Shown: positions 1-64,000 of the stretch, piece by piece | How the letters are laid out: every line of letters starts with the position of its first letter | How positions within the stretch are numbered: position 1 is the first letter of the stretch | Assembly: GCA_016212375.1 (NCBI GenBank) | Contig: JACRGH010000044.1 | Coordinates: forward strand, 1,428 to 65,427 | Direction: 5' to 3' | DNA from: Candidatus Micrarchaeota archaeon | GTDB taxonomy: Archaea > Micrarchaeota > Micrarchaeia > Norongarragalinales > Norongarragalinaceae | DNA: 64,000 nt | Position numbers and translations under genes: made by a program | Notes under the pieces: model-generated | What the model saw: only the letters and a program-made list of their open reading frames with translations | Database searches by the model: none | What the model was told of the DNA's origin: nothing

Positions 1-1523
1 CCGGTTTTCGAGCGGCGCTCGGCGATGCTCGCGAGGACCGCGATGCCGGAGGAGTCCAAGTAGTCGACATGCGTGAGGTCGAGAACCAAGGCGGGACAGG
101 CCTCACGAGGTGTTTCGTCAGCGATTTTTTCCAACATGTGGGCGGAGCCGAAAAAAAGCGGGCCGCTGATGCGATAGGTGCGGGCGACTCCGGCAATGTC
201 CGGTGCCAATGTTGTTTCGCTTGAAGCCGGGCTTTGGGAGGCAACTTGGCTGACTTCCACGTTGTCGCTCATTTTCTTGATGAACAATAAGCCGGCGAGG
301 GTGAAGCCGACCAAAATTGCCGTGGTGAGCTCAAGGAAAACGGTGGAGCCCACGGTCACGGCCAAAACCACCACGTCCGATTTACTGTCCGCCAAAAAGT
401 GCTTGATTTCCGCGATGCCGACCAAGTGGAAAGCGGTGAACATCAAAATACCGGCAAGGACGGGCATGGGAATGTATTGCGCCAAAGGCGCCAATACCAA
501 CAGCACACCCAGCAACATGACGGAGTGGACGATTGCAGAGAGGCGCGTTTTGGCGCCGTTCTTGACGTTTGTTGCCGAGCGGACGATGACCGACGTGGCC
601 GGAATACCATGAAAGAAAGGCAGGACCGTATTGGCAATGCCCTGGCCGACCAACTCCTTGGACGAGCTGTGCTTGGTGCCGGTCATGCCATCGAGAGAGA
701 CGGCCGAAAGGAGGCTTTCGATGCTTGCCAACAAGGCGATGGCCAACGCCGAGGGAAATAGGTCGTTGAGTTTGCCAATGTCAACGGCCGGGATTGAAAA
801 TGTGGGCAAACCGCTGGGCACGATACCGATGGTCTTAACGGTAAGCCCAAGGGCCAAGGCCACGGCGGTGACGGCCACCAAAGCGGCAAAGGACGCGGGA
901 ATTTTCTTGGAAAAGCGGGGAATAGCGAACAACAAAACGAGAGTCAGCATGCCCAAACCAAAAGCGGCGACATTGAATTGGCCGAAATGAAGGACGAAGG
1001 CGCTCAGCTGTCCAAAGGCGTTTTCGGCCTTGGTATCGATGCCGGTGAGGTTTCCGAGCTGTTGGATGAAGATAAGCAGGCCGATTCCGGTGGTGAAGCC
1101 GACCACGACGGTATAGGGGATGAACTTCACAACACGGCCGATGCCGGACAGTCCCATGGCAATCTGGATAAGACCTGCCAAAATGGCGGCAACCATCAAC
1201 CCGTCCAAGCCGAACTTCGCTACTATACTATAGAGGAGTACGGTCATGGCGGCGGCAGGGCCGGCAACCCCCAACTCGGTGCCCCCGAAGAGCGCGACCA
1301 AGAAGCCGGCGATAATGGCCGTATAAATCCCATACACCGGAGGAACGCCGGAGGCGATGGCGATGGCCAAACAAAGCGGAATGGCCACGACCATGACGAT
1401 GGTGCCGGCAATGAAGTCTTCTTTGGCGTACTTGAACGAAACGGAATTGGGCTTGAGCAGTTCAAGAAACGAATGGCTGATTTCCTTGGCACGGGATTTG
1501 AAGCGTTGGGCTTTGGCTTTCAC
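1..1523 (-). CDS. SulP-family anion transporter with a C-terminal STAS domain, partial. The C-terminus runs off the window start and the gene appears to begin with GTG at 1521-1523
   Basis: Minus-strand translation gives a SulP core (LAIAIASGVPPVYGIYTAIIAGFLVALFGGT...) and a STAS-like C-terminus (ALVLDLTHVDYLDSSGIAVLASIAERRS). The frame is consistent at both ends of the region. The plus-strand ORFs at 178-1532 are antisense artefacts. Confidence 0.6.
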   Translation of the reverse strand, partial: MKAKAQRFKSRAKEISHSFLELLKPNSVSFKYAKEDFIAGTIVMVVAIPLCLAIAIASGVPPVYGIYTAIIAGFLVALFGGTELGVAGPAAAMTVLLYSIVAKFGLDGLMVAAILAGLIQIAMGLSGIGRVVKFIPYTVVVGFTTGIGLLIFIQQLGNLTGIDTKAENAFGQLSAFVLHFGQFNVAAFGLGMLTLVLLFAIPRFSKKIPASFAALVAVTAVALALGLTVKTIGIVPSGLPTFSIPAVDIGKLNDLFPSALAIALLASIESLLSAVSLDGMTGTKHSSSKELVGQGIANTVLPFFHGIPATSVIVRSATNVKNGAKTRLSAIVHSVMLLGVLLVLAPLAQYIPMPVLAGILMFTAFHLVGIAEIKHFLADSKSDVVVLAVTVGSTVFLELTTAILVGFTLAGLLFIKKMSDNVEVSQVASQSPASSETTLAPDIAGVARTYRISGPLFFGSAHMLEKIADETPREACPALVLDLTHVDYLDSSGIAVLASIAERRSKT

Positions 1524-1830
1524 GAATCATAACACCTTCAGGTTGGAAATGGATGACTAAAATAGCTATATCGGAAATGAACGCTACCGCACTTTGAAAA
1601 CCGGGTTACATTTTGCGCGGATGTGCGCTTTAAACGGAAAAAAAGCCGCGAAGGGGGCCTTGAACAAATCGAAACGTTCCGTATGATGGATTTTTCAGGT
1701 CGTATTAGACCGTAACCGTTACAAGTTTAAAAAACCGATTGAAAGAAGCCCAAACTCGTATCGAAGAAAAAAGAGGATGACCCGTTACACCCAGTTACAC
1801 AATTGGAGAATGCAAAAAGCACGCAACCTC

Positions 1831-1840
1831 TTTTTTATAG
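1831..1840 (+). promoter_or_regulatory. TATA-like box (TTTTTTATAG) upstream of the pilus ATPase, implying a leaderless or near-leaderless transcript
   Basis: A/T box 16-25 nt upstream of ATG 1856, or 28-37 nt upstream of the alternative ATG at 1868. Confidence 0.3.
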
Positions 1841-1855
1841 TCCGCCGCAGTAAGG

Positions 1856-4147
1856 ATGCATGATTCCATGGCACCCGGACAGGCCGTCGTCAAAAGCGAC
1901 GGCGGCAAAAAAAGACTGGTTATCGACTACCGCGGCATGGCCTGGGGGCCGGACATCGCGCAATACGGACAGGCGTTTGCCGACGTGGTGGAAAAACTGC
2001 GCGAAGCCGATGCGGACGAAGTCGTGCTCAGCGAATATTACGAGCGCATTTACGACGAAAAGCAGACCAGTTGGCTGCGCGAAGTCGCCGATTTGATCAA
2101 CAACTTGGAAGCGGATGCCGTCTGGAGTCCCTCGCACCTGGGCAAGACCACGGAGTCCAAGACATTGGGGCCGCGCCACGATGCCGTCCTGAGGATATTG
2201 AACCTTATCAAGTCCGACCCGTTCAAAGCCTATCTGACGCTCATTCAGGAAATGAAAGGAGTAGCAGGGCAGGCGGCCAATGCCGGGCCGAACCTGGAAG
2301 ACGTCCAAATTTACCTCGGCACCCTGCGGTACATCCGGCAGAAAATGGAAGAGATGAAGCTCATCCAAGCCATGAAGGATTACCTGTCGCAGTTGGGTAG
2401 CATCCCCGAAGGCCGGACGGCATACCACGCGTTTTTCGAAAGTTCAATCAAGCCGTCGTTCATCGGCTCGCGCATCTTTTTCACGGCCACCGAACAGCTC
2501 GAATTGGTGGACCAGTACGACGTGGACGGGACCAAGGTGTACATCTATCGCCACCCCGACCAGGTGCAATACCAGTATTTCATCAACCCGCCGGAATACA
2601 GCCTGCCGCCGGAAAAATACTTCTTGTTGGAAAAAACCAAGGAAGTGGTGGCCCAGCACCGTCCTGAATCCGTCCAATTCCTCGACATCACCCAGGCGCG
2701 CAAATATTTCCGCAAAGTCTACGTGGCGACCATCGCGGATTTGGCCCTGAAAAACAACATCAAACTGACGGTCGAGGAAAAAGAGGACTTGGCCTCCATC
2801 GTGGCCCGCTACACCATCGGTTACGGCATCTTGGAAATCCTGCTTTCCGATCGCCGGGTCACCGATGTGTACATCGATTCCCCCCTAGGCGACAAACCCA
2901 TCTACTTGGTGCATGGCAAATACGGCCAATGCCAGACCAACGTCATCTTTTCCAATGAAGAGGCGCGAAGCATCGTGTCCCGTTTCCGTGCCCTTTCGGG
3001 TCGTCCGTTTGATGAGGGCCACCCCATCTTGGACTTTGATTTGGAAGACTTGCAGACGCGCATCGCCGTCATCGGAAAACCCCTTGCTTTGGATGGAATC
3101 GCATTCGCATTCCGGTTGCACAAACAGACGCCGTGGACCTTGGCGCAATTCGTGGACGGAAAAGCGTTCGACTCCTTTACCGCCGGCGTCCTGTCCTTTT
3201 TCGTCGACGCACAGGCGTCGATGTTGATTGTCGGATCCAGAGGCGCAGGGAAAACTTCACTTTTGCAGGCCATGATGTTGGAACTGCCGCAAAACCTACG
3301 CACCCTTGTCCAGGAAGACACCCAGGAGCTCCCCGTCCCCCAGATGAAGAAACTGGGACTGAACATCCAGCGCCTCAAGACCCGCCCGCCTTTGGGCGGT
3401 GGCACGGAAAGCGAAGTGTCAGCCGAAGACGCCCTACGAACTGCCTTGCGGTTGGGAGATTCCGTGTTGATTGTCGGTGAAGTCCGGAGTACCGAAGCTA
3501 AAGCCCTATATGAGGCCATGCGTGTCGGTGCCGTCGGTAACGTCGTCATGGGCACCATCCACGGCGAGTCGGCGTACAGCATCTGGGACCGGGTGGTGAA
3601 CGACTTGGGCGTTCCAACTACGTCCTTCAAGGCCACCGATTTTTGCGTCGTTGCCGCACCCATCCGGTTCAAAGGCTCGCTCAAGCGCTTCCGCCGGCTC
3701 ATCGAGCTGACCGAAGTGAAGAAAGACTGGTCGGAAGATCCCGGAAAGGAAGACGGATTTTTGCAGTGGATGACCTTCGATGCCAACAAGGACGGCTTGG
3801 ATTTGTTCAAGGAGGCCATCAAAAGCAAAAGCGAGTGGTTGCAAAAAGTGCAGCGCATGCGCGGCTTGGATTTCGACGCGGTTTGGAGCGAAATCGAGGC
3901 TAGGGGGCAGACCAAACAATACCTGGTTGACGCCAAGAACAAGTTGGAGATTCCACGCCTGCTAGAGGCTGAATACGCCGTCCGAGCGCATATGCACTAC
4001 TTATTGGCCTCGGAAAAACAACGCGAGGAAACCGGAAAAGTCGACTACCCCACCTTGATGGCCGGCTGGAAAGAATGGGTGGACCGCGAACTGGTCGCGG
4101 ATTTGGTGCGGCAAAAAGAAAGTGCGGCGCAAGGCGCGGCGGAATAG
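1856..4147 (+). CDS. Type IV pilus/archaellum-family secretion ATPase (FlaI/PilB/TadA/VirB11 superfamily) with a long N-terminal extension
   Basis: Walker A GSRGAGKTS, Walker B-like LIVGEVR, and the overall GspE-type architecture. It sits beside a TadC-like membrane protein and the pre-pilin genes. Confidence 0.8.
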   Translation: MHDSMAPGQAVVKSDGGKKRLVIDYRGMAWGPDIAQYGQAFADVVEKLREADADEVVLSEYYERIYDEKQTSWLREVADLINNLEADAVWSPSHLGKTTESKTLGPRHDAVLRILNLIKSDPFKAYLTLIQEMKGVAGQAANAGPNLEDVQIYLGTLRYIRQKMEEMKLIQAMKDYLSQLGSIPEGRTAYHAFFESSIKPSFIGSRIFFTATEQLELVDQYDVDGTKVYIYRHPDQVQYQYFINPPEYSLPPEKYFLLEKTKEVVAQHRPESVQFLDITQARKYFRKVYVATIADLALKNNIKLTVEEKEDLASIVARYTIGYGILEILLSDRRVTDVYIDSPLGDKPIYLVHGKYGQCQTNVIFSNEEARSIVSRFRALSGRPFDEGHPILDFDLEDLQTRIAVIGKPLALDGIAFAFRLHKQTPWTLAQFVDGKAFDSFTAGVLSFFVDAQASMLIVGSRGAGKTSLLQAMMLELPQNLRTLVQEDTQELPVPQMKKLGLNIQRLKTRPPLGGGTESEVSAEDALRTALRLGDSVLIVGEVRSTEAKALYEAMRVGAVGNVVMGTIHGESAYSIWDRVVNDLGVPTTSFKATDFCVVAAPIRFKGSLKRFRRLIELTEVKKDWSEDPGKEDGFLQWMTFDANKDGLDLFKEAIKSKSEWLQKVQRMRGLDFDAVWSEIEARGQTKQYLVDAKNKLEIPRLLEAEYAVRAHMHYLLASEKQREETGKVDYPTLMAGWKEWVDRELVADLVRQKESAAQGAAE

Positions 4148-4220
4148 GAGAAGACACCAAAGCGGGACAGCAACAGAGTAGTGAATTGGTACCAACACCG
4201 TAAAACGCAACTATACGGAC

Positions 4221-4601
4221 CTAATACCCTTCGACTTTCAACCCGCCAACCCGTGAAAAATGCTTGAGGTTGGGCGTCAGAAGCAACTCGTTTTCCACAA
4301 GGGCAACGGCGGCCATCATGCAATCCAACGCGCCGATATCCTGGCCTTGGTTTTTGAGGGTGCGGTAAAGGGCGCCGGCGGCTTCGGCATGCGCTTCGGT
4401 GAAAGGCACGGACTCCAAATGGTCCAACAACCGCCGTCGGCGTTGTTCAATCCCAGGAGGCGAGCCGGCACTTAATTCAAATACGGCCGGAGTGGGAACG
4501 CGGATACGCTGTCCGGAATTCTCATAACCGGCAATCTTCGCGATGAGCGCCTTGTTTTCCTGCGACAGGTGGATGACGGCGGCGGTGTCTAAGAGGACCA
4601 T
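4221..4601 (-). CDS. vapC: PIN-domain toxin VapC. The likely start is the internal Met of MVLLDTAAVIHL
   Basis: MVLLDTAAV N-terminus typical of VapC; acidic PIN residues; overlaps the upstream antitoxin gene. Confidence 0.65.
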   Translation of the reverse strand: MVLLDTAAVIHLSQENKALIAKIAGYENSGQRIRVPTPAVFELSAGSPPGIEQRRRRLLDHLESVPFTEAHAEAAGALYRTLKNQGQDIGALDCMMAAVALVENELLLTPNLKHFSRVGGLKVEGY

Positions 4602-4807
4602 GAGCGCACCTTGACTGACTCGCGGACCTTTTGGACGCCAGCCTGCCATTCGCGGGCTTCCTCGTCGGTGATGATGCGGCCCAAATCCGACACTTTTTCC
4701 TGGCGCAATAAGCGGGAGATTTCATCCGAGAAACTCTCATGGGCGTCCTTGCGTTTTTTGAGGCGGGCGTAGACCTCTTCGGAAATGCTGATATTTTTGA
4801 ATCCCAT
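4589..4807 (-). CDS. vapB: VapB-type antitoxin. The likely start is MGFKNISISEEVYARLKKRK
   Basis: Small protein with an ISISEEVYARLKK motif; paralogous to the antitoxin at 61560-61757; overlaps vapC by 13 nt. Confidence 0.55.
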   Translation of the reverse strand: MGFKNISISEEVYARLKKRKDAHESFSDEISRLLRQEKVSDLGRIITDEEAREWQAGVQKVRESVKVRSWSS

Positions 4808-4828
4808 ACTACACACATACCCACACCG

Positions 4829-4836
4829 ATATAAAA
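4829..4836 (-). promoter_or_regulatory. TATA box (TTTTATAT on the minus strand) for vapBC-1, giving a leaderless transcript
   Basis: Located 24-31 nt upstream of the vapB ATG. Confidence 0.3.
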
Positions 4837-4964
4837 CAGTTTGGGCGTTGTTCAACACCACCGCCACCACAACCACCAACGATGAACTACCGACCGCACC
4901 CACGAGAAAAAAATACAGGAAGCCGAAGACCTTTTATCCTGAGTTTCCGTCGATTCTAATCAGT

Positions 4965-7256
4965 ATGCCCCCCCGTAACCCATCCGGCAAACCTGAAAAA
5001 CCCCAAAAAGCCCAGAGCCTCTACTCTCAGGGCGATTCGGGGTACTCCGATTTTGACGAAGTCAAGACGGGTCCGCCCCAAGTGCCGGCATTTGTCAAGA
5101 CCACGCAAAGCTACGCCAAGATGTTCGCCTCGTACGGCAAGAACGGAAAATTCACGGATGAGGAGGCCGACGCGTTCGCATTTTTGGGCTGGGACGTGAC
5201 GCCGGAACAATTCTGCGCCGCGTACAAAGGCATCCGGACCGTCGGGTTGATGATCGGCGTAGTGATGGCGGTCGCGTTTTTCTTTTTGGCGGAAAATTTC
5301 CTGACCGATTTGCTGATGCGCGGCGTGTTTTGCGCCATCTTCATCGCCATGCCGCTTTTGATTTCACAAAACTACCGCAAAACACCATTCCAGCAGGTGG
5401 AAAAGGAAAAAATCCAGTCCTTGGCGTACGTCCCGGAAATCATCAATTATCTCACGATGAGCATGCGGCTGACGCCCAACTTGGAGCGCGCCGTCGAATT
5501 CGCCGCAAGCCACGGCCGCGGAAAAATCGCCGAGGACTTGAAGAAAATCGTCTGGGATGTCCAATTGGGACGTTACGAATCGGTCGAAGAGGGCTTGGAC
5601 GAATTGGCGTACCGCTGGGGCGCGTACAACGACGATTTCAAGCATGCCTTGATGATGATACGCGCGTCGGTGCTGGAGGCGGACAAGGAGAGGCGCTTTG
5701 CCTTGTTGGACAAAGCGGGCCAGGACGTCTTGGAAGGAAGTAAGGAAAAAATGGACCATTACGCGAGGAAATTGCAACAACCCACCGTGTACCTCTATTA
5801 CTTCGGCATCCTCCTGCCGCTGTTAATGGCGATTTTATTGCCCATCGGCTCCTCGCTTGCAAACATCGACTTGCTTTCCCGCGGCGAATTTTTGTTCGTC
5901 GTGTACAACATCATGATTCCCATCGGCGTGTTCGTTTTCGGCAAGAACATCCTGTCCAACAAGCCGCCCACCGGAACTCCGCCTAAGATTCCGGCCAACT
6001 TCCCGGGCCTGCCCAAAACCAAGCCCTTCACGTTCGTGGCCATTGCCTTGATTTTAGGCGGCGTCACCTTGGGCTATTTGACGGACATCGGCACCACGGC
6101 GGACGTCATCAACGGAGCCATCTATTTACCCGCCATGCACGCATTCATCGACCCGACGAACGACAATCCCGACCCGCTTTTGATTCCCGGCACCCTGGGG
6201 GGCATCAACACGTTTTTGGTCCGGCCCGAGGAACGTCAGGAAAAAATCCTCGACCAATTGGCCGTGCTGACCAAACCGGAGGAAGCCGGCGTACCTCGCA
6301 ACAGCCAGATTGCGGAGGAACTGCAAAAAATCCCCTACATCCGCCTTTTCGCACAACTGGGCATTTTCGTAGGCGAATTTGCCATTTTCGGCTTTTTGTT
6401 AGGCACCGGCATCGCCATCAGCATCTACCTGAATGGGAAATATTCCGAACGAAAAAAAGTCCAGGATGACGTTCGCGCCATGGAAACGGAATTCAAAGAC
6501 GCCATGTACGTCCTCGCATCCCGCATGGGCGAGAACAAACCCATTGAGGAAGCGTTGCGCTCCGCGGTCGCATTTTTGCCAAAAAGCAAAATCGGCCGCG
6601 ACGTATTCCGGCGGATTATCGAGAACATCTCCACGTTGGGCATGACTCTGGAAACCGCGATTTTTGACAAGACGTTCGGCGCCCTGCGCCTGGTACCCTC
6701 GCAAATCATCCGCAGCGGCATGCAATTTTTGGTCGACTCCGTGGATTTGGGCGTGGACGTGGCGGCGCGCTCCCTGATTGCGTTGTCCATGCAGTTGCGC
6801 AATTCGGAAAAAATCAACGAGTCCTTGCGCAAATTGTTGCAGGACGTGACCGTGATGCTGTCCACCATGGCAAGCTTTGTCGCACCCATCGTTTTGGGCG
6901 TCGTATCGGCGATGCAACGGCTCATCATCTCATCCTTGGCATCGCAGGGGTCCACAGGCGTGGAAGCAGGGGTGGACGCCGGCACCGGAGGAAGCGCCGT
7001 AGGCGGCCTAGGCGGGGGAGGCTTAAGCAGCATGTTCCAGGGAAAAGGCTTGGAAAACGCGGCAGAGCCCGGCTTGTTCATCCTGGTCCTTGGCATCTAC
7101 GCCTTGCAAATCGTCATCCTCCTGACGTACTTCAACTCGCAAATCGAGGACACCGGCAACGAACTGCACACCTACACCGCCATTGCAAAAAATGTTCCAC
7201 TCGCAATCGGCCTGTACTGTGCCACGGTGTACCTGGCGGGTACGTTTTTCAGTTAG
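4965..7256 (+). CDS. Polytopic membrane protein of the TadC/FlaJ/PilC (T2SS-F) family, the pilus assembly platform. The ORF opens at 4785 but the likely start is Met 4965
   Basis: Cytoplasmic alpha-helical domains alternate with transmembrane helix pairs. It lies directly downstream of the secretion ATPase and upstream of the pilins. The 5' part of the ORF overlaps vapB. Confidence 0.6.
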   Translation: MPPRNPSGKPEKPQKAQSLYSQGDSGYSDFDEVKTGPPQVPAFVKTTQSYAKMFASYGKNGKFTDEEADAFAFLGWDVTPEQFCAAYKGIRTVGLMIGVVMAVAFFFLAENFLTDLLMRGVFCAIFIAMPLLISQNYRKTPFQQVEKEKIQSLAYVPEIINYLTMSMRLTPNLERAVEFAASHGRGKIAEDLKKIVWDVQLGRYESVEEGLDELAYRWGAYNDDFKHALMMIRASVLEADKERRFALLDKAGQDVLEGSKEKMDHYARKLQQPTVYLYYFGILLPLLMAILLPIGSSLANIDLLSRGEFLFVVYNIMIPIGVFVFGKNILSNKPPTGTPPKIPANFPGLPKTKPFTFVAIALILGGVTLGYLTDIGTTADVINGAIYLPAMHAFIDPTNDNPDPLLIPGTLGGINTFLVRPEERQEKILDQLAVLTKPEEAGVPRNSQIAEELQKIPYIRLFAQLGIFVGEFAIFGFLLGTGIAISIYLNGKYSERKKVQDDVRAMETEFKDAMYVLASRMGENKPIEEALRSAVAFLPKSKIGRDVFRRIIENISTLGMTLETAIFDKTFGALRLVPSQIIRSGMQFLVDSVDLGVDVAARSLIALSMQLRNSEKINESLRKLLQDVTVMLSTMASFVAPIVLGVVSAMQRLIISSLASQGSTGVEAGVDAGTGGSAVGGLGGGGLSSMFQGKGLENAAEPGLFILVLGIYALQIVILLTYFNSQIEDTGNELHTYTAIAKNVPLAIGLYCATVYLAGTFFS

Positions 7257-7410
7257 GCATTTGAAAGCAGGATATAACCCATATCCAACGAAGTTGGAAA
7301 GCTTAAAAACGTCGCGTTTCGTAATGCCTGCGGCCCGTTTGGGAGCCTATCCGTCAAGTGATTGGCAAAGTTAAATCTTGAATCCAAAAACCATGTTTGG
7401 GGGAGTTTAC

Positions 7411-7911
7411 ATGAAGTTTTCCAAGAAAAACACACGTGCCTTGCGCGGCCAAGCCTTTGACACCATGATGTTGGTCATTTCCGTCATTATTGCTATCGCC
7501 ATCTTGGGCGTTTTGATGAACATCCTAGGCGGCATCAAAATCGGGGTGAACGACCCGTCATCGGTGATGAAAACGGACTTGAAAAGCATCGTCTCCAGCG
7601 GATATGGCATTTCAACTCCCAAGAAAGTCAGTTTCGACTCCGGGGTAGCGATTTTGCCCGGCTCCGTTATCGGCGACTCACCGTTGCAACCGGGAGATAT
7701 CAAATTTACAACACACTCAGGTGACTTCGATACGTCCGTAATGGAAATCAACGATGACTCCATTAAAGTAAACAAGAATTCCCAAGGGTACGTCGTAGTC
7801 TGTGGAAATGATAACCCCGGCCGCTCAGGCAATCCCAAATACTGCATCAGTATCGCCCGACAGGCCAATGATGCCCGGGATACGTGCGTCCAAAAATGCA
7901 ATCTCCGTTGA
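7411..7911 (+). CDS. Pre-pilin with a class III (type IV pilin-like) signal peptide
   Basis: MKFSKKNTRALRG|QAFDTMMLVISVIIAIAILGVL: a basic N-region, then G followed by Q, then a hydrophobic helix. Confidence 0.65.
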   Translation: MKFSKKNTRALRGQAFDTMMLVISVIIAIAILGVLMNILGGIKIGVNDPSSVMKTDLKSIVSSGYGISTPKKVSFDSGVAILPGSVIGDSPLQPGDIKFTTHSGDFDTSVMEINDDSIKVNKNSQGYVVVCGNDNPGRSGNPKYCISIARQANDARDTCVQKCNLR

Positions 7912-7985
7912 TTTAACCCGGGAGTGGGCCGCGCACCCCCCCATCTCCCGAAACCTTTTTCTTCAACCGTTCCATTGACATCACT

Positions 7986-8285
7986 ATGCGCGGCACCGAG
8001 TGGGCTCCTTTGTATCTGTTGGTGGTACTAGCCATTGCCGCCATCCTGTTGGTCACGTTCGTCAAGCCGCTATTCCGCCAAGCCGCAGTAAGCGCCGAGG
8101 ATGCCAGCAAAGCGGCCAAAGACGCGGCCAAATCCGCAATGCCTTTCCTGGCGTTCATCCCATTTGGGCGCAACGTCAAAAAAAGCAAAAACGCGGTAAT
8201 CCAAATGTTGCAAAACGCGTGCTCCCTTTTCTTACCGCCAAGTCCGGTTCCAGTACGCGACGTTACCTACGGGGGTAAGCCGTAG
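7986..8285 (+). CDS. Small pre-pilin-like protein (class III signal peptide MRG|TEWAPLYLLVVLAIAAILLV)
   Basis: Short positively charged N-terminus followed by a hydrophobic helix. Confidence 0.5.
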   Translation: MRGTEWAPLYLLVVLAIAAILLVTFVKPLFRQAAVSAEDASKAAKDAAKSAMPFLAFIPFGRNVKKSKNAVIQMLQNACSLFLPPSPVPVRDVTYGGKP

Positions 8286-9110
8286 ATGCTCAGCCCAATA
8301 AAAATAAAATTCGCCCACAAAAACGAGGGGGGAATCCGGAGGAACCTCAAACTGAAGGGACGACGCAAGTCTTCGAAGGACTTGCGAAGGCCACAATTCC
8401 TGGAAGGAATTGTGTGCGGACGCTCACCCCTGCGGTTCCGGCGGGGACAAATGGACGCCCCCATTGAATTGGTCATCGCCATCATTATCATGGTCACCAG
8501 CCTCGGATTGGGGTTTTACGTAATGGAAACCAGCAAAAACAACCAGTGCATATCCGCGCTACAGACGCAGACGCAACAGTTGCAGCAAGCCATCTTGGAC
8601 GTAGGGTTGGGCTCTGCCGGAAGCAAAAAAACGATCCGATTTTCCATGCCCAGTTGCGGGGACCAAGCCGTACAGGGCATCCAGTTCGTCAAATACACGT
8701 CCGCTGAATTGTGCCGCCGCTGTCCGGGCCATTATTCGGGGTGTTGGCAAATCGTGCCGGTTGCGCGCACCCGTGACGGCATGACGGCGGTCAGCGACGC
8801 GATTACCTGCATCGAATTGCCGGCAGAACGGGTGAGCATCGAGCAGGCACAGACACCGGACCAAAGTTGCACACCGTTAAGCACCACGCCCTGTCCGGAT
8901 GGTACGACCAGTTGCCTGAGCCAATTGGGCATCGGTTCTTCATTGTATAACCCGGCCTCCGGCACCGGCTCATCCAACTGGCTGACGTTGGGAAGCCAAA
9001 ACGCCCGCCAGTACCTCATCACGTTCAACAAGGTCCTTTCAGTCGGCGATGTGACGGGGCACACCCAAATCACGATGTGCGCGGTACCGGTGGGCGTTCG
9101 GACCAATTGA
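8286..9110 (+). CDS. Pre-pilin-like secreted protein. The true start is probably GTG 8412 (MCGRSPLRFRRG|QMDAPIELVIAIIIMV) or ATG 8451
   Basis: An RRGQ motif followed by a hydrophobic helix; Cys-rich C-terminal region. Confidence 0.5.
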   Translation: MLSPIKIKFAHKNEGGIRRNLKLKGRRKSSKDLRRPQFLEGIVCGRSPLRFRRGQMDAPIELVIAIIIMVTSLGLGFYVMETSKNNQCISALQTQTQQLQQAILDVGLGSAGSKKTIRFSMPSCGDQAVQGIQFVKYTSAELCRRCPGHYSGCWQIVPVARTRDGMTAVSDAITCIELPAERVSIEQAQTPDQSCTPLSTTPCPDGTTSCLSQLGIGSSLYNPASGTGSSNWLTLGSQNARQYLITFNKVLSVGDVTGHTQITMCAVPVGVRTN

Positions 9111-9221
9111 GAAAAGCCGCACCGCAAAACCGTGTAAAAAAAGACGCGTAAAAACGGATTCAAACCCGGGTCGGCCCAAATGTTCCAAACGGTTTAAAAC
9201 GCACGTAACGTTGTTGCTCTG

Positions 9222-9995
9222 ATGCGAGCCCGAAAAACAGTTGCCAGGACAAGCCACACCACAAAGGTCGGCAGTTTCCGCGGTCCACGTGATTCTTTTC
9301 GCGCCCAAATCGCATTGTGGATGATGACCAAATTTGCGATGGTCTTTTTCATCATCTTACTTGCCGGCATCATGATCAGTTTTTCCGACACGCAAAAAAC
9401 CGCCATCTGCCGCACGCAGGCGCAATCCATGGCCAACAACATCGCCTCGACGTTGAGCAACGTCATCAATTCCCCGGTGGAGGACGAACGCAAGGTCGTT
9501 TCCTTCGTGTCCTCGCTTTCGGTGGGCAAAAGCCAGCTGGAACGATACACCATCAACGTCACTAATATCCCGGCGCAGAACGACCCGAAAACCGGATCAT
9601 TGGTGGTGCACGTATTGTCCGGCATGGGGTGCGAAGGATACGCCCGCGCGTCTTATGACAAGACCATGACCATCATGGACCCGACAACGTTAAGTTCACG
9701 TTGGAATGCGGGTTTGAGCCTGGAAATGAGGCCATCGGACATCCAGAAACGGGATTACTACCTCATTATTGCCAAATGCAAACCAAAACAGGCCGGTTTT
9801 TCCAGCTATTTGTACTTGCGCCAATGCAACGGCGTGTTGGGGACGGAATTGAATCCGGAAACGTCATGTCCGCCTTATTTGGAAAGCGCGGAACCGGACA
9901 TGACCAAACGGTTGGTCGCAAATCCGCTGCTTCGATGCTGCGGATGGGAAGCAGTTGAAAACGGAGGAACACCCCAATGCCCGGCCCCCATCTGA
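9222..9995 (+). CDS. Pre-pilin-like protein (...FRA|QIALWMMTKFAMVFFIILLAGIMI)
   Basis: Class III-like N-terminus; part of the pilin gene array. Confidence 0.5.
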   Translation: MRARKTVARTSHTTKVGSFRGPRDSFRAQIALWMMTKFAMVFFIILLAGIMISFSDTQKTAICRTQAQSMANNIASTLSNVINSPVEDERKVVSFVSSLSVGKSQLERYTINVTNIPAQNDPKTGSLVVHVLSGMGCEGYARASYDKTMTIMDPTTLSSRWNAGLSLEMRPSDIQKRDYYLIIAKCKPKQAGFSSYLYLRQCNGVLGTELNPETSCPPYLESAEPDMTKRLVANPLLRCCGWEAVENGGTPQCPAPI

Positions 9996-10591
9996 ACACT
10001 AAACACCGCTCAAGGGGTTTCGTTGGCCCTTTGGGCGATGATTTACCCAGCATTTTCCCCATCGTTGCCGCCGTGGTATTGTTCATCGGCACATTGGCGT
10101 ATGCCAACGGCTTGGTCGAGGGCAAGAACCGCTTGCTTGAAACGCGCCAAGCCGCATTGGCGCTGTCCTACCTTGCGACGGAAACGGGCCTCATCAACAA
10201 TCGCACCGATTTTGAGCAAAACACCTGCAAAGACCATCTGATGAAATATGCGCTGTCCAACCGCATCCAATTTGCCGTGACCGTGAAGCGGTATTGCCAG
10301 AGCATCCAATTTTATTATCCACAAGCCAACCCGTCTCCTGAATACTTGAAAAAAAACCCGTCATACATTCAAAAAAACGATTTGGAAACGCAGGGCCAGA
10401 CGTGGGCGTATTGCACCAACAAGGTGGACATCAACGGAAATTCCCCGGCGGACGGGCTTTTGGGCGTGCCAGAAGATGCCGTCGTCTTCACGTACCCGGT
10501 AGCCGTGCCATGTCCATTGCCAAACCAGCCGCCGACCAACGGATTGGGCCTTATCAACGTGATTGCATGGAAGGAACGCGGAAAAATATGA
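9977..10591 (+). CDS. Pre-pilin-like protein (...SRG|FVGPLGDDLPSIFPIVAAVVLFIGTLAYA)
   Basis: Class III-like N-terminus; its stop overlaps the next ORF as ATGA. Confidence 0.5.
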   Translation: MPGPHLNTKHRSRGFVGPLGDDLPSIFPIVAAVVLFIGTLAYANGLVEGKNRLLETRQAALALSYLATETGLINNRTDFEQNTCKDHLMKYALSNRIQFAVTVKRYCQSIQFYYPQANPSPEYLKKNPSYIQKNDLETQGQTWAYCTNKVDINGNSPADGLLGVPEDAVVFTYPVAVPCPLPNQPPTNGLGLINVIAWKERGKI

Positions 10592-10682
10592 TTCACACAC
10601 GCGGAGTGCCGCATGACCGAGCCTTGGCATTGGAACGGGGTCGGACCAAGGAAAATGCCAGCGCCAACTCAAATGACATCCT

Positions 10683-10760
10683 CCCCGGGCTAAAGCCCGG
10701 GGTATCCCCGCAGGGGCAAGTTAAACAGCATTTGGGACATATTGCCGGCCTAAAGGCCGG
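10683..10760 (+). repeat. Two tandem ~45-bp units, each with a perfect GC-rich palindrome (CCCCGGGC-TAAA-GCCCGGGG and CCGGCC-TAAA-GGCCGG)
   Basis: Read directly from the sequence. They lie just upstream of the signal-peptide coding region of the sixth pilin. Confidence 0.8.
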
Positions 10761-10833
10761 GGTATGGCCCAAAGCGGAAGTCAAACAAAGACAAAAACTG
10801 AAAAACAAGCACCAATCGGCCGAACCCCAACCC

Positions 10834-11637
10834 GTGATTGGCAAACGGGGCCAGGCGGCCATTTTCGACGGCATCACCTTGTTGTTGCTGGCATCGATTT
10901 CGTCAGCGTTGATTTTCAGCTTTGTCAGCGGCTATGGGGTGCAACAGGACCGGGTGTTGCGTTCCGCCTACATCCTCAACTACATGCAAAGCGTGGTCAA
11001 GGCATCCTACTACGTCGACGCATCCACCTTGAGCAAGGTGGACAACCGGGAATACGGGCTCGACAGCCGCGGAATACCACGGGTAAACCAGTTGGAAATC
11101 TACCAGGACCTCAAGGACGACTGCCAAAAACTCAGCAAATACAGCGGAAGCTTTTCCGTCTCGGAATTGCTCAAGCGGGATTTGGCGGAAAAAAAACCTT
11201 TATTGGACGACAAGTTCGACGGCACCAACGCGCTGGGCATCACGGCGTACAAATGCGCCATCAAGGAACTGATGAAGCCGTTTTGGTACTCGGGTTTTTA
11301 CTACGGGTTCGACGTGATTGATTCGGACCGCGCCGATGGCCAGACCGTGCAAGTATTGCCCAAGACAGAAGTCGTGAATTCCACCACGACGTACAGTAAC
11401 AACCGGCTGGTGACGGACTATCCGGATTTCCTCAAAGGCACGATTCCGGTCGGCCAAAACGGCATCTGCGCCAGTATCGCGCAGAACAAAGGACCGAACG
11501 GGCGGGAATTGAGCCCGGACGTGGTGACGGTGGACGTGCCGTTCAAGGTCGTCTACGTCGACTCGCTCGTGAGTCCACCGGTGCGCCAATTACGGAATTA
11601 CGCATTGGCGTTTTGCATCTGGCATCCGGCGCAGTAA
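10834..11637 (+). CDS. Pre-pilin-like protein. I favour the GTG start at 10834 (MIGKRG|QAAIFDGITLLLLASISSALIFSFV); the ATG at 10588 would give a 270-aa protein with an atypical 80-aa leader
   Basis: A canonical class III signal appears only if translation begins near 10834. The 10402-10587 part of the listed ORF overlaps the previous gene. Confidence 0.45.
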   Translation: MIGKRGQAAIFDGITLLLLASISSALIFSFVSGYGVQQDRVLRSAYILNYMQSVVKASYYVDASTLSKVDNREYGLDSRGIPRVNQLEIYQDLKDDCQKLSKYSGSFSVSELLKRDLAEKKPLLDDKFDGTNALGITAYKCAIKELMKPFWYSGFYYGFDVIDSDRADGQTVQVLPKTEVVNSTTTYSNNRLVTDYPDFLKGTIPVGQNGICASIAQNKGPNGRELSPDVVTVDVPFKVVYVDSLVSPPVRQLRNYALAFCIWHPAQ

Positions 11638-11779
11638 ACGGAAAGGCCCGGTTCCAGAAATAGAAATATGCAACGGAAACCACCAAGACAAACCGCAACT
11701 GAAGAAAAGACATAAAAAAAGTTTTCGTACCGTCGTTTTTTTCTTTTACACTGCTATCGCACTAACGATGAGCGCGGCA

Positions 11780-12943
11780 TCAGACCGGCGCCTGTTTTTT
11801 CTTCACCGGAATATCTTCCTGGCACTTCGGGCACGCGTAGGTAAACCCATCGGGACCGGGCGTGACTTTGGGCGAACAATTGGCGCACATGCCGGTGCCG
11901 CAGTACGGGCAAAATACGATGCGGGAGTTCTTTTGGTGGCACGTCGGGCAGATGGGCGGGATGGCAATCGGAACGGACGTGACTTCCTTGTCCAATTGGG
12001 CAAAGACGCTCTTGGGCGACGTAGTAGAGTATGCTTTGGAAGGGCTTTCGCCGAACAAATCGGCCATGCTGACCGAACCGGCCTTTGCCGGAACAACGTT
12101 TGCCGCAGGAATCGATTTGGATGCAGGTACCACGGATTTTGTTGGGTTTTCGTCTTTAAGCAAATCGGGCGTTTTTTGGCTCCTGGCTTCGTCTTTTTTC
12201 TTATTGGCATCGGCGGCGTCATGGAAAGACAGATAGACGTCATCCACGATTTGTTTTTCCTCGGATTCCTGCGGTTTTTGGCGCGATGCCAGGTACAACC
12301 GGCGGTGGCGGCCGGCATCCGGACTTGCCGACAAAGCAGCCGGATAATCCAGCTGCAAATCCGTCAGGATGGCTTCCACTTCCGTCTCCCGGGCCTGCTC
12401 CAGGACGCGTTTGGCCTCCTTTACGTTTTGCGTTACGGCCGGACCGGATACAAACGAGGGGTCTGCAGTGCCCGAATCGGAAGCGGAACTACCGATGGCA
12501 TCGGACAATATGCCTTTTTTACGCAAGGCATCCATTTTCGCGGCCATCTCGTTGTCTCCGGGCGGTTTTTGCTCCAGACTTTCCAATTCCTTTTGCAACA
12601 AGGCCAGGCGTTTGGTCGCCGGAACGGCCACTTCAGGTTTGTCGGATTTCCGCAAGCCGACGAACATGACGACGAACGACAAACCAGAGGCGGAAAGCCA
12701 AAAGGCGGGCCAATAGCCTTGGCCGCGAAATACGGCATCCAACCCGGTGGATACCACGTCGGCAAGGATTGCCAAAACCGCGACAAAGGCACCCAAGAGG
12801 ACGGATGCGCCCAATTTTTCCTCCTGGCTGAAAGTGCGGACGTCCGGATAGGTGTAGCGGACGGCAAGATATCCAGGCGTTATGGAACCTAGGATGATGA
12901 ACAGATAATAGGCCAATGCGGCGACGATGTCCAATTCAGCCAT
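11780..12943 (-). CDS. Membrane protein with three N-terminal transmembrane helices, a coiled-coil or disordered middle, and a C-terminal double zinc ribbon (CPTC...CPYC...CANC...CPKC)
   Basis: Hydrophobic N-terminus and a four-CxxC C-terminus; sits at the end of the pilus locus. Confidence 0.5.
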   Translation of the reverse strand: MAELDIVAALAYYLFIILGSITPGYLAVRYTYPDVRTFSQEEKLGASVLLGAFVAVLAILADVVSTGLDAVFRGQGYWPAFWLSASGLSFVVMFVGLRKSDKPEVAVPATKRLALLQKELESLEQKPPGDNEMAAKMDALRKKGILSDAIGSSASDSGTADPSFVSGPAVTQNVKEAKRVLEQARETEVEAILTDLQLDYPAALSASPDAGRHRRLYLASRQKPQESEEKQIVDDVYLSFHDAADANKKKDEARSQKTPDLLKDENPTKSVVPASKSIPAANVVPAKAGSVSMADLFGESPSKAYSTTSPKSVFAQLDKEVTSVPIAIPPICPTCHQKNSRIVFCPYCGTGMCANCSPKVTPGPDGFTYACPKCQEDIPVKKKQAPV

Positions 12944-13166
12944 AGGATAGGTTTAACGGAGACGCCATTAAAAAAGCCGGGTGCTTTAGGTTAACAACAT
13001 TAAAAATGAAAACCGCAGGGCCATCCGGATCCCACGGAAAGACCCTAAAAAAAGAACAAAACCGAAAAAGAGCAAGAAAGAAAAAAAATCAACTGAAAAA
13101 AAGCATCAAAAAGAAAACACAAAAAAACAACAAAAAAGGAAAACGTACGACGGTCGGACACCAATC

Positions 13167-13430
13167 ATGCCCCTTGAAACGTTATTGCAGGATTTATGGC
13201 CCTTGGCGCTTTTGTCCGCCATGATGGGCATCGCAATCTTTCCATTGGCCCTATTTTGCTCATTTTTGTATTCATACTTGAAAACGCGGTTCGAACAGGT
13301 GCCAAAACCGGTGTTGTTTTTCGCCGTCACCTTGCTCGGCACGTTCCTCGCCGTTTTGGTAATTTATTTGTATTTGGACCTGACGTTTGCAGACATCGTG
13401 CAAAACCTGCCGGACAACCCGGCGGCATAA
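13167..13430 (+). CDS. Small hypothetical membrane protein
   Basis: Two predicted transmembrane helices; no homolog recognised. Confidence 0.3.
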   Translation: MPLETLLQDLWPLALLSAMMGIAIFPLALFCSFLYSYLKTRFEQVPKPVLFFAVTLLGTFLAVLVIYLYLDLTFADIVQNLPDNPAA

Positions 13431-13662
13431 AGGCGCCGCCCATAATCCATAGGAAAAAGCTGGAAAATCCAGTGAAACGTTCCGGTCACCATAGCGCATC
13501 CCAAAAAAAACGTAGGGCTAAGCTGGAAAAAAAGACCATCCGGCCATAAAAATTCGCCCCTTTTCGAACCTGGTTTTTGGTCGTTTTTCGTTCCGTGCAA
13601 ATGTACAACTCCAACCCGGCCCAAGAAAGCGTATTAAATGGGCGCGCCGTGAGTATTGGCAT

Positions 13663-16600
13663 ATGCGCCGCACGCGTTTTTCCCTCTTCATTTTGATGAT
13701 GCTGGTTTTGGAAATGACCGCACCCATCGTGTGGGCCGACAGCTTCCAAAGCCGGACACAAAGCGCCATTTACTTCGCCGGAACTCCACCCGCAAGCGGT
13801 GCACCTTCCGGCAGTTCAACCTCCGGAACAACCACCACCACTGGAGGCACGGCAGGTACTGGCGCTGGAACTCCCGGCACGCCTGCAACCGGCAGCGGAA
13901 CAGGCCCCGCCGCAAGCACCCCTCCATCCGGAGCGCCGTCCACTGCCGCGTCACCCGGCACTACCACGACCGGCGGCGTTACGCCACCCGTTCCCACAAC
14001 ACGCCCGGCGTCGGCATCCAGCGGACCTGCATGCCAAATCCACTCCATGAGCGATAGCGAGCGTAACCAGTTGCACCAATTCCTGTTTTCATCGAACGGC
14101 GCATTCCGCGGGGATTCGTTCAATGATTTGTCCGATTTGGATGCCCTGGTGCAAGCGGGGGAAAAGCCGACGGACCCGTTCAGCAAGGAGCGCAAAAAAC
14201 AGGACGCGCAGACTCCGGACCCCAATGCCACCGTTGACGTGATGTCCATCGCGGGATTGGCGGGAATGGATAAAATCGGCAAGGATGAAATCGCCAAGAA
14301 ATTCGGCGTGTGGGATAGCAAGACCAACTCCATCAAGAGCAACACGAATATCCCGATTGCCGATGCCAAGAAAATCCTCGCGCAACAACCGGCCGACTCG
14401 CCGTACCAGGAAGCGTTCAGGCAAATCCAGGAGTACATCAACGGCCAGGTCAACAGCAAGGAAAAGGCCGCGGCGGAAAAAGAACAGACCAAGGAATTGG
14501 CGCCGTACGAGCGGTACAAAGTCATCATGCCCGGCTCTGGCAAGGAAGTCAGCTTGGCGGAGGTCTTTCGCGCGCAAAAAATCGACCCGGAAAGCTGTTT
14601 GCTCAAGGATGCGCACATCAACGGCCGCGTCGGGTATATCGCGATTCTGGACACCGACATCACATACGGCACCAAGAACTCGCCCCTTTTGCAAGGCAAC
14701 CAAGTCTCACCGGCCACGGGCAAACCCAATGCCGAACTGACTTCCGTGCGCGGCGGGGAAACCATCAACCAGCACGTCTACGGCCAAAGCGTGGTGGGGT
14801 ACCTGAACCTCAACGGCGGAGGCAATCTGATCGTTCCGGAATTCTACCGCGACTGGATTGTCTTCACCACGGCCTACACCAAAGCCGACTTTTATTTTTC
14901 CATGATCACCTCGATCGCCGCATTTGGCGCCATCAAGGATCTTGAAGCGGTCAAGGATATCAAGCAAAAACAGTTGCAAAACCTCAAGACGCGCGAGCCC
15001 AATCCCCTGCTTGCCGCCCAGATACGGGAACAAACCACCGGCGTGGTCCAAAAGGACGCGGCAGGACGGTATCTTCTGAAAGAAGGCGGCATACAAGTGC
15101 CCGGCGGACAGGCCGCGAGCGTGGAAATCGACAGCGCCACGAACACGCTTAAGTATTACAACACGGCCGGCGCGCACATTGCACCGGCGGACGTAGCCGC
15201 GGTTCCAGACATCGATACGGCGCTAAAAAAACAGCCGGACTTGAGTTTCCGGACAAAAGGCGGGCTTGAAAACGACATCAAGGACGCTGAATTCAACATC
15301 GACTCGCTCCGAAAAGTCAAAGGTACCCTCGAAGGACGCGTCATAACCAGTTTCATGCTCGCGGGCGGCTGGCTGGGCCCTGCCCGCATGGCGTTCAGCT
15401 TGAACAACGGTATCTTATTCCAGGCCCGAAGCCAGGCCGACGACAAATTCCTACGTTTATTGGCCAACAAGGAAGTGCTCAGCGATTTCAAGAAGGCGTC
15501 CAGTTTCTTGGCCATCGGAAAAATCGAGGAAACGGTCGCCAAATACGCCGGATTGGGCCAGACGCCTCAAAAAGCATTTTTCGCCAAGAATTTGTTGTTC
15601 CTCAATTACCCCGAATCGCAAAAGACGCCCAACTACGAATCCAGCACGGTCCTGCGAAGCGAGGACGATGGCACCATCGGCATCAACACCCGTTGGCGGG
15701 GCGGGGCGTACACGCTGAACTACGAGGATATGCGGGCGTTTGCCGACAAACAAGGACCCGAGTCGTTCACGTCATTGGCCATGGTGTCCAACAACATCCT
15801 GGCCGAACCGGCGCTGGAGGATAAGAACCTCAAATCGCTTACCGCGTTTTTCTCCGTCGCCGTCCCGTTCATTGTTACGCGGAAAATATTCCAACTGCAG
15901 GAACGCACCCTGGGCGCCGGCATCTTCCTGACTACATTGGAGTATCTGGACATCAATGAAAACTATGCCAAAGACGTCCAGTGCAACATCGATGAGTACA
16001 ATGATTTGAAAACCGCTTATCGGCAAGCATTCACCGCCAGCGCAGCGACCACAATCCTGCTTTTGTCCCGCTCATTCCTCACCCCGTTCCGCAAATTCCT
16101 TCAAACCACGGATTTTGGAAAATCCCTCGGTGCCGGCATATTGAATGTCTTGGACTACACCAACCCCGGGGATGCCTGGCGCGTGCACGTCGGGAACCGC
16201 GGCATCACCTACACCTCCAATTGCAAGGACCAGATGCAGACCATCCTGTCCTGGCAAAGCATCCCGGAACGCGTGAGCACGACGTCCAATGCCTTGGCGG
16301 ACAAGTTGCCGGCGGTCAACGACCAGTTGTCCAAAATCGGGCTGTCCAAAGTATTGGGCGCCAACGCGGAGGCGGCGCAGACCGAAGCCAAAATCAAGAA
16401 CCTAAAGGACGTGTTGAACCTGCGCGCCGTGACGCAGAACCAAGGCGGATTCGTGCGCACGCCCGAACTGCTTTACCTGCACATCGACCAATCCACATCC
16501 ATGACCAAAGGAGCGCTGTATGATTTGGTCAACAACGCATGCGGATTGCAGGACCGCATCCAAAGCAAGGACGGCCGCAGTTTGTCGTTCGGCGAAGGGT

Positions 16601-17883
16601 TGGAGGCCAACAACGCCGACGGCTCAAAGGCGCTTTCCTTCAAATCCGCCATCTGGAAATTGCGCGCATTGGCCAACAACAAAGTACAGGCGTTGGGCCG
16701 CATCATCATCCCAAACACCATCATCCAGAGCAACTTGATGGGCGGGACGGATGCGTTTGTGGAAATCGCAAGCACGGGTCAAAGCACGCTGGTCAACCCG
16801 CCCTGCGACCTGACGTCGGCCATCCGACAGCTGACCGGACGGGACATCGGGACCGACTTGACGCAGGCCATCGGCAAGGTCCGCACCGTCGAGACGTCGG
16901 AAGGGCAAGCCGGATTGCTGGATGGGCAGATTGATTACGTCGGGCGCAACGGCGTCGGCGCGTCGGTGCCAACTCCGGAAGACTTGCGAAAATCCATTAT
17001 TTCCGGCGGCCGCATCAGCGTGCGCAACAACGGACAGGCCGTCCTTTATGGCGCCACGGGAAACAGCCAACAGCCCATCGGTACCCTCAAGAGCATCATC
17101 GGTGACAGCGGGGCATTGCATTATGACCAACCCACAGGGCAAATCAGCCTCATCATCTACTCGATTTTTGAAACGTCCAACCAGAACATCCAGAATTACA
17201 ACCTGGACACGCGGGGTTCGGGGGCGCAAATCCAGGTGCAAGCCAAGCGTGGTTTTGAGGACTCGGCCAACAAATTGAACGCCGGATTGGACAAGATTGC
17301 CGGAAAGGACGGCATCACGTCGTTTGAGACCAAGGACCACATCTACTACATCACCCCGGATGGAAAGCTCAGGGTCATCGACAAGAACACGGGCAAAGCC
17401 ACGGATTACAACATCACCGGACCGATTACAAAAGACGGCAACGGCAACTTGGTCATTCCCACGGACAAGGGCGACTTCAAACTGAATTTGACCAACGAAA
17501 ACGGACAGCCGACGCTCAACGCGGAAGGGCCGGACGGCCTAAAGGAAGTGCTTGCCTTGTTGGCAGCGCGCGGCGAAAACGGCATCATGACGTTCAATCC
17601 CTCCACCGGCGCCATCAACGTGTACAACGGCCAGGACGTGCCACTTAACCCGGCGTTTGCGCAGAACGGCATCGGCTTTTCCGGCAACAAGGACGGCACC
17701 ACGTCCGGCGTCCCCGCGGATAGCCCCTTTTTCGCACCCTCGTCGAGCAGTTCGACGACCACGGATTCGGCACCGCCTAAGCTGTTCCTCCCGTCGTGGC
17801 CGGAAGAGTTGCCTTGGGCGGCACTGTTTGCGGGATTGATTTTGTTCGGAGTCGTGGCGATACGGTACCGGAAAGTCGGATAA
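13663..17883 (+). CDS. Giant secreted cell-surface protein (1406 aa). It has a signal peptide, a Thr/Gly/Pro-rich stalk and a C-terminal transmembrane anchor with a basic tail that resembles a PGF-CTERM/archaeosortase sorting signal
   Basis: N-terminal MRRTRFSLFILMMLVLEMTAPIVWA; a TTTTGGTAGTGAGTPGTPATGSG linker; C-terminal SSSSSTTTDSAPPKLFLPSWPEELPWAALFAGLILFGVVAIRYRKVG. Confidence 0.65.
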   Translation: MRRTRFSLFILMMLVLEMTAPIVWADSFQSRTQSAIYFAGTPPASGAPSGSSTSGTTTTTGGTAGTGAGTPGTPATGSGTGPAASTPPSGAPSTAASPGTTTTGGVTPPVPTTRPASASSGPACQIHSMSDSERNQLHQFLFSSNGAFRGDSFNDLSDLDALVQAGEKPTDPFSKERKKQDAQTPDPNATVDVMSIAGLAGMDKIGKDEIAKKFGVWDSKTNSIKSNTNIPIADAKKILAQQPADSPYQEAFRQIQEYINGQVNSKEKAAAEKEQTKELAPYERYKVIMPGSGKEVSLAEVFRAQKIDPESCLLKDAHINGRVGYIAILDTDITYGTKNSPLLQGNQVSPATGKPNAELTSVRGGETINQHVYGQSVVGYLNLNGGGNLIVPEFYRDWIVFTTAYTKADFYFSMITSIAAFGAIKDLEAVKDIKQKQLQNLKTREPNPLLAAQIREQTTGVVQKDAAGRYLLKEGGIQVPGGQAASVEIDSATNTLKYYNTAGAHIAPADVAAVPDIDTALKKQPDLSFRTKGGLENDIKDAEFNIDSLRKVKGTLEGRVITSFMLAGGWLGPARMAFSLNNGILFQARSQADDKFLRLLANKEVLSDFKKASSFLAIGKIEETVAKYAGLGQTPQKAFFAKNLLFLNYPESQKTPNYESSTVLRSEDDGTIGINTRWRGGAYTLNYEDMRAFADKQGPESFTSLAMVSNNILAEPALEDKNLKSLTAFFSVAVPFIVTRKIFQLQERTLGAGIFLTTLEYLDINENYAKDVQCNIDEYNDLKTAYRQAFTASAATTILLLSRSFLTPFRKFLQTTDFGKSLGAGILNVLDYTNPGDAWRVHVGNRGITYTSNCKDQMQTILSWQSIPERVSTTSNALADKLPAVNDQLSKIGLSKVLGANAEAAQTEAKIKNLKDVLNLRAVTQNQGGFVRTPELLYLHIDQSTSMTKGALYDLVNNACGLQDRIQSKDGRSLSFGEGLEANNADGSKALSFKSAIWKLRALANNKVQALGRIIIPNTIIQSNLMGGTDAFVEIASTGQSTLVNPPCDLTSAIRQLTGRDIGTDLTQAIGKVRTVETSEGQAGLLDGQIDYVGRNGVGASVPTPEDLRKSIISGGRISVRNNGQAVLYGATGNSQQPIGTLKSIIGDSGALHYDQPTGQISLIIYSIFETSNQNIQNYNLDTRGSGAQIQVQAKRGFEDSANKLNAGLDKIAGKDGITSFETKDHIYYITPDGKLRVIDKNTGKATDYNITGPITKDGNGNLVIPTDKGDFKLNLTNENGQPTLNAEGPDGLKEVLALLAARGENGIMTFNPSTGAINVYNGQDVPLNPAFAQNGIGFSGNKDGTTSGVPADSPFFAPSSSSSTTTDSAPPKLFLPSWPEELPWAALFAGLILFGVVAIRYRKVG

Positions 17884-17953
17884 AACAAAAGCAATAACAA
17901 AAAAGAAAAACAATTGCAAACGTAGCCCTGCTCCCCACAAACGTGACGTCCAG

Positions 17954-18373
17954 ATGCTCGACATCCTTCTTGCGTTAAAAGAATCCCACCGCTTCCACGC
18001 CAGCCGACTGGAGCTGCACGTCGTACCCAAGCATAAGACGCTGGGACTCAACGGCTACATTCGGTTGCGCAACTACGCCCCCCTGTCGGATAAGGCGGAG
18101 CCGGAGCGCTTTTTGGGCGAAGAAAGCAAGCAAATCAAAGCCGCCATCAAAACAGTCGTGCCAAAAGAGTGCGTCATCGAAGTCAAATTGGAGCCCAACG
18201 TCCAGCAGTTCAAAGGCGGCGCCTACTTTTTCAGCATCACGCGCACATTCAAAACCAAAAAAGAGCTGGACGAAACGTTGGCTCAGATGATTGCCGACGG
18301 CACCATCGATGAGCACATCTTCCACGTCGCGTCGAAATGGGCGGCCGAGATTTCGGGCGGGCATATGCATTGA
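17954..18373 (+). CDS. Hypothetical protein
   Basis: ORF with ordinary composition; no recognisable motif. Confidence 0.35.
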   Translation: MLDILLALKESHRFHASRLELHVVPKHKTLGLNGYIRLRNYAPLSDKAEPERFLGEESKQIKAAIKTVVPKECVIEVKLEPNVQQFKGGAYFFSITRTFKTKKELDETLAQMIADGTIDEHIFHVASKWAAEISGGHMH

Positions 18374-18474
18374 AACGCATAGGATAACTGAAAAAAAGAA
18401 TAGGAGTGGAGGAGGGGGGAGTTGCAACGGACCTTCTTTTCGAAAGAAGCGCCACCAAGAAAAATCCGATTAGA

Positions 18475-18635
18475 CCCCGAACCCCCCGAGTCTTGTTTTG
18501 CGAATCAAAATGGAGGAGGGGGGATTCGAACCCGCCGCGGGACCACAGGGGGAGCACCCCCTATAGTCCTACGTTACCCCGAACCCCCCGAGTCTTGTTT
18601 TGCGAATCAAAATGGAGGAGGGGGGATTCGAACCC
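18475..18635 (-). repeat. Two direct copies of a 59-bp tRNA-like unit (18475-18533 and 18577-18635). Each is a T-arm plus acceptor 3' strand plus a conserved trailer
   Basis: On the minus strand each copy reads GGGTTCGAATCCCCCCTCCTCCA-TTTTGATTCGCAAAACAAGACTCGGGGGGTTCGGGG. Only copy 2 has a perfectly paired T-stem (GGGGG/CCCCC). Confidence 0.6.
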
Positions 18636-18800
18636 CCGAAGGCGCTAGGCCACAGGATGGCTTACCCAAATCTGATTCGCGCACAAAAATAATTTTCTTT
18701 CTTTTGGCCGACCAGATTTTCTTTCTTTTCGGGAAAAGAAAGAAAAAATGGGCCTTAAGTCCTGCCCTTTTGGCCAGACTCAGGACACTCCTCCGCACAG
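18612..18800 (-). ncRNA. Candidate atypical tRNA-like gene. A 5' acceptor strand GGAGGAG at about 18790 would match the 3' acceptor CTCCTCC-A at about 18612, with roughly 115 nt between them. Possibly a tRNA with very large or non-canonical introns, or a split or decayed tRNA
   Basis: The acceptor strands are complementary and the T-arm is archaeal-type, but I could not fold a canonical D-arm or anticodon arm by hand. Confidence 0.25.
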
Positions 18801-18866
18801 AAGATGCCTCAAATCCGTTTTAAGCCGCTCGGTTGGCACAAAAAGAGAAGTCAAAGAAAGCCGAAA

Positions 18867-19484
18867 TCAGTAACCGCGTTTGGCTTTGCCTTTGAGCGCT
18901 TTAAGATGGCCCACGTCGTTGAGTTTGACGACGTAAACGCCGGATTTTTCCCACCATAGCTCGTTGATGCACGCGTTGGCCTGTGAGAAATGCCCGTGTG
19001 TTTTCAGCAGGATGCGGAGCAGTTCGCCGTTTAAGATGCCATGACCCGCAACAAAGACCGTTGCATTATCTGGAAGCGGCCGGATGAGCTTCAGAAACCG
19101 GCGCACACGCTTCCGGATGTCGAGCAGGCTTTCACCCCCTTTGGGCCGAAAAGCGGTCTTGCGGAAGTTCTCCTGCAACCGTGGGTCCTTCGCATACGCA
19201 TCAACAAAACGCATACCTTCCCAAACACCTTTGCCGCGCTCCATCAAATCGTCGACAAAAACGGCTTGCAGATGCGGATGATGCTTGCGCACCGCTTCCA
19301 GCGTGTCACGGGCTCGGTCCAGGGGACTGCCGAAAAAGTAATCGATTTTTTCAGTCTTCAACACCAAACCCAAAGCCTTCGTTTGGCGTTTTCCCAACGC
19401 CGACAGCCGGCCGTGGATGTGGCCCTGGAAACGCATTTCAGCGTTTTCGATGGTTTGGCCGTGGCGGACTAGCAAAATTCTCAT
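18867..19484 (-). CDS. Histidine phosphatase superfamily protein (phosphoglycerate mutase-like)
   Basis: N-terminal LVRHGQT (RHG catalytic motif). Confidence 0.7.
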   Translation of the reverse strand: MRILLVRHGQTIENAEMRFQGHIHGRLSALGKRQTKALGLVLKTEKIDYFFGSPLDRARDTLEAVRKHHPHLQAVFVDDLMERGKGVWEGMRFVDAYAKDPRLQENFRKTAFRPKGGESLLDIRKRVRRFLKLIRPLPDNATVFVAGHGILNGELLRILLKTHGHFSQANACINELWWEKSGVYVVKLNDVGHLKALKGKAKRGY

Positions 19485-19585
19485 CCAGACATCAGACCCC
19501 CGGCAACGCGTAAAAAGTTACCACAATACAGGACGATAAGACATCGTAGCAAAACCAAATTAAGGTTGCCCACGTCTTTCGAATC

Positions 19586-20122
19586 ATGGAAGAACCGGGG
19601 CGCATCCATTTTCTGGACCTAGGGGCGGGGCAAAATCCAGATCGGATCAAAGCGCTGGCCATGCGGCATCCGGACCGACGAATCATCGCAGTAGATATCC
19701 ACCCGCTAGGGGATTTTGAACCGCTCCCACCGAACGCGGTATATGTGTCGTCCAATGTCCTGCAGTACCTCAAGACTCTAAAAGAAAAAAGCGTCCAAAT
19801 CGCGAATGCGGATTTCTTGCTCAACGAAATGCCAGATAAAGAAATCATGGAATTAATCCGGCACATCAAGAAGGCATTGGCGCCCAACGGCCGTTTTTAC
19901 ATTAGCGAGGACCGTCAAAACGTTGAAGACATCCGAAGAATGCTGCACCAACATGGGTTTTCCACCCGGGCGCGGGAATTGTCAGCCGAAGAAGCCATGG
20001 AACCGAAAACCTGGTTTACCCAGGAACGAATCCACCATCCCCATCGTTGGAATGAAAGCCGGAAAAACATGCAGGTCACCTGGCCGGTCCGCATCGTTGC
20101 AGTAAAGCGGCAGAAGAGATAA
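19586..20122 (+). CDS. SAM-dependent methyltransferase
   Basis: Motif I FLDLGAGQN with a Rossmann-like layout. Confidence 0.55.
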   Translation: MEEPGRIHFLDLGAGQNPDRIKALAMRHPDRRIIAVDIHPLGDFEPLPPNAVYVSSNVLQYLKTLKEKSVQIANADFLLNEMPDKEIMELIRHIKKALAPNGRFYISEDRQNVEDIRRMLHQHGFSTRARELSAEEAMEPKTWFTQERIHHPHRWNESRKNMQVTWPVRIVAVKRQKR

Positions 20123-20217
20123 TGGGAAAAACAGCCAAAAGGAAAAAAGCCGAAACTGGGCGTTTGAAAGAAAAAAAACCCGAAACGGCGGAAATCAGGA
20201 CCGAAGAGAAAAGCCGA

Positions 20218-20382
20218 TTACTTGGCCCCGCCTTTGGCGTCCTTGCGCTTGACGCGCTTGGGCCGAAGGTTAGGATAATCGCACTTGCGGCACTTAAGGG
20301 CGGCTTTGGGGTTGCGCGCCTTGCACTTCTTGCAGACGATGACGTCCAAAAACGCACGGTCGGCTACTGGAAATTTACCCAT
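20218..20382 (-). CDS. rpl40e: Ribosomal protein eL40
   Basis: MGKFPVADRAFLDVIVCKKCKARNPKAALKCRKCDYPNLRPKR is the C4 zinc-ribbon eL40 signature. The listed ORF extends spuriously upstream. Confidence 0.8.
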   Translation of the reverse strand: MGKFPVADRAFLDVIVCKKCKARNPKAALKCRKCDYPNLRPKRVKRKDAKGGAK

Positions 20383-20534
20383 AAACAAATACACCTTGAA
20401 AGCAAAAACGGCCCAAACACGGCTGAACCGATAAACGCTTGAGTTTTGTTGAAAAAAGAGGTTCTTTAACCTTTTCCGGAACCAAAACGCGACGGGAACG
20501 TACGCATCTGGAGTGGACCGACCCGACGCCCGGT

Positions 20535-20882
20535 TCATTCGAAAACTTTTCCAGCCTTGTTCTTCTCGCGCGGCACCCAGGTCAGTTTCACTTTCTTCGC
20601 TACCACCAAGCGCTTGGCGTCCATCACCAACGGCCGCAAATGCGCGAAGTTGACCTTCCACCCGGCGGTGACCTGGCCCACCAGAAGCTGGCTGTCGGTG
20701 AAAAGGTGGTCGCCGGTTTGAGCCTCTTGGAGGGCGCGAATCAGTGCGGCGTATTCCATCTCGTTGTTGGTCTTATTTTCGTGCAAACGGACGACGATGG
20801 GCGCACGCACATTACCTTCGAAGACGACGGCGTATCCCGAAGTCTTGCCGTTGAAGCCGGAGCCGTCGAGGAAGATGTTCAT
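20535..20882 (-). CDS. rnhA: Ribonuclease HI-like protein. The likely start is MNIFLDGSG
   Basis: DGS...E...D layout (FLDGSG, NNEMEYAAL, TDSQ) typical of RNase H. Confidence 0.6.
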   Translation of the reverse strand: MNIFLDGSGFNGKTSGYAVVFEGNVRAPIVVRLHENKTNNEMEYAALIRALQEAQTGDHLFTDSQLLVGQVTAGWKVNFAHLRPLVMDAKRLVVAKKVKLTWVPREKNKAGKVFE

Positions 20883-20922
20883 CCAAGTTACGAAGAATGC
20901 GTAAGAATAAATAAGCGAAAAA

Positions 20923-22095
20923 ATGATGCATGCCATGGTTTACCGGAAAACACCACGAAAACAGCACGGGTTGCTCACCGCCGTCGCAAACAACGACGTG
21001 GACGCATTGTTGGAATTAAAGGAAAAAGGCAAGCCGATAAACAATGCAACATTGGGACACGCATTACGGATAGCATCGGAAGTCGGAAGCCTAGAATTAA
21101 TACCATTAATTTTCAGCGACATCAAAAAATTAAAAGCGGCAACAAAAACAACGGATGAACAAGGAAAAACAGCACTCCACATCGCTTCGGAAAAAGGACA
21201 TGAAAATTTCGCCGATTTTTTGATTGAAGCCGGGGCCAACGTCAATGTTGCGGACAAGCTAGGACATACGCCACTGCATGCCGCGGCCAAAGAAGGACGA
21301 GCAAACATCATCCGGCTACTCCTCCGGCATAAAGCCGACCCCGAACAAGTTGACGAAAAAGGGGAAACGCCGCTCTACCATGCGGTCGTCTATAACCGAA
21401 TCAATGCAGTCCATGCGTTAGGCGAAAAATCAGACGTCAACCGGCATTTCGAACACCAAACCAACCCATTCGGCCCGGTCAGGGACAAATATGATTTGAA
21501 AATACTCGAAAATCTCGGTTTTCCAAAATTGGAGCAAAGCGAACAGGGAAACACGTTGCTGCATGTCGCCACACTCCGTGGAGATTCGGAAATGGCAACG
21601 GCGCTCATGCACCATGGGGCAGACCCGACCGAGCGCAACGGATACGGGGTGACTCCGATCCATTTGGCGGCCTACCGGGGCGATTTTTCTACGCTAAAAC
21701 AACTCGTGGGAAAAAGTACAAACCGCATCAAAATTAAAGACAACGCAGGCTTCACCCCGCTGCATTATGCGGCAAAAGCGAGATTGGATGATGCGAACGA
21801 ACACACCGAATTGATGGATTGGCTGATTAGCCAGGGGGCGAACGTTTCCGCCGAAAGCCACAAAAAAATTACACCGCTTCACTTGGCAGCAGACCGATAC
21901 GATGCGGAAAAAGCCATGGGATTACTCTTGGAAAAAGGCGCAAGAATCGATGCCCAAGACCACGAAGGCAATACCCCGCTTCATTATGCCGCACAAGGTA
22001 GGAGGAAAAATTTTGACTACTTGGTTTCAAGAGGCGCCGGTACAACAATACGGAATCAAAAGGGGCATCTACCGGCATACGACCGAATGGTTTAA
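20923..22095 (+). CDS. Ankyrin-repeat protein with about nine repeats
   Basis: Repeated G-TPLH-AA...G......LL..GA..N motifs. Confidence 0.8.
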   Translation: MMHAMVYRKTPRKQHGLLTAVANNDVDALLELKEKGKPINNATLGHALRIASEVGSLELIPLIFSDIKKLKAATKTTDEQGKTALHIASEKGHENFADFLIEAGANVNVADKLGHTPLHAAAKEGRANIIRLLLRHKADPEQVDEKGETPLYHAVVYNRINAVHALGEKSDVNRHFEHQTNPFGPVRDKYDLKILENLGFPKLEQSEQGNTLLHVATLRGDSEMATALMHHGADPTERNGYGVTPIHLAAYRGDFSTLKQLVGKSTNRIKIKDNAGFTPLHYAAKARLDDANEHTELMDWLISQGANVSAESHKKITPLHLAADRYDAEKAMGLLLEKGARIDAQDHEGNTPLHYAAQGRRKNFDYLVSRGAGTTIRNQKGHLPAYDRMV

Positions 22096-22105
22096 AAAAA
22101 AGACA

Positions 22106-22177
22106 AGCCCCGGACGAGGATCGAACTCGTGACCCCCTGTTTACGAAACAGGTGCTCTACCGCTGAGCTACCGAGGC
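22106..22177 (-). tRNA. tRNA-Thr (anticodon CGU), no encoded CCA
   Basis: Minus-strand fold: GCCTCGG-TA-GCTC-AGCGGTA-GAGC-A-CCTGT-TTCGTAA-ACAGG-GGGTC-ACGAG-TTCGATC-CTCGT-CCGGGGC-T. Confidence 0.85.
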
Positions 22178-22212
22178 AACTTGTTAATTCTTTTTTGCTT
22201 CCTTTTTGTTTG

Positions 22213-22346
22213 TTTTCTTTTCGGCAGGCCGCATTTCCCGGGCAAACGCATCTGCGTTTGCTGGGCCCCGCAAAGCCGAATGCTTTGCGCGGGTCTTTTC
22301 AAAAAAGAAAAGGCGACCGTGTCTGTACCGCTGAGCTACCGAGGCG
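22213..22346 (-). repeat. Promoter-proximal module upstream of tRNA-Thr(CGU), plus a 21-nt duplicate of the tRNA 5' end (22326-22346)
   Basis: In RNA sense: GCCTCGGTAGCTCAGCGGTA | CAGACACGGTCGCC | half hairpin CTTTTC-AAAAAA-GAAAAG | 63-bp nested palindromic insert | ATGCGGCCTGCCGAAAAGAAAAC | ~45 nt | tRNA. Confidence 0.7.
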
Positions 22347-22417
22347 TCTTGAGCAAAACCATCGACCCTGCCGGGTACGATGGCAAACTGGTTTTATCTA
22401 TCGACAATCTTTGAGCA

Positions 22418-23224
22418 ATGGCGGTTACTTACGCAACCGGCGGCAAACATACTGAGCCAACGGGTGCACAAAAAGGCGCAATTGCGAACTTTGTTAATGG
22501 AACAATGCGTTCTAAAACGTTTTCTTTGAAGCCGAAATCGCGGTTGGGTAAAGCTTTAGATATCCGCCAAACCACCATTGCGATTATGTTCGACCCCCAC
22601 ATCTGGAAAAAGCTCCGCCGCGGGCCCCAAGTCATCCTGCTAAAGGATGCGGCCATGATTTCTGCATTGACAGGCCTCCAAAGCGGTGACCGCGTCATCG
22701 ACTGCGGCGCGGGCTCCGGGTTTTTGTCCTGCTATTTGGGCTCCATCGTCGCGCCGGCAGGCAAAGTCTACGCGTACGAAAAGCGCGAAGAATTCCAACA
22801 ATTGTCCGCCAAGAACGTGGAAAAGGCCCGCTTGTCGGACGTGGTGGACGTCAAACTCAAAGACAACGTCCTAGAGAGCGGTTTTGAAGAAAAAGACGTC
22901 GACTTGGTCACCTTGGACATGGGCGATTCGCACCTGGCATTACCACATGCGTTTGCCGCGCTGAAAGGCGGCGGGTTTTGCGTCGGCTACCTCCCGCATG
23001 CCGAACAGGTGCAGACCTTTGTGAAAGCGGCATTGGTAGCCGGGTTTGAGCAGGGCGAAACCATCGAGGTCATCGTGCGGCCCATGTTGGTAAGGGAGAG
23101 GGGCTTCCGTCCCGAGAACTCGGGGTTGTTGCACACGGCATACTTGACGTTTCTCCGAAAGCCGCGCTCCGGCCCACACACGCCGAAGCAACCGCACGTC
23201 CAAGACGCGACGAAAACCACTTAA
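22418..23224 (+). CDS. trmI: tRNA (m1A) methyltransferase TrmI/Gcd14 family. The start codon is uncertain; internal Mets are at residues 30, 47 and 70
   Basis: DCGAGSGFLS SAM motif, VYAYEKREEF, and a C-terminal TrmI-type domain. Confidence 0.6.
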   Translation: MAVTYATGGKHTEPTGAQKGAIANFVNGTMRSKTFSLKPKSRLGKALDIRQTTIAIMFDPHIWKKLRRGPQVILLKDAAMISALTGLQSGDRVIDCGAGSGFLSCYLGSIVAPAGKVYAYEKREEFQQLSAKNVEKARLSDVVDVKLKDNVLESGFEEKDVDLVTLDMGDSHLALPHAFAALKGGGFCVGYLPHAEQVQTFVKAALVAGFEQGETIEVIVRPMLVRERGFRPENSGLLHTAYLTFLRKPRSGPHTPKQPHVQDATKTT

Positions 23225-23247
23225 GCAACGGCATCATTCTTGACACC

Positions 23248-24366
23248 ATGGAAAAAAGCGCTACCGGCGGACTCAGTTTACTCCTAGTGTCGGTGTTTCT
23301 TTTTTCGGCGTCACTCCAGGCCGCAACGTCCGCGTCCAACGCCATCCCATCCTGCCCCAATAACCAAGTGTGCATGTTTTACGGCGCGTCTTTGGAAAAA
23401 AACACACCCGGACCTTCCGGCACCGGGTTTTCCACCTCGAAATTCGTCTGCCCGGTCAATATCCCCATCACCGGCACGTTCGGCGCCCCATATACCAACG
23501 CCAATGGAGAAACCCGCAGACGGCCCGGAATCGAAATGCGGGTGCCGGAAAACACGGACGTTAAATCTCCGGCAGCGGGAAAAGTGCTGGAGACCGGTTT
23601 TGAACAAACCGGTGCCGGACATTTCATCCTCATCCGCCACGCGACAAATCCCAACGTGGAGAGCAAAATCGGTTACCTGCAAGGACCGTCCACCAAACGG
23701 GGGGGAGAATCGGTCAAAGCGGGCGAAACAATAGGCAAATCCGGAAAAAGCGGTGCCGCGCTATGGCCCTCAGTTTATTTCGAACTGACACGCGCCACCA
23801 TTCCACAAATCGAGGTAGAAGACATCTGTAAATCCACCCCCGTCGTGTCAAGTTCGACCGTTGCTCCGGTAAAGGCGACGGTTGCAGGCCGAGTGGACTG
23901 TACGCAATTTTCGAACAATCCGGTGCCGGAGTCCTGGAGCGTCGTGCCGGGCGGCCGCTTCGGCAGCCAACGGGCGTACCCGGGCGGACACAGCGGATTC
24001 GATTACGGGGGATTCAACTGCGGGCAACCCGTCAAAGCGGTTTGGGCAGGCCAAGTGCGATACTACCGGAACACCGCTGCAGGCTACGGCAACGAAGTTT
24101 CCATCAAAACCGCGTGCACCGACGGGACTGAAAAAATTGTGACGTACGACCACCTCCAGGGGTTCAACGCGGCCGTATTGGACAAAGGTGCAGTACAAGC
24201 CGGAGACGTCATCGCCTACCTTGGAAATACCGGAGGCAACTATGAATGCCACTTGCACGTCAACGTCTTTGCATCGCCATTTCGAATCCAAAACGGATTG
24301 GATGCCGGCAACGTCATGAATCCAGAAGGACTGGTCAGGGGCGGCTTGCAGGGCCATTTGGCATAA
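23248..24366 (+). CDS. Secreted protein with a degenerate LytM-like domain and a C-terminal catalytic M23 peptidase domain
   Basis: Signal peptide; HSGFDYG (HxxxD) and CHLHVNV (HxH) zinc motifs in the C-terminal half; Cys pairs; paralog of 24463-25563. Confidence 0.7.
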   Translation: MEKSATGGLSLLLVSVFLFSASLQAATSASNAIPSCPNNQVCMFYGASLEKNTPGPSGTGFSTSKFVCPVNIPITGTFGAPYTNANGETRRRPGIEMRVPENTDVKSPAAGKVLETGFEQTGAGHFILIRHATNPNVESKIGYLQGPSTKRGGESVKAGETIGKSGKSGAALWPSVYFELTRATIPQIEVEDICKSTPVVSSSTVAPVKATVAGRVDCTQFSNNPVPESWSVVPGGRFGSQRAYPGGHSGFDYGGFNCGQPVKAVWAGQVRYYRNTAAGYGNEVSIKTACTDGTEKIVTYDHLQGFNAAVLDKGAVQAGDVIAYLGNTGGNYECHLHVNVFASPFRIQNGLDAGNVMNPEGLVRGGLQGHLA

Positions 24367-24462
24367 ACATACACATTCCACCATCACGAAATCCACCGCA
24401 TGCAGTTCAATAAAGATGCCGGAAACTGAACGGTTTTAAGTCCGGCTTGCATCGATTGATTC

Positions 24463-25563
24463 ATGCACGCGCGATGGACCGGAGCCATTTTTTTCCTAGG
24501 CTTGCTATTTATTGCGACATCCGTACAGGCCGCAACCATGCCAACGTGTCCGGCCAACCAGGTCTGCTTCTTTTACGGTGCCAGTTTGGAAAAAACGGCA
24601 AGCCAAAAATCGTTTTCGACCACCGGATTTTCCTGCCCGGTGGCGGCGGCCATAACCGTTCCGTTCAGCCACGCACGAAACGCCAATGGCAAAATCCGGG
24701 CCCATTTGGGCATCGGCTTGGACACACCCGTAGGCACGGCCGTGAAAGCGGCGGCGAACGGGAAAGTCATACAGACTCCGACCGATTATTCGGATTTAGG
24801 CACCGTCATCATTCTGCGCCATTCGGATAATCCCAAAGTGGAAACCCAATACGGCCACCTGCAAAAAGCCAATGTTAGACCCGGCGACACCGTCAAAAAA
24901 GGCGACATCATCGGATTATCAGGCCAAAGCGGACAGGGCACAGACAGGCCGATGCTGTATTTTGAACTGGACCGCGACGGCAATCCCAGCTCGGAAGTGC
25001 AGGACATCTGCAAGAACGCCTATGTGGCGCCGGCTCCGATAAGCAAACCCGGTCAAACCCCAAAACCGGCTATTCCAAATTCAGGCAATAGCGTGGTGGG
25101 CGGTCCATCGCTCGGAACCACTCAAATTCTGAGCATCCTAAAAGCGGTACGCTCGCCAGCGGCCGATGCGGACACGGCAACGTGTTTCTATGAAAAAAGC
25201 CAGCAGTACAACATCGATGTCGCGTATATGCTCGCGTTTTTTGGGCAAGAATCCACATGGGGAACAGCATCCGGCTACGCCAGCACGCATACCGTTGGTA
25301 ACATCGTCAAAAACGCACCGGGAAGCTACTTATGCGATCAGGCATCCAATGGCCGGTTTTGTTCCTACAGCAGTTGGTGCCGGGGTGCAGAGCATTGGTA
25401 TTACTACATCAAAAATTCGCCACTTTATCTGCCCCAGGGTAAAACGACACCGGAACAAATCATCCCGATTTACGCGCCCGCCAGTGAAAATAACGTGGGA
25501 TCGTACGTCGCATTCGTCAACCGGTGCGTAACCAATTGGAGAGCGGGTTCTTCGATCTGTTGA
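24463..25563 (+). CDS. Secreted protein with an N-terminal LytM/M23-like domain and a C-terminal glucosaminidase-like domain
   Basis: Signal peptide; the N-terminal module shared with 23248 (CP.NQVC.FYGASLEK...F.CPV); C-terminal AFFGQESTWGTASGYASTHTVGNIVKN resembles the N-acetylglucosaminidase family. Confidence 0.55.
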   Translation: MHARWTGAIFFLGLLFIATSVQAATMPTCPANQVCFFYGASLEKTASQKSFSTTGFSCPVAAAITVPFSHARNANGKIRAHLGIGLDTPVGTAVKAAANGKVIQTPTDYSDLGTVIILRHSDNPKVETQYGHLQKANVRPGDTVKKGDIIGLSGQSGQGTDRPMLYFELDRDGNPSSEVQDICKNAYVAPAPISKPGQTPKPAIPNSGNSVVGGPSLGTTQILSILKAVRSPAADADTATCFYEKSQQYNIDVAYMLAFFGQESTWGTASGYASTHTVGNIVKNAPGSYLCDQASNGRFCSYSSWCRGAEHWYYYIKNSPLYLPQGKTTPEQIIPIYAPASENNVGSYVAFVNRCVTNWRAGSSIC

Positions 25564-25585
25564 GAAAAAAATTGAAAGACAGAAT

Positions 25586-25921
25586 TTACCCGTTGCTAGG
25601 ATGCTCGTCGGAGTACAACCACGCGCCGATCAGGACACGGCCGATTCGGCCCATCTGCCATAAAACGGCGTCGTCCGGGGAGACGATGGTCGAACCAATC
25701 GCTTCCAACGCCAGGTAAAGGCCGATCCATTTGGCGTAGCTTTTTGGCAGTTTTCCGACCACCAAAAGCAAGCCCACAGTCAGCCGCACGATGCGGCCCA
25801 CGGCGAACAGCAAAATCAAGTCCGTGGAATAGACCAAACTGATGAGGGCATCCACGATGAGAAAAACGCCGGCCAAAAGGTGGACGCGGCGGTCGTTGAA
25901 GTCAAGGCCGAAACGTTTCAC
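25586..25921 (-). CDS. Hypothetical membrane protein (three transmembrane helices)
   Basis: Hydrophobic segments only. Confidence 0.35.
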   Translation of the reverse strand: MKRFGLDFNDRRVHLLAGVFLIVDALISLVYSTDLILLFAVGRIVRLTVGLLLVVGKLPKSYAKWIGLYLALEAIGSTIVSPDDAVLWQMGRIGRVLIGAWLYSDEHPSNG

Positions 25922-26013
25922 GGACGATTAAGGATGAAGCCGGTTAAAAAAAGCGGTTGAAAATGCGCCTGGAAAAAAGTATAGAAAAACGACGACAGAT
26001 GCTAATTGGAAAA

Positions 26014-26040
26014 AAAGAAGCCCCCGACGCGAAGTGCAAC
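26014..26040 (-). repeat. Degenerate duplicate of the 3' end of tRNA-Thr(GGU) (TTCGCGTCGGGGGCT), with a conserved leader
   Basis: Minus-strand GGACTAAGGGGCGCTTCCCGTGGTCC...TTCGCGTCGGGGGCTTC. The leader resembles the GGACTATAGGGGGTGCTCCCCCTGTGGTCC found beside the 18475 repeat. Confidence 0.5.
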
Positions 26041-26127
26041 CCGGACCACGGGAAGCGCCCCTTAGTCCCAGGTTCCCCCGAACCCCCAACGAATGCTCGC
26101 GAATCACAAAATGAAAGAAAAAGAAAG

Positions 26128-26239
26128 AGCCCCCGACGCGAATTGAACGCGCGACCTCGTCCTTTTCGGAAAAGCCAATGGCAAAGTGCCGTTTGCTTTC
26201 TTACCATGGACGCGCTCTACCAGGCTGAGCTACAGGGGC
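26128..26239 (-). tRNA. tRNA-Thr (anticodon GGU) with a ~39-nt intron at or near the canonical 37/38 position
   Basis: GCCCCTG-TA-GCTC-AGCCTGGTA-GAGC-G-CGTCC-AUGGUAA-[intron GAAAGCAAACGGCACUUUGCCAUUGGCUUUUCCGAAAAG]-GGACG-AGGTC-GCGCG-TTCAATT-CGCGT-CGGGGGC-T. Confidence 0.75.
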
Positions 26240-26273
26240 AACTCGGTTACTCTTGATTTTTTCCTTTTTCTTC

Positions 26274-26355
26274 GTTTTCTTTTTCGGCAGGCCGCATTTT
26301 TCTTTTCGCAAAAGAAAAAGGCGACCGCGCCTGTACCAGGCTGAGCTACAGGGGC
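26274..26355 (-). repeat. Promoter-proximal module upstream of tRNA-Thr(GGU), plus a 22-nt duplicate of the tRNA 5' end (26334-26355)
   Basis: In RNA sense: GCCCCTGTAGCTCAGCCTGGTA | CAGGCGCGGTCGCC | hairpin TTTTTCTTTT-GCG-AAAAGAAAAA | TGCGGCCTGCCGAAAAAGAAAAC | ~35 nt | tRNA. Confidence 0.7.
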
Positions 26356-26625
26356 AATGGGCAAAGTCGATCGGACTGCCGCCAACATCGACAAGCTTCG
26401 ATACTAGTTCGTCGTGTTTTTCGGCATTGAAGCAAAGACGTTTGCAACCGCCGGTGACGCGACAAAAAAGGAAAACAAACTGGGGAGTTGGGGGTAAAAA
26501 AACCCTCCTACGGCCCGAAACGGGATGCTAAAAACGGGATGTAAAGGAAAAGGGGAAAAAGAAAAGATTTTGCCGGAAAACCGGCGTCAAAAAGGAGTCA
26601 ATCGTTCTAACGGACGTCGTGCCGT

Positions 26626-27402
26626 TTAACCCAACTGGGCGTCCAGCGTCTGCTGGAACACCGAGTACGGCTGCGCGCCGACCAATTGCGTGGATTTACC
26701 GGATTTGTCCACGATGAAGAACGTGGGCGTGCCTTGGACGCCGTAGCTCAAACCCAGGTTCTGATCCGAGGTGACTTCGGCATCATACGGCTTCTTGGCA
26801 AAACAATCGGCGAATTTTGCCGCATCCACGCCCGCGCTCTTGGCATAGGTGGCGTAAATCGATTCGTTGACTAAAGTGCCCACGTTGATGACGTCGATGT
26901 TGTCGTAGACGGCATTGTGGAATTTCCAGAACGCCGCATTGCTACCCACGCGGAACGCGCACAATGCGGCATTGGCGGCCGGGCGGGCGTTGGGGTGGAT
27001 TTGGTCCAACGGGAAGTGCATATAGATGAACTTGATCTTACCGGTGTCGACGTAATTCTTGATGAGCTGACCTTCCGAATCCGAGTAGAACCGGGCGCAG
27101 AACGGACACTGCAAATCGGAAAACTCAACCACCGTCAGGGGGGCATCGGCCTTTCCGAGGAACGGCTTGTCAGCGGCGGCGGATAAGTCAAACTTGGTCG
27201 GAGCCGCGGCAGTGGGTGCCGGCGTGGGCTGCAATTGTTGGCCGCTTCCGGAACCGCTTCCACCGGATGGCGCAGCGGCGGTCAGCTGGATTTTGGATAA
27301 ACCGGTGCTGATGGTGGTGCCGGCGGACCAGACGGCAACGGATAACATGAGGGACGATATAACCACGGCAATGGCCAGGATCAGTATAGTTTTTTCAGTC
27401 AT
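26626..27402 (-). CDS. Membrane-anchored DsbA-like thiol:disulfide oxidoreductase (thioredoxin fold)
   Basis: N-terminal transmembrane helix, a Gly/Ser/Pro linker and a CPFC active site. Confidence 0.7.
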   Translation of the reverse strand: MTEKTILILAIAVVISSLMLSVAVWSAGTTISTGLSKIQLTAAAPSGGSGSGSGQQLQPTPAPTAAAPTKFDLSAAADKPFLGKADAPLTVVEFSDLQCPFCARFYSDSEGQLIKNYVDTGKIKFIYMHFPLDQIHPNARPAANAALCAFRVGSNAAFWKFHNAVYDNIDVINVGTLVNESIYATYAKSAGVDAAKFADCFAKKPYDAEVTSDQNLGLSYGVQGTPTFFIVDKSGKSTQLVGAQPYSVFQQTLDAQLG

Positions 27403-27716
27403 ATTGTATTAACGACCTCCATCTGATTGTTCAAAAAATGATTGTGACGGAACAGGCGCACCCCTAAAAGCAATTGTCAATGGAATGGCAAAGACAACGA
27501 CACGAAGGCGCACCGATTCCCACCCAACCGGTTGGTTAGTTATCCGATATCCGTTATTTTAAATGTTGGGATTTGGTCAAGGCAACGCGCCAACCAAAGC
27601 TTTTTCTTCGGACCTAAATTATACATCACCATAACAACCAACAACCACCCGGTTCATGCACAACCCATGATATGGAACAGATAGGATATTGAATAGAGTA
27701 CGAGGGGAGCACGCAC

Positions 27717-28124
27717 ATGCAAAAGGAAGAATTCGAAGTATCCAAACGCCTCCTGATCGAGTACAACGTCAGTTTGTCCCTATTGAAGGAATTGGATGAG
27801 TTCTTGCACAGCATCCAGGAGTTTTCGCAGTATCTGGGCACCAACCAGTACTATTCCGACGGCGTCAACAAGAAAATCTTTTTGATGACCCTGGACGTGG
27901 ACACCCTCATCCTCCGGTTGCAACGGTTGCACCTGAACGCCACGGAATTCCAGGACGTCCTGTTTAAAGGCGTCTTAAGCAAGAAAAAAACGACGCTTGA
28001 TGCCAAAAAAGTGGCGGCATACCAAAGCGAATTCACAATCATCATGGCCGATGTCAACGCCTTGCACCAGCGCGCCATGGAATTGACGCAGGACATCCGG
28101 GCGGATTATTCGCGAAAGCTCTAA
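27717..28124 (+). CDS. Hypothetical protein
   Basis: ORF only. Confidence 0.3.
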   Translation: MQKEEFEVSKRLLIEYNVSLSLLKELDEFLHSIQEFSQYLGTNQYYSDGVNKKIFLMTLDVDTLILRLQRLHLNATEFQDVLFKGVLSKKKTTLDAKKVAAYQSEFTIIMADVNALHQRAMELTQDIRADYSRKL

Positions 28125-28443
28125 GGAAAGAAAAAAAAAGGAAAAACGAATATTTTTAGTTTTTCCGTTTCCGAAAAGTTCAAAAATAAGCCCTAATGAG
28201 CCCCCAATTTGGAAACGAGCACATTTGGTGCCCTTTTGGCATTTTTCGGGTTCGTGCGCCGGAAGCTTTATTAATATCTTCGAAGACCAATAAGTCCACG
28301 AATTCATAAGCGCTTCTTTTATTGGCTGATGTTCGCGTCGCCAAAATCAGGAAAAAGTCGCTGAAAATTCATAAACTGCACGATTAGAAGTCGTGCGGCA
28401 AGACAGGAACGGATTAGAATATCCAAAAACCAGGTCTCAAAAT

Positions 28444-28575
28444 ATGTATGTTTGCGCCAAATGCGGGAAAGTGTTCGCCGACGACGAACTGACGTTCGTC
28501 CGATGCCCCTACTGCTCCAGCAAGGTATTGAACAAGCAGACGCCGCCGACGGTCAAGAAAGTCAAAGCGATTTGA
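28444..28575 (+). CDS. rpoP: DNA-directed RNA polymerase subunit P (Rpo12/RpoP)
   Basis: MYVCAKCGKVF...RCPYCSSKVL...TVKKVKAI: a C4 zinc ribbon of about 44 aa with a subunit P-like tail. Confidence 0.55.
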   Translation: MYVCAKCGKVFADDELTFVRCPYCSSKVLNKQTPPTVKKVKAI

Positions 28576-28610
28576 ACGGCTGCAAAGATAAAAGTTTACA
28601 CTGATTCACG

Positions 28611-29552
28611 ATGGGAAAGAAAGGTCCGAAACGGGGTTCACGCGCCTACTGGCATCGGTCACGTGCGTCGTCGATGACGCCGCGCATCCGCGCTTGGTCC
28701 ACTATCGGAAAGGGCATGCAAGGATTCGCCGGCTACAAAGTCGGCATGGCCCACATCGTCATGAACGAATACAAGGACAACCCCCTCAAAGGCCAGGAAG
28801 TGGCCAAAGCCGTTACCTTCGTCCTGACGCCGCCCATGTACGTCTACTCCATCGTTGCTTACAACTTGACGCCGTACGGCTGGAAAATCGTCGGCGAAGT
28901 GCCGGCCACCAACGCGCCCAAAGAATTGCTCCGTTTGCGCACGGTTGCCAAAAAAACCGAAAAAACAATCGAATCCATCCAGAACGCCGAGGCATTCCGC
29001 CTGCTGACATTTACGCTTCCCCACAAGACCGGCATCAAAAAAACGCCGGAAGTCATGGAAATCGCATTGGGTGGGACGGCCGCCGAAAGCTTGGAATACG
29101 CCAAATCGGTGTTGGGCAAGGACGTGTCCATGAAAGACGTTTACAAAGAAGGCGAGGCCACCGACGTGGTCGCCGTCACCAAGGGACATGGCTGGCAAGG
29201 CGTGGTCAAACGCTTCGGCGTCGCCCTTAACACACACAAGTCCACCGGCGCCCGCCGTCACGGCGGTGCATTGGGTGGAGAAACACAAGCCAAAGTCATG
29301 TTCACCGTTCCGCGTGCAGGACAGATGGGATTCCACCGCCGCACCGAGCGCAATAAGCGCATTTTGGTCATTACCGAAGATGCCACCGAATATCAGCCCA
29401 AAGGCGGATTCCCCCATTTTGGCAACCTCAAAGGCACATTTGCCATGATTGAAGGAAGCTTGCCGGGACCTTCCAAGCGCCTCATCCGATTCCGCAAACC
29501 CTTGCAAGTCCAAAGCACGCAGAAAGTCGAACTTAAAGCCGTGGTCCTCTGA
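28611..29552 (+). CDS. rpl3: Ribosomal protein uL3
   Basis: Archaeal L3 N-terminus and conserved core; first gene of the L3-L4-L23-L2 block. Confidence 0.9.
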   Translation: MGKKGPKRGSRAYWHRSRASSMTPRIRAWSTIGKGMQGFAGYKVGMAHIVMNEYKDNPLKGQEVAKAVTFVLTPPMYVYSIVAYNLTPYGWKIVGEVPATNAPKELLRLRTVAKKTEKTIESIQNAEAFRLLTFTLPHKTGIKKTPEVMEIALGGTAAESLEYAKSVLGKDVSMKDVYKEGEATDVVAVTKGHGWQGVVKRFGVALNTHKSTGARRHGGALGGETQAKVMFTVPRAGQMGFHRRTERNKRILVITEDATEYQPKGGFPHFGNLKGTFAMIEGSLPGPSKRLIRFRKPLQVQSTQKVELKAVVL

Positions 29553-29553
29553 T

Positions 29554-30351
29554 ATGAAAGTCAAAGTATTTGCATTGGATGGCAAACAAAACGGTGAAGT
29601 CGACCTGCCGGACCAATTTTCCGAGCCGTACCGGCCCGACCTGATCCGCCGCGCCTACCATGCCTACAAAACACAATTCTACCAGCCCAAAGGCGCCTAC
29701 CCCCTCGCGGGCCTGCAGACCACGGCAGCATATTACGGTCGCCGTCATGCCTGGCGCCAGATGATCAACACGGGCCAGTCCCACTTGCCGCGTGAAAAAA
29801 TCCCCGGCGGCCGCTCCGGACACGTACGCATCGTGCCGCACTCCAACAAAGGTCGCCGCGCGCACCCCCCGAAGCCCTGGAAGATTTTGCGCGAACGCAT
29901 CAACTTAAAGGAAAAATTCAAGGCCATCCGCTCCGCACTCAACGCCAGCTTAGAAAAGATGCTGGTCGAAAAACGCCACCGCTATGCCGGTATCTTACCC
30001 ATCGTAGTCAACGGCTCCTTCGAGGAAGTCAAACGCGTGCAGGATGCCCGAAAAGTCCTGGACGCTCTTGGCTTGGATGCGGACTTACAAAAGGCCCACG
30101 AAGGCCGCAAGATGCGCTCCGGCCGCTCGCGCCTGCGCAAGGGTGGATATTACGAACCCAAAAGCATCCTCATCGTCTACGCCAAAGACAAAGGCTTGCA
30201 AAAAGCGGTCAGAAACTTACCGGGCGTGGACGCCATCGATGTCAAGAACCTCAACGCCGAGTTATTGGCGCCAGGCGGCGATGCCGGACGCTTGATCGTC
30301 TGGACGCAGGATGCCTTGGCTGAAATGAACCAGGAAAAATTATTCGCATAG
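29554..30351 (+). CDS. rpl4: Ribosomal protein uL4. The start is at MKVKVFALDG; the listed ORF begins earlier in the L3 overlap
   Basis: SEPYRPDLIRRA motif and operon position. Confidence 0.85.
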   Translation: MKVKVFALDGKQNGEVDLPDQFSEPYRPDLIRRAYHAYKTQFYQPKGAYPLAGLQTTAAYYGRRHAWRQMINTGQSHLPREKIPGGRSGHVRIVPHSNKGRRAHPPKPWKILRERINLKEKFKAIRSALNASLEKMLVEKRHRYAGILPIVVNGSFEEVKRVQDARKVLDALGLDADLQKAHEGRKMRSGRSRLRKGGYYEPKSILIVYAKDKGLQKAVRNLPGVDAIDVKNLNAELLAPGGDAGRLIVWTQDALAEMNQEKLFA

Positions 30352-30369
30352 AATTGAAAAAAATCAATT

Positions 30370-30627
30370 GTGAAAACCATGATTATCAAACACGTCCTGA
30401 CCACTGAAAAAGCCGTTGCCGGCATCGAAAAAGACAACCGGTTGGTCTTCGTCGTCATCAGCTCGGCCACCAAGCCGCAAATCAGGGCGGAATTGGAAAG
30501 TGAATACAAGGAAAAAGTCAAATCCATCCAGACCATCAACAGCATCCGCGGACACAAAAAAGCAATCGTGCTGTTCGCGCGCAAAGGCGCCGCATCGGAA
30601 CTCGCGGGCAAACTCAAAGTCATCTAA
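30370..30627 (+). CDS. rpl23: Ribosomal protein uL23
   Basis: Sequence and operon position. Confidence 0.85.
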   Translation: MKTMIIKHVLTTEKAVAGIEKDNRLVFVVISSATKPQIRAELESEYKEKVKSIQTINSIRGHKKAIVLFARKGAASELAGKLKVI

Positions 30628-30637
30628 GTGAAAACAT

Positions 30638-31378
30638 ATGGGCACACGCTTAATCCCACAACGCAGAGGCAAAGGAGGACCGGCCTTCAAATCGCCCAGC
30701 CACCGCTACTACGAGGCCACGCAATACGTCCACATCCCGGGCACCATGCGCGGACAAGTCATCCAAATCCTCACCGACCCTGCACACTCCACCGTCATGG
30801 CGGACATCTTGCTGGAAAATGGCACGACCATGACCTACCTCGCCGCGGAAGGGCTCAAGACGGGCGACCTCATCCAAGTGGGCGCCGATGCGACGCTCAA
30901 CACGGGCAACGTGATGCCGCTTGAAAAAGTGCCGGAAGGCGTATCTGTTTTCAACGTCGAATTGCGTCCAGGCGATGGCGGCCGCGTGTCGCGCGCATCC
31001 GGTTCATCCTCCTTGATTGTAGGACACGACGAGGACACCCACAAAGTCAGTGTTCGTCTCTCGTCCAAGCGCGTGCGCCGGTTATCCCCGCTCTGTTGGG
31101 TCACCATCGGAGTTGCTTCAGGCGGCGGACGGTTGGAAAAACCCCTGCAAAAAGCGGGTAACAGCTTCTACGCCATGAAATCGCGCAACAAATACTGGCC
31201 GGTCGTTCGGGGTACGGCAAAATCCGCATACGATCACCCGCACGGCGGTCGCAGTTTCGGCAAGTCATCGTCGGTTTCACGCAACGCGCCTCCGGGCCAG
31301 AAAGTCGGTCACATCGCCTCCAGCCGCACGGGCCGCCGGCGTGGCCGCGTCGAGCTCAAAGAGGATAAAGGGGACTAA
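30638..31378 (+). CDS. rpl2: Ribosomal protein uL2
   Basis: Conserved uL2 core (GRNAPGGKVGHIAS...). Confidence 0.9.
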   Translation: MGTRLIPQRRGKGGPAFKSPSHRYYEATQYVHIPGTMRGQVIQILTDPAHSTVMADILLENGTTMTYLAAEGLKTGDLIQVGADATLNTGNVMPLEKVPEGVSVFNVELRPGDGGRVSRASGSSSLIVGHDEDTHKVSVRLSSKRVRRLSPLCWVTIGVASGGGRLEKPLQKAGNSFYAMKSRNKYWPVVRGTAKSAYDHPHGGRSFGKSSSVSRNAPPGQKVGHIASSRTGRRRGRVELKEDKGD

Positions 31379-31380
31379 AA

Positions 31381-31767
31381 ATGGCTAAGATTACGCGCTA
31401 CAAAGGAAAGACCGTCGATGAGCTCAAGGCCATGCCGTTGGAGCAGTTCATCCAGATTTTGCCGTCCAAAGTGCGCCGCACCATGATGCGCAACGGCGTC
31501 CAAACCAAACGCTTCTTAAAATCGTTCCACCGCCGCATGAAGAAAAACAAACCCATCAAGACGCACTTCCGTGAGATGGTTATCATCCCGGAGATGCTGG
31601 GCTTTCGCTTCCAAGTGTACAACGGCAAACAATACATCGATTTTACCGCAGACATCGCCATGATTGGAAACCGCCTGGGTGAATTTTCCAACCCGGTGCA
31701 GATGGTGCGCCACTCCGGTCCGGGTATCGGCGCCACGCGTGGATCGAAGTCCGTCGAACTGAAATAA
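31381..31767 (+). CDS. rps19: Ribosomal protein uS19
   Basis: Sequence and operon position. Confidence 0.9.
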   Translation: MAKITRYKGKTVDELKAMPLEQFIQILPSKVRRTMMRNGVQTKRFLKSFHRRMKKNKPIKTHFREMVIIPEMLGFRFQVYNGKQYIDFTADIAMIGNRLGEFSNPVQMVRHSGPGIGATRGSKSVELK

Positions 31768-32454
31768 GTGAACAAAATGGGATTGTACAAGTACTCCGTC
31801 AAACACGCCGAAAAAGTCGGCAAGGCCCAAGCGCACGATTTGGATGCGTCCTACAAGGACCTCACCCAGGTCTTGCGCGCCATCACGGGCCTATCGGTTG
31901 AAAAAGCATTTGCCAAATTGGACGCGGCCATCAAAGGTGAGCATGCCATCTTGTACACCCGTTTTAACACTGGTTCGGGCCACCGTTCCGAATTGGGCGG
32001 CAAAAAAGGCCGTTACCCCAAGAAGGAATGCAAGATGGTCTACGCCACGCTCAAAAACGCGGCGGCCAACGCCGTCAACCTCGGATTGGATGAAAAATCG
32101 TTGGTCGTCATGCACGGCTCGGCGAATAAGCAGAACACCTTCCGCCGTTACCGCACCTTCTGGGTGGGTAGCACGACGTTGGGTTATGGCAAGCACGCCA
32201 TGTGGGCTGACTACGTGACGGCTTGGATGCAGATCATCGTGGGCGGCAAACCCGCGGAAAAGAAAGAGGTCAAACCAAAAGCCGCGAAGGAAAAATCCGA
32301 ATCAAAAGAATCCACGGAAAAAACGCCTAAACCCGTTGAAGCCAAAGCAATAACGGACGCTAAAGCGGACGAAAAACCGCCAGCAAAAACCGAATCCAAA
32401 CCGCCGGCGCCCAAGGCCGAAAAAGCCAAAGGCGCGACGACCGCGAGCCAATAG
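31768..32454 (+). CDS. rpl22: Ribosomal protein uL22 with a Lys/Glu/Ala-rich C-terminal extension
   Basis: uL22 core, then a low-complexity tail. Confidence 0.85.
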   Translation: MNKMGLYKYSVKHAEKVGKAQAHDLDASYKDLTQVLRAITGLSVEKAFAKLDAAIKGEHAILYTRFNTGSGHRSELGGKKGRYPKKECKMVYATLKNAAANAVNLGLDEKSLVVMHGSANKQNTFRRYRTFWVGSTTLGYGKHAMWADYVTAWMQIIVGGKPAEKKEVKPKAAKEKSESKESTEKTPKPVEAKAITDAKADEKPPAKTESKPPAPKAEKAKGATTASQ

Positions 32455-32472
32455 AATTCAAAGGATGATGCA

Positions 32473-33336
32473 ATGACGATTCAAAGCAAGATGATTCAAA
32501 AAGCGCTGGCGGACCTGACGGTCAAATTGTTCCTGTACAAGGACTTGGCCAAAGCCGGCGTTTCCGACATCCAAATCCAACGCACCCCCATCGCCACCCG
32601 CATTACCGCCCGCGTCCGCAAACCGGGCATGGTCGTCGGCAAAAAAGGCAACACCATCAAGGAAGTGTGCGACGAACTCTCACGCCGCTTCGGCATTGAA
32701 AATCCGCAGTTCGAAGTGGTCGAAGTGACCCAACCGGCATTGGATGCCAAATTGATGGCCGAGAAAATCGGACAACGCATCGAAATGCGCCCCAACATCA
32801 AACCGATCATGCGCATGGCATTGCGCGAAATCATGGAAGCCGGAGCCTTGGGAGCGGAACTCCAAGTCGCCGGTAAGGTCGTTGGAAAAGGCGGAAAAGC
32901 AAAGGCCTTGCGCGTGCGCGACGGCTACTTGCGCAAATCCGGCGAGCCGATGAAACAGGTCCGCAAAGGCCACTACGTGGCATACCTCAAAGCCGGCGCC
33001 ATTGGCGTATCGGTCAAGATTGTCCCGCCCAACGCACACTTCCCGGACACCGTCCACGTGCAAAAGCCATCGGCTGAGACGGATAAGCTGTTCGCGGACC
33101 AAGCGAGCGCACAGATTGCCGCGGACATCGCCACGGACGCTGCCGCGAATGCCGCACCTGCTGAAAGCAATTCTGAATCGTCCGATTCGAAAAAAGCCAC
33201 TCCGGCAAAAAAACGCCCGGTTCGTAAGGCAAAGAAAGCCGACGAACAAAGCGCCACGGTAAAGCAACCAGTAGAAAAAACCGAATCCAAAGCCGAGGCG
33301 CAAAGTGAAAAGCCGGTCGAACCTGCCGCGTCATAA
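32473..33336 (+). CDS. rps3: Ribosomal protein uS3 with a low-complexity C-terminal tail
   Basis: KH-domain motif VVGKKGNTIKE. Confidence 0.9.
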   Translation: MTIQSKMIQKALADLTVKLFLYKDLAKAGVSDIQIQRTPIATRITARVRKPGMVVGKKGNTIKEVCDELSRRFGIENPQFEVVEVTQPALDAKLMAEKIGQRIEMRPNIKPIMRMALREIMEAGALGAELQVAGKVVGKGGKAKALRVRDGYLRKSGEPMKQVRKGHYVAYLKAGAIGVSVKIVPPNAHFPDTVHVQKPSAETDKLFADQASAQIAADIATDAAANAAPAESNSESSDSKKATPAKKRPVRKAKKADEQSATVKQPVEKTESKAEAQSEKPVEPAAS

Positions 33337-33366
33337 AAATAATGAAAAACGATGTGAACACCCCTG

Positions 33367-33579
33367 ATGGCCATCATCCAAAAAAGCAAACTCAACGACA
33401 TGACCTCCGCCGACATGGAGGCCGAATTACAGAAGGTCCGCTCGGAATACCGCGCGGAAATGGCAGCCTTTGGCTCGTCGGGCAAACCGAAGAACCCCGG
33501 ACGCTACAAGGAGTTGCGCCGCATGGTCGCACGCCTGATTACCAAGATGGCGCAGAAAAACGTTTCAAAGAAAAAATGA
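33367..33579 (+). CDS. rpl29: Ribosomal protein uL29
   Basis: Sequence and operon position. Confidence 0.85.
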   Translation: MAIIQKSKLNDMTSADMEAELQKVRSEYRAEMAAFGSSGKPKNPGRYKELRRMVARLITKMAQKNVSKKK

Positions 33580-33713
33580 AAGCGAAAGAAAAGCAACGAT
33601 TGAAAAAATGAAACCACATCCAAACGACGAACAACACAAGAACGCCAATAATAAAGATTATTAAACAACCAATTCAGAATAAAGCTCTCGCGAAAGCGAA
33701 GGATTTATCAAAA

Positions 33714-34016
33714 ATGTCAGAAATTTGTTCCACGTGCGGCCTGCCCAAAGAGATTTGTGCATGCCAAACCATTGAAAAAGAAACCACAACGAAATTGAAG
33801 GTGTACACCACCAAGAAACGGTTCAACAAGCTGGTCACCTTGGTTGAAGGGTTGACGGGCGGGGAGTTGGATACGGCGGCCAAAGAGCTGAAACGCAAAT
33901 TGGCCTGCGGGGGTTCCGTCAAGGACGGCATCATCGTGCTGCAAGGCGATCATCTTCAAAAGACCATCGAATATTTGGTCAAGTTGGGGTATCCCAGAGA
34001 GATTATCAAGACGTGA
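33714..34016 (+). CDS. sui1: Translation initiation factor aSUI1 (eIF1 homolog)
   Basis: CxxC N-terminus plus the SUI1 core (GGSVKDG.IVLQGDH). Confidence 0.85.
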   Translation: MSEICSTCGLPKEICACQTIEKETTTKLKVYTTKKRFNKLVTLVEGLTGGELDTAAKELKRKLACGGSVKDGIIVLQGDHLQKTIEYLVKLGYPREIIKT

Positions 34017-34288
34017 AAAACACGCCCGTGCCATCCGCGCGCCAAAAGCGGGACATGCTACAACATGAATTCATCGGTTGCGATGTTTGCGTGTTGGAGA
34101 TATCCGGCAAAGCCGTACGGAATTTGCAGGGCGCGGTGTTGGACGAAACCAAGTCCACGTTTTTGGTCCAGACCCGACGCGGTCAGAAGCGTGTTCCTAA
34201 AAAAGGGGCCCGTTTTTCATTCGCGTTCGGCGTGGTGGACGGAAACGACATCTTGTGCGCTCCATCTGAGCGGCTCAAGCGTCTGTAA
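34013..34288 (+). CDS. rnp1: RNase P protein component 1 (Rpp29/Pop4)
   Basis: Position between sui1 and S17; sequence consistent with the Rpp29 fold. Confidence 0.65.
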   Translation: MKNTPVPSARQKRDMLQHEFIGCDVCVLEISGKAVRNLQGAVLDETKSTFLVQTRRGQKRVPKKGARFSFAFGVVDGNDILCAPSERLKRL

Positions 34289-34317
34289 CCGGTAAAAACG
34301 AAAAGGTAAGAAACAAC

Positions 34318-34605
34318 ATGGCCGAAACCAAATCCAAAAAAGAACATCAACCGCTCCGCGTACGCGGTGCCATTGTCGAGGGCACCGTGGTCAGCACGCG
34401 CCCCAAGAAAACCGCCATCATCCAGATTGCCTACGTCAAGAAAGTGCCGAAGTACGAACGCCTGGAAAAACGCCGCTCACGCCTGGCCATCCACGTGCCG
34501 GACGGCATGACCGTACAGGTGGGACAGAAAGTCCGCGCCGGTGAGACGCGCAAAATCAGCAAGACAAAATCATTCGTTTTAATGGAAGTTTTGGGTGCTA
34601 ACTAA
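34318..34605 (+). CDS. rps17: Ribosomal protein uS17
   Basis: Sequence and operon position. Confidence 0.85.
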   Translation: MAETKSKKEHQPLRVRGAIVEGTVVSTRPKKTAIIQIAYVKKVPKYERLEKRRSRLAIHVPDGMTVQVGQKVRAGETRKISKTKSFVLMEVLGAN

Positions 34606-34607
34606 GA

Positions 34608-35003
34608 ATGCTCGGTTTAACTGCAACACCCACCAAATCCCTGACCATTGGAACGACCTTGCTCTGCGATGATAATTCTGGGGCCAAAATGGTCGCCATC
34701 ATCGGCGTAAAAGGCTACCGCGCCCGCCTGCGCGCGTACCCCAAAGCCGGCATAGGCGACATCGTCATCGTGGCCGTCAAGAAAGGAAAGCCGGACATGG
34801 TCAAGAAAAAGGAAAAAGCGGTCATCATCCGCCAATGCAAGGAGTTCCGCCGAGGTTCCCGCCGCGTCAAATTCGAGGACAACGCCTGCGTCCTGATTGA
34901 TGACGCCGGATTACCGAAGGGTACGGAAATCAAAGGCTGCGTCGCCCGTGAAATCGCCGAACGCTACCCCAAAGTAGTGGGCATCGCGTCTAGCGTCGTT
35001 TAA
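34608..35003 (+). CDS. rpl14: Ribosomal protein uL14
   Basis: CDDNSGAK motif. Confidence 0.9.
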   Translation: MLGLTATPTKSLTIGTTLLCDDNSGAKMVAIIGVKGYRARLRAYPKAGIGDIVIVAVKKGKPDMVKKKEKAVIIRQCKEFRRGSRRVKFEDNACVLIDDAGLPKGTEIKGCVAREIAERYPKVVGIASSVV

Positions 35004-35031
35004 GAAATAATGAGTTGAGTGCATTCCACAC

Positions 35032-35364
35032 ATGGTCAAAAGCTCCCTCCCCCGCAAACAACGCCTCGCACGCTACAACGCGCCGCTGCACGTCCGCCAA
35101 AAACAGGTCGCCGCGCATTTGAGCAAGGAGTTGCGCACGGCACACAAGAAACGCTCGATGCCCCTCCACAAGGGCGACACGGTCAAGGTCATGACGGGAA
35201 AATACCGCGGACTGTCCGGAAAAGTCATCGATGTGAGCCTGACACGCCGCATCGTGGCCATCGAGGGCGTCAACGTCAAGAAGCAATCCGGAAAGGAAAT
35301 CCCGGCGAACCTGGATCCCTCCAACGTGATGATTACAGTCTTGTCCGAACGCAAGAAATCATAG
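35032..35364 (+). CDS. rpl24: Ribosomal protein uL24
   Basis: KOW motif KGDTVKVMTGKYRG. Confidence 0.85.
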   Translation: MVKSSLPRKQRLARYNAPLHVRQKQVAAHLSKELRTAHKKRSMPLHKGDTVKVMTGKYRGLSGKVIDVSLTRRIVAIEGVNVKKQSGKEIPANLDPSNVMITVLSERKKS

Positions 35365-35396
35365 GAAAAATGATTCGAAAAAACAGCAAAAAAAAA

Positions 35397-35427
35397 CATT
35401 ACTGAAAAGCGCAAGGAAGAAAAATCC
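35397..35427 (+). repeat. Copy of the dispersed A-rich intergenic motif CAYTACYGAAAAGCGCAAGGAAGAAAA
   Basis: One of at least six copies in long spacers: 35397, 36944, 37459, 40083, 57027 and 57608. Weaker variants lie at about 13056 and 42735. Confidence 0.6.
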
Positions 35428-35513
35428 AAAAAAAAGCAAAAATCAAAGAAAATACAAATCAAACCCCGACAAAAAAAAATCACATTGAAACGAAAACTTG
35501 AGGAAAACTGAAA

Positions 35514-36227
35514 ATGGCATCCCACGGTTCATCCAAACACCAAAAACGCATGGCCGCACCCAAATCATCGCCCATCGCCCGCAAAGTCCACGTCTGGCTG
35601 CAAAAACCCAACCCGGGCCCGCATGCCAAGGAACACGCCATGGCATTGGGCACGATGCTGGTCGAGCGCTTACACATCTGCGAAACGCAACGGTTGGCCA
35701 AGAAATTGGTAACGCAGGGAAAAGTGTTGGTGGACGGCCGCAAGGTGGCAAGCGTCAAATTCCCGCTGGGATTGATGGACATCATCTCCATTCCGGCGCT
35801 CAAAAAACAGTTCATGATCATCATCCAATCCGGCGAGCTTCACGCAATTGAAATTTCCGAAAAAACGGCAGCCACCAAACTGTGCCGCATCATGGACAAG
35901 ACCGTCCTTGACGGCGGACGCATCCAACTGCACCTGCACGACGGGCGCAACATCATCATCGTGCGCGAGGAAGACCGCTTCAAGACCGGCGACACGCTCA
36001 AATTGTCAATCCCCAAGCAGACCGTGCAAGGGTTCCTGAAAATGGAAAAAGGCGCCATTTGCTACATCCACCAAGGCCGCCACTCCGGACAAACGGCCAA
36101 ATTGGACCAAATCGTGGACCGGGAAGGCTCACGCCGGGCTGAGGCCGCATTGACCTCCGACGGCCATAGCCTCATCACACTGAAAGATTACCTGTTCGTG
36201 GTCGAACAAGGATTTGCAGTAAAATAG
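35514..36227 (+). CDS. rps4e: Ribosomal protein eS4
   Basis: Sequence and operon position. Confidence 0.9.
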   Translation: MASHGSSKHQKRMAAPKSSPIARKVHVWLQKPNPGPHAKEHAMALGTMLVERLHICETQRLAKKLVTQGKVLVDGRKVASVKFPLGLMDIISIPALKKQFMIIIQSGELHAIEISEKTAATKLCRIMDKTVLDGGRIQLHLHDGRNIIIVREEDRFKTGDTLKLSIPKQTVQGFLKMEKGAICYIHQGRHSGQTAKLDQIVDREGSRRAEAALTSDGHSLITLKDYLFVVEQGFAVK

Positions 36228-36745
36228 TGATCACCAACATGACGGATATGAACCAAGTGGTATTGGAAAAAGTGACGGTCAACATCGGCGTAGGCCAAGG
36301 GGGACAACCCTTGGAAAACGCCAAGAAACTGTTGGAACAGCTGACCGGAGCCAAGGCCATCCACACGCTTTCGCGCACGCGCAACCCGACGTTCAACCTC
36401 AAAAAGGGCGAGCCCATCGGCGTCAAAGTGACGCTTCGGGGCACGCCAGCCATTGAATTTGTAAAAAAAGCGCTGGTCGCACGGGAGAATAAGATTCTGT
36501 CCCGTAATTTTGACCGCACGGGCAACGTGGCGTTCGGCGTGCCGGAATACATCGACTTTCCGGGCATGAAATACATCCCCGAAATCGGCATCCTGGGATT
36601 CGACGTCTGCCTCACCCTCCAAAAACCCGGCGCACGCATCAAACGCCGCAAAGTCGCCCCCCGCTCGTTGCCGCAGAAACAGCGCGTGAACCAGGCCGAA
36701 GCGGAAGCATACATGAAGAAAACATTTGCCGTGAACGTGGTCTGA
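36227..36745 (+). CDS. rpl5: Ribosomal protein uL5
   Basis: Sequence and operon position. Confidence 0.9.
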
Positions 36746-36750
36746 AACCT

Positions 36751-36906
36751 ATGATGAAGCTTGAAACCAAATTCAAAAAACGCGCATTCCGTCGCTGCCG
36801 CTTCTGCGGAGGAACCCGTGGCTTGATCCAAAAATACGGATTGTACGTCTGCCGCAAGTGTTTCCGCGAAAAGGCGGAAGACATCGGATTCAAAAAATAT
36901 TCATAG
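36751..36906 (+). CDS. rps14: Ribosomal protein uS14 (zinc-binding type, 51 aa). It is absent from the ORF track because it is under 60 aa
   Basis: Manual translation gives [51 protein letters not shown] with the CxxC...CxxC pattern. Confidence 0.8.
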
Positions 36907-36943
36907 GACGAACCTAAGGAAAAATGGAGCAACTCAAAAAAAA

Positions 36944-36974
36944 CCATTATCGAATGCGCAAGGAAAAAGAGAAC
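36944..36974 (+). repeat. Variant copy of the dispersed A-rich intergenic motif (CCATTATCGAATGCGCAAGGAAAAAGAGAAC)
   Basis: Sequence similarity to the other copies. Confidence 0.45.
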
Positions 36975-37040
36975 GCAATAAAAAAATATTCCAAGCAATC
37001 TGAAACAACAATCAACTGAAATGAACGAGACTGAAAAACC

Positions 37041-37424
37041 ATGGACACGCTTGCCAACGCACTCAACAGCATGAAAGTCGCCGAAACCAAGGGCCGCAGC
37101 TCCTCCAGGGTCAAGCCCACATCGCGGCTGATCAAGGAAGTATTGCAGGTATTGCAGGACAACGGCTACATCACGGGTTGCGAATACCAGACGGATGCAC
37201 AAGGCGGCTTTTTCACGGTCACGCTCAACGGCAAGATCAATGACTGCGGCACCATCAAACCCCGCTTTTCCGTCACGGCATTGACATGGGAAAAATTCGA
37301 ACAACGCTTCCTGCCATCCAAGGACACCGGCATCCTGATCGTCTCGACCCCGCAGGGCGTGATGACGCATTTGCAGGCCAAAGAAAAGAAGACGGGCGGA
37401 CGGCTCATCGCGTACACATATTAG
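37041..37424 (+). CDS. rps8: Ribosomal protein uS8
   Basis: Sequence and operon position. Confidence 0.9.
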   Translation: MDTLANALNSMKVAETKGRSSSRVKPTSRLIKEVLQVLQDNGYITGCEYQTDAQGGFFTVTLNGKINDCGTIKPRFSVTALTWEKFEQRFLPSKDTGILIVSTPQGVMTHLQAKEKKTGGRLIAYTY

Positions 37425-37458
37425 AGGGAAAAACCCGAAAAGAAAACAACACGGAAAA

Positions 37459-37489
37459 GCATTACCGAAAAGCGCAATGGAAAAAAATC
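37459..37489 (+). repeat. Copy of the dispersed A-rich intergenic motif (GCATTACCGAAAAGCGCAATGGAAAAAAATC)
   Basis: Sequence similarity. Confidence 0.6.
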
Positions 37490-37569
37490 AATTGAAATAA
37501 AAAAAAACGAAACACAAAACAATTGAAAAAAAACAAACGTAAACAAAAACGCAATTCAAGATTCAACAC

Positions 37570-38082
37570 GTGAAACACATGCAACTTCCCCAAGGCGTCA
37601 GCATTTCATTGGAACCCGGACTCATCAAAGTCAGTGGCCCGAAAGGCGAGGTCCAGAAGAAATTCGACGTCAAGACCATCGGCGTCAAAGTCGACGGAAC
37701 GGAAGTGACGGTTAGCACGGTGGGCAAAAAACTCACCAAACCGCTCAAAGCCGCATTGGGCGCGGTCGAATCACACATCCGCAACATGGTCCACGGCGTG
37801 CAGCACGGTTACGACGTCAAATTGGCGTTGGTCTACTCGCATTTCCCCGTCACCGTCGAGAGCAAAGGCGAAACGGTATTGATAAAGAACTTCCTGGGCG
37901 AAAAAACGCCACGCGTGGTCAAGGTCAAAGGGAAAGTCAAAGTAAGCATCGCCGGACAGGAAATCACCGTCTCCGGCATCAACAAGGAAGAAGTGGGCCA
38001 AGTCGCATCCAGCCTCATCGAGGCCACGGATGTCGGCCACCGCGACGAGCGGGTCTTCCAAGACGGAATTTATTACGCATAG
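37570..38082 (+). CDS. rpl6: Ribosomal protein uL6. The listed start is GTG 37570; an ATG follows at 37579
   Basis: Sequence and operon position. Confidence 0.85.
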   Translation: MKHMQLPQGVSISLEPGLIKVSGPKGEVQKKFDVKTIGVKVDGTEVTVSTVGKKLTKPLKAALGAVESHIRNMVHGVQHGYDVKLALVYSHFPVTVESKGETVLIKNFLGEKTPRVVKVKGKVKVSIAGQEITVSGINKEEVGQVASSLIEATDVGHRDERVFQDGIYYA

Positions 38083-38096
38083 AATTGTGATACGAT

Positions 38097-38429
38097 ATGG
38101 CACCGCATCCCAAAACCCCCAATTTCGTCCGCGCCAACAGCTACAAACGCCGCGTGTCGCGCACCGGTTGGCGCAAGCCCCGCGGCATCGACAGCAAGCA
38201 GCGCATCATGTGGAAGTCCACGCCGAACATGCCGAAAATCGGTTACGGCACGGCCAAAGCCACGCGCCATTTCCACCCCTCAGGCAAGGCGGAAGTATTG
38301 GTCCATAATGAAAAGGAACTGGCCGGCGTCAAAAACGCGGTCGTCCGCTTTTCCGGATCCATGGGCCGCAAAAAATATCTGGTCTTGAAGAAAAAGGCGC
38401 ACGATATGAAACTCAAGGTGCTTAACTGA
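38097..38429 (+). CDS. rpl32e: Ribosomal protein eL32
   Basis: Sequence and operon position. Confidence 0.85.
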   Translation: MAPHPKTPNFVRANSYKRRVSRTGWRKPRGIDSKQRIMWKSTPNMPKIGYGTAKATRHFHPSGKAEVLVHNEKELAGVKNAVVRFSGSMGRKKYLVLKKKAHDMKLKVLN

Positions 38430-38430
38430 T

Positions 38431-38865
38431 ATGTCCATGCAAACCGTCCGCAGATTGGCCGCCCGCATCCTGGGCATCGGCCAGAGCCGCGTCCGCATAA
38501 TGGATGAGGAAAAAGCATCCAAAGCCATCACCGCGGACGACGTCCGGGAACTCATGGGGGAGGGCGCCGTCGTAATCCTGGATGAAAAATTCGCAAGCAC
38601 CGCCAAGGCGCGTAAAAAAACGGCCAGCAAATCGGCCGGACGCCGCCGCGGACCGGGTAGCCAAAAAGGCAGCAAGTTCGCCGGATTGAGCCGCAAGGAC
38701 CGCTGGATGCAGCAAGTCCGCGCGCAACGCAATTATTTGGCAGCCAACAAGGTCCGCCTCAAAGAAGGCACCTATCCGAAAGTATACAAGATGATCAAAG
38801 GCAACGCATTCAAAAGCCGAAAGAATCTGATGACGTATCTGGACGAAAACCAGATGTGGGCGTAA
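38431..38865 (+). CDS. rpl19e: Ribosomal protein eL19
   Basis: Sequence and operon position. Confidence 0.85.
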   Translation: MSMQTVRRLAARILGIGQSRVRIMDEEKASKAITADDVRELMGEGAVVILDEKFASTAKARKKTASKSAGRRRGPGSQKGSKFAGLSRKDRWMQQVRAQRNYLAANKVRLKEGTYPKVYKMIKGNAFKSRKNLMTYLDENQMWA

Positions 38866-38870
38866 ATATT

Positions 38871-39380
38871 ATGACTCAAGCTACAGGACCTTTATTCCAA
38901 GTGCATTTCCGCCGTCGCCGCGAAGGCCGCACCGACTACCAGAAACGGTTGTCCCTGCTGAAAAGCCACAAGCCGCGCCTGGTGGTCCGCAAGACCTTAC
39001 GCAGCGTCATCGCGCAAGTGGTCCAGTTCTCTGAAAAAGGCGACTTGGTCTTGGCGCGTGCCGATTCCAAGGAATTGACCGAATTCGGATTCGCAGGAAA
39101 ACGCAACACGCACTCCGCATACCTGACCGGCTTGTTGGTCGGCAAAAAAGCGGCCATGGCGGGCGTGAAGGACTTCGTGCTGGACATCGGCTTGTATGCG
39201 CCGACCAAAGGCAACCTGTTGTTCGCCTGCTGCAAAGGCGCCGTGGACGCCGGCCTTAACACGGCATTTTCCATCGAATCATTCCCGTCCGAAGCCCGCA
39301 TGCACGGCGAACACGTCAAAGCAAAAGACGCCGTCCTCTTAGCAAAGCAAAAAATCCTCAAAGCGGTGATGACCTCATGA
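38871..39380 (+). CDS. rpl18: Ribosomal protein uL18. The start is at MTQATG; the listed ORF begins earlier in the overlap
   Basis: Sequence and operon position. Confidence 0.85.
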   Translation: MTQATGPLFQVHFRRRREGRTDYQKRLSLLKSHKPRLVVRKTLRSVIAQVVQFSEKGDLVLARADSKELTEFGFAGKRNTHSAYLTGLLVGKKAAMAGVKDFVLDIGLYAPTKGNLLFACCKGAVDAGLNTAFSIESFPSEARMHGEHVKAKDAVLLAKQKILKAVMTS

Positions 39381-40036
39381 AGTTCAAAAAAGACCGCTTC
39401 ACATCCCAACGCGACACCGGGGCCCTGCAAAAATGGGTGCCGAAGACCGCGCTTGGAAAAAAAGTCCAAACAGGAGAAATCAAGACGTACGAGGAATTGT
39501 TGGCGACGCAACGGCCCATCTTGGAGCCGGAAATCATCGACACGCTGCTTCCTGATTTGGCCGACGAAGTGTTGGAAATACGCAGCACCCAGCGCATGAC
39601 GGCCTATGGCCGCAAACAACAGATGCGCGCCGTGGTCTTGGTGGGTAACCGCAAGGGCGTCATCGCCGTCGGAATCGGAAAGGGCACGGAAGTGCGCGAC
39701 GCCATTGCCGAAGGCGTCAAGAATGCCAAGAAAAACCTGGTCACCGTCCCGTTCGGTTCCGGTTCCTGGGAAGACTTGTCCGGATTCGCCAATTCATTGC
39801 CGCGCATGGTCAGCGGAAAATCCGGCTCGACGCAGATTTCCATCCGCCCGGCACCCCGCGGCGTCGGCATCGTGGCCGGCAAAGTCGCCAAGAAAGTGCT
39901 GGAAATGGCAGGACTCAAGGACGCCTGGACGTTCACCAAAGGCCGCACCCGCAACGTCTTGAACGTGGCACAGGCTTGCATCGTCGCATTGGACACGCTG
40001 AACCATCTGAAAACCGGAACGGGTGTCAAGGCGTAA
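39377..40036 (+). CDS. rps5: Ribosomal protein uS5
   Basis: Sequence and operon position. Confidence 0.9.
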   Translation: MKFKKDRFTSQRDTGALQKWVPKTALGKKVQTGEIKTYEELLATQRPILEPEIIDTLLPDLADEVLEIRSTQRMTAYGRKQQMRAVVLVGNRKGVIAVGIGKGTEVRDAIAEGVKNAKKNLVTVPFGSGSWEDLSGFANSLPRMVSGKSGSTQISIRPAPRGVGIVAGKVAKKVLEMAGLKDAWTFTKGRTRNVLNVAQACIVALDTLNHLKTGTGVKA

Positions 40037-40082
40037 CGATAACAAAACAATTCAAAAAAAAAAACGCAACCAATCGGAAAAA

Positions 40083-40110
40083 GCACTACCGAAAAGCGCA
40101 AGGAAAAAAC
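40083..40110 (+). repeat. Copy of the dispersed A-rich intergenic motif (GCACTACCGAAAAGCGCAAGGAAAAAAC)
   Basis: Sequence similarity. Confidence 0.6.
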
Positions 40111-40220
40111 AAAGTTTCAAACAAGAAAAAAACACAATCCAAAAAGAAACAAAAAAAAAGACGCTGAAAAAACGGAACTGCAACTACGATTCAAAATAAA
40201 ATAAACGGATTTGAACTCCC

Positions 40221-40610
40221 ATGGCAAACAAATCAAAATCACCCAAAAAAGAAGGAACCGCACAGCCTGCGATGGGCGTCCCGATGTTCGTCATCTTAGT
40301 CCGCGGCTTGCGCAACGTCCGCCAGGCCCAAAAGGACACGTTAAAGCAATGGGGACTTTCGCGCATCTTCCACGGCGCATTGGTCAAGAACAGCACCCAA
40401 TTGAAACAACAATTGCACACAGTCAACTCGTTGGTGGCTTTCGGCCAGGCAAATGATGAAACGGTCAAGAAGTTGCAGGCCAAAGGCAGCGTGCCCTACC
40501 GCCTGCATGCGCCCACGGGTGGATTCGGCACGGTCAAAAAACGGTATCCGGAAGGCGCCTACGGCAATTGGGGCGACAAAATCAACGAACTCGTCCAAAA
40601 AATGATGTGA
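40221..40610 (+). CDS. rpl30: Ribosomal protein uL30
   Basis: Sequence and operon position. Confidence 0.85.
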   Translation: MANKSKSPKKEGTAQPAMGVPMFVILVRGLRNVRQAQKDTLKQWGLSRIFHGALVKNSTQLKQQLHTVNSLVAFGQANDETVKKLQAKGSVPYRLHAPTGGFGTVKKRYPEGAYGNWGDKINELVQKMM

Positions 40611-40619
40611 TTTTTACTT

Positions 40620-41057
40620 ATGGCACGACGCATTACTTCACGCAAATTCAAACACCGCGGCAACCGCACCCACGGCGGCGGCAATACCAAGAACCGACGT
40701 GGCAAGGGTAACCGTGGCGGTGTGGGGCGTGCCGGATACCACAAGCACAACTGGTTGCGCACCATCAAAACCGAAGGAACCAACAAAAAAGATAAGGGCT
40801 TGACCGGTTTTTACAACCCGACGCGCAAGATTTACGCCACCATGGACCTCGAAGAGCTGACGCACGCCATCAATCGCGGCGTTGAAGCCGGCAAAATCCA
40901 GAAAAACGATGCCGGATTGCTGGTCGTGAGCCTGCCGAAAACCAAGATTCTCTCCGGTGGAACGCTGGGACACAAGGCGGCCATCAAGGCCTACGCCTTT
41001 TCGGCCAAAGCCAAGGAAAAACTGGAAAAGGCCGGTTGCACGACGGCGACGGAATAG
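40620..41057 (+). CDS. rpl15: Ribosomal protein uL15
   Basis: Gly/Arg-rich N-terminus and operon position. Confidence 0.85.
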   Translation: MARRITSRKFKHRGNRTHGGGNTKNRRGKGNRGGVGRAGYHKHNWLRTIKTEGTNKKDKGLTGFYNPTRKIYATMDLEELTHAINRGVEAGKIQKNDAGLLVVSLPKTKILSGGTLGHKAAIKAYAFSAKAKEKLEKAGCTTATE

Positions 41058-41232
41058 TTTTTTTTTAATTTCCTTTCAACAGTCCGCAATCCGGACATTT
41101 TTCTTTTCAAAGGTGAGCCGAAGGCGCGTTGCAAAACAGACCGGACGCACGGGTAAAAAAAAGCAATACAATAACTAAAAAAATGGACAAAACCTAAAAT
41201 AGGATTTTTCCCTCTCAAACCCGACGCAAACC

Positions 41233-41244
41233 TTTTTATTAAAA
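41233..41244 (+). promoter_or_regulatory. TATA-like box (TTTTTATTAAAA) about 22-33 nt upstream of the secY ATG. An oligo-T terminator follows the L15 stop at 41058-41070
   Basis: A/T box at the expected distance for a leaderless transcript; TAGTTTTTTTTT directly after rpl15. Confidence 0.3.
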
Positions 41245-41265
41245 CCAGGCCTCAAACGTAGAGAA

Positions 41266-42708
41266 TTGTTTATGGGATTACTCGATATTTTCAGGCCCAT
41301 CACCCGGATTTTGCCGGAAGTGAAAAAACCGGACCGCGCACCCCCACTGCCCCAGCGGCTGATGTGGACGCTTGCGTGCCTGTTGATTTTCTTCATTTTG
41401 GGCCAGATTTTCCCCATCGGTTCGGACCCGTCCCAGATTGCCGCCACGTTCGAACGCCTGGACATCTTGCTGGGCTCATCCACCGGTTCCTTGATTACCG
41501 CGGGAATCGGCCCCATCGTACTGGCATCCATCTTCCTGCAGTTGGCCGTAGGCGCCAAACTCATCAACTTGGACATGGCCAATCCGGAAAACAAGAAATT
41601 CTTCCAAGGATTGCAAAAATTGCTCGCCATCGTGTTGAGCTTCTTTGAAGCGGCCATCTTTTCCTTCTCCGGCTACATCCCGTTGAGCCCGACGCACTTG
41701 TTCGGAAGCCTGTTCGCGACGCAACTGATTGTGATGTTCCAAATCGCGTTGGGCGCGTTGTTGCTGTTGTACCTTGACGAAGTGTGCCAAAAATACGGCA
41801 TCGGCTCGGGTATTTCATTATTCATCGCAGCAGGCGTTAGCAAAACAATATTTGTGGGCGCATTCAGCTTCGTGTCCTTGAGTGCATCGGGCGAGCCATC
41901 GGGACTGATTCCAAGATTCATCTGGAACCTGATTAATCCTGCAGGCTCCGTGACCACGTCGTTCTTCTCACTGGTACCCATCATTTTCACTATCGCGGTC
42001 TTTTTGGTGGTCGTTTTTGCCGAAGGCATGAAAATCGAACTGCCGCTGGCATATGGGAAAGCCCGCGGCTTGGGCGCGCGGTACCCAATCAAATTCTTAT
42101 ACGTGTCGAACATCCCGGTCATCTTGGCCTCGGCCGTCCTTTTGAACATCCAATTGCTCGGTGCGGTGATGGCCGTTCCGGTGGACGGACAGCCCGATAT
42201 CAAGATGGGCATTTTCGGCACGTTCCAGAACAACCGACCGGTAGACGGATTCGCGTATTATATCAACTCCCTGCCATCACCCATCTTGTTGGGCGGCTAT
42301 GAACAGTATCTCCAAATCATCACCCAGCCCAATGAAATATTGCACATATTCACGTACGGCATCGCGCTGATCATTCTCTGCATAATTTTCGGATGGTTCT
42401 GGATCGAAAGTACGGGAATGGGGGCGTCCGACGTCGCACGACAGCTGGAACGCTCCGGATTGCAGATTCCCGGATTCCGGCAGGACCCCCGCATCACCCA
42501 AGGCATCTTGGAGCGGTACATCCCCATCATCACCATATTGGGCAGTATCTTCGTGGGAATCCTTGCCTGGTTTGCCGACATCACCGGCGCCTTGGGTACC
42601 GGCACCGGCATCCTGCTGACCGTGGGTGTCATCTACCGCTTCTATGAAGAGCTGGCGCAACAGCAATTGTTTGAAATGTACCCCATGCTCAAATCGGTCG
42701 TGCAATAA
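41266..42708 (+). CDS. secY: Preprotein translocase subunit SecY
   Basis: Ten-transmembrane SecY pattern; follows L15. Confidence 0.9.
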   Translation: MFMGLLDIFRPITRILPEVKKPDRAPPLPQRLMWTLACLLIFFILGQIFPIGSDPSQIAATFERLDILLGSSTGSLITAGIGPIVLASIFLQLAVGAKLINLDMANPENKKFFQGLQKLLAIVLSFFEAAIFSFSGYIPLSPTHLFGSLFATQLIVMFQIALGALLLLYLDEVCQKYGIGSGISLFIAAGVSKTIFVGAFSFVSLSASGEPSGLIPRFIWNLINPAGSVTTSFFSLVPIIFTIAVFLVVVFAEGMKIELPLAYGKARGLGARYPIKFLYVSNIPVILASAVLLNIQLLGAVMAVPVDGQPDIKMGIFGTFQNNRPVDGFAYYINSLPSPILLGGYEQYLQIITQPNEILHIFTYGIALIILCIIFGWFWIESTGMGASDVARQLERSGLQIPGFRQDPRITQGILERYIPIITILGSIFVGILAWFADITGALGTGTGILLTVGVIYRFYEELAQQQLFEMYPMLKSVVQ

Positions 42709-42801
42709 GGCAAAGGACGCCGGAAAAAAAAATCCGTAAAACGAAAGGAAGAAAAAAACGCAATGCAATAACAAAAAAACAATTCAAAATCGATTAAAAA
42801 A

Positions 42802-43410
42802 GTGCACGCGAAAAAAAAACCGGTCAAAAAAACGGTGCGGGGGCATTTACGGTATTATCCAAACGTGCAATGGACCATGGCGTACGAAATCATCCTGCTG
42901 ACCATATTGGCATTGGCCTATTCCGTACTTTCATTGGTACTACAATACACCTTAGGTAACCGCCGGCGGGTCCAACAAATCCAGAAAGACATGCAGGATC
43001 TTCAAAAAGAATTCCAAAAAGCCGCCCAATCAGGGGATGAAAAGGAAATCAAGCGGCTGGAAGAAAAACAAAAACACATGACGGGCCTGATGTTGGAGTC
43101 CATGAAGTACCAATTCAAGCCCATGCTAGTCATCCTGCCCTCGTTTCTTATTATGTTCGGCGGATTCGGCTTTGAAGGCATCCTATTCAGCCTGTTTCCC
43201 GGGTTCAATATCACGTTGCCCATCGCCTTGCACTTGGACGGAAGCGAGCTTTTAGGACTGAACGTCTTGCACAACAGCCACTATGGCGTGCGGGGCTTTT
43301 TCCTCGTCATCCTGTTTTTCAGCGGGATTTTGTTGCAACTGGCGGTCGTCCCGATAGCCGAAAAGCTTTTTTACGGCCCGAAACAAGAAAAAACCGTACA
43401 AACGCCTTAG
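42802..43410 (+). CDS. DUF106/YidC-Oxa1-like archaeal membrane protein
   Basis: Three transmembrane helices plus a coiled-coil, in the conserved archaeal position after secY; GTG start in the listing. Confidence 0.55.
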   Translation: MHAKKKPVKKTVRGHLRYYPNVQWTMAYEIILLTILALAYSVLSLVLQYTLGNRRRVQQIQKDMQDLQKEFQKAAQSGDEKEIKRLEEKQKHMTGLMLESMKYQFKPMLVILPSFLIMFGGFGFEGILFSLFPGFNITLPIALHLDGSELLGLNVLHNSHYGVRGFFLVILFFSGILLQLAVVPIAEKLFYGPKQEKTVQTP

Positions 43411-43565
43411 AAGTCGCCTTACAGAAAGATGCCAAAAACCCCAAACGCATGAAGGCAAAACAAAAGGCAAAACTTAAAAAAAGCAAACCCAATCCTAAAA
43501 AAAACTAAAACGCCCGCCCTTTTCATCCATTGAAAACCAAGGCCAAAAGTGTTGTGAACCCCCCT

Positions 43566-43892
43566 ATGAACCGCTCCCGTTACCGCATGAAAAAACGCTC
43601 GCGTCGCACCCCGTCGGGTCGAACGTCCCTGTTAATCCGCAACAAAAAGCCGAAAATCGCGCCGTGCGCCTTGTGCCGCACGCCCATGGGTGGCATTCCG
43701 CGCGCCACGCGCACCGAAATGCGCAAGCTTTCAGCCACGCAACGCCGGCCGCAACGCGCCTTTGGAGGCGTCTTGTGCGGCGCCTGCACGGCATCCGTCA
43801 TCAAGACGCGCACCCGCCTACAATCCGGCATCGCCGATGAGACCAAAGTGCCCTTGACGCTGATGAAGTACGTCAAGATGCTCAAGGCGTAA
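43566..43892 (+). CDS. rpl34e: Ribosomal protein eL34. The likely start is MNRSRYRM
   Basis: C4 zinc motif CALC...CGAC and a basic N-terminus. Confidence 0.8.
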   Translation: MNRSRYRMKKRSRRTPSGRTSLLIRNKKPKIAPCALCRTPMGGIPRATRTEMRKLSATQRRPQRAFGGVLCGACTASVIKTRTRLQSGIADETKVPLTLMKYVKMLKA

Positions 43893-44067
43893 AATACGGG
43901 TTCAATAGGCGAAAAGTAAAAAAAACCAATCTTGAATTTTTTTAAAGCCGCGTCGGACCGATTTGCCGGCGCCGTTTCCATTTTTTCAAAGGCCAGCGTC
44001 ACGCTTCCAAAATTATCGAAAGCGATGAACAGACAACCCATTTAAACCCGTTTTCCTTTTATTTCCC

Positions 44068-44646
44068 ATGCGCATCGCCATTTCCTCATTATCCGGTTGC
44101 GGCAACACCACGGTCTCGCGTTTGGTGGCCGAAGGATTGAAACTGCACTTCATTAACTACACCTTCCGGAATCTCGCGGTCGACCTCAAAGTCCCATTTG
44201 AGAAAATACAAACCGAGTCCAAAACCACACCCAAATACGATTACGACGTGGACCGCCGGCAGGTCGCGCTGATTGAAAAAACCAAAAACTGCGTGGTCGG
44301 CTCGCGCCTGTCCGTCTGGCTGGATGACGACCGCATCAAGAACAAAATCGGCGTAAAATCCCCCGCCTTTGACTTAAAAGTTTGGATTTACGCCCCCTTG
44401 AACGAGCGGGCCAAACGCATTTCCAAGCGCGAGAAAAAAACATTTGCCCGCGTCTTGGAAGAGACGCTCTATCGGGATGAGGAAAACGAACAGCGCTACT
44501 TGTCATTGTATGGCATCAACGTGGCCCGCTTTGCCCGCGCCGTGGACTTAACGGTCAATACCGAACGCTTTTCTGCCGAACAGACGGCGGAACTGATTAT
44601 TGCGTGCGCCCAGAAAATCAAAACCAACACGAAGGCCAAAAAGTGA
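44068..44646 (+). CDS. cmk: Cytidylate kinase, archaeal type
   Basis: P-loop IAISSLSGCGNTTV; conserved cmk/L14e/cbf5 neighbourhood. Confidence 0.75.
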   Translation: MRIAISSLSGCGNTTVSRLVAEGLKLHFINYTFRNLAVDLKVPFEKIQTESKTTPKYDYDVDRRQVALIEKTKNCVVGSRLSVWLDDDRIKNKIGVKSPAFDLKVWIYAPLNERAKRISKREKKTFARVLEETLYRDEENEQRYLSLYGINVARFARAVDLTVNTERFSAEQTAELIIACAQKIKTNTKAKK

Positions 44647-44652
44647 CGCACC

Positions 44653-45081
44653 GTGCATTTGCTTGAACACACGTTTAAAAAAGCCGGGTTCGTCCACGCT
44701 CAATTATCGCCAACTGGTTTTTTTGAAATGCTCCAGGGACGCGAATACAGCGAAATGAATCCCAATGAGAGGGAAAAAATTGCGCACCAATATGCGCGCG
44801 GAGAATTTGACCAAGTCCACGCGTACCGGTTGACGAAATGGGATCCTGCATTTGAAAAGGAAAATCGGGATCCGGTTCGGGCCGTCGTGAGTGCGATTGA
44901 GACATTCAAACAAAAGCAAAAAGAAAAACCGCGCCCCGCCATCGTCTATTCTATGCAAATACCCCAAAAAGCGCGTGCGGTTGAAGAAAAAGGAGTCACC
45001 TGGCAAGTTCTGGTTCTGACCCCGCAACCCACCATTGGCCAAAAAATCGCCAAAGTCGTATTCAAGCTATTCAATGGATGA
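44653..45081 (+). CDS. Hypothetical protein inserted between cmk and L14e
   Basis: ORF only. Confidence 0.35.
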   Translation: MHLLEHTFKKAGFVHAQLSPTGFFEMLQGREYSEMNPNEREKIAHQYARGEFDQVHAYRLTKWDPAFEKENRDPVRAVVSAIETFKQKQKEKPRPAIVYSMQIPQKARAVEEKGVTWQVLVLTPQPTIGQKIAKVVFKLFNG

Positions 45082-45190
45082 ATGACTCCAAAGACGCCAT
45101 AACAACAACCTTGAAAAACCCCTCCCGCCACCGTTTATGAAGTCGAGTCGATTCAATCCAAAAATCCAACACTTACAGGTGAGTTTCCAT

Positions 45191-45358
45191 ATGACAGCGT
45201 TTGACGTAGGACGTAAATGCATCCGCCTCCGCGGGCGCAAGGCAGGGCAGACCGTGACGGTCAGCAAGGTCATCGACAATCACTTCGTCGAAGTGACCGA
45301 CGCCTCTGGCAAAGCCAAGAAAGCCAACATGGCCCACTTGGAACCGTTGCCGGCTTAA
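45191..45358 (+). CDS. rpl14e: Ribosomal protein eL14. The likely start is MTAFDVGRKC
   Basis: KOW-like GRKCIRLRGRKAGQ...HLEP. Confidence 0.75.
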   Translation: MTAFDVGRKCIRLRGRKAGQTVTVSKVIDNHFVEVTDASGKAKKANMAHLEPLPA

Positions 45359-45756
45359 ACAAGAGTAAGAAACTGGTTTGGCGAAACAATCGGGATTCCG
45401 GCCCACTCTTTCAAGACGAGCAAATGCTTTTTGTCCTGAGTGATTATATACGCGGCATTCGACTCCAAAGCGCATTCCAAGACACGATTGTCGGATGGGT
45501 CTGATCGGATTACGGACACAGTACGACCCGGCGTCACAAGAATGCAGGCGGACGCGATTTTTTCAACGGCTTGCGCTGAATCAACAGGATTGAAATGGAA
45601 ATCGCGTTGCAAAACATGCTCAAATTCATCCAGCAAATATTGCGAAGTAAAAATCCGATGGCCACCTCGGATTAAGAAATCCAAAACATCGAAGCTGGGA
45701 CCTTTCCAAAAAAAAGAGGAAACCCATACGTTGGTATCCAAAATAACGTCAGTCAT
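45355..45756 (-). CDS. vapC: PIN-domain toxin (VapC-like)
   Basis: MTDVILDTNVWVSSF N-terminus with conserved PIN acidic residues. Confidence 0.75.
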   Translation of the reverse strand: MTDVILDTNVWVSSFFWKGPSFDVLDFLIRGGHRIFTSQYLLDEFEHVLQRDFHFNPVDSAQAVEKIASACILVTPGRTVSVIRSDPSDNRVLECALESNAAYIITQDKKHLLVLKEWAGIPIVSPNQFLTLV

Positions 45757-46021
45757 AGAGAACGCCGCGGCCTTCGTGAATGAGTCTTACGACGTCTTTT
45801 TCACGTAGACCTCTGGCCTTGGCATGCGCACGAGCTTTTTTGCCTAATTCCCCAAATAGTTCCGATGCGGATGGAACGGTGATCCGTTTCAAAATAACCG
45901 TATCCCCATTTCCCGCCACAGCAAACCTGTCGCCGGCATGGATATGCATCGATTTCCGAATCCAATCCGGAATTACCACTTGCCCTTTCGCCGATATCGT
46001 CGTCATACTCACTTCACTCAT
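45749..46021 (-). CDS. vapB: AbrB/MazE/SpoVT-family antitoxin
   Basis: TISAKGQVVIP swapped-hairpin motif; overlaps vapC by 8 nt. Confidence 0.7.
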   Translation of the reverse strand: MSEVSMTTISAKGQVVIPDWIRKSMHIHAGDRFAVAGNGDTVILKRITVPSASELFGELGKKARAHAKARGLREKDVVRLIHEGRGVLYD

Positions 46022-46059
46022 CCGCCTTCCCGTACAACTATTTTACTTTCTTACTTAAA

Positions 46060-47073
46060 ATGCTTTGGCTGGACCGTATCGCTATAAAGATTGGAAAACA
46101 AAGAAATCCAAACACCAAAATACTCCGGGATGACCCAATGATAAAACTACACGAGGAGGAATCCGTCTGGGGCAAACGCCTCGCCGAAAAGACCGTCGCC
46201 GACATCCTGCCTTACAGCATCGTGGTCATCGACAAACCCTGCGGACCCTCGTCGCACGAAGTATCCGCATATGTCAAGCGGATGCTAGGCGTTCCAAAAG
46301 CGGGACATTCCGGCACGTTGGACCCGGAAGTCTCAGGCGTCCTGCCCGTATTGCTGGGTGAGGCGACCAAAGCGGCGGGCCACTTGTTGAAGGATCGCAA
46401 GACGTACGTGGCGTTGATGAAATTGCGCGAGGCGCAGACCGATGCCCAGCTTGAAAAAGTTTTCGCCCGCTTCCGAGGCAAAATCTACCAAACGCCGCCG
46501 AAAAAAAGCGCGGTCAAGCGGGCTTTGCGCGTGCGGGAAATCCACACGCTGAAACTGTTGGAAAACGACGGCCATTTCGTATTGTTTGAATCCGACGTGG
46601 AGGCCGGCACCTACATTCGCAAGCTCTGTTACGACATGGGCGAAGTGCTTTTGTGCGGCGGACTCATGGCCGAGCTTCGAAGAACAGTGGCCGCCGGATT
46701 CGGGGAAAAAACGACCCACACCATGCAGGACCTCTCGGACGCCATCTGGTTGTGGAAGGAAAAGGGCGATGAAAAACCCCTCCGCGCCATGTTGATTCCG
46801 GTGGAAAACGCCATCCAACTCAAGAAAGTCGTCGTCTCGGATGGCGCCATCCAGCCCATCACCACCGGCGCGAACCTCGCCATTCCCGGAATCCTCGCTC
46901 TAGACGAAAAAATCAAAGCCGATGACGCGGTCCAAATCGTGTCCGGAAAAGGCGAACTGGTCTGTTTGGCCAAAGCCCTGCTCTCGACGGAAGACATCCA
47001 AAGCCGGGAAAAAGGGATTGCCTTTGACATCGAACGCGTCATCCGGCGCCACACGGCCTACGCGCCGGCTTGA
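46060..47073 (+). CDS. cbf5: tRNA/rRNA pseudouridine synthase Cbf5 (H/ACA RNP catalytic subunit) with a PUA domain. The start may be Met 46138
   Basis: GHSGTLDP catalytic motif (Asp), a C-terminal PUA-like region, and the conserved position after L14e. Confidence 0.85.
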   Translation: MLWLDRIAIKIGKQRNPNTKILRDDPMIKLHEEESVWGKRLAEKTVADILPYSIVVIDKPCGPSSHEVSAYVKRMLGVPKAGHSGTLDPEVSGVLPVLLGEATKAAGHLLKDRKTYVALMKLREAQTDAQLEKVFARFRGKIYQTPPKKSAVKRALRVREIHTLKLLENDGHFVLFESDVEAGTYIRKLCYDMGEVLLCGGLMAELRRTVAAGFGEKTTHTMQDLSDAIWLWKEKGDEKPLRAMLIPVENAIQLKKVVVSDGAIQPITTGANLAIPGILALDEKIKADDAVQIVSGKGELVCLAKALLSTEDIQSREKGIAFDIERVIRRHTAYAPA

Positions 47074-47109
47074 AAGGCTTTTTATCCACGCTTTCCCTCG
47101 GAATATACT

Positions 47110-50100
47110 ATGCCGAATCCGGAAATCAAAGGCCTACTTTTCGTGCTGGTTTTGTCGCTTCTTTTGGGCACGTCCGTTTCGGCGGCGGTCACAAACGGGG
47201 ATGAATCAGCCCAACCCCGATACACGTCGATCAGCGCGTTGGACACGACGACGCTGTATAATATGAACAAGTTTCCAACACGGGTCGACACTGTCAAGGA
47301 CTGCTCGCAGAACGCGGACCCGGAAACGAAACTATACTGCGCATTAATCCAAGCGGCGCCATCCCTATTCCAATCCTCCGTATTGGAAATAAACTTGGTC
47401 GTCAATTACGGCCCTAAAAGCCTACAAAGCATTTCCAAAAGCCCGAAAACATTGCATCCGCAAAAAGACACCTCAACCGCGACGCAATACGCGTTTGACT
47501 CCAGCGGCGACGGATATAACGCCATCTTTTTGGACCAAGGTACGCTGTACGTGAACGTCGCGGATTTGAGCACCGATACCGCGACGGCCATCATCAAGCA
47601 CCTGTACGACGAGAGTTACGCATTCAAACTGAACGCGGAGTGCATCATCCGGACGTCCACCAATGCGAAAGCCTTGGCGTTCAAGAACTGCCAGGTACTG
47701 GACGCGGCCAAGACGCCATTGGATAAATTGGACGTCAAGAAAATCGAATGCACGAAGCCCGCCAAAACAGGCATCATCGCCATAACGCAACCAATCAACG
47801 GGCAATGTCCCGCGACGGTGCCAAACTCAGGACAAACCGCCGCGTTGCAACCGGCTGGAAAAGGCACGCTGGATTCGGACCAAACGCCAAATTCCAATCC
47901 AGGCGAATGCAATGCCGCCGATTTTGACCCACCTATTAATGACCCGAAACCGAGGGCAGATGATTCACATGGAAATTATTGGTTTGGAGACCCGTCGAAT
48001 AACCAAGCCGGACATCACGAAGGCGTGGACATTATAGGCGAAGTTGGAAAAACAAAAATAATGGCAATAGGGCCGGGAATAGTCGAAAAATACGAAACAA
48101 CATTTTGCGGAAACGCAGTACTGATCAAACACGATTGCACGATTAACGGAAAAGTATTCCGGACCAAATATTGCCATCTTGACAAAACAAGCAAAAAACC
48201 GGCCGTAGGTTCGCAAGTGACCAAAGGCCAAACCCTTGGCTTGGTTGGAAAAACCGGCAACGCAGCAAATTCGGACGTCCCACACCTCCACATCGAATAC
48301 AACGCAGGAGGCACATTTACTCTGGGACAACCATCAAAAGGCGGGGATTTCGACCCGGTGGCTAAAGGGTTTATGCCCGCAACATTCAATAAGCCGTCTT
48401 CGGGCACACGGGTCGCCTCGCCACAAGGCATAACATTACTTGATTTCGCCGGATCCGAACAACTTCCCACAATCCAAGAATATATCCAAAACACATTCCC
48501 AAATGCGGGCGAGTTCAAGGCAGGCTCTCGCCATAATCCGAAAAGCACTAACTTCAACCCGGATCCGTGTTTGGCGACTAACCCAGACGATGACGCCAAT
48601 GGATTTTTCGGATATCGCAATCGCGGGACGGCGGCAAAACCCAACCCAGGTTGTGTCCACGCCGGAATCGATATTCGGGGAATCAAAGCCGGGATCGGTG
48701 GAAAACCGGTCAAAGCCATGCTTTCTGGAAAAATCTCAATAGTAAAGCCTCAATACCAAATTCAAACAGACTGCGCCATCATCGTGGACTCCGGGGATTG
48801 GGTCGTTTCATACGGGCACGTCCAACTGGATGAATATTGTGACACGAAACGAATAGGGGAACAAATATCCGCAGGACAGGAAATAGCAAAAATAGCGACC
48901 CAATTGTCTCCAAGTAACGGCAATGAATTGGACATTAAAATGCTTTACAAAGGAAACGTCCCTGAATTGAAAGCATTGACTATCCAACAGTTGAAATCGA
49001 ACACCAACCCTCCATATTCCAAGTATTTCAAACGTTATCCTGAAACAAAGACAATTTTTGCTGCCAAAGACTTCACCTTCGACGTGCCCAACTACGATGA
49101 CTACTTTTTATGGGAAGCGTACAGCACTTCATTAAAAGTTAAAAGTGCCGTGACGCCTTCAACGCCTACGCCAAGCAAAGGGACCCAAAAACCAACTCCA
49201 CCCAATACTCAAACCCCGACAACTGCCACGAATACCGACACCCCCGTTACCGACACCCTGTCCCAATTATGCGTCTATTACTACATCGATTCCACCGACG
49301 GCGCCAAGGACAAATTCTTCGACGTGGGCTTTGCCGCGTACGCCGGGGAAGGCGGTGCGTGCATCGTGGGAAGGGCGGGGGCCCAAAAACCCGGGATTAC
49401 GTATCCATCCGGATATACGGCATACGTCAACACCGCCCAATTGCCCGAATCCGAGTCGTACGAAGGCTGTTACTTGGCGAAAATGCCGCTGAACAAGCAC
49501 GGAGCAGATTACCCGACCGGCGCGGTCGTCAAGTTGTTCTTGAGCAAAAGCGCGGACGTATTCAAGGAAACGGGGCCGGCCATGTTGGACAAAGGCATCG
49601 TCCGCACCGAGGCGTCAGCGATGAAAATCGGCAATCCGGTTTGTGGCGTGCAAAAAACCACCAAAGGACCGGTAGTGGATAATGGGGAAGCGGGGAAGAA
49701 GTTCTTGGAATATGCGATGGAATTGAAGGGAATTCCTTACGCCCTTTGTGATACATGCATCCCAGATGGAGTCGCTTGCGCCACCATACCAATGTATGCA
49801 TACACGAAAATGATTGCGGCAGGCTATACGCTTCCGCAAGAATTTTACAACCTAGCAAAAAAAGAAAAGGTCCCATTCAAAGGTAAGGAGGTAAAAAACC
49901 CTGCAAATGCAGGCGTTTGGATGGACATCATCAATATTCCGGATATGACTCAACTACCGAAAAAAATCCAACTACCGTCAAATGCATACCCCAAGTCATT
50001 GCATAATTCTGACACGTGGGGAGGCGCAGCGGAAATTTTGGGTTGGGAAGTGTCTAAACAAAACGCAAAACCAGGCGACTTGGTAGTTTTCAACCGTCCC

Positions 50101-51492
50101 ACGGGCCAATGTAGCGGAGAAACAACGGATGAACAGCCCTATGACGCACAAGGATGCTGGAAGCGGGAAAGCCACATCGAAATAGTTTATGCAAACGATG
50201 GGGGGAAAATTTCCACGTTCGGAAGCGGAAGCAGGCCAGGACAAGGCCCGCCTGCCCGAATTAAAACGGACCGATCTGACGGGTTCAAATATTTCCACAT
50301 CCCCTGGATCGCACCCGGCGGAATCCAAACCAAAGGCGGTAGCGGACAGGCTGTGGCAGGCGGTTGCACCGACGCGGGATTGGCGGCCAAACTGAAAGAA
50401 TACGAGCTAACAATCGAAACAAGCATAAACGGAAGGAGCACATTGAGGGACCTGTCGGATTGGAAGCCGAAAATCCAGACCTACTCCAAACGCCACTACG
50501 GGGAGGACACCGCGGATTTGACGCCCACCATCATCGTTGAACACTTTACGGTTTCATCTTCCTTTGCATGGAATCTCGTCACTGCGTCCAGTTTGGCGGG
50601 GGAAGCACCCGGCGAAGCCAGCCATTTCGAAGTCGACGGCAAAAACATTTACCAGATTCTTCCAATCAACGTGCGTTCACGGGGCACTTTTGGCGCCAAT
50701 CACAAGTCCGTCAACATTGAAATGGTGGCCAAGACGGCCGAAGACCTAGCGGCAAAAACGCAAACACTGGACACGGCTTCGAAATTGACCGCCGCATTGA
50801 TGGCCCAGTGCGCCATTCCACTTGAAAAAGTCTTCAGCCATGAATCGTTCAACGGCGGCAAAAAAACCAATTCCGAATACAAAGACAATACGGCCTCCGA
50901 TTACGGGAGCGAGACCCGCACCGACCCCGGGGATAACAACCTGAAGACCATGAAGGGTAAAATTAGCCAATTAGGGGCACTGACTCCGGTAGAAGGAAGA
51001 GGTGGAGCCGAAGGTGGAGGCGGAAGTGGGGGCGGAGCGGTCAGCGTAGATGTGAATCAAGTGAGGGTGTTCAACACCGCGGATTGCGTGTCCCAAGCCA
51101 AATCATGCGGAAGCACGGATTACGATTGCATGCTGAAAAAAGCCGCGGAACTGGCACATATCGATTCCAGAATCAACACAGCGGTTGCGATGACGGAAAG
51201 CGGAGGAAACACCCGCAACTACAAGCTTGATGCGCTATCAAGTGCAGGAGCACAGGGAATAATGCAATTGATGCCCGGAACCGCCTCCGGGCAAGGAGTG
51301 ACAAACAGACTTGACCCCTACCAGAACATTTGCGGCGGAACCCGATACATCGCATATCAGCTAAAGCGATACGGCTCAATCGAATGCGCGTTCGCGTCAT
51401 ACGATGCCGGCAGTGTCAGCAACAAAGACTCCAATTCATGCGCCAAAACCGCATACACCATCAAGACTATGAACAATATGAAAATGGCATAA
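47110..51492 (+). CDS. Giant secreted multi-domain peptidoglycan hydrolase (1460 aa). Domains in order: M23 peptidase, a second M23-like domain, a CHAP/NlpC-P60-like domain, an amidase_2 (PGRP)-like domain, and a lytic transglycosylase (SLT)
   Basis: Signal peptide; HHEGVDIIG...PHLHIEY (M23, ~nt 47990-48310); CVHAGIDIRG...YGHVQLD (~48640-48910); a Thr/Pro linker (~49150-49250); C...GDLVVFN...SHIEIVYANDGG (CHAP-like, ~49700-50230); IIVEHFTVSS...SHFEVDG...NIEMV (amidase_2-like, ~50470-50860); a Gly/Ser linker; AMTESGGN...GIMQLMPGTA...Y (SLT, ~51140-51400). Confidence 0.75.
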   Translation: MPNPEIKGLLFVLVLSLLLGTSVSAAVTNGDESAQPRYTSISALDTTTLYNMNKFPTRVDTVKDCSQNADPETKLYCALIQAAPSLFQSSVLEINLVVNYGPKSLQSISKSPKTLHPQKDTSTATQYAFDSSGDGYNAIFLDQGTLYVNVADLSTDTATAIIKHLYDESYAFKLNAECIIRTSTNAKALAFKNCQVLDAAKTPLDKLDVKKIECTKPAKTGIIAITQPINGQCPATVPNSGQTAALQPAGKGTLDSDQTPNSNPGECNAADFDPPINDPKPRADDSHGNYWFGDPSNNQAGHHEGVDIIGEVGKTKIMAIGPGIVEKYETTFCGNAVLIKHDCTINGKVFRTKYCHLDKTSKKPAVGSQVTKGQTLGLVGKTGNAANSDVPHLHIEYNAGGTFTLGQPSKGGDFDPVAKGFMPATFNKPSSGTRVASPQGITLLDFAGSEQLPTIQEYIQNTFPNAGEFKAGSRHNPKSTNFNPDPCLATNPDDDANGFFGYRNRGTAAKPNPGCVHAGIDIRGIKAGIGGKPVKAMLSGKISIVKPQYQIQTDCAIIVDSGDWVVSYGHVQLDEYCDTKRIGEQISAGQEIAKIATQLSPSNGNELDIKMLYKGNVPELKALTIQQLKSNTNPPYSKYFKRYPETKTIFAAKDFTFDVPNYDDYFLWEAYSTSLKVKSAVTPSTPTPSKGTQKPTPPNTQTPTTATNTDTPVTDTLSQLCVYYYIDSTDGAKDKFFDVGFAAYAGEGGACIVGRAGAQKPGITYPSGYTAYVNTAQLPESESYEGCYLAKMPLNKHGADYPTGAVVKLFLSKSADVFKETGPAMLDKGIVRTEASAMKIGNPVCGVQKTTKGPVVDNGEAGKKFLEYAMELKGIPYALCDTCIPDGVACATIPMYAYTKMIAAGYTLPQEFYNLAKKEKVPFKGKEVKNPANAGVWMDIINIPDMTQLPKKIQLPSNAYPKSLHNSDTWGGAAEILGWEVSKQNAKPGDLVVFNRPTGQCSGETTDEQPYDAQGCWKRESHIEIVYANDGGKISTFGSGSRPGQGPPARIKTDRSDGFKYFHIPWIAPGGIQTKGGSGQAVAGGCTDAGLAAKLKEYELTIETSINGRSTLRDLSDWKPKIQTYSKRHYGEDTADLTPTIIVEHFTVSSSFAWNLVTASSLAGEAPGEASHFEVDGKNIYQILPINVRSRGTFGANHKSVNIEMVAKTAEDLAAKTQTLDTASKLTAALMAQCAIPLEKVFSHESFNGGKKTNSEYKDNTASDYGSETRTDPGDNNLKTMKGKISQLGALTPVEGRGGAEGGGGSGGGAVSVDVNQVRVFNTADCVSQAKSCGSTDYDCMLKKAAELAHIDSRINTAVAMTESGGNTRNYKLDALSSAGAQGIMQLMPGTASGQGVTNRLDPYQNICGGTRYIAYQLKRYGSIECAFASYDAGSVSNKDSNSCAKTAYTIKTMNNMKMA

Positions 51493-51907
51493 CGTCAAGG
51501 TCAGTTCCAAGCTGCACCGTGCAATTCAAACCCCCGATTCATTTAAAAACTCCCCCATCCAACACAAAGAAGGAATTCATAAGCTCGTTTTGCCTTTGTT
51601 TAAAGGTTTAAATATCCGCGGACGCAAGAAGTTGTTTCTTCGCGCCGGGATGGCAGAACGGCAATGCGCAGACCTGGAAACCCGACATCCTACAAGGAAG
51701 GACCCATTGGGTCGTCATCGGGCCATTAAGTCTGTGGGCGAAAGCCCTTCTGAGTTCGAAATCAAAGCGGATTGATTTAATCCTGGATAAGGGTTTATTT
51801 CGCTTTACGGAAGTCTCAGTCCCGGCGTTTTATTTTCAAGACGCAGAAATTGAGCGAATAGTCAAACAAACGCGTTACGCGCGTGTATCAAAAAAGGTAT
51901 TACAACA

Positions 51908-52549
51908 ATGGAAAAGATCGACGATCAAAAATCCGAAAAGACCAAAGCCAAGTTCGGCCAGAACAAGAACGTGGGCGAAGCGCCGAAAGTCAACCCCAAT
52001 GCGCCGAAGTTGGTCGCGGCCAAGAAAACGGGCAAGGAAAAAGATAACTTCCGCGGCATCATCCGCATCGTGGGCAAGGATATGCCGGGCCAGACCACGG
52101 TCAAAAACGCATTGCGCAAAGTTCCAGGCATCGGTCACAATTTGTCCATGTCGCTCACCCGCATCGTACTTACGAAATCTGATTTCAAGGCCGATGAATT
52201 GGTCGGCAACCTCACGGACGAACAGCTCAGGACGTTCGAGGACATCATCAAGAACCCGGCCACACATGGCGTTCCCACCTTTTTGTTGAACCGCCCCATT
52301 GACCCCGAATCGGGAAAACCCATGCACCGGGTGATGGCGGACCTCAAATTTTCCGTTAAAAACGACATTGACAAGCAAGTCGACATCCATAGCTACCGCG
52401 GCTGGCGCCACCAAATGGGCCAGAAAGTCCGTGGGCAGCGCACGCGCTCGACGGGCCGCTCAGGCATGACGGTCGGCGTGATGAAGAAATCATTGGCTAA
52501 AGCTGCAGCCCCCGGACCGACTGGGGACAAGAAAGACGCTAAAAAGTGA
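51908..52549 (+). CDS. rps13: Ribosomal protein uS13 with a Lys-rich N-terminal extension
   Basis: Sequence and operon position (S13-S4-S11-RpoD). Confidence 0.85.
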   Translation: MEKIDDQKSEKTKAKFGQNKNVGEAPKVNPNAPKLVAAKKTGKEKDNFRGIIRIVGKDMPGQTTVKNALRKVPGIGHNLSMSLTRIVLTKSDFKADELVGNLTDEQLRTFEDIIKNPATHGVPTFLLNRPIDPESGKPMHRVMADLKFSVKNDIDKQVDIHSYRGWRHQMGQKVRGQRTRSTGRSGMTVGVMKKSLAKAAAPGPTGDKKDAKK

Positions 52550-52553
52550 TTGA

Positions 52554-53135
52554 ATGGGAGACCCTGGAAGATTGCGCAAACGCTTTGAAGGCCCCAAGCG
52601 ATTGTGGGACAAAAAGCGCATTGACGACGAAAAAGCCTTACGCACCGAGTTCGGATTGAAAAACGCCCGCGAATTGTGGCGCATGCAGACGATGTTGCGT
52701 CGCATCCGCCGTGAAGCGCGCCGGTTGTTGTCCAGCAAGGGCAAGGATTTGGACCGTCGGCAAGCCCAATTGTTGGATCGCATCAAGAAGTTCTTGATCC
52801 AGAACCCCGATGCCAAGGTGGACGATGTATTGCTGTTGACGACCAAGGACATCTTGGGCCGACGGCTACAAACCATCGTGACGCGCAAGCATTTGGCTAA
52901 AACCATGACGCAGGCGCGGCAGATGATTACGCACGGCCACATCGCAGTCAATGGAAACAAAGTATCGTCCCCGTCTTACTTGGTCAGCTTCTCCGAAGAG
53001 GACCACGTGTCATGGTACAAAAAACCCATCCAATCCACCGCGCCGGTTGAAAATGCCAAAGTCGAAGGCAAGCCGGTGGCAACGGATGCCAAAGTAGAAC
53101 CCTCAACCTCTGAAGTGGTTGCGCAAGCAGCTTGA
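52554..53135 (+). CDS. rps4: Ribosomal protein uS4
   Basis: S4 domain; operon position. Confidence 0.9.
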
Positions 53136-53617
53136 TGTTTATGGAAAACAACTCCCGTCCCGCAGGTCAAGGAAGCCAAGGAGGCCGCCCGCCGTTCCGC
53201 CGCGACGACCGTCCCACTAAAGTCACACCCAAGGAAGGCAAGTGGGGAGTGGCCCACATGTACTCATCCAAGAACGACACGATTATCACCATCACCGATT
53301 TGTCCGGCGCGGAGACCATTGCTGTGGCATCCGGCGGCATGATGGTCAAAAGCTCGCGCGAAGAAGGCTCGCCGTACGCCGCCATGCAGGCCGCGTTCAA
53401 AGCGGCGGAGACGGCCAAAGAGCGCGGTCTAATCGGCATTCACATCCGTGTGCGCGCACCGGGTGGACATGGTTCCAAGACGCCCGGTACGGGCGCGCAG
53501 GCGGCCATCCGTGCCTTGGCCCGCAGTGGCTTACGCATCGGACGCATCGAAGACGTCACGCCGATTCCAACCGACAGCACCAAACGCCCGGGTGGAAAGC
53601 GCGGACGCCGTGTCTAG
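53132..53617 (+). CDS. rps11: Ribosomal protein uS11
   Basis: Sequence and operon position. Confidence 0.9.
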
Positions 53618-53641
53618 ATTCAAACATCAAGGTTAACGCAT

Positions 53642-54376
53642 ATGGCTATGAAAGTGCAATTGCTTGCTGAAAACGGACAAAGCCGCGCCTGGTATCTGAT
53701 TAGCGGTGCTAGGTTGTCCTTTTTGAACGCCTTGCGCCGCGCACTGATTGCGGATTTGCCGGCGTTTGCCATGGACGAAATCAGTTTTTACGAAAACACG
53801 TCCGCCATGTTCAACGAGTACATGGCCAACCGGTTGGGCTTGGTTCCGTTGAAATATGAGGAAACCTCGGCCAACTCAACGGTATCATTTTCATTGGACG
53901 CGGAAGCGCTTGATGAGGAAAAAACCGTGTACAGCGGGGATTTGGTATCCCAGGACGAGGTCATCGTGCCGGCATTCATGCATATTCCCTTGATGAAATT
54001 AGGTAAAGGCCAGCGCTTGCGTTTGGAAGCGACGGCCACGGTTGGAACGGCTAAAACGCATGCCAAATTCCAAAGTGCCATTGGGAGCTTCGGAAAAGTG
54101 GCGGAATTCAAACTCACGGACAAATGCAAAAAGTGCGCACGCGCCATGAAACCGGCGGAGCCTGAATTGATGGGCAAGATTCCGAACGCATCATTGCCGG
54201 AGCACTCGGTATTGTGCGAAGCGTGCGAGACAAAAGTTTCGCCGCCCGAAAAGGACGACGTATTATTTTTGGTCGAATCATACAACAACATCCCCGCGCG
54301 CCAGCAATTCTCCCGGGCCATTAAAATCCTGGAAGAGCGCTACAAGACGCTTGGGGAATTCGTGAAAACGGCATAA
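53642..54376 (+). CDS. rpoD: DNA-directed RNA polymerase subunit D (Rpo3)
   Basis: Dimerisation domain plus a Cys-rich insert (CKKCARA...CEACE). Confidence 0.85.
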   Translation: MAMKVQLLAENGQSRAWYLISGARLSFLNALRRALIADLPAFAMDEISFYENTSAMFNEYMANRLGLVPLKYEETSANSTVSFSLDAEALDEEKTVYSGDLVSQDEVIVPAFMHIPLMKLGKGQRLRLEATATVGTAKTHAKFQSAIGSFGKVAEFKLTDKCKKCARAMKPAEPELMGKIPNASLPEHSVLCEACETKVSPPEKDDVLFLVESYNNIPARQQFSRAIKILEERYKTLGEFVKTA

Positions 54377-54397
54377 AGAGGAAATTGATTTTTGGAT

Positions 54398-54508
54398 GCA
54401 GGGGTGGCAGAGCTTGGTCAAATGCGCTAGCTTGAGGTGCTAGTCTCCTAGCGAGTGCCTGGGTTCAAAATCCCTCACAACATAGGGATGAAAGTCCCAG
54501 CCCCTGCA
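54398..54508 (+). tRNA. tRNA-Leu (anticodon GAG) with a ~25-nt non-canonical intron inside the T-loop
   Basis: GCAGGGG-TG-GCA-GAGCTTGGTCAAA-TGC-G-CTAGC-TTGAGGT-GCTAG-[variable arm TCTCCTAGCGAGTGC]-CTGGG-TTCAAA[ATCCCTCACAACATAGGGATGAAAG]T-CCCAG-CCCCTGC-A. The insert carries the inverted repeat TCCCT/AGGGA. Confidence 0.7.
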
Positions 54509-54530
54509 TATTTTTGGTGGAAAAAACAAC

Positions 54531-54881
54531 ATGGCAATAAGCGGACCCGAAAGCATCGTCAAACTTCGCCTGATCAACCAGCTGCGCAAAGCCAAACGCC
54601 CCGTCTGGGCCCGCGTGCGCGAAATCCTGCTGAAGTCCAAGCGTCGCGAAGCGCAGGTTAATTTGTACAGGTTGGACAAATTCACAAAAGCCAACGACAC
54701 CGTCGTAATCGCGGGCAAATTGCTGGCCGTCGGGAAATTGACGCACCCGCTGACCGTGGCATACGTCGACGCCTCCCAGTCGGCCTTGGAGGGCCTAAAG
54801 GAGAGCAAATCCAAATTCATGCCGTTGCAGGAATTCCTGGAAAAGCATGCAGACGCTAAAAATATCAAGATTGTGATATAG
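54531..54881 (+). CDS. rpl18e: Ribosomal protein eL18
   Basis: Sequence and operon position. Confidence 0.85.
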   Translation: MAISGPESIVKLRLINQLRKAKRPVWARVREILLKSKRREAQVNLYRLDKFTKANDTVVIAGKLLAVGKLTHPLTVAYVDASQSALEGLKESKSKFMPLQEFLEKHADAKNIKIVI

Positions 54882-54883
54882 AT

Positions 54884-55315
54884 ATGATTGTCATTGACGC
54901 CACAGATGCCATAATCGGCCGCCTTGGTACGTATGTTGCCAAAAAGGTCATTGAAAATGAGTCCGTCGTCATTGTCAACGCCGAAAAAGCCGTGTTCAGC
55001 GGAACGGCCGAATACGTGACCGGCATTTACTTCCGCCGCCGCCAGATGACGGATAAAGCCAATCCGGACCACGGCGCCAAATGGCCCCGCCGCCCCGACA
55101 TCCTCCTCAAGCGCATCATCCGAGGCATGTTGCCCAAACGCAACACCCGCATGAAAGCGGCATTGGGTAACTTGCGCATTTACATGGGTAAGCCGGTCGA
55201 CATCAAAGAGACGGCTGAGCCGTTCCGTGATTTGGGCAAGGACCGCGCCCGCACCTGCGTCTCATTGGAAGTCGTGTGCGAACGGCTTGGGTGGAAGGCG
55301 CCCAAAGCCGCATAA
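54884..55315 (+). CDS. rpl13: Ribosomal protein uL13
   Basis: Sequence and operon position. Confidence 0.9.
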   Translation: MIVIDATDAIIGRLGTYVAKKVIENESVVIVNAEKAVFSGTAEYVTGIYFRRRQMTDKANPDHGAKWPRRPDILLKRIIRGMLPKRNTRMKAALGNLRIYMGKPVDIKETAEPFRDLGKDRARTCVSLEVVCERLGWKAPKAA

Positions 55316-55368
55316 AGACAAAAACCATTAGATGATTCATCCAGATTGAATTTGAGGTAAAACCACAA

Positions 55369-55830
55369 ATGAGCACTCCAACTGCACCGACAACCACTCC
55401 CGCCGTACCCAAAGCCAAAAAGAGCGCCAGCCGCAAAAAGAAAGGCATCGGCGTGGTGCGTGGCAAGCGCAAGGAAGCCACGGCGCGCGCCCGCGTCCAA
55501 TTGGGCACCGGCCGCATCTACTACAATGGCCTTGCTCTGGATGCCGTGCCCTCTGCATACGTTCGCCAGATCATCACCGAGCCGCTCCGCATGACGGACG
55601 GCTCCAAATACGATGTCTTCGTGATTACGCACGGTGGCGGCACCATGGGCCAGGCCCAGGCCGCCCGCGTCGCCATTGCCAACTCATTGGTCGCCCACGA
55701 AGGTGACGAATTGAAGGCCAAGATGATGGAATCGGACCGCTCGCTCCTTGTCGAAGACAGCCGCCGGGTCGAGCCGAAGAAGTTCCGTGGCCCGGGTGCA
55801 CGCGCCCGCTTCACCAAGTCGTACCGTTAG
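55369..55830 (+). CDS. rps9: Ribosomal protein uS9
   Basis: C-terminal ...RFTKSYR. Confidence 0.9.
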   Translation: MSTPTAPTTTPAVPKAKKSASRKKKGIGVVRGKRKEATARARVQLGTGRIYYNGLALDAVPSAYVRQIITEPLRMTDGSKYDVFVITHGGGTMGQAQAARVAIANSLVAHEGDELKAKMMESDRSLLVEDSRRVEPKKFRGPGARARFTKSYR

Positions 55831-55899
55831 ATTTTTTATTTTCCAAACCCAAAAGAACATAATCAATTCCGCAGGATTCCAACTAAGGTGTTTTGAAAG

Positions 55900-56115
55900 A
55901 TGCTTATCCCCGTCCGCTGTTTCACGTGTGGCAAACCCGTCGCCGAGTGGTTCGACGAATTCAAGAAGCGCACGCGTAGCCATGAGGAAGGCGGACAAGC
56001 CGAAGACACCGCCGTCGTCTTGGACGAACTGGGATTCCAACGCTATTGCTGCCGCCGCATGATGTTGAGCCAAGTCGACCTGATTGACGAAATCATGCCG
56101 TACCGGCGGTTCTAA
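55900..56115 (+). CDS. rpoN: DNA-directed RNA polymerase subunit N (Rpo10)
   Basis: [13 protein letters not shown]...CCRRM zinc-binding motif. Confidence 0.85.
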
Positions 56116-56227
56116 AACCGAATCCAAGCGAACTTTTTTTCATTTTATTTTGAAGGGCGAGCGTACGCTCTTGAAAAAAATGAACGCCACCGAAACGGCC
56201 GGCTATAGGGCACAAAAAGGAACCAAG

Positions 56228-56953
56228 TTAGCGTTTACTAATCTTACTTCCGCCCCTCAGAAACCCGCCTTTGGGCTTTTGCGCGCTCATCCACCGCAAC
56301 AAATGCCCCGACACCCAATACGGCTGCAAAACGCCCCGCAACACCAAATCGGTCATGACGTGTTGCAACTTCTCTTTTGGCACGGAAAAGCCGTGTTTGG
56401 ATTTGAGCTCTTCGGCGACCATGTCCAGCGATTTTTTGTCCTCGGATTTAGCGTCAAAAATGCCGGCCACGAGGTTGGATACGTCTTCAGCAAAGTTCCA
56501 CGGGAAGACCATCCATTTCCACGGCTTGCGGGAGACGAAGTAATCGGGCGTGAACTTACAATTTTCCAGCACGAAAAGGCTTGCAGTTTTGACGGATTTG
56601 GGCTTGTGCTTGCGGACTTCGCCAAGGGCCACGTCAAAACTTTGCCCGGTATCGCCGAGATCGTCCACGACCAGCACGTTTTTGCCCTTGAGGTCGGCGG
56701 AAAGGGCGTGCCACAATTTGGCCTTTGGCAAGCTCTTCTGACCCGTATTGCCCCAGTGGTGCACCTGGACCGAATACAACCGGTCAATCATCAGAAAGTC
56801 GCACAACGCGCGGGCCGGCACATAACCGCCGCGGGCAATGGCCACGACTGCGTCCGGCCTCCAGTGGTCCTCACGGATTTTCCCGCTTAAGATGCGGCCG
56901 TATTCGTACATGTCATCCCAGGAGACCAATTCGCAGGGAAATGAGGATTTAAG
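56228..56953 (-). CDS. Phosphoribosyltransferase (purine/hypoxanthine-type). The likely start is MLKSSFPCEL
   Basis: PRPP-binding motif VLVVDDLGDTGQS. Confidence 0.65.
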   Translation of the reverse strand, partial: LKSSFPCELVSWDDMYEYGRILSGKIREDHWRPDAVVAIARGGYVPARALCDFLMIDRLYSVQVHHWGNTGQKSLPKAKLWHALSADLKGKNVLVVDDLGDTGQSFDVALGEVRKHKPKSVKTASLFVLENCKFTPDYFVSRKPWKWMVFPWNFAEDVSNLVAGIFDAKSEDKKSLDMVAEELKSKHGFSVPKEKLQHVMTDLVLRGVLQPYWVSGHLLRWMSAQKPKGGFLRGGSKISKR

Positions 56954-57026
56954 CATAGGTATCAAGAAAAGCAAAGCAGCCCGACGATTTAAAGGAAGCG
57001 AAAACGCGAATTCCAGAAGAAAAAAA

Positions 57027-57057
57027 TCACTACCAAAAAGCACAAGGGAAAAAAAAG
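57027..57057 (+). repeat. Copy of the dispersed A-rich intergenic motif (TCACTACCAAAAAGCACAAGGGAAAAAAAAG)
   Basis: Sequence similarity. Confidence 0.5.
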
Positions 57058-57102
57058 AAAAGAAAACGCAGGCGGACAAAGGAAAAAAAACCGGTTCCAA
57101 AA

Positions 57103-57531
57103 TCAGATATCCAATAAAACCCGGACCGTCCACTTGCCCTTCTTTTCAAACGCTTTGGTCTCATGGTGCGTCACGGCTTTGACGTCCAACAAGCCGGCAG
57201 TCGGACTCATGGCCGAGCCTTTGGCCACGCCTTCCAGAGAAAAGCCACCGTCTTTTGCAACTAAGTTGGTCACAGTAAATGTTTTGAAGAACAACCCGCG
57301 GGCATCCCGCTGGGCCACCAAATCCGATAAGACCCTTACTGCAAGCTCGTCGTAATTGGGCGCCCACTCCCGAATCGCGACCGATTTGGTCGTTTTGACC
57401 TTTTTGAGGTCGGCAATGGTCTCAAACAGCGCCAACGAGGCGTTTTCCAGAGCCTCCTCAAAGGTAGCCCCGTATCCTTCATAGAGGATGTCCGCGGTGT
57501 GGTCGAAAAACTTAAAGGCCTTCGGAGTCAT
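57103..57531 (-). CDS. Archease (tRNA-splicing ligase activator)
   Basis: MTPKAFKFFDHTADI N-terminal archease signature. Confidence 0.75.
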   Translation of the reverse strand: MTPKAFKFFDHTADILYEGYGATFEEALENASLALFETIADLKKVKTTKSVAIREWAPNYDELAVRVLSDLVAQRDARGLFFKTFTVTNLVAKDGGFSLEGVAKGSAMSPTAGLLDVKAVTHHETKAFEKKGKWTVRVLLDI

Positions 57532-57607
57532 GTCAAAGAGGTAAGGGGCGCCGATTGATTAAAACCCGCCGATAACCAAATTCATACAAAGAAAACGCGA
57601 GAAAAAT

Positions 57608-57643
57608 CCATTACGGAAAAGCGCAAGGAAGAAAAGAAAAACC
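57608..57643 (+). repeat. Copy of the dispersed A-rich intergenic motif (CCATTACGGAAAAGCGCAAGGAAGAAAAGAAAAACC)
   Basis: Sequence similarity. Confidence 0.6.
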
Positions 57644-57698
57644 GGCAATTCGAAAAGTCCCAGACACATTAAACAACAAAACCTAAAGATGAAACCAT

Positions 57699-57785
57699 AT
57701 GCTACCAAACATGAATCCGAAGCAGATGGCCCAAATGGTCACCTTTTCTTTTCAAAAAGAAAAGGCGGCCTGCAGAAAAGAAAAC
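57699..57785 (+). repeat. Diverged ~45-nt duplicate of the NAC gene 5' end (57699-57743), followed by the promoter-proximal module: hairpin CTTTTCTTTT-CAA-AAAGAAAAG, then GGCGGCCTGC, then AGAAAAGAAAAC
   Basis: atgctaccaaacatgaatccgaagcagatggcccaaatggtcacc versus the true atgttaccgaacatgaatccgaaacaaatggctcaaatcatgaaa at 57818. The module matches those upstream of both tRNA-Thr genes. Confidence 0.7.
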
Positions 57786-57817
57786 AATTTTGTGCGCCAA
57801 TCAAATAGGTGAAACAT

Positions 57818-58159
57818 ATGTTACCGAACATGAATCCGAAACAAATGGCTCAAATCATGAAACAAATGGGCATCAAGAACGAACCCGTGGACGCCTTGAA
57901 AGTCGTGGTCTACAAGGCCGACGGCTCTCAGATGGTGGTCGAGCCGGCGCAGGTCATCCTGGTGGAAATGCAGGGACAAAAGAGCTTACAGGTGTCCGGC
58001 ACGTTTATCGAATCCAGCGGAAACCCCGACGACGCCACCCCAACAGACCTAGACCTCATCATGGATGAGACGGGTTGCTCAAAAGTAGAGGCGCAAAGTG
58101 CGCTTGACGAATCAAAGGGCGATTTGGCGGAAGCGATTTTGAAGTTGAAGAAGGAGTAA
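57818..58159 (+). CDS. nac: Nascent polypeptide-associated complex alpha subunit (NAC plus a C-terminal UBA domain). The listed ORF starts at GTG 57809; the ATG at 57818 has an AGGTGA Shine-Dalgarno-like sequence 6 nt upstream
   Basis: MLPNMNPKQMAQIMKQMGI...; a C-terminal UBA-like region. Confidence 0.8.
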   Translation: MLPNMNPKQMAQIMKQMGIKNEPVDALKVVVYKADGSQMVVEPAQVILVEMQGQKSLQVSGTFIESSGNPDDATPTDLDLIMDETGCSKVEAQSALDESKGDLAEAILKLKKE

Positions 58160-58270
58160 ACATAAGCAGACCAAACAATTGATTCGAACCCGACTTGAAA
58201 AAAACGATCGGATTGCGTCATGCAGGTCCAACGACAAGAATACTAGCGCGGCTAGAATTCACGACGCTTT

Positions 58271-59566
58271 TTATTTTCCAAGAACCACGAAAACACGGAT
58301 GCGCAGGTCATCGGGCGGATATTTATGAATATCAAGGAATTTTTCCCGGTGTTTTTTCAGAAGCGCAGTCAATTCTTGGGCGGAAAGATGGGCATTTCTC
58401 TTCAATAGGTGCTCGATTCTGTCGTGGCCAAAAAAGTCGCCGTCTTTATTTCGGGCATCGGAAAGGCCATCGGTATAACCCACAAGTTTGTCGCCTACAT
58501 TCAAGTCGAGTTCATGCACTAGCTTAAAATTGGAGGGGGCATTGCCTTGCTTATCGTTCATCTGACCGACGCCGCCAAACCATCGGCCCAAAGCGATTGG
58601 ACCATCTTCACCGTTCGTATGACCGTGGCGCTCTAAACGATATGTGCCATCGTCTTGTTTGCGTAGAACGTAGATGGGCTCCGAACCCATGTGAACATAC
58701 CGAAAATTGACCTTTTTTTCCTCGGGACGAAGCTGGAAATAACCAGTTAACCCCTGGGCATATACTTCTGGGAAGTGTTGGTTGTGGGTTCGCTCAGCGC
58801 TGTTGCAGATAGCACGCAAAACATTATCTAAATATTGTGTGGAAACGGCATGGTTCAATCGCATGACTTTGCTGATATTCTTGCGCAACGTACGAAGTGC
58901 GGAACGAGCGGCGGAAACGTGGCCACGAAGGAAACCTTGGAACATCCCTCGAGGTTCATTGGCGGATGCGCCTTTACCGGAAAAGTCAAGCAAGGTGAAA
59001 AAAATATTCCGCTTGTCCAGAGGAATTAAATCCGAAGAATCTCCGCCGGTGCTGGGCACCTCCGGGCCCCCTCCTTTCTCAAGACCGTATTGTACCTGGA
59101 TAGAGCCGCTGGCCATTTTGGGTTTTTCCTGGTCATTCCAACGGGCAAGATCCCACGCGACCATTTGGGGGAGACCTTTGATAAAGGGCTTACGAAAACG
59201 AGGCGAAACACCTCCCAAGGAAGCGACTTCGTCGACTGATAAATTTTGCAACACATTCATATGACTATTGAAATCTTCAGGACTCAATTTGCTAATCTGT
59301 GAAAGGTATGCATGCGAAAAAGAACCCAACATGTGCATTTGATGGGGCGACAAAGAAGAAATGACATCCAGATGTTGAGGCGTAAGCGAAGTTAAGCGCT
59401 TCAAGTGGTCTGGTGAAAAAGCGGAAAGAGCGGCAACATGTTCTTTTGACCAATGTCTTAAAGGAAAAAATTTTTTAATAATATCTTTTTCGACGAGACG
59501 TGCACGAAGTTTGGCCATTCGCGGGGCTCCACGCAGAGAACGAAGGTTAGAAAAATTGCCAGACAT
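58271..59566 (-). CDS. PP2C/SpoIIE-family serine/threonine phosphatase with an N-terminal helical domain
   Basis: C-terminal GYTDGLSDARNKDGDFFGHDR...DDLRIRVFVV. Confidence 0.6.
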   Translation of the reverse strand: MSGNFSNLRSLRGAPRMAKLRARLVEKDIIKKFFPLRHWSKEHVAALSAFSPDHLKRLTSLTPQHLDVISSLSPHQMHMLGSFSHAYLSQISKLSPEDFNSHMNVLQNLSVDEVASLGGVSPRFRKPFIKGLPQMVAWDLARWNDQEKPKMASGSIQVQYGLEKGGGPEVPSTGGDSSDLIPLDKRNIFFTLLDFSGKGASANEPRGMFQGFLRGHVSAARSALRTLRKNISKVMRLNHAVSTQYLDNVLRAICNSAERTHNQHFPEVYAQGLTGYFQLRPEEKKVNFRYVHMGSEPIYVLRKQDDGTYRLERHGHTNGEDGPIALGRWFGGVGQMNDKQGNAPSNFKLVHELDLNVGDKLVGYTDGLSDARNKDGDFFGHDRIEHLLKRNAHLSAQELTALLKKHREKFLDIHKYPPDDLRIRVFVVLGK

Positions 59567-59584
59567 AAAGGAAAACCTGATTAA

Positions 59585-60256
59585 TCATTCCCTAAACTCT
59601 TCCTCAAATACCTTTCGAATCCCCTGCGCCCGGCTCTTCGCAATGCCCTCGACCGATTCCAGGGCGTTCTCATCGGCATTGGCGATGTTTTGAAGCGTTT
59701 TGAAGTGTTGGAGCAGGCTCAACGCCGTCTTGGGACCCAATCCGGGCAGGCTTTCTGCAATCAGGCGCTGTTGGTCCTGCATGGAGTCCCCTTTTTTGGC
59801 GAATTGGATGCGGTGCATCCGGTCCGGCGCGAGTTGTTCTTTTTGGGCCAACGCCACGAGAAAGTCGGCCAATTCGGCGTCGGTGTCGAAAAAGAACAAT
59901 GGCAGTTTATAGTCCACGGCAAGCGAAATGAGAGCCCCCCGAAGCGCGTTGGGTTGGACACGCTGGAACGTGGAACCGGTCAAGGCGATAAGGGGCGATT
60001 CAAACGCCGATTTCAACTCGCCGGCTTGGACGAAAAGCCGGCCGTCCAAGATGGAGGCTTCAAAATCCGCATCGGTCTTGCGCTCCACCACCACGCGGGA
60101 CGACGCGACAAAGTCGCCCACCGGCAAGCGGACCGGCTTCAAAGCGACGTTTTTCTTGAACAAACTTTTCGCCACGGCGGACCGAAGCTCGCGGTCGTCG
60201 ATGAACAATTGGAGTTGGCCGTTTTGCGTAAGCGTTTCATCGAAATTAAGTTCCAT
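59585..60256 (-). CDS. Short XPF/Hef-type structure-specific nuclease (an ERCC4 nuclease domain plus (HhH)2)
   Basis: VVERKTDADFEASILDGRLF (ERK motif) and a C-terminal LPGLGPKTA...VEGIAKSRAQGI. Confidence 0.65.
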   Translation of the reverse strand: MELNFDETLTQNGQLQLFIDDRELRSAVAKSLFKKNVALKPVRLPVGDFVASSRVVVERKTDADFEASILDGRLFVQAGELKSAFESPLIALTGSTFQRVQPNALRGALISLAVDYKLPLFFFDTDAELADFLVALAQKEQLAPDRMHRIQFAKKGDSMQDQQRLIAESLPGLGPKTALSLLQHFKTLQNIANADENALESVEGIAKSRAQGIRKVFEEEFRE

Positions 60257-60314
60257 GGGGCATCAAATAAACTACAGTTGAAAAGAGTTAAAGAAATCAA
60301 GAAAAGGGGCCTTG

Positions 60315-61127
60315 CTACGTCATCGATTCTTCACGATTGTAATAATGGTGGATATCCTTTTGCAAATGGTGACTGGGTTCAAAGGGACTTGATTTCCAAT
60401 TGGGGAGTTTGGAGCGGATGGCGTCAATGACACCGTCAAGGCGACGCCGAGCGGTTGAAATCGCAGCTATTGCACCAGTCGGGTAGTCGCGGATGCTGAA
60501 CGCTTGCCGTGAACGGATATCACCGCCGGATTGCTTCCCAAGGTGATGGACCGATACGGGCGTGGACATCCGCGCATGCACGTAAGATTCGCCGCGAGTG
60601 GCCTTGGCGTCCGCGGGCGCATCCAAAAGCGTCAATACCAAGTGAACTTGCGGATTGTCGCGATTAATGCGGGCGGGGTCATCATAGTGACCGAAAATCA
60701 ATTCAATGGGACCTGGATGGTTCTTCCTTGATTTCCGTTGGGCATCAAGATGGGCCAAAACATCCTCGACCTTGGCATCGGTCTTGAAACGATTGCCATC
60801 GGCAAAATAATTGTTTTTATCTTTCATGATGGCTTTGACCAACTCACGAGCCACATCCGCTCGAAGCAGGCCGCGACGGAAAGGAATCAAAATGTGTCGC
60901 GTAAGATCGACGTTGGTAGAAAGGCCAGGAGTTCCCATCGTATTCCAACGGCCATGCACGGTTTCACCGTTGATTTGGCGTTCGTCATGGTAATTTTCGT
61001 AAGGAATGCGGTAGCGGGGATCCCGATCATTGGCTTGCTTAAGCGCCTCAAAGGCGGTTTCAAAGCGTTCAGAATGGGGTGAATTGTGAACGGCATAAAG
61101 ACTGGCTTGGCGCATCATGGGTATCAC
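60315..61127 (-). CDS. Hypothetical protein
   Basis: ORF only. Confidence 0.35.
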   Translation of the reverse strand: MIPMMRQASLYAVHNSPHSERFETAFEALKQANDRDPRYRIPYENYHDERQINGETVHGRWNTMGTPGLSTNVDLTRHILIPFRRGLLRADVARELVKAIMKDKNNYFADGNRFKTDAKVEDVLAHLDAQRKSRKNHPGPIELIFGHYDDPARINRDNPQVHLVLTLLDAPADAKATRGESYVHARMSTPVSVHHLGKQSGGDIRSRQAFSIRDYPTGAIAAISTARRRLDGVIDAIRSKLPNWKSSPFEPSHHLQKDIHHYYNREESMT

Positions 61128-61185
61128 CTCTTTGAAACAGGGGGCGATTGGTTAAAACGATTTCGTAACGAGATGGGAAACCCCG

Positions 61186-61563
61186 TTAGAAAAGATGTTT
61201 CTTTAAGCCGTCGATGCGTTCAAAGTCCGAATCCACCGCTACGACTTCCGCATCGTTTTTCATGGCGGTCGCCGCGACAAGGGAATCAAGCGTGGGAACC
61301 ATTTTGCCTTTCTTGCGGCATTCAAATTGGATTTTCTTGGCCAACTGCCCTTCGGATAAATCAACGGGAAGCACGGTCACCTTGGATAAGAATAATTCGG
61401 CACGCTCAATCCAAGTCAGATGGGAATTGTTCAGGGACTCGCAGTAACACACGACGCTGGTTAAGACATCCGAATCTTGGATTAACTGGGCGATTCTCAG
61501 GCCTTCGGGAGTTCCACGCAATATATGGAGGATGGCGCTGGTGTCAAGCAAGTAGCGGCTCAT
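61186..61563 (-). CDS. vapC: PIN-domain toxin VapC. The likely start is MSRYLLDTSAILHIL
   Basis: PIN N-terminal motif; ATGA overlap with the antitoxin. Confidence 0.7.
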   Translation of the reverse strand: MSRYLLDTSAILHILRGTPEGLRIAQLIQDSDVLTSVVCYCESLNNSHLTWIERAELFLSKVTVLPVDLSEGQLAKKIQFECRKKGKMVPTLDSLVAATAMKNDAEVVAVDSDFERIDGLKKHLF

Positions 61564-61757
61564 AGATACCTGCGTCTCTCTTTTTTCATTTCCGCCATGG
61601 CTTTGTCGATATCCATGTCCTTGCAACAGCCGACGAATTGGTCCCAATCGATATGGGGTTTGGCATTTTCCTTGACCCAGTCACTGAAGCTTTGACCCTC
61701 TTTCTTTGCCGCTTTTAGCCGGGCATACGCCTCGTCCGTCAGGTAAACGTTTGCCAT
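61560..61757 (-). CDS. vapB: VapB-type antitoxin. The likely start is MANVYLTDEAYARLKAAKKEG
   Basis: Paralog of the 4589-4807 antitoxin, sharing the Y/VYARLKK...SFSD motif. Confidence 0.6.
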   Translation of the reverse strand: MANVYLTDEAYARLKAAKKEGQSFSDWVKENAKPHIDWDQFVGCCKDMDIDKAMAEMKKERRRYL

Positions 61758-61760
61758 GTC

Positions 61761-61774
61761 TATACTATAGTATA
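61761..61774 (-). promoter_or_regulatory. Perfect 14-bp palindrome TATACTATAGTATA directly upstream of vapB-3, a probable antitoxin operator. A TATA-like box TTTTTAATA (61778-61786 on plus coordinates) lies beyond it
   Basis: The palindrome is perfect in the sequence and lies 3 nt upstream of the vapB ATG, between the TATA-like box and the start codon. Confidence 0.5.
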
Positions 61775-61946
61775 GTGTAGTATTAAAAACAGAGGTATTG
61801 GGTGCAGAGGGTGGACGTAAGGGCGGGAATGGATTTTGGAACGGAGCAATCCGTGAAACCATAAAGTATCGGATTACATCCGACGATTTGGGCTTAAAAA
61901 CAAAAGCAGGGTAGCTGGCCGGTGACCGACCATGAGACCGAGATAT

Positions 61947-63593
61947 TCAGAATTCGCCCAGCCCTTTCTGCCCGCCAACGGTTTTTTTAGTGGAGTCTGT
62001 TTCGGAAGCCGGGTTTGAAGGGGCGTTTGAACCGGAGTCCGCATCATCACCACCCGATGCCACCGCCTTGTCGGCCGCATTCTGCGCATGCCGAATCCGG
62101 CTCATGTCCCGCGACATCGAATCCAGCGTGTCGTGCATTTGCCGTTCCTTCCGGCGGGAAATCCAGAAAAACGCCTCGTCTTTGGTGTTTTTGGCCAGCA
62201 ACACGATGGCGTTTCCGGCACGGACGCGGCCGGCCCGTCCCCGCCGTTGGATGGAGCGGATTTCCGAAGGCACGGCTTCGTAGAAGATGACGGTGTCCAC
62301 CGCTTCGATGTCCAAACCTTCCTCGCCAACCGAGGTGCAGACTAAGACGTTGAACTCCTTGTCCCGGAATTGGTCCAGCAGGGCTTTTTGTTTTTTCTGG
62401 CTCATGCCGGCACGGCCGACGAGCATCCGAGCCGTCACTCCCGGCAATCGGCAAAGCTCTTCGGACAGCCGCTGGGCCGTATCGCGGAAATGGGCAAAAA
62501 CAATCAACGTCTTACCCCGGCTGACCTGTTCGTCCACAATAGCCTTGAGTCGGGCGATTTTGGGATGCACAATACCTTGGCTTAAAAGTTCATCAGATTG
62601 GATGATGAGTTTGGTGATGCGAAAATCACTAACCAATCCTGCAACGGCCTTGCTTTGCGTCTTGCGCTCTTTCAGGCCGAGGAGGAAGGCGTGAAGGGCA
62701 TCAACGCCTTGGCTTTCCAACAGGTCCAATCCGTGCGAGAGGTTCATGGCCCGAGCGTTCAGGCTGGCGGCAGCGTAACCCGCGGGATTTTTCTGGGCAA
62801 TGGCGGCGGTAATCTTGCCGCGCATGGCCAACATGGCACGATTGGTCGTCTTGTGCGGGTCCGCCGAGTCGGCAAATCCACCTTCTTTGAGTTGGCCCAA
62901 AGTTTCGGAAAGCATCTGGTTCAACAGGGTTTGGAGGACCTTGAACTCAGAAGGCAAGTCCACGAAAACGAAATCCATTTTCACAGGCGCGGAGTACTGG
63001 GAAACCGAGGGGTCCGACTCCCTTCGGAGTTCCAGATGCTTGATGCCCAAATTGTCGCAAATCAGTTGGACTTTTTCTTTCTGCGATGAAGGCGAGGCCG
63101 TAAGGCCCAAAATACGGGCGGTTGTGGCGCGGGCCATTTCGCCCAAAAAAACATACGCATATTCCCCGACGGCGCGGTGGGCTTCATCAAAGATGACCAA
63201 GCTGAAATCGGAGAGGACCAATTTACGCGCCAAGACGTCGTGCTCCACGGTCTGCGGCGTGCCGGCAATGATTTGGGCGGATTGGTACAATGCCTGGCGC
63301 TCATCCGGAGAGACGTCGCCCGTCACGGCCACTACGTTATCCGCAGGCACGTCCAGCACCTCGCGCATCCGTCCCGCTTGCTGGTCCACCAAGGGCTTCG
63401 TAGGGGCAAGGAAGAGGATTTTCTTGGTTGGCGCAACCGACAGATAGTGGGCCGCGACCAGTGCCGCGACAAAAGTCTTACCCAGCGCCGTGGGCATCAC
63501 GACCAACGTGTTGTGCATAATGACGTTTTGCGCGGCTTGCAATTGGTAGTCGCGTTTTTCCACGTGGGCTTTGAGCAAACGGAGGTCAAGCAT
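61947..63593 (-). CDS. hef: Hef/FANCM-type DEAH-box helicase with no nuclease domain. The likely start is MLDLRLLKAHVEKRDYQ
   Basis: Motif I PTALGKT, motif II VIFDEAH, a Hef-specific insert and a C-terminal helicase domain (FYEAVPSEIRSIQRRGR). Confidence 0.7.
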   Translation of the reverse strand: MLDLRLLKAHVEKRDYQLQAAQNVIMHNTLVVMPTALGKTFVAALVAAHYLSVAPTKKILFLAPTKPLVDQQAGRMREVLDVPADNVVAVTGDVSPDERQALYQSAQIIAGTPQTVEHDVLARKLVLSDFSLVIFDEAHRAVGEYAYVFLGEMARATTARILGLTASPSSQKEKVQLICDNLGIKHLELRRESDPSVSQYSAPVKMDFVFVDLPSEFKVLQTLLNQMLSETLGQLKEGGFADSADPHKTTNRAMLAMRGKITAAIAQKNPAGYAAASLNARAMNLSHGLDLLESQGVDALHAFLLGLKERKTQSKAVAGLVSDFRITKLIIQSDELLSQGIVHPKIARLKAIVDEQVSRGKTLIVFAHFRDTAQRLSEELCRLPGVTARMLVGRAGMSQKKQKALLDQFRDKEFNVLVCTSVGEEGLDIEAVDTVIFYEAVPSEIRSIQRRGRAGRVRAGNAIVLLAKNTKDEAFFWISRRKERQMHDTLDSMSRDMSRIRHAQNAADKAVASGGDDADSGSNAPSNPASETDSTKKTVGGQKGLGEF

Positions 63594-64000
63594 GCGTGAA
63601 TCATTGGGCAAGTGAAAGATTATAATCCGCGTGACGGCAATTTGAAGTAATGGTGCATGAAACGGTTTGGGAAGCATTTGAGCGGCATTATCCGGGACGT
63701 TTGACGGTTTCAAAACGGGCGTATGAGCGGCCGGCTGGTTCTTTGGAAGAGGCCAAGGAACGCTTCCCACCCAAGGCACCGGCACGATTCATCACCGAAA
63801 GAATCAGGACAAACCGGCCTGGAATCGGGAAAATCCAAATGCCGGAAGCCGAAGCCGTACACATACGAATCAATGACGCAGCGGGAGTGGACCGTTTGAA
63901 GGGCATTTTGGAAAACGCCCAAAAAGAGTTTAACGTCGTATTATTACCAAGGGCGAATTGGGCCAAAACGCGGGCGACCATCATCCTGAATTGCGGATTT

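What the first reader, a model, noticed from the sequence alone, without database searches (positions are those of the whole stretch)
26007..26355. tRNA-Thr(GGU) is flanked on both sides by partial copies of itself
Upstream of the intron-containing tRNA is the module plus a 22-nt duplicate of its 5' end. Downstream is a degenerate copy of its 3' end (TTCGCGTCGGGGGCT), preceded by a conserved leader GGACTAAGGGGCGCTTCCCGTGGTCC and a trailer motif TTTTGTGATTCGC...GGGGGTTCGGGGG. Both leader and trailer also occur next to the tRNA-like repeats at 18475-18635. So both ends of tRNA genes are being copied into their flanks, together with conserved non-tRNA sequence. This is reminiscent of att-site remnants or split-tRNA half-genes, but matches neither cleanly.
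Basis: seen in the sequence. Interest (0 to 1): 0.6.

Follow-up and report, generated by a model that had tools for sequence, protein, structure and literature searches.

The report
Gene-end-copying mini-insertions in Micrarchaeota
The partial tRNA copies are real: they are direct repeats bracketing small non-coding hairpin modules that, in these tiny (DPANN) archaea, sit at the ends of tRNA, RNase P RNA and protein genes next to a duplicate of the gene's end. I found no published description of such an insertion, and it bears on how archaeal tRNA genes become interrupted.

Summary
tRNA-Thr(GGU) lies on the minus strand at 26128-26239, with a 38-nt intron. Downstream are an ~85-nt module (M1) and an exact 15-nt copy of the tRNA's 3' end. 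Upstream are a ~92-nt module (M2 type) and a 24-nt copy of its 5' end.

The interpretation needs widening, because this is not tRNA-specific. About 25 M1 copies occur in the window and in related Micrarchaeota MAGs and metagenome contigs. Nearly every one has the layout [intact gene ... X]-[module]-[orphan copy X']. X is the last or first 13-106 nt of a tRNA, of RNase P RNA, or of a protein gene, stop or start codon included.

The modules share asymmetric ends (T-run/GATTCGC ... hairpin ... GGTCC-CGG). They have no ORF and no terminal inverted repeats. They are present or absent at the same site in related genomes.

Orphan coding copies differ from the working copy by 35 synonymous versus 6 non-synonymous codons (0 of 20,000 simulations reach this). 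They therefore look like alleles from diverged lineages, not decayed in-place duplicates.

The tRNA-Leu intron is built from the same M2-type module. No integrase, transposase or reverse transcriptase, no Rfam family and no viral copy was found.

Best reading: a non-autonomous insertion-module family with long, variable duplications of gene ends, spread by homologous recombination. The insertion chemistry is unresolved.

The parts
26128..26239 (-). tRNA-Thr(GGU), intact, with a 38-nt canonical intron at 26164-26201
   Evidence: ARAGORN with introns; Rfam tRNA 46.1 bits. The ortholog in L016 has identical exons and an unrelated intron.
26128..26142 (-). X: last 15 nt of the tRNA (T-stem 3' strand, acceptor 3' strand, discriminator), the copy in use
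   Evidence: Read from the sequence; repeat alignment.
26034..26127 (-). M1-type module: T-rich stretch and TTTTGTGATTCGC (26099-26111), GGGGGTTCGGGG (26076-26087), hairpin GGAC..GTCC (26043-26068), tail GGGTTGCAC (26034-26042)
   Evidence: nhmmer E = 6e-17; hairpin 98% paired, 3 covarying pairs.
26019..26033 (-). X': orphan copy of the tRNA 3' end, 15/15 identical, followed by the native T-run
   Evidence: (D1). Kept at the same place in L016/L022, where it is 20 nt.
26242..26333 (+). M2-type module. Its sense strand is the plus strand. Its T/A-rich 5' part abuts the tRNA 5' end. Hairpin GGCCGCA..GGCGACC at 26290-26326, tail GCGCCTG.
   Evidence: Inverted repeat I18; fold; M2-type profile E = 5e-14. 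Absent upstream of the orthologous tRNA in L016.
26334..26357 (-). Orphan copy of tRNA positions -2 to 22, with the ancestral upstream flank still attached
   Evidence: D12, D7. By eye, the flank beyond it looks related to the tRNA upstream flank in L016; BLAST did not align it.
26360..26400 (+). M3 hairpin (AAAGTCGATCGGACTGCCGCCAACATCGACAAGCT), a third recurrent small module next to the orphan
   Evidence: The same motif follows X' in L002 and L010. Not followed further.
18613..18794 (-). tRNA-Leu(UAA) with a 95-nt intron (18659-18753). The intron is built from an M2-type module.
   Evidence: The M2-type profile hits 18671-18741 (E = 2.7e-4) and the orthologous intron in L022.
18407..18612 (-). 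Array after tRNA-Leu: M1 (18534-18612), 23-nt copy of the tRNA 3' end (18511-18533), truncated M1 plus a second hairpin (18421-18510), 14-nt copy (18407-18420)
   Evidence: D2/D7. The orthologous M1 + 23-nt copy is in L001, and both tRNA-end copies co-vary there.
22178..22351 (-). Upstream of tRNA-Thr(CGU) (22106-22177): long-form M2-type module (22178-22330) and an orphan copy of tRNA positions 1-20 (22331-22351)
   Evidence: D3/D5/D13. The ortholog in L022 has neither.
57693..57817 (+). NAC gene start (ATG at 57818): orphan copy of ribosome-binding site + ATG + 12 codons (57693-57736), then an M2-type module (57737-57805, sense strand minus)
   Evidence: D2, (E = 9e-19). All 5 coding differences are synonymous. 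Orthologous sites are filled in 3 relatives and empty in 3.
8200..8445 (-). Decayed composite module at the 5' end of a pilin-like gene (8286-9110, +). Its counterpart in L021 is intact and has a 35-nt flanking repeat.

Best explanation
The tRNA fragments are the two copies of long direct duplications that bracket small, non-coding, hairpin-bearing insertion modules of one family. I call the family E elements. The subtypes are M1, M1* and M2.

In the element's own orientation the layout is [intact gene ... X]-[T-run/TTTGATTCGC ... internal hairpin ... GGTCC/GCGACC-CGG..]-[orphan X']-[native flank].

Shown:
- The modules are a dispersed repeat family in Micrarchaeota.
- They have conserved asymmetric ends, variable interiors and no ORF.
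- They are present or absent at orthologous sites.
- They are bracketed by a 13-106 nt duplicate of whatever gene end they abut: tRNA 3' or 5' end, RNase P RNA 3' end, or CDS stop or start.
- The element's T-rich 5' end faces the intact gene in about 27 of 28 cases.
- Orphan copies differ from the working copy the way two functional alleles differ.

Inferred:
1. A module enters beside a gene with a long, variable target duplication. The duplication keeps one gene copy whole, so only such insertions survive in these compact genomes.
2. The T-rich end acts as a terminator for a gene upstream of it. Its A-rich complement acts as a promoter for a gene it displaces from its own promoter. This explains the orientation rule.
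3. Once a module exists at a locus, it spreads between diverged lineages by ordinary homologous recombination through the duplicated gene end. That leaves X and X' of different allelic origin.
4. The same modules can lodge in the anticodon loop and persist as a tRNA intron.

The chemistry of first insertion is not resolved. Candidates are staggered cuts, single-crossover (Campbell-type) integration of a small circle carrying module + X, and an RNA-mediated route. The element is non-autonomous within the DNA examined.
For: - Family and copies: M1 profile hits in the window and in L001-L023. M2-type profile hits.
- Flanking repeats measured for each copy. tRNA 3' ends: 13-48 nt. RNase P RNA: four copies of its last 20 nt separated by three different modules. 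CDS 3' ends including the stop codon: 20-106 nt. CDS and tRNA 5' ends: 20-55 nt.
- Presence/absence: the NAC site is filled in the window, L026, L027 and L032 and empty in L024, L030 and L031. The Thr(GGU) upstream module is in the window but not in L016. The Thr(CGU) upstream module is absent in L022.
- Orphans mark the ancestral position. By eye, the flank beyond each of the window's two tRNA 5' orphans resembles the tRNA upstream flank of the relative; no alignment was computed for these flanks.
- Allele-like divergence: 35 synonymous against 6 non-synonymous codon differences. The null gives 17% synonymous, and 0 of 20,000 simulations reach the observed value.
- Structure: the M1 hairpin is 98% paired, has three covarying pairs, and has invariant U.G pairs that pair only on the element's sense strand. 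The M2 stem is rewritten wholesale yet still pairs, GC-rich in L001/L004 and AT-rich in the window.
- Subfamilies are shared across loci and genomes. The long-form M2 insert sits both at window Thr(CGU) and at L026 NAC.
- No integrase, transposase or RT among the 30 largest window ORFs. No Rfam family. No IMG/VR copy.
Against: - No enzyme and no autonomous copy was found, so mobility is inferred from distribution only.
- Duplications of 13-106 nt are far outside what typical transposases produce.
- At CDS 3' ends the module starts 0-3 nt after the stop codon in 4 of the 5 cases. Selection alone may not explain that precision.
- Orthologous M1 copies and their orphans are retained across lineages whose CDS are only 76-81% identical (Thr: window/L016; Leu: window/L001). 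At Leu, X and X' changed in parallel (G57/A57). This points to selection, gene conversion or repeated re-insertion, not a passive scar.
- Part of the M2-type module resembles native A-rich upstream regions (L022, L030). Local duplication may therefore contribute at some sites.
- One possible orientation exception exists (L015 2991-3070).
- The M1 sample was collected with an exact pattern containing GGGGTTCGGGG, so the conservation of that motif is inflated.
Confidence: 0.55

Rival explanations
1. The repeats are att-site remnants. Viruses or plasmids integrated by an integrase into tRNA and other gene ends, each bringing its own copy of the gene end. The modules are the conserved arms next to attP, and the element interiors were later lost.
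For: - Direct repeats of gene ends 13-106 nt long, with an identical core and diverged but synonymous outer parts (L013, L005), are what attL/attR pairs look like.
- Tandem arrays at one target occur.
- A published case in Caldiarchaeum has a tRNA-Thr(GGU) 5' fragment 1.8 kb upstream of the gene, with a recombinase-encoding element between them (PMC3293823).
Against: - All ~25 M1 copies share the same uninterrupted internal sequence, so independent interior deletions cannot have produced them.
- No integrase among the 30 largest window ORFs.
- No copy in IMG/VR.
- A single element family would need a different attP for each of more than 10 distinct targets.
Confidence: 0.15
2. The modules are host-selected functional cassettes: terminator, promoter or RNA-processing signals, for example a tRNA-minihelix-like hairpin cut by RNase P or RNase Z. 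The orphan gene ends are themselves used, as alternative termini or as leader ORFs, and are kept by selection.
For: - The M1 core and hairpin are conserved at orthologous sites, while introns and flanks have diverged beyond recognition.
- Hairpin covariation and strand-specific G.U pairs indicate a single-stranded functional form.
- Orphans keep ATG, reading frame and amino-acid sequence.
- In the window and L026, the orphan-initiated ORF stops at or next to the ribosome-binding site of the real NAC gene.
- X and X' co-vary at tRNA-Leu.
Against: - Many relatives do without the module at the same gene.
- Some orphans are clearly damaged: L004; the L018 T-loop A58 is changed; the window pilin site is decayed.
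- No known RNA family matches.
- Having a function does not explain how the same module came to lie at unrelated genes. This rival complements the main explanation more than it excludes it.
Confidence: 0.15
3. The fragments are split or half tRNA genes. The 5' and 3' pieces are transcribed separately and joined in trans, as in Nanoarchaeum.
For: - The host is a DPANN archaeon.
- In L014 the pieces are a 5' fragment (1-26) and a 3' fragment running from the anticodon loop to the 3' end.
Against: - An intact gene for the same tRNA lies between the fragments in every case.
- The sequence before the 3' fragment is a self-paired hairpin, not the complement of the sequence after the 5' fragment.
- The two Thr(GGU) fragments (1-22 and 62-76) do not add up to a tRNA.
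- The same layout occurs at protein genes.
Confidence: 0.03
4. The similarity is due to chance, or metagenome assembly has collapsed strain variants into tandem.
For: X and X' look like alleles of two strains, which a mis-assembly could also produce.
Against: - Motif counts exceed shuffled controls, and profile E-values reach 1e-23.
- Identical structures appear in independent assemblies from NCBI, JGI, ENA and Logan.
- A conserved structured module always lies between the copies.
- The tRNA cases have exact repeats.
Confidence: 0.02

Closest known systems
attL/attR duplications of integrase-driven integrative elements in archaeal tRNA genes (e.g. the Caldiarchaeum tRNA-Thr(GGU) 5' fragment plus 1.8-kb recombinase element, Sugahara et al. 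2012, PMC3293823)
   Same: A partial copy of the gene end is left beside an intact gene. The targets are tRNA 5' or 3' parts. There is an identical core with diverged outer parts. Tandem occupancy occurs. The phenomenon has been linked to tRNA intron gain.
   Different: Only 80-250 nt of non-coding DNA lie between the repeats. No recombinase gene is present. One module family occupies many unrelated targets, including protein-gene starts and stops and RNase P RNA.
MITEs and other small non-autonomous transposon derivatives (e.g. Correia elements)
   Same: Small, without ORF, multi-copy, intergenic, present or absent between relatives, with subfamilies. They can carry promoter or terminator activity.
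   Different: There are no terminal inverted repeats. The ends are asymmetric. The duplications are 13-106 nt and variable, not short and fixed.
IS1634/IS1549-type insertion sequences, which create long variable-length direct repeats (from memory; the IS4-family review PMC2266710 was listed but I did not read it)
   Same: Long target duplications of variable length.
   Different: Those are bacterial DDE-transposase elements with inverted repeats. No transposase or inverted repeat is seen here.
REP/BIME-type extragenic hairpin repeats of bacteria (mobilised by RAYT transposases; from memory)
   Same: Short structured hairpins sit just after genes. Different hairpin types combine in mosaic fashion. 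The ends are asymmetric and single-strand-like.
   Different: REPs do not duplicate the adjacent gene end. No RAYT was looked for or found. The hosts here are archaeal.
SINE-like retroposition by target-primed reverse transcription (eukaryotic; from memory)
   Same: Variable-length target duplication. One constant and one ragged junction. A homopolymer run of variable length (1-10 T) at one junction. A truncated copy exists (window 18470-18510).
   Different: No reverse transcriptase is known here. The hairpin pairs best on the strand that would be the cDNA, not the RNA. No such element has been described in archaea.

Membership tests
Integrase-mediated integrative element (att sites in tRNA genes) | Direct repeat consisting of a partial copy of the target gene end on both sides of the insert | tested here: met
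Integrase-mediated integrative element (att sites in tRNA genes) | An integrase or recombinase gene and cargo lie between the repeats | tested here: not met
   The inserts are 80-250 nt without an ORF. None of the 30 largest window ORFs is a recombinase.
MITE | Small, no ORF, multi-copy | tested here: met
   About 25 M1 and about 10 M2-type copies in ~330 kb of sampled DNA.
MITE | Terminal inverted repeats | tested here: not met
   The ends are TTTGATTCGC... and ...GGTCC-CGGYKK, which are not reverse complements of each other.
MITE | Short target-site duplication of fixed length | tested here: not met
   13 to 106 nt.
Split / trans-spliced tRNA half genes | No intact gene; the halves carry mutually complementary leader and trailer that form a bulge-helix-bulge splice motif | tested here: not met
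   An intact tRNA lies between the fragments. The leader is a self-paired hairpin.
Casposon | Cas1 integrase, terminal inverted repeats, 14-15 bp duplication | tested here: not met
   No Cas1 among the ORFs tested. No inverted repeats. The duplication length is variable.
Diversity-generating retroelement (template/variable repeat at a gene 3' end) | The two repeats differ at adenines of the template | tested here: not met
   Differences in L013 and the NAC pairs involve all four bases and are synonymous.
Retroposon (SINE-like) | Variable duplication and a homopolymer tail at one junction | tested here: inconclusive
   A T-run of 1-10 nt lies at the gene-proximal junction and the other junction is ragged. 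Part of the T-run may belong to the target's terminator.
Retroposon (SINE-like) | A reverse transcriptase partner in the genome | not testable with these tools
   Only 64 kb of the genome and scattered loci were accessible.
Known RNA families (Rfam 15) | Match to a curated covariance model | tested here: not met
   Only tRNA and RNase P RNA match. Nothing matches the modules even at E <= 10.

The most novel reading that the evidence does not exclude
An archaeal 'terminus-duplicating' element, a structured ~80-250 nt module. In this reading it propagates without an enzyme of its own, by copying itself together with the end of the neighbouring gene. One junction is fixed at the gene boundary and the other is ragged, consistent with a single-stranded or RNA-derived intermediate. 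It then homes into the same gene in other lineages through the duplicated homology. It supplies a terminator or promoter to its host gene. It is a direct source of tRNA introns and of the orphan tRNA halves from which split tRNA genes could arise.
Probability: 0.25. Interest if true: 0.85.

Novelty: new variant of a known kind. Interest (0 to 1): 0.72.

Why it matters
How archaeal tRNA genes acquire introns and become split or fragmented is a long-standing question. The leading idea, disruption by mobile elements, rests on a few cases. Here one small module family is seen in three states within a single 64-kb window: after a tRNA with a 3' orphan, before a tRNA with a 5' orphan, and inside a tRNA as its intron. 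Relatives provide filled and empty sites. That makes the model testable with existing groundwater metagenomes.

The wider pattern is also new to me: the same modules sit at protein-gene starts and stops and at RNase P RNA. The orphans preserve older or foreign alleles of gene ends, giving a built-in record of recombination between DPANN lineages.

There is also a practical consequence. Standard tRNA and RNA scans missed both intron-bearing tRNAs, and gene callers will mis-annotate orphan starts.

Tried and rejected
- Rfam at gathering and at E <= 10 on the modules: only tRNA and RNase P RNA match.
- IMG/VR scans with three module patterns: nothing, apart from one chance hit in an AT-rich viral ORF.
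- Pfam on the 30 largest window ORFs: housekeeping genes only. No integrase, transposase, RT or Cas1.
- Synteny through the DsbA-like neighbour. It is not conserved next to the tRNA, and the one close homolog's contig has no tRNA.
- Split or trans-spliced tRNA, or a bulge-helix-bulge splice motif formed across X-module-X'. I inspected the sequences and folds and found no complementary leader/trailer.
- DGR-type template/variable repeats. The differences are not adenine-specific.
- M1's GGGGGGTTCGGGG pairing with the tRNA T-arm. It works only for tRNA-Leu (z = -3.7) and not for Thr (z = +0.3), so it is not a general feature.
- Terminal inverted repeats between the M2 left end and the M1 right end: about 60% similarity only, not convincing.
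- L008 (Gaiellaceae) and L011 are chance pattern matches.
- Literature searches for DPANN/Micrarchaeota repeats or MITEs with tRNA duplications found no description.

Full report
**What is at the locus**

Read on the minus strand, the region contains an intact tRNA-Thr(GGU) at 26239-26128. It has a canonical 38-nt intron (26201-26164). Default ARAGORN and the Rfam gathering scan both miss it. ARAGORN with introns labels it Phe(GAA) because it places the intron differently. The ortholog in L016/L022 has identical exons and a completely different intron, and only the GGU reading holds in both.

Downstream of the discriminator base, in order:
- a T-rich stretch
- TTTTGTGATTCGC
- GGGGGTTCGGGG
- a hairpin, GGACTAAGGGGCGCTTCCCGTGGTCC
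- a short tail
- an exact 15-nt copy of the tRNA's 3' end (26033-26019)

Upstream, in order:
- a 24-nt copy of tRNA positions -2 to 22 (26357-26334)
- a 17-bp hairpin, GGTCGCC..GCGGCC
- an A-rich tract that runs up to tRNA position +1

The motifs exceed shuffled expectation.

**The same parts elsewhere in the window**

- tRNA-Leu(UAA) (18794-18613, 95-nt intron) is followed by the same downstream module (M1). After it come a 23-nt copy of the tRNA's 3' end, a truncated second M1 with another hairpin, and a 14-nt copy.
- tRNA-Thr(CGU) (22177-22106) has the same upstream module (M2 type, long form) and a 20-nt copy of its own 5' end.
- Each orphan copy matches its own tRNA, not the other tRNA.

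**Host**

Neighbouring genes include archaeal-type ribosomal proteins, SecY, Cbf5 and RNA polymerase subunit D. There are also M23 peptidases, ankyrin and DsbA proteins. The NAC protein is 100% identical to an NCBI 'Candidatus Micrarchaeota archaeon' protein on a 66.9-kb contig. The host is a DPANN archaeon.

**It is not tRNA-specific**

A pattern from M1 found copies only in Micrarchaeota MAGs and related metagenome contigs, apart from two chance hits. None was found in IMG/VR. A profile search gives about 25 copies.

I oriented every copy and aligned its two flanks. Almost all are bracketed by a direct repeat of the end of the adjacent gene:

| Target | Repeat length | Loci |
|---|---|---|
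| tRNA 3' ends | 13-48 nt | L014's runs from the anticodon loop to the 3' end |
| RNase P RNA 3' end | 20 nt, present four times, separated by three different modules | L012 |
| Protein-gene 3' ends, stop codon included | 30+9, 51, 20, 106 and 27 nt | L005, L007, L009, L013, L019 |
| Protein-gene 5' end on the opposite strand | 35 nt | L021 |

A search of the window for short-range repeats then turned up a further case. The NAC gene has its ATG at 57818. It is preceded by an M2-type module and, before that, by an orphan copy of its ribosome-binding site, ATG and first 12 codons.

**One architecture**

Read in the element's own orientation, every case has the same layout:

[intact gene ... X]-[T-run/TTTGATTCGC ... 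hairpin ... GGTCC or GCGACC, then CGG..]-[orphan X']-[native flank]

- The 'upstream module plus 5' copy' of the Thr tRNAs and of NAC is this same layout on the opposite strand. L012 shows the M2-type hairpin behind a TTTGATTCGC start at a 3' end.
- The T-rich end faces the intact gene in about 27 cases. There is one possible exception (L015).
- Subtypes M1, M1* and M2 (short and long form) share the ends and differ inside.
- The long-form M2 insert is shared between window Thr(CGU) and the NAC site of a different genome. These are therefore family members, not local inventions.
- There are no terminal inverted repeats and no ORF.

**Evidence that they are insertions**

- NAC site: the window, L026, L027 and L032 carry module plus orphan. 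L024/L025, L030 and L031 have a single gene start. This pattern does not track overall relatedness (72-86% protein identity). The gene-proximal junction is constant (..AATCAAAC|AGGTGA). The orphan-side junction differs (orphans of 45-55 nt).
- Thr(GGU): L016/L022 (CDS about 78-81% identical) has M1 and its orphan at the same place but no upstream module. By eye, the sequence beyond the window's 5' orphan looks related to L016's native tRNA upstream flank. This similarity was not aligned and BLAST did not report it.
- Thr(CGU): the same holds against L022. In addition the tRNA with its flank is inverted there, and an ankyrin gene is absent.
- The orphans therefore mark where the gene used to begin.

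**Orphans look like alleles, not like decaying duplicates**

Across eight coding X/X' pairs, 35 differing codons are synonymous and 6 are not. Random substitution gives 17% synonymous, and none of 20,000 simulations reaches the observed 85%.

L013 has an identical 47-nt core with diverged flanks on both sides. L005 has 30 identical bases followed by a recoded 'Leu-Arg-stop'.

In-place duplication followed by neutral decay cannot produce this. X and X' in one genome must come from diverged functional alleles. That is what results if a module-bearing locus is moved between lineages by homologous recombination through the duplicated gene end. It also results if the entering DNA carries its own gene end.

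At tRNA-Leu, X and X' changed together between the window (G57) and L001 (A57).

**Structure**

- The M1 hairpin is 98% paired over 18 distinct copies. Three pairs covary, including a C:G/G:C switch two bases below a bulge. Its U.G pairs can form only on the element's sense strand.
- The M2 stem is GC-rich in L001/L004 and AT-rich in the window, yet it still pairs.
- A single-stranded form, RNA or DNA, therefore matters.
- The A-rich complement of the element's 5' part lies 18-30 nt upstream of tRNA position +1 at both window Thr genes. Native relatives have an A-rich box at that distance. In the other orientation it is a T-run directly after the gene.
- I infer a portable terminator/promoter. 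This would explain the orientation rule by selection.

**Link to introns**

The M2-type profile hits the tRNA-Leu intron (18741-18671, E = 2.7e-4) and the orthologous intron in L022. By inspection, both introns show the hairpin, the AAAAGAAAG tract and a GCGAAT (GATTCGC-like) motif in the same order.

**What it is not**

- No Rfam family matches.
- No integrase, transposase or RT among the 30 largest window ORFs.
- No viral copy.
- It is not a split tRNA, DGR or casposon (see the membership tests).
- Classical att remnants are unlikely, because all copies share one uninterrupted interior.

**Mechanism**

I commit to a non-autonomous insertion-module family that enters with long, variable duplications of gene termini and spreads by homologous recombination (confidence about 0.55). 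The primary insertion chemistry is open. Three features constrain it: the fixed gene-side junction, the ragged orphan-side junction with 3-6 variable bases, and the 1-10-nt T-run. These fit three routes:
- a one-ended copying process followed by single-crossover integration of 'module + X'
- a target-primed reverse-transcription-like route
- staggered cuts

None can be tested with the DNA at hand.

**Limits**

- The M1 sample was ascertained with an exact pattern.
- Only 64 kb of the host genome and scattered loci were available.
- Some junction assignments are ambiguous where T-runs belong to both target and element.
- Part of the M2-type module resembles native upstream regions.

Noticed in passing
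window 18659-18753 (minus strand): The 95-nt intron of tRNA-Leu(UAA) is made of the same M2-type module that lies upstream of the Thr tRNAs and the NAC gene. The orthologous introns in L001 and L022 keep its parts.
   Followed up: partly
window 20923-22417 versus L022 5150-5650: Relative to the L022 organism, tRNA-Thr(CGU) plus its upstream flank is inverted, and an ankyrin-repeat gene (20923-22095) is inserted. In L022 the tRNA lies 3 nt upstream of the TrmI/GCD14 start, in the same orientation. The module sits at the rearrangement.
   Followed up: partly
window 26360-26400; L002 and L010 after X': A third small hairpin module (AAAGTCGATGGGGCTGCCGCCCACATCGACAAGCT) recurs next to orphan copies. 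A similar hairpin lies between promoter and tRNA-Thr(CGU) in L022.
   Followed up: no
L010 1080-1330: The copy after M2+M1 does not match the adjacent tRNA. It looks like the 3' end of a different tRNA. This suggests recombination between modules at two loci.
   Followed up: no
window 57699-57811; L026 and L027 NAC loci: The orphan NAC start opens a short ORF that runs through the module. In the window and L026 it stops at or next to the real gene's ribosome-binding site (AGGTGA). This could be a coupled leader ORF.
   Followed up: no
window 26128-26239 and 18613-18794: Default ARAGORN and the Rfam gathering scan miss both intron-containing tRNAs. ARAGORN with introns mislabels Thr(GGU) as Phe(GAA).
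   Followed up: yes
window 8200-8445 and 8286-9110; L021 890-1080: A pilin-like gene has a composite module at its 5' end. The complement of the module is read as part of an extended N-terminal leader (..SPLRFRRGQ..), upstream of a predicted prepilin-type cleavage site.
   Followed up: partly
window 23248-24366 and 24463-25563; 47110-51492: There are two tandem paralogous M23 peptidase genes. There is also a 1460-aa protein combining M23, amidase_2 and SLT lytic transglycosylase domains. This is bacterial cell-wall-degrading equipment in a DPANN archaeon.
   Followed up: no
L015 2991-3070 (minus strand): An M1* module abuts the 5' end of an intact tRNA with its 3' end, and only a weak upstream copy is visible. 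This is a possible exception to the orientation rule.
   Followed up: no

Follow-up and report, generated by a model that had tools for sequence, protein, structure and literature searches.

What would a groundwater archaeon do with a single secreted protein that carries several enzymes for cutting bacterial cell walls? The question is raised by one gene in the window, the whole 64,000-nt stretch of DNA analyzed here. A preliminary description had placed an open reading frame of 1460 amino acids at 47110–51492, and both its length and its coordinates proved exact. The host is a DPANN archaeon recovered from groundwater, titled Candidatus Micrarchaeota in both NCBI and GTDB records, and NCBI already holds and names the protein (MBI5226350.1, Candidatus Micrarchaeota). 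On the strength of its sequence, we consider it probable that the protein is a secreted, multi-catalytic hydrolase of bacterial murein. The features of the gene are as follows.

47110..51492, + strand: complete open reading frame with an ATG start, predicted multi-domain peptidoglycan hydrolase, 1460 aa
47110..47184, + strand: putative Sec-type signal peptide, aa 1–25, MPNPEIKG-LLFVLVLSLLLGTSV-SA-cut-AV (heuristic: hydrophobic segment and cleavage pattern)
47185..47844, + strand: family-defining N-terminal domain, aa 26–245, conserved in all members
48013..48312, + strand: Peptidase_M23 domain 1, aa 302–401, complete active site (Pfam)
48658..48954, + strand: Peptidase_M23 domain 2, aa 517–615, variant active site (Pfam; alignment to 9gy1)
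49147..49254, + strand: Thr/Pro-rich linker, about aa 680–715 (read off the sequence)
49261..49659, + strand: second family-defining domain ("middle" domain), aa 718–850, CVYYY...DVGFAAYAG...
49687..50334, + strand: NlpC/P60-fold cysteine peptidase domain, aa 860–1075, predicted Cys890 (in ACATIP) and His1022 (in SHIEI)
50521..50934, + strand: Amidase_2 (N-acetylmuramoyl-L-alanine amidase), aa 1138–1275, His1145, Glu1204, His1244 and Asp1272 (Pfam)
51136..51447, + strand: SLT (GH23 lytic transglycosylase), aa 1343–1446, catalytic Glu1364 in the ES motif (Pfam; alignments)

Searched as a whole against Pfam, the protein matched Peptidase_M23 (1e-23, over two stretches), SLT (2.2e-17), Amidase_2 (2.1e-9), and CHAP (0.003). 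In a second scan, segments were taken separately and their bit scores compared with the Pfam gathering cut-off. Among the profile matches anticipated earlier, both M23 domains, Amidase_2, and SLT came out above the cut-off, and CHAP fell below it. The first M23 domain (PF01551) scored 63.3 bits against a cut-off of 28.7 and has HxxxD (HEGVD, 303–307), the middle His356 (CHL, 355–357), and HxH (HLH, 392–394), all of which align with the solved M23 enzymes 6jmx and ShyA. The catalytic motifs of M23 enzymes are H(x)nD, HxH, and an upstream His (PMC9662197). The second M23 domain, scanned alone, reached 31.2 bits and keeps HxxxD (HAGID, 517–521) and the middle His (GHV, 569–571). Its HxH is absent; alignment to 9gy1 places E-L-D at 606–608 instead. 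The claim of two M23 domains is thus upheld, while the claim that they carry both zinc motifs holds for the first alone. An E-x-D/H variant is conserved at this position in family members P0002–P0004 and P0012. Because HxH is missing and this conserved variant stands in its place, the second domain has the M23 fold without being a canonical active member, and its activity is uncertain.

The next catalytic domain had been called CHAP/NlpC-like, and only the second half of that name survives. Its fold is similar to solved NlpC/P60 domains; CHAP (PF05257) scored 18.4–19.9 bits against a cut-off of 26, with the C-terminal half of the profile alone matched. The predicted catalytic residues Cys890 and His1022 are invariant in P0001–P0004, and the NlpC/P60 domain of P0012 has the canonical DCSG. 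The Amidase_2 domain (PF01510) scored 42.6 bits against 26 in the segment scan, and His1145, Glu1204, and His1244 line up with their counterparts in XlyA (3hmb), so the amidase call stands. Asp1272 is presumably the third zinc ligand, by analogy with AmpD. The SLT domain (PF01464; 67.5 bits against 21.3 in the segment scan) contains ES (1364–1365) and GIMQLMPGTA (1383–1392), the two motifs by which it had first been recognized, as well as SYDAG (1430–1434). Together with its ES motif it aligns with a phage tape-measure SLT (9b45), and it also aligns with MltF. The Pfam matches and the NlpC/P60 fold similarity bear out five peptidoglycan-specific catalytic folds in one polypeptide.

Five recognizable folds need not mean five activities, because in PrgK (Enterococcus plasmid pCF10; LytM, SLT, and CHAP), which has been studied more closely than any other bacterial hydrolase of several domains, the SLT domain alone is active and LytM and CHAP are regulatory (PMC11323569). 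With that precedent, one or two modules of the archaeal protein might be active and the rest might bind the wall or tune activity, making the protein mainly an adhesin or a local wall-opener at cell–cell contact. The lost HxH of the second M23 domain would suit such a protein, as would the degenerate M23 domains of two neighboring secreted proteins and a type IV pilus-like cluster in the window. We nevertheless find this account rather unlikely, given that catalytic residues are kept in the first M23 domain, NlpC/P60 (predicted), Amidase_2, and SLT and are conserved among homologs, and that a membrane anchor for holding the protein at a contact site is absent.

Secretion, as first proposed, agrees with our heuristic signal-peptide call. 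The signal peptide is the sole hydrophobic segment in the 1460 residues, and we infer that the protein is exported. The same layout recurs across the 11 family members: one hydrophobic stretch at the N terminus, an AxA-like cleavage site near aa 20–27, and neither a C-terminal anchor nor any further membrane segment. The 1460-aa chain contains 31 Cys, and a gene for a DsbA-like oxidoreductase lies in the same window. A Pfam search at E≤1–10 found no LysM, SH3, SH3b, PG_binding, or similar wall-binding domain anywhere in the protein.

The gene was described as lying in an archaeal context between cbf5 and S13, and both flanks were found: cbf5 (TruB_N, DKCLD, and PUA) upstream and S13-S4-S11-RpoD(Rpb3) downstream, with an intron-containing tRNA-Ser also preceding S13. 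Other archaeal genes in the window are SecY, EMC3/DUF106, archease, NAC, ERCC4, and L3. Also encoded there are two more candidate wall hydrolases, signal-peptide proteins with degenerate M23 domains, one of which has a weak GH73-type glucosaminidase match, and the type IV pilus-like cluster. Two further features bound the gene.

47072..47086, + strand: BRE/TATA-like motif, putative promoter, GAAAGGC-TTTTTATC, about 24–38 nt before the ATG (motif conservation)
51644..51827, + strand: tRNA-Ser(GGA) interrupted by two introns, one in the anticodon loop and one in the T-loop; downstream boundary of the conserved slot

All eight family genes examined, from seven loci representing independent assemblies and samples, sit between cbf5 and the two-intron tRNA-Ser/S13, and this order is kept even where N-terminal domain identity is 25–35%. 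The BRE/TATA-like motif overlaps the cbf5 stop codon, and (G/T)AAAAGC(C/G)TTT(TT/AA)A recurs at equal distance upstream of seven of the eight genes in independent loci; it may well be the promoter for a leaderless mRNA. With its introns in place, the tRNA-Ser was called by neither ARAGORN nor Rfam, and removing both inserts in silico led ARAGORN to call tRNA-Ser(gga). Its exons are conserved in six homologous loci, with compensatory changes in the anticodon stem and inserts of varying length.

The protein belongs to a rare, previously undescribed family defined by two orphan domains, with exchanged cutting modules. An exhaustive HMMER search with the N-terminal domain profile found 14 representatives among 1.84 billion proteins, and the family amounts to about 11 clusters among those 1.84 billion representatives. 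The core of this domain common to all members spans about aa 45–200 and includes four invariant Cys; it has neither a Pfam match nor a PDB profile match, and its AlphaFold model has a pLDDT of 35. The middle domain was found in 11 family proteins (10 aligned), likewise with no match in Pfam or the PDB and with a pLDDT below 50. Every one of the 11 non-fragment members carries peptidoglycan-acting Pfam modules, in differing combinations drawn from M23, Amidase_2, Amidase_3, SLT, Glyco_hydro_3, YkuD, and Polysacc_deac_1; NlpC/P60 also belongs to the family's mix. SLT is optional, being missing from P0002, P0007, and P0008. Since eight murein-directed enzyme families share one scaffold, murein is their sole common substrate.

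Another conceivable role is that of a self-directed autolysin, remodeling a murein-like or pseudomurein wall of the archaeon or of an archaeal host. A core-like gene fixed in a housekeeping cluster is what a cell-cycle function would lead one to expect, and one family member carries YkuD, an L,D-transpeptidase and thus an enzyme of wall building. However, the scanned ORFs of the window include no gene for wall synthesis. The chemistry also counts against an autolysin: SLT and Amidase_2 attack murein that contains MurNAc, whereas pseudomurein has N-acetyltalosaminuronic acid in beta-1,3 linkage and is degraded by enzymes of another family. In addition, peptidoglycan, murein, and pseudomurein go unmentioned in comparative genomics of 163 Micrarchaeota genomes, and pseudomurein-forming classes gave only two archaeal hydrolase homologs in a survey (PMC12352652). 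Consequently, we regard an autolysin as very improbable.

Several lines of evidence suggest that the catalytic modules have been exchanged. Their presence or absence differs between family members, per-domain identities conflict with scaffold relationships, and GC3 is mosaic inside the gene (0.45–0.49 in the M23 and NlpC modules; about 0.68–0.73 in neighboring genes), with host-like values in the scaffold domains. Phage records (n=50,697) covered at most 9% of the protein; with plasmid records (72,556) included, coverage was at most 13% and, among the matches listed, involved single domains only, at 30–51% identity. The closest sequence match of the SLT domain is a tape-measure protein of Geobacillus virus E3 (51% over 100 aa). 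These records accord with the earlier view that five lytic modules in one chain are unusual even for bacteria and phages, although three-domain precedents exist.

Could the gene simply be foreign, either a mis-assembled piece of DNA from a bacterium, phage, or plasmid or a very recent acquisition that has no role in the archaeon? The bacterial distribution of its catalytic domain families and the GC3 of its M23 and NlpC modules, which is under that of neighboring genes, would fit. Against this stand the promoter motif, the host-like scaffold GC3, and the single-domain nature of the phage and plasmid matches, and a full-length word-indexed search (8000 candidates scored) returned only four family proteins at E≤1e-5. 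Identical synteny at seven independently assembled loci despite deep divergence effectively refutes such an origin, to which we attach almost no credence; this synteny and the conserved upstream motif exclude both a chimeric assembly and a recent transfer of the whole gene.

A more serious alternative is nutrient scavenging, in which a cell of limited metabolism would draw amino sugars and amino acids (D-amino acids and diaminopimelate or lysine among them) from the free wall debris of dead bacteria and would leave living ones alone. A soluble secreted protein without a recognized wall-binding domain is consistent with this, and the GH3 NagZ-like exo-glycosidase of P0005 and the deacetylase of P0002 would suit complete breakdown. 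Lysine biosynthesis is reportedly missing in Norongarragalinales (PMC12892359), and "recycling" roles have been proposed for DPANN archaea (PMC9723730). However, the same enzymes would lyse live cells from outside, Gram-positives at least, so that this reading and ours partly coincide. The rapid exchange of modules resembles an arms race more than housekeeping catabolism, and at the loci examined no muropeptide uptake or catabolic genes lie beside the gene. Scavenging as the whole explanation is therefore possible but unlikely in our judgment.

The idea of a murein-lytic enzyme in an archaeon, including a DPANN archaeon, is already known. In experiments, peptidoglycan hydrolases from archaea have killed bacteria (Strock et al. 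2025, PMC12352652). Those proteins, for example the M23 protein "Woldo" of Halogranum salarium, are likewise secreted, archaeal, and equipped with bacterial-type peptidoglycan-cleaving domains including M23, and they share the domain shuffling and the anti-bacterial interpretation. They differ in pairing one catalytic domain with recognized wall-binding domains (PG_binding_1), where the present protein has five folds and two orphan domains, and in being patchily distributed and often on plasmids, where the present gene keeps a fixed chromosomal position in a ribosomal-protein cluster of a Micrarchaeota host. A modular archaeal PGH in the sense of Strock et al. 2025, whose survey made a known binding domain a requirement, has at least one catalytic and at least one recognized cell-wall-binding domain; the 1460-aa protein, lacking the latter, falls outside that class. 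Large extracellular murein-lytic proteins of DPANN archaea have been reported since 2013–2015, with action on bacterial hosts or prey proposed (PMC8204110, PMC9723730). The fam00969 SLT proteins (Castelle 2021, PMC8204110; Vigneron et al. 2022, PMC9723730) resemble ours in being DPANN, large, secreted, and SLT/GH23-bearing, and action on bacterial walls is proposed for both. They come from Pacearchaeota and Woesearchaeota rather than Micrarchaeota and are described as lytic transglycosylases of up to 3000 aa, without mention of M23 or amidase; compared by description only, our family is marked by N-terminal and middle domains of its own, and its SLT is optional.

Outside the archaea, PrgK and related Gram-positive conjugation wall hydrolases also combine M23/LytM, SLT, and a papain-like Cys peptidase in one extracellular polypeptide, and in PrgK, too, the active site of the M23 domain is non-canonical. 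PrgK, however, is a bacterial, membrane-anchored, three-domain component of a type IV secretion system, whereas the archaeal protein has no anchor, no secretion-system neighbors, and five folds including Amidase_2. With cbf5, tRNA-Ser, and ribosomal proteins as neighbors in all loci, it is not a PrgK/VirB1-type secretion-associated hydrolase. Phage tail-associated lysins, tape-measure proteins (SLT and/or M23), and modular endolysins follow the same modular catalytic-domain logic, but the likeness to tape-measure proteins is limited to the SLT domain; the low phage coverage, the conserved chromosomal locus, and a neighborhood free of phage genes set the protein apart from a phage lysin or tape-measure protein.

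Our preferred reading remains a secreted hydrolase of bacterial murein, whose enzymatic activity, bacterial target, and ecological purpose we infer from sequence. After Sec export and removal of the signal peptide, the soluble mature protein would comprise two lineage-specific scaffold domains, whose proposed role is targeting or retention, together with five catalytic modules that would jointly address every main peptidoglycan bond class. The first M23 domain would cut peptide cross-links, NlpC/P60 would cut inside the stem peptide at bonds of the gamma-D-Glu-diamino acid type, Amidase_2 would free the stem peptide from MurNAc, and SLT would cleave the MurNAc-GlcNAc glycan bond; the second M23 domain, with its E-x-D variant site, may either act as a variant endopeptidase or serve in regulation or binding. 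On this reading the gene is fixed and vertically inherited in its archaeal clade, apparently with its own conserved promoter, while recombination swaps catalytic modules so that enzyme mixes differ between related lineages. Used extracellularly on bacterial walls, the protein might lyse or breach neighbors (in predation, competition, or episymbiotic access) or digest wall material.

The hosts reported for Micrarchaeota are themselves archaeal, namely Thermoplasmatales and Sulfolobales (PMC12892359). The present family does not imply an obligate bacterial host, because at least one genome that carries it is discussed among Norongarragalinales that are rich in metabolism and possibly independent of a host. 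Breakdown of bacterial murein outside the cell is most likely the function, in the service of predation, competition, attachment, or scavenging; an offensive tool, as first suggested, is the best available interpretation, with scavenging and attachment beside it. For this family, the swapped cutting modules and the fixed genomic position point to bacteria as the targets.

The open reading frame of the window protein runs from 47110 to 51492 on the plus strand, 1460 codons from an ATG start, exactly as the preliminary description gave it. A Pfam run on the protein returned Peptidase_M23 (in two stretches), SLT, and Amidase_2, in agreement with the domain anatomy proposed there, and searches of NCBIfam and PDB sequences recovered the same classes in the form of ShyA/ShyC-type M23, MltF/Slt70-type lytic transglycosylases, and an XlyA-type amidase. 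When segments were scanned one by one, four domains scored above the curated Pfam cut-offs.

Pfam scores from the segment scan
M23-1, the first Peptidase_M23 domain: 63.3 bits
M23-2, the second Peptidase_M23 domain: 31.2 bits
Amidase_2: 42.6 bits
SLT: 67.5 bits

A further domain had been called CHAP- or NlpC-like. The NlpC/P60 assignment stands, with an invariant Cys (ACATIP in the window protein, DCATIP or DCAGVV in homologs, DCSG in the fragment P0012) and an invariant His (SHIEI), but CHAP was a weak match by Pfam. No recognised wall-binding domain was found in the window protein by the Pfam scans.

In a residue-level alignment to solved enzymes, the catalytic set of M23-1 is complete (HEGVD, a middle His, and HLH). 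The zinc motifs HxxxD and HxH had been ascribed to both M23 domains, but M23-2 retains only HAGID and the middle His, with Glu-Leu-Asp at the HxH position. Because E-x-D or E-x-H recurs at this position in three close homologs and in P0012, the variant site does not reflect random decay. The first His of HxH serves to activate water, and the second is a zinc ligand (PMC9662197); that the Glu and Asp of M23-2 could in principle take over these roles is speculation. M23-2 may be regulatory, by analogy with the degenerate LytM domain of PrgK, a bacterial hydrolase that is also multi-domain (LytM, SLT, and CHAP; PMC11323569). In Amidase_2, His1145, Glu1204, and His1244 align with XlyA, and the SLT domain has the Glu-Ser catalytic motif, GIMQLMPGTA, and SYDAG. 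A protein that is mostly regulatory or adhesive, a reading that overlaps with our main explanation of a murein-cutting enzyme, is unlikely.

The sole hydrophobic segment of the window protein is N-terminal, where a charged n-region is followed by a hydrophobic core of 15 residues and VSA|A. The same layout is found in all 11 family members, all of them free of other membrane segments and of an anchor at the C-terminus, and we infer that the window protein is exported. A class III (pilin-type) signal peptide was considered since KG|LL matches the archaeal prepilin pattern; it was dropped, as only three of five close homologs fit and all close homologs have an AxA-type standard site past the hydrophobic core. 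The 31 cysteines of the window protein, together with an oxidoreductase encoded in the window, are consistent with an extracellular, disulfide-bonded protein.

26626-27402, minus strand: DsbA-like oxidoreductase of the thioredoxin fold, with a membrane or signal segment at its N-terminus

This enzyme would also suit the oxidative folding of the window's many Cys-rich secreted proteins.

The window protein is identical to NCBI MBI5226350.1, [quoted passage not shown] and the archaeal context claimed for it is borne out by the markers in the window: cbf5 (DKCLD and PUA), SecY, an EMC3/DUF106 insertase, S13-S4-S11, Rpb3-type RpoD, S9, L3, archease, NAC, and ERCC4. Three homologs share 46-49% identity with it, and others are more distant. 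Including the window, eight family genes occur in seven loci from independent assemblies (JGI, ENA, Logan, and NCBI), one of them on a 204-kb contig of [quoted passage not shown] A GTDB scan by one narrow peptide pattern returned one genome, which is no measure of the family's spread. The position between cbf5 and S13 noted for the window gene proved general, as all eight genes lie downstream of cbf5 and upstream of S13-S4-S11-RpoD; the hydrolase gene is held in place across deep divergence. Since the same gene order is found in seven loci from independent assemblies, a chimeric assembly is excluded, and synteny with the conserved promoter likewise rules out a recent transfer of the whole gene. 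An artefact or foreign fragment is thus effectively excluded. A phage or plasmid origin of the entire protein was also rejected, given that only single-domain matches were found: among the matches listed from searches of 50,697 phage and 72,556 plasmid records, none covered more than one domain. Elsewhere in the window, much lower GC3 and a codon usage that correlates poorly with that of the remaining genes mark two genes as candidates for horizontal acquisition.

20923-22095, plus strand: ankyrin-repeat protein (GC3 0.51, codon-usage correlation 0.42)
58271-59566, minus strand: SpoIIE-type phosphatase (GC3 0.46, codon-usage correlation 0.36)

Seven of the eight family genes have a common motif upstream of the ATG, (G/T)AAAAGC(C/G)TTT(TT/AA)A, in which a T/A-rich box comes after a purine-rich element; it lies about 22-36 nt from the start codon. 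Such geometry is expected of the archaeal BRE/TATA promoter of a leaderless mRNA. Its recurrence suggests that the hydrolase gene probably has its own promoter and is not merely cotranscribed from cbf5. On the other side of the gene, the 415-bp gap before S13 contains a tRNA.

51644-51827, plus strand: tRNA-Ser(GGA) with two introns, in the anticodon loop and the T-loop

Neither ARAGORN nor Rfam detected this tRNA on the uncut sequence; with both inserts cut out in silico, ARAGORN reports tRNA-Ser(gga). Six homologous Micrarchaeota loci (L004, L005, L006, L007, L009, and L010) have kept its exons; there, anticodon-stem changes are compensatory and insert lengths vary. The slot between cbf5 and S13 also holds mobile or defence-type genes in some relatives (loci L009 and L001) and, in one related genome (locus L006), tandem family paralogs.

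L009, 1027-1697: HEPN/nucleotidyltransferase pair separating cbf5 from the hydrolase gene
L001, 13373-19280: HATPase_c_3 proteins and an IS66 transposase downstream; S13 not adjacent
L006, 103-4737: first paralog, M23 + deacetylase + M23v + NlpC + Amidase_2
L006, 5229-8639: second paralog, M23 + Amidase_3 + SLT, without the conserved promoter motif

Here, M23v denotes the M23 variant whose HxH is replaced by E-x-D/H.

Alignment of the homologs revealed two conserved, unannotated regions: an N-terminal domain, whose core spans approximately aa 45-200 and contains four invariant Cys, and a middle domain at aa 718-850. When 1.84 billion cluster representatives were searched exhaustively by HMMER with a profile of the N-domain, only 14 proteins came up, of which 11 had E<1e-10. 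Profile searches with both domains against PDB sequences and Pfam gave nothing significant, and AlphaFold pLDDT was 35 for the N-domain (four-sequence alignment) and below 50 for the middle domain. These two scaffold domains may serve in targeting or retention. Peptidoglycan-acting modules are present in all 11 non-fragment members, in differing sets.

Module sets of the window protein (P0001) and its homologs
P0001: M23 + M23v + NlpC + Amidase_2 + SLT
P0002: M23 + Polysacc_deac_1 + M23v + NlpC + Amidase_2
P0003: M23v + NlpC + Amidase_2 + SLT
P0004: M23 + M23v + NlpC + Amidase_3
P0005: 2×M23 + Glyco_hydro_3 + SLT
P0006: YkuD + SLT + M23
P0009, P0010, P0011: M23 + Amidase_3 + SLT
P0007, P0008: shorter forms

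Per-domain identities conflict with the relationships of the scaffold. For example, P0001 and P0002 are 70% identical in M23-1 and 50% in the N-domain, and P0002-P0004 show 69-82% mutual identity in their scaffold domains but only 42-67% in M23-2 and NlpC. The window gene is also a GC3 mosaic, at 0.45-0.49 in M23-1, M23-2, and NlpC/P60 (47995-48954, 49687-50334) and 0.69-0.73 in the scaffold domains, the latter as in neighbouring genes. These conflicting identities and the mosaic together suggest that modules have recombined on a scaffold that is itself stable. GC3 had also suggested that the M23 and NlpC modules were imported recently, a reading we dropped because the mosaic is marked in the window gene only, weak in P0004, and not seen in P0002 or P0003, which makes it a lineage-specific feature.

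Eight murein-directed enzyme families occur on one scaffold, so murein is the only plausible shared substrate. The best-supported reading is that of a secreted enzyme mix that would cut bacterial murein at its cross-links, stem peptides, MurNAc-L-Ala amide bond, and glycan backbone. To our knowledge, archaea lack murein, and a secreted protein built almost wholly of murein-specific enzymes therefore suggests an archaeon–bacterium interaction. An autolysin for the archaeon's own wall is highly unlikely: the scanned ORFs of the window yielded no wall-synthesis genes, and a 163-genome Micrarchaeota study never mentions peptidoglycan, murein, or pseudomurein. Killing, reaching a bacterial partner, or digesting wall debris are all plausible purposes of the enzyme mix, and the offensive use put forward in the preliminary description is among them. 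Scavenging of wall debris, taken as an explanation of its own that overlaps with the main one, is rather unlikely.

Other genes in the window may also bear on the cell surface. Two more candidate secreted wall hydrolases lie in tandem, a type IV pilus or archaellum-like cluster (1856-9995, plus strand) could serve as attachment machinery, and a 1406-aa ORF without a Pfam match is probably a surface or S-layer-type protein.

23248-24366, plus strand: signal peptide, a degenerate M23, and an intact C-terminal M23 (GGHSGFD...CHLHV) closely similar to the C-terminal M23 of the homolog P0006
24463-25563, plus strand: signal peptide, M23 without HxxxD and HxH, and a C-terminal part that weakly matches GH73 glucosaminidase (20.7 bits, under the cut-off)
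1856-4147, pilus-like cluster: T2SSE-family ATPase
4785-7256, pilus-like cluster: 823-aa protein with hydrophobic segments at its end
7378, 8286, and 9222, pilus-like cluster: three small proteins with class III (prepilin-type)-like N-termini (R-G-Q or R-A-Q, then a hydrophobic stretch)
13663-17883, plus strand: the 1406-aa ORF, which has a signal peptide and a C-terminal membrane anchor and is rich in Ser, Thr, Gly, and Pro over a long region

The preliminary description considered such packing of lytic activities unusual. The phage and plasmid matches listed, of one domain each, agree with this, but the concept has been published and the novelty was overstated. Large extracellular SLT proteins are reported for Pacearchaeota and Woesearchaeota in PMC8204110, whose passage on them cites Rinke 2013 and Castelle 2015, and the idea of “vampiristic” Woesearchaeota has been put forward (PMC9723730). 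Two haloarchaeal M23 hydrolases killed a bacterium in experiments (PMC12352652). Inclusion in that survey required a recognised wall-binding domain, so proteins of the window type, which lack one, would escape it. Reported Micrarchaeota hosts are archaea (PMC12892359), and the largest Micrarchaeota comparative study does not mention the family genes. One carrier genome features in a discussion of Norongarragalinales that have a rich metabolism and may live without a host; interaction with bacteria has not been proposed for this group. Within the literature searched, what appears new is a Micrarchaeota family with two orphan scaffold domains, the joining of five catalytic folds in a single protein, an M23 variant with a conserved E-x-D/H, the recombining module set, and the fixed cbf5-tRNA-Ser/S13 position with a conserved promoter.

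Interactions between archaea and bacteria are poorly documented, and the haloarchaeal case is the sole experimental one in the literature searched. The family supplies approximately 11 naturally occurring combinations of domains, all built on one scaffold, for experiments, in which the two orphan domains, which may set targeting, and the non-canonical M23 site could also be addressed. The fixed locus makes the gene easy to locate in new genomes, and, if active, the proteins would provide lytic enzymes that cut several kinds of bond and have antibacterial potential. We tentatively raise the possibility of a “polymorphic wall-lysis cassette”: a core gene of a Micrarchaeota clade, fixed in a ribosomal-protein cluster, whose two new domains would target or retain a protein with up to five recombining murein cutters tuned to local bacterial prey, with carriers attacking or parasitising bacteria. 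If this reading is true, it would imply arms-race-like diversification, comparable to that of bacterial polymorphic toxins, and a cross-domain lifestyle so far undescribed for Micrarchaeota.
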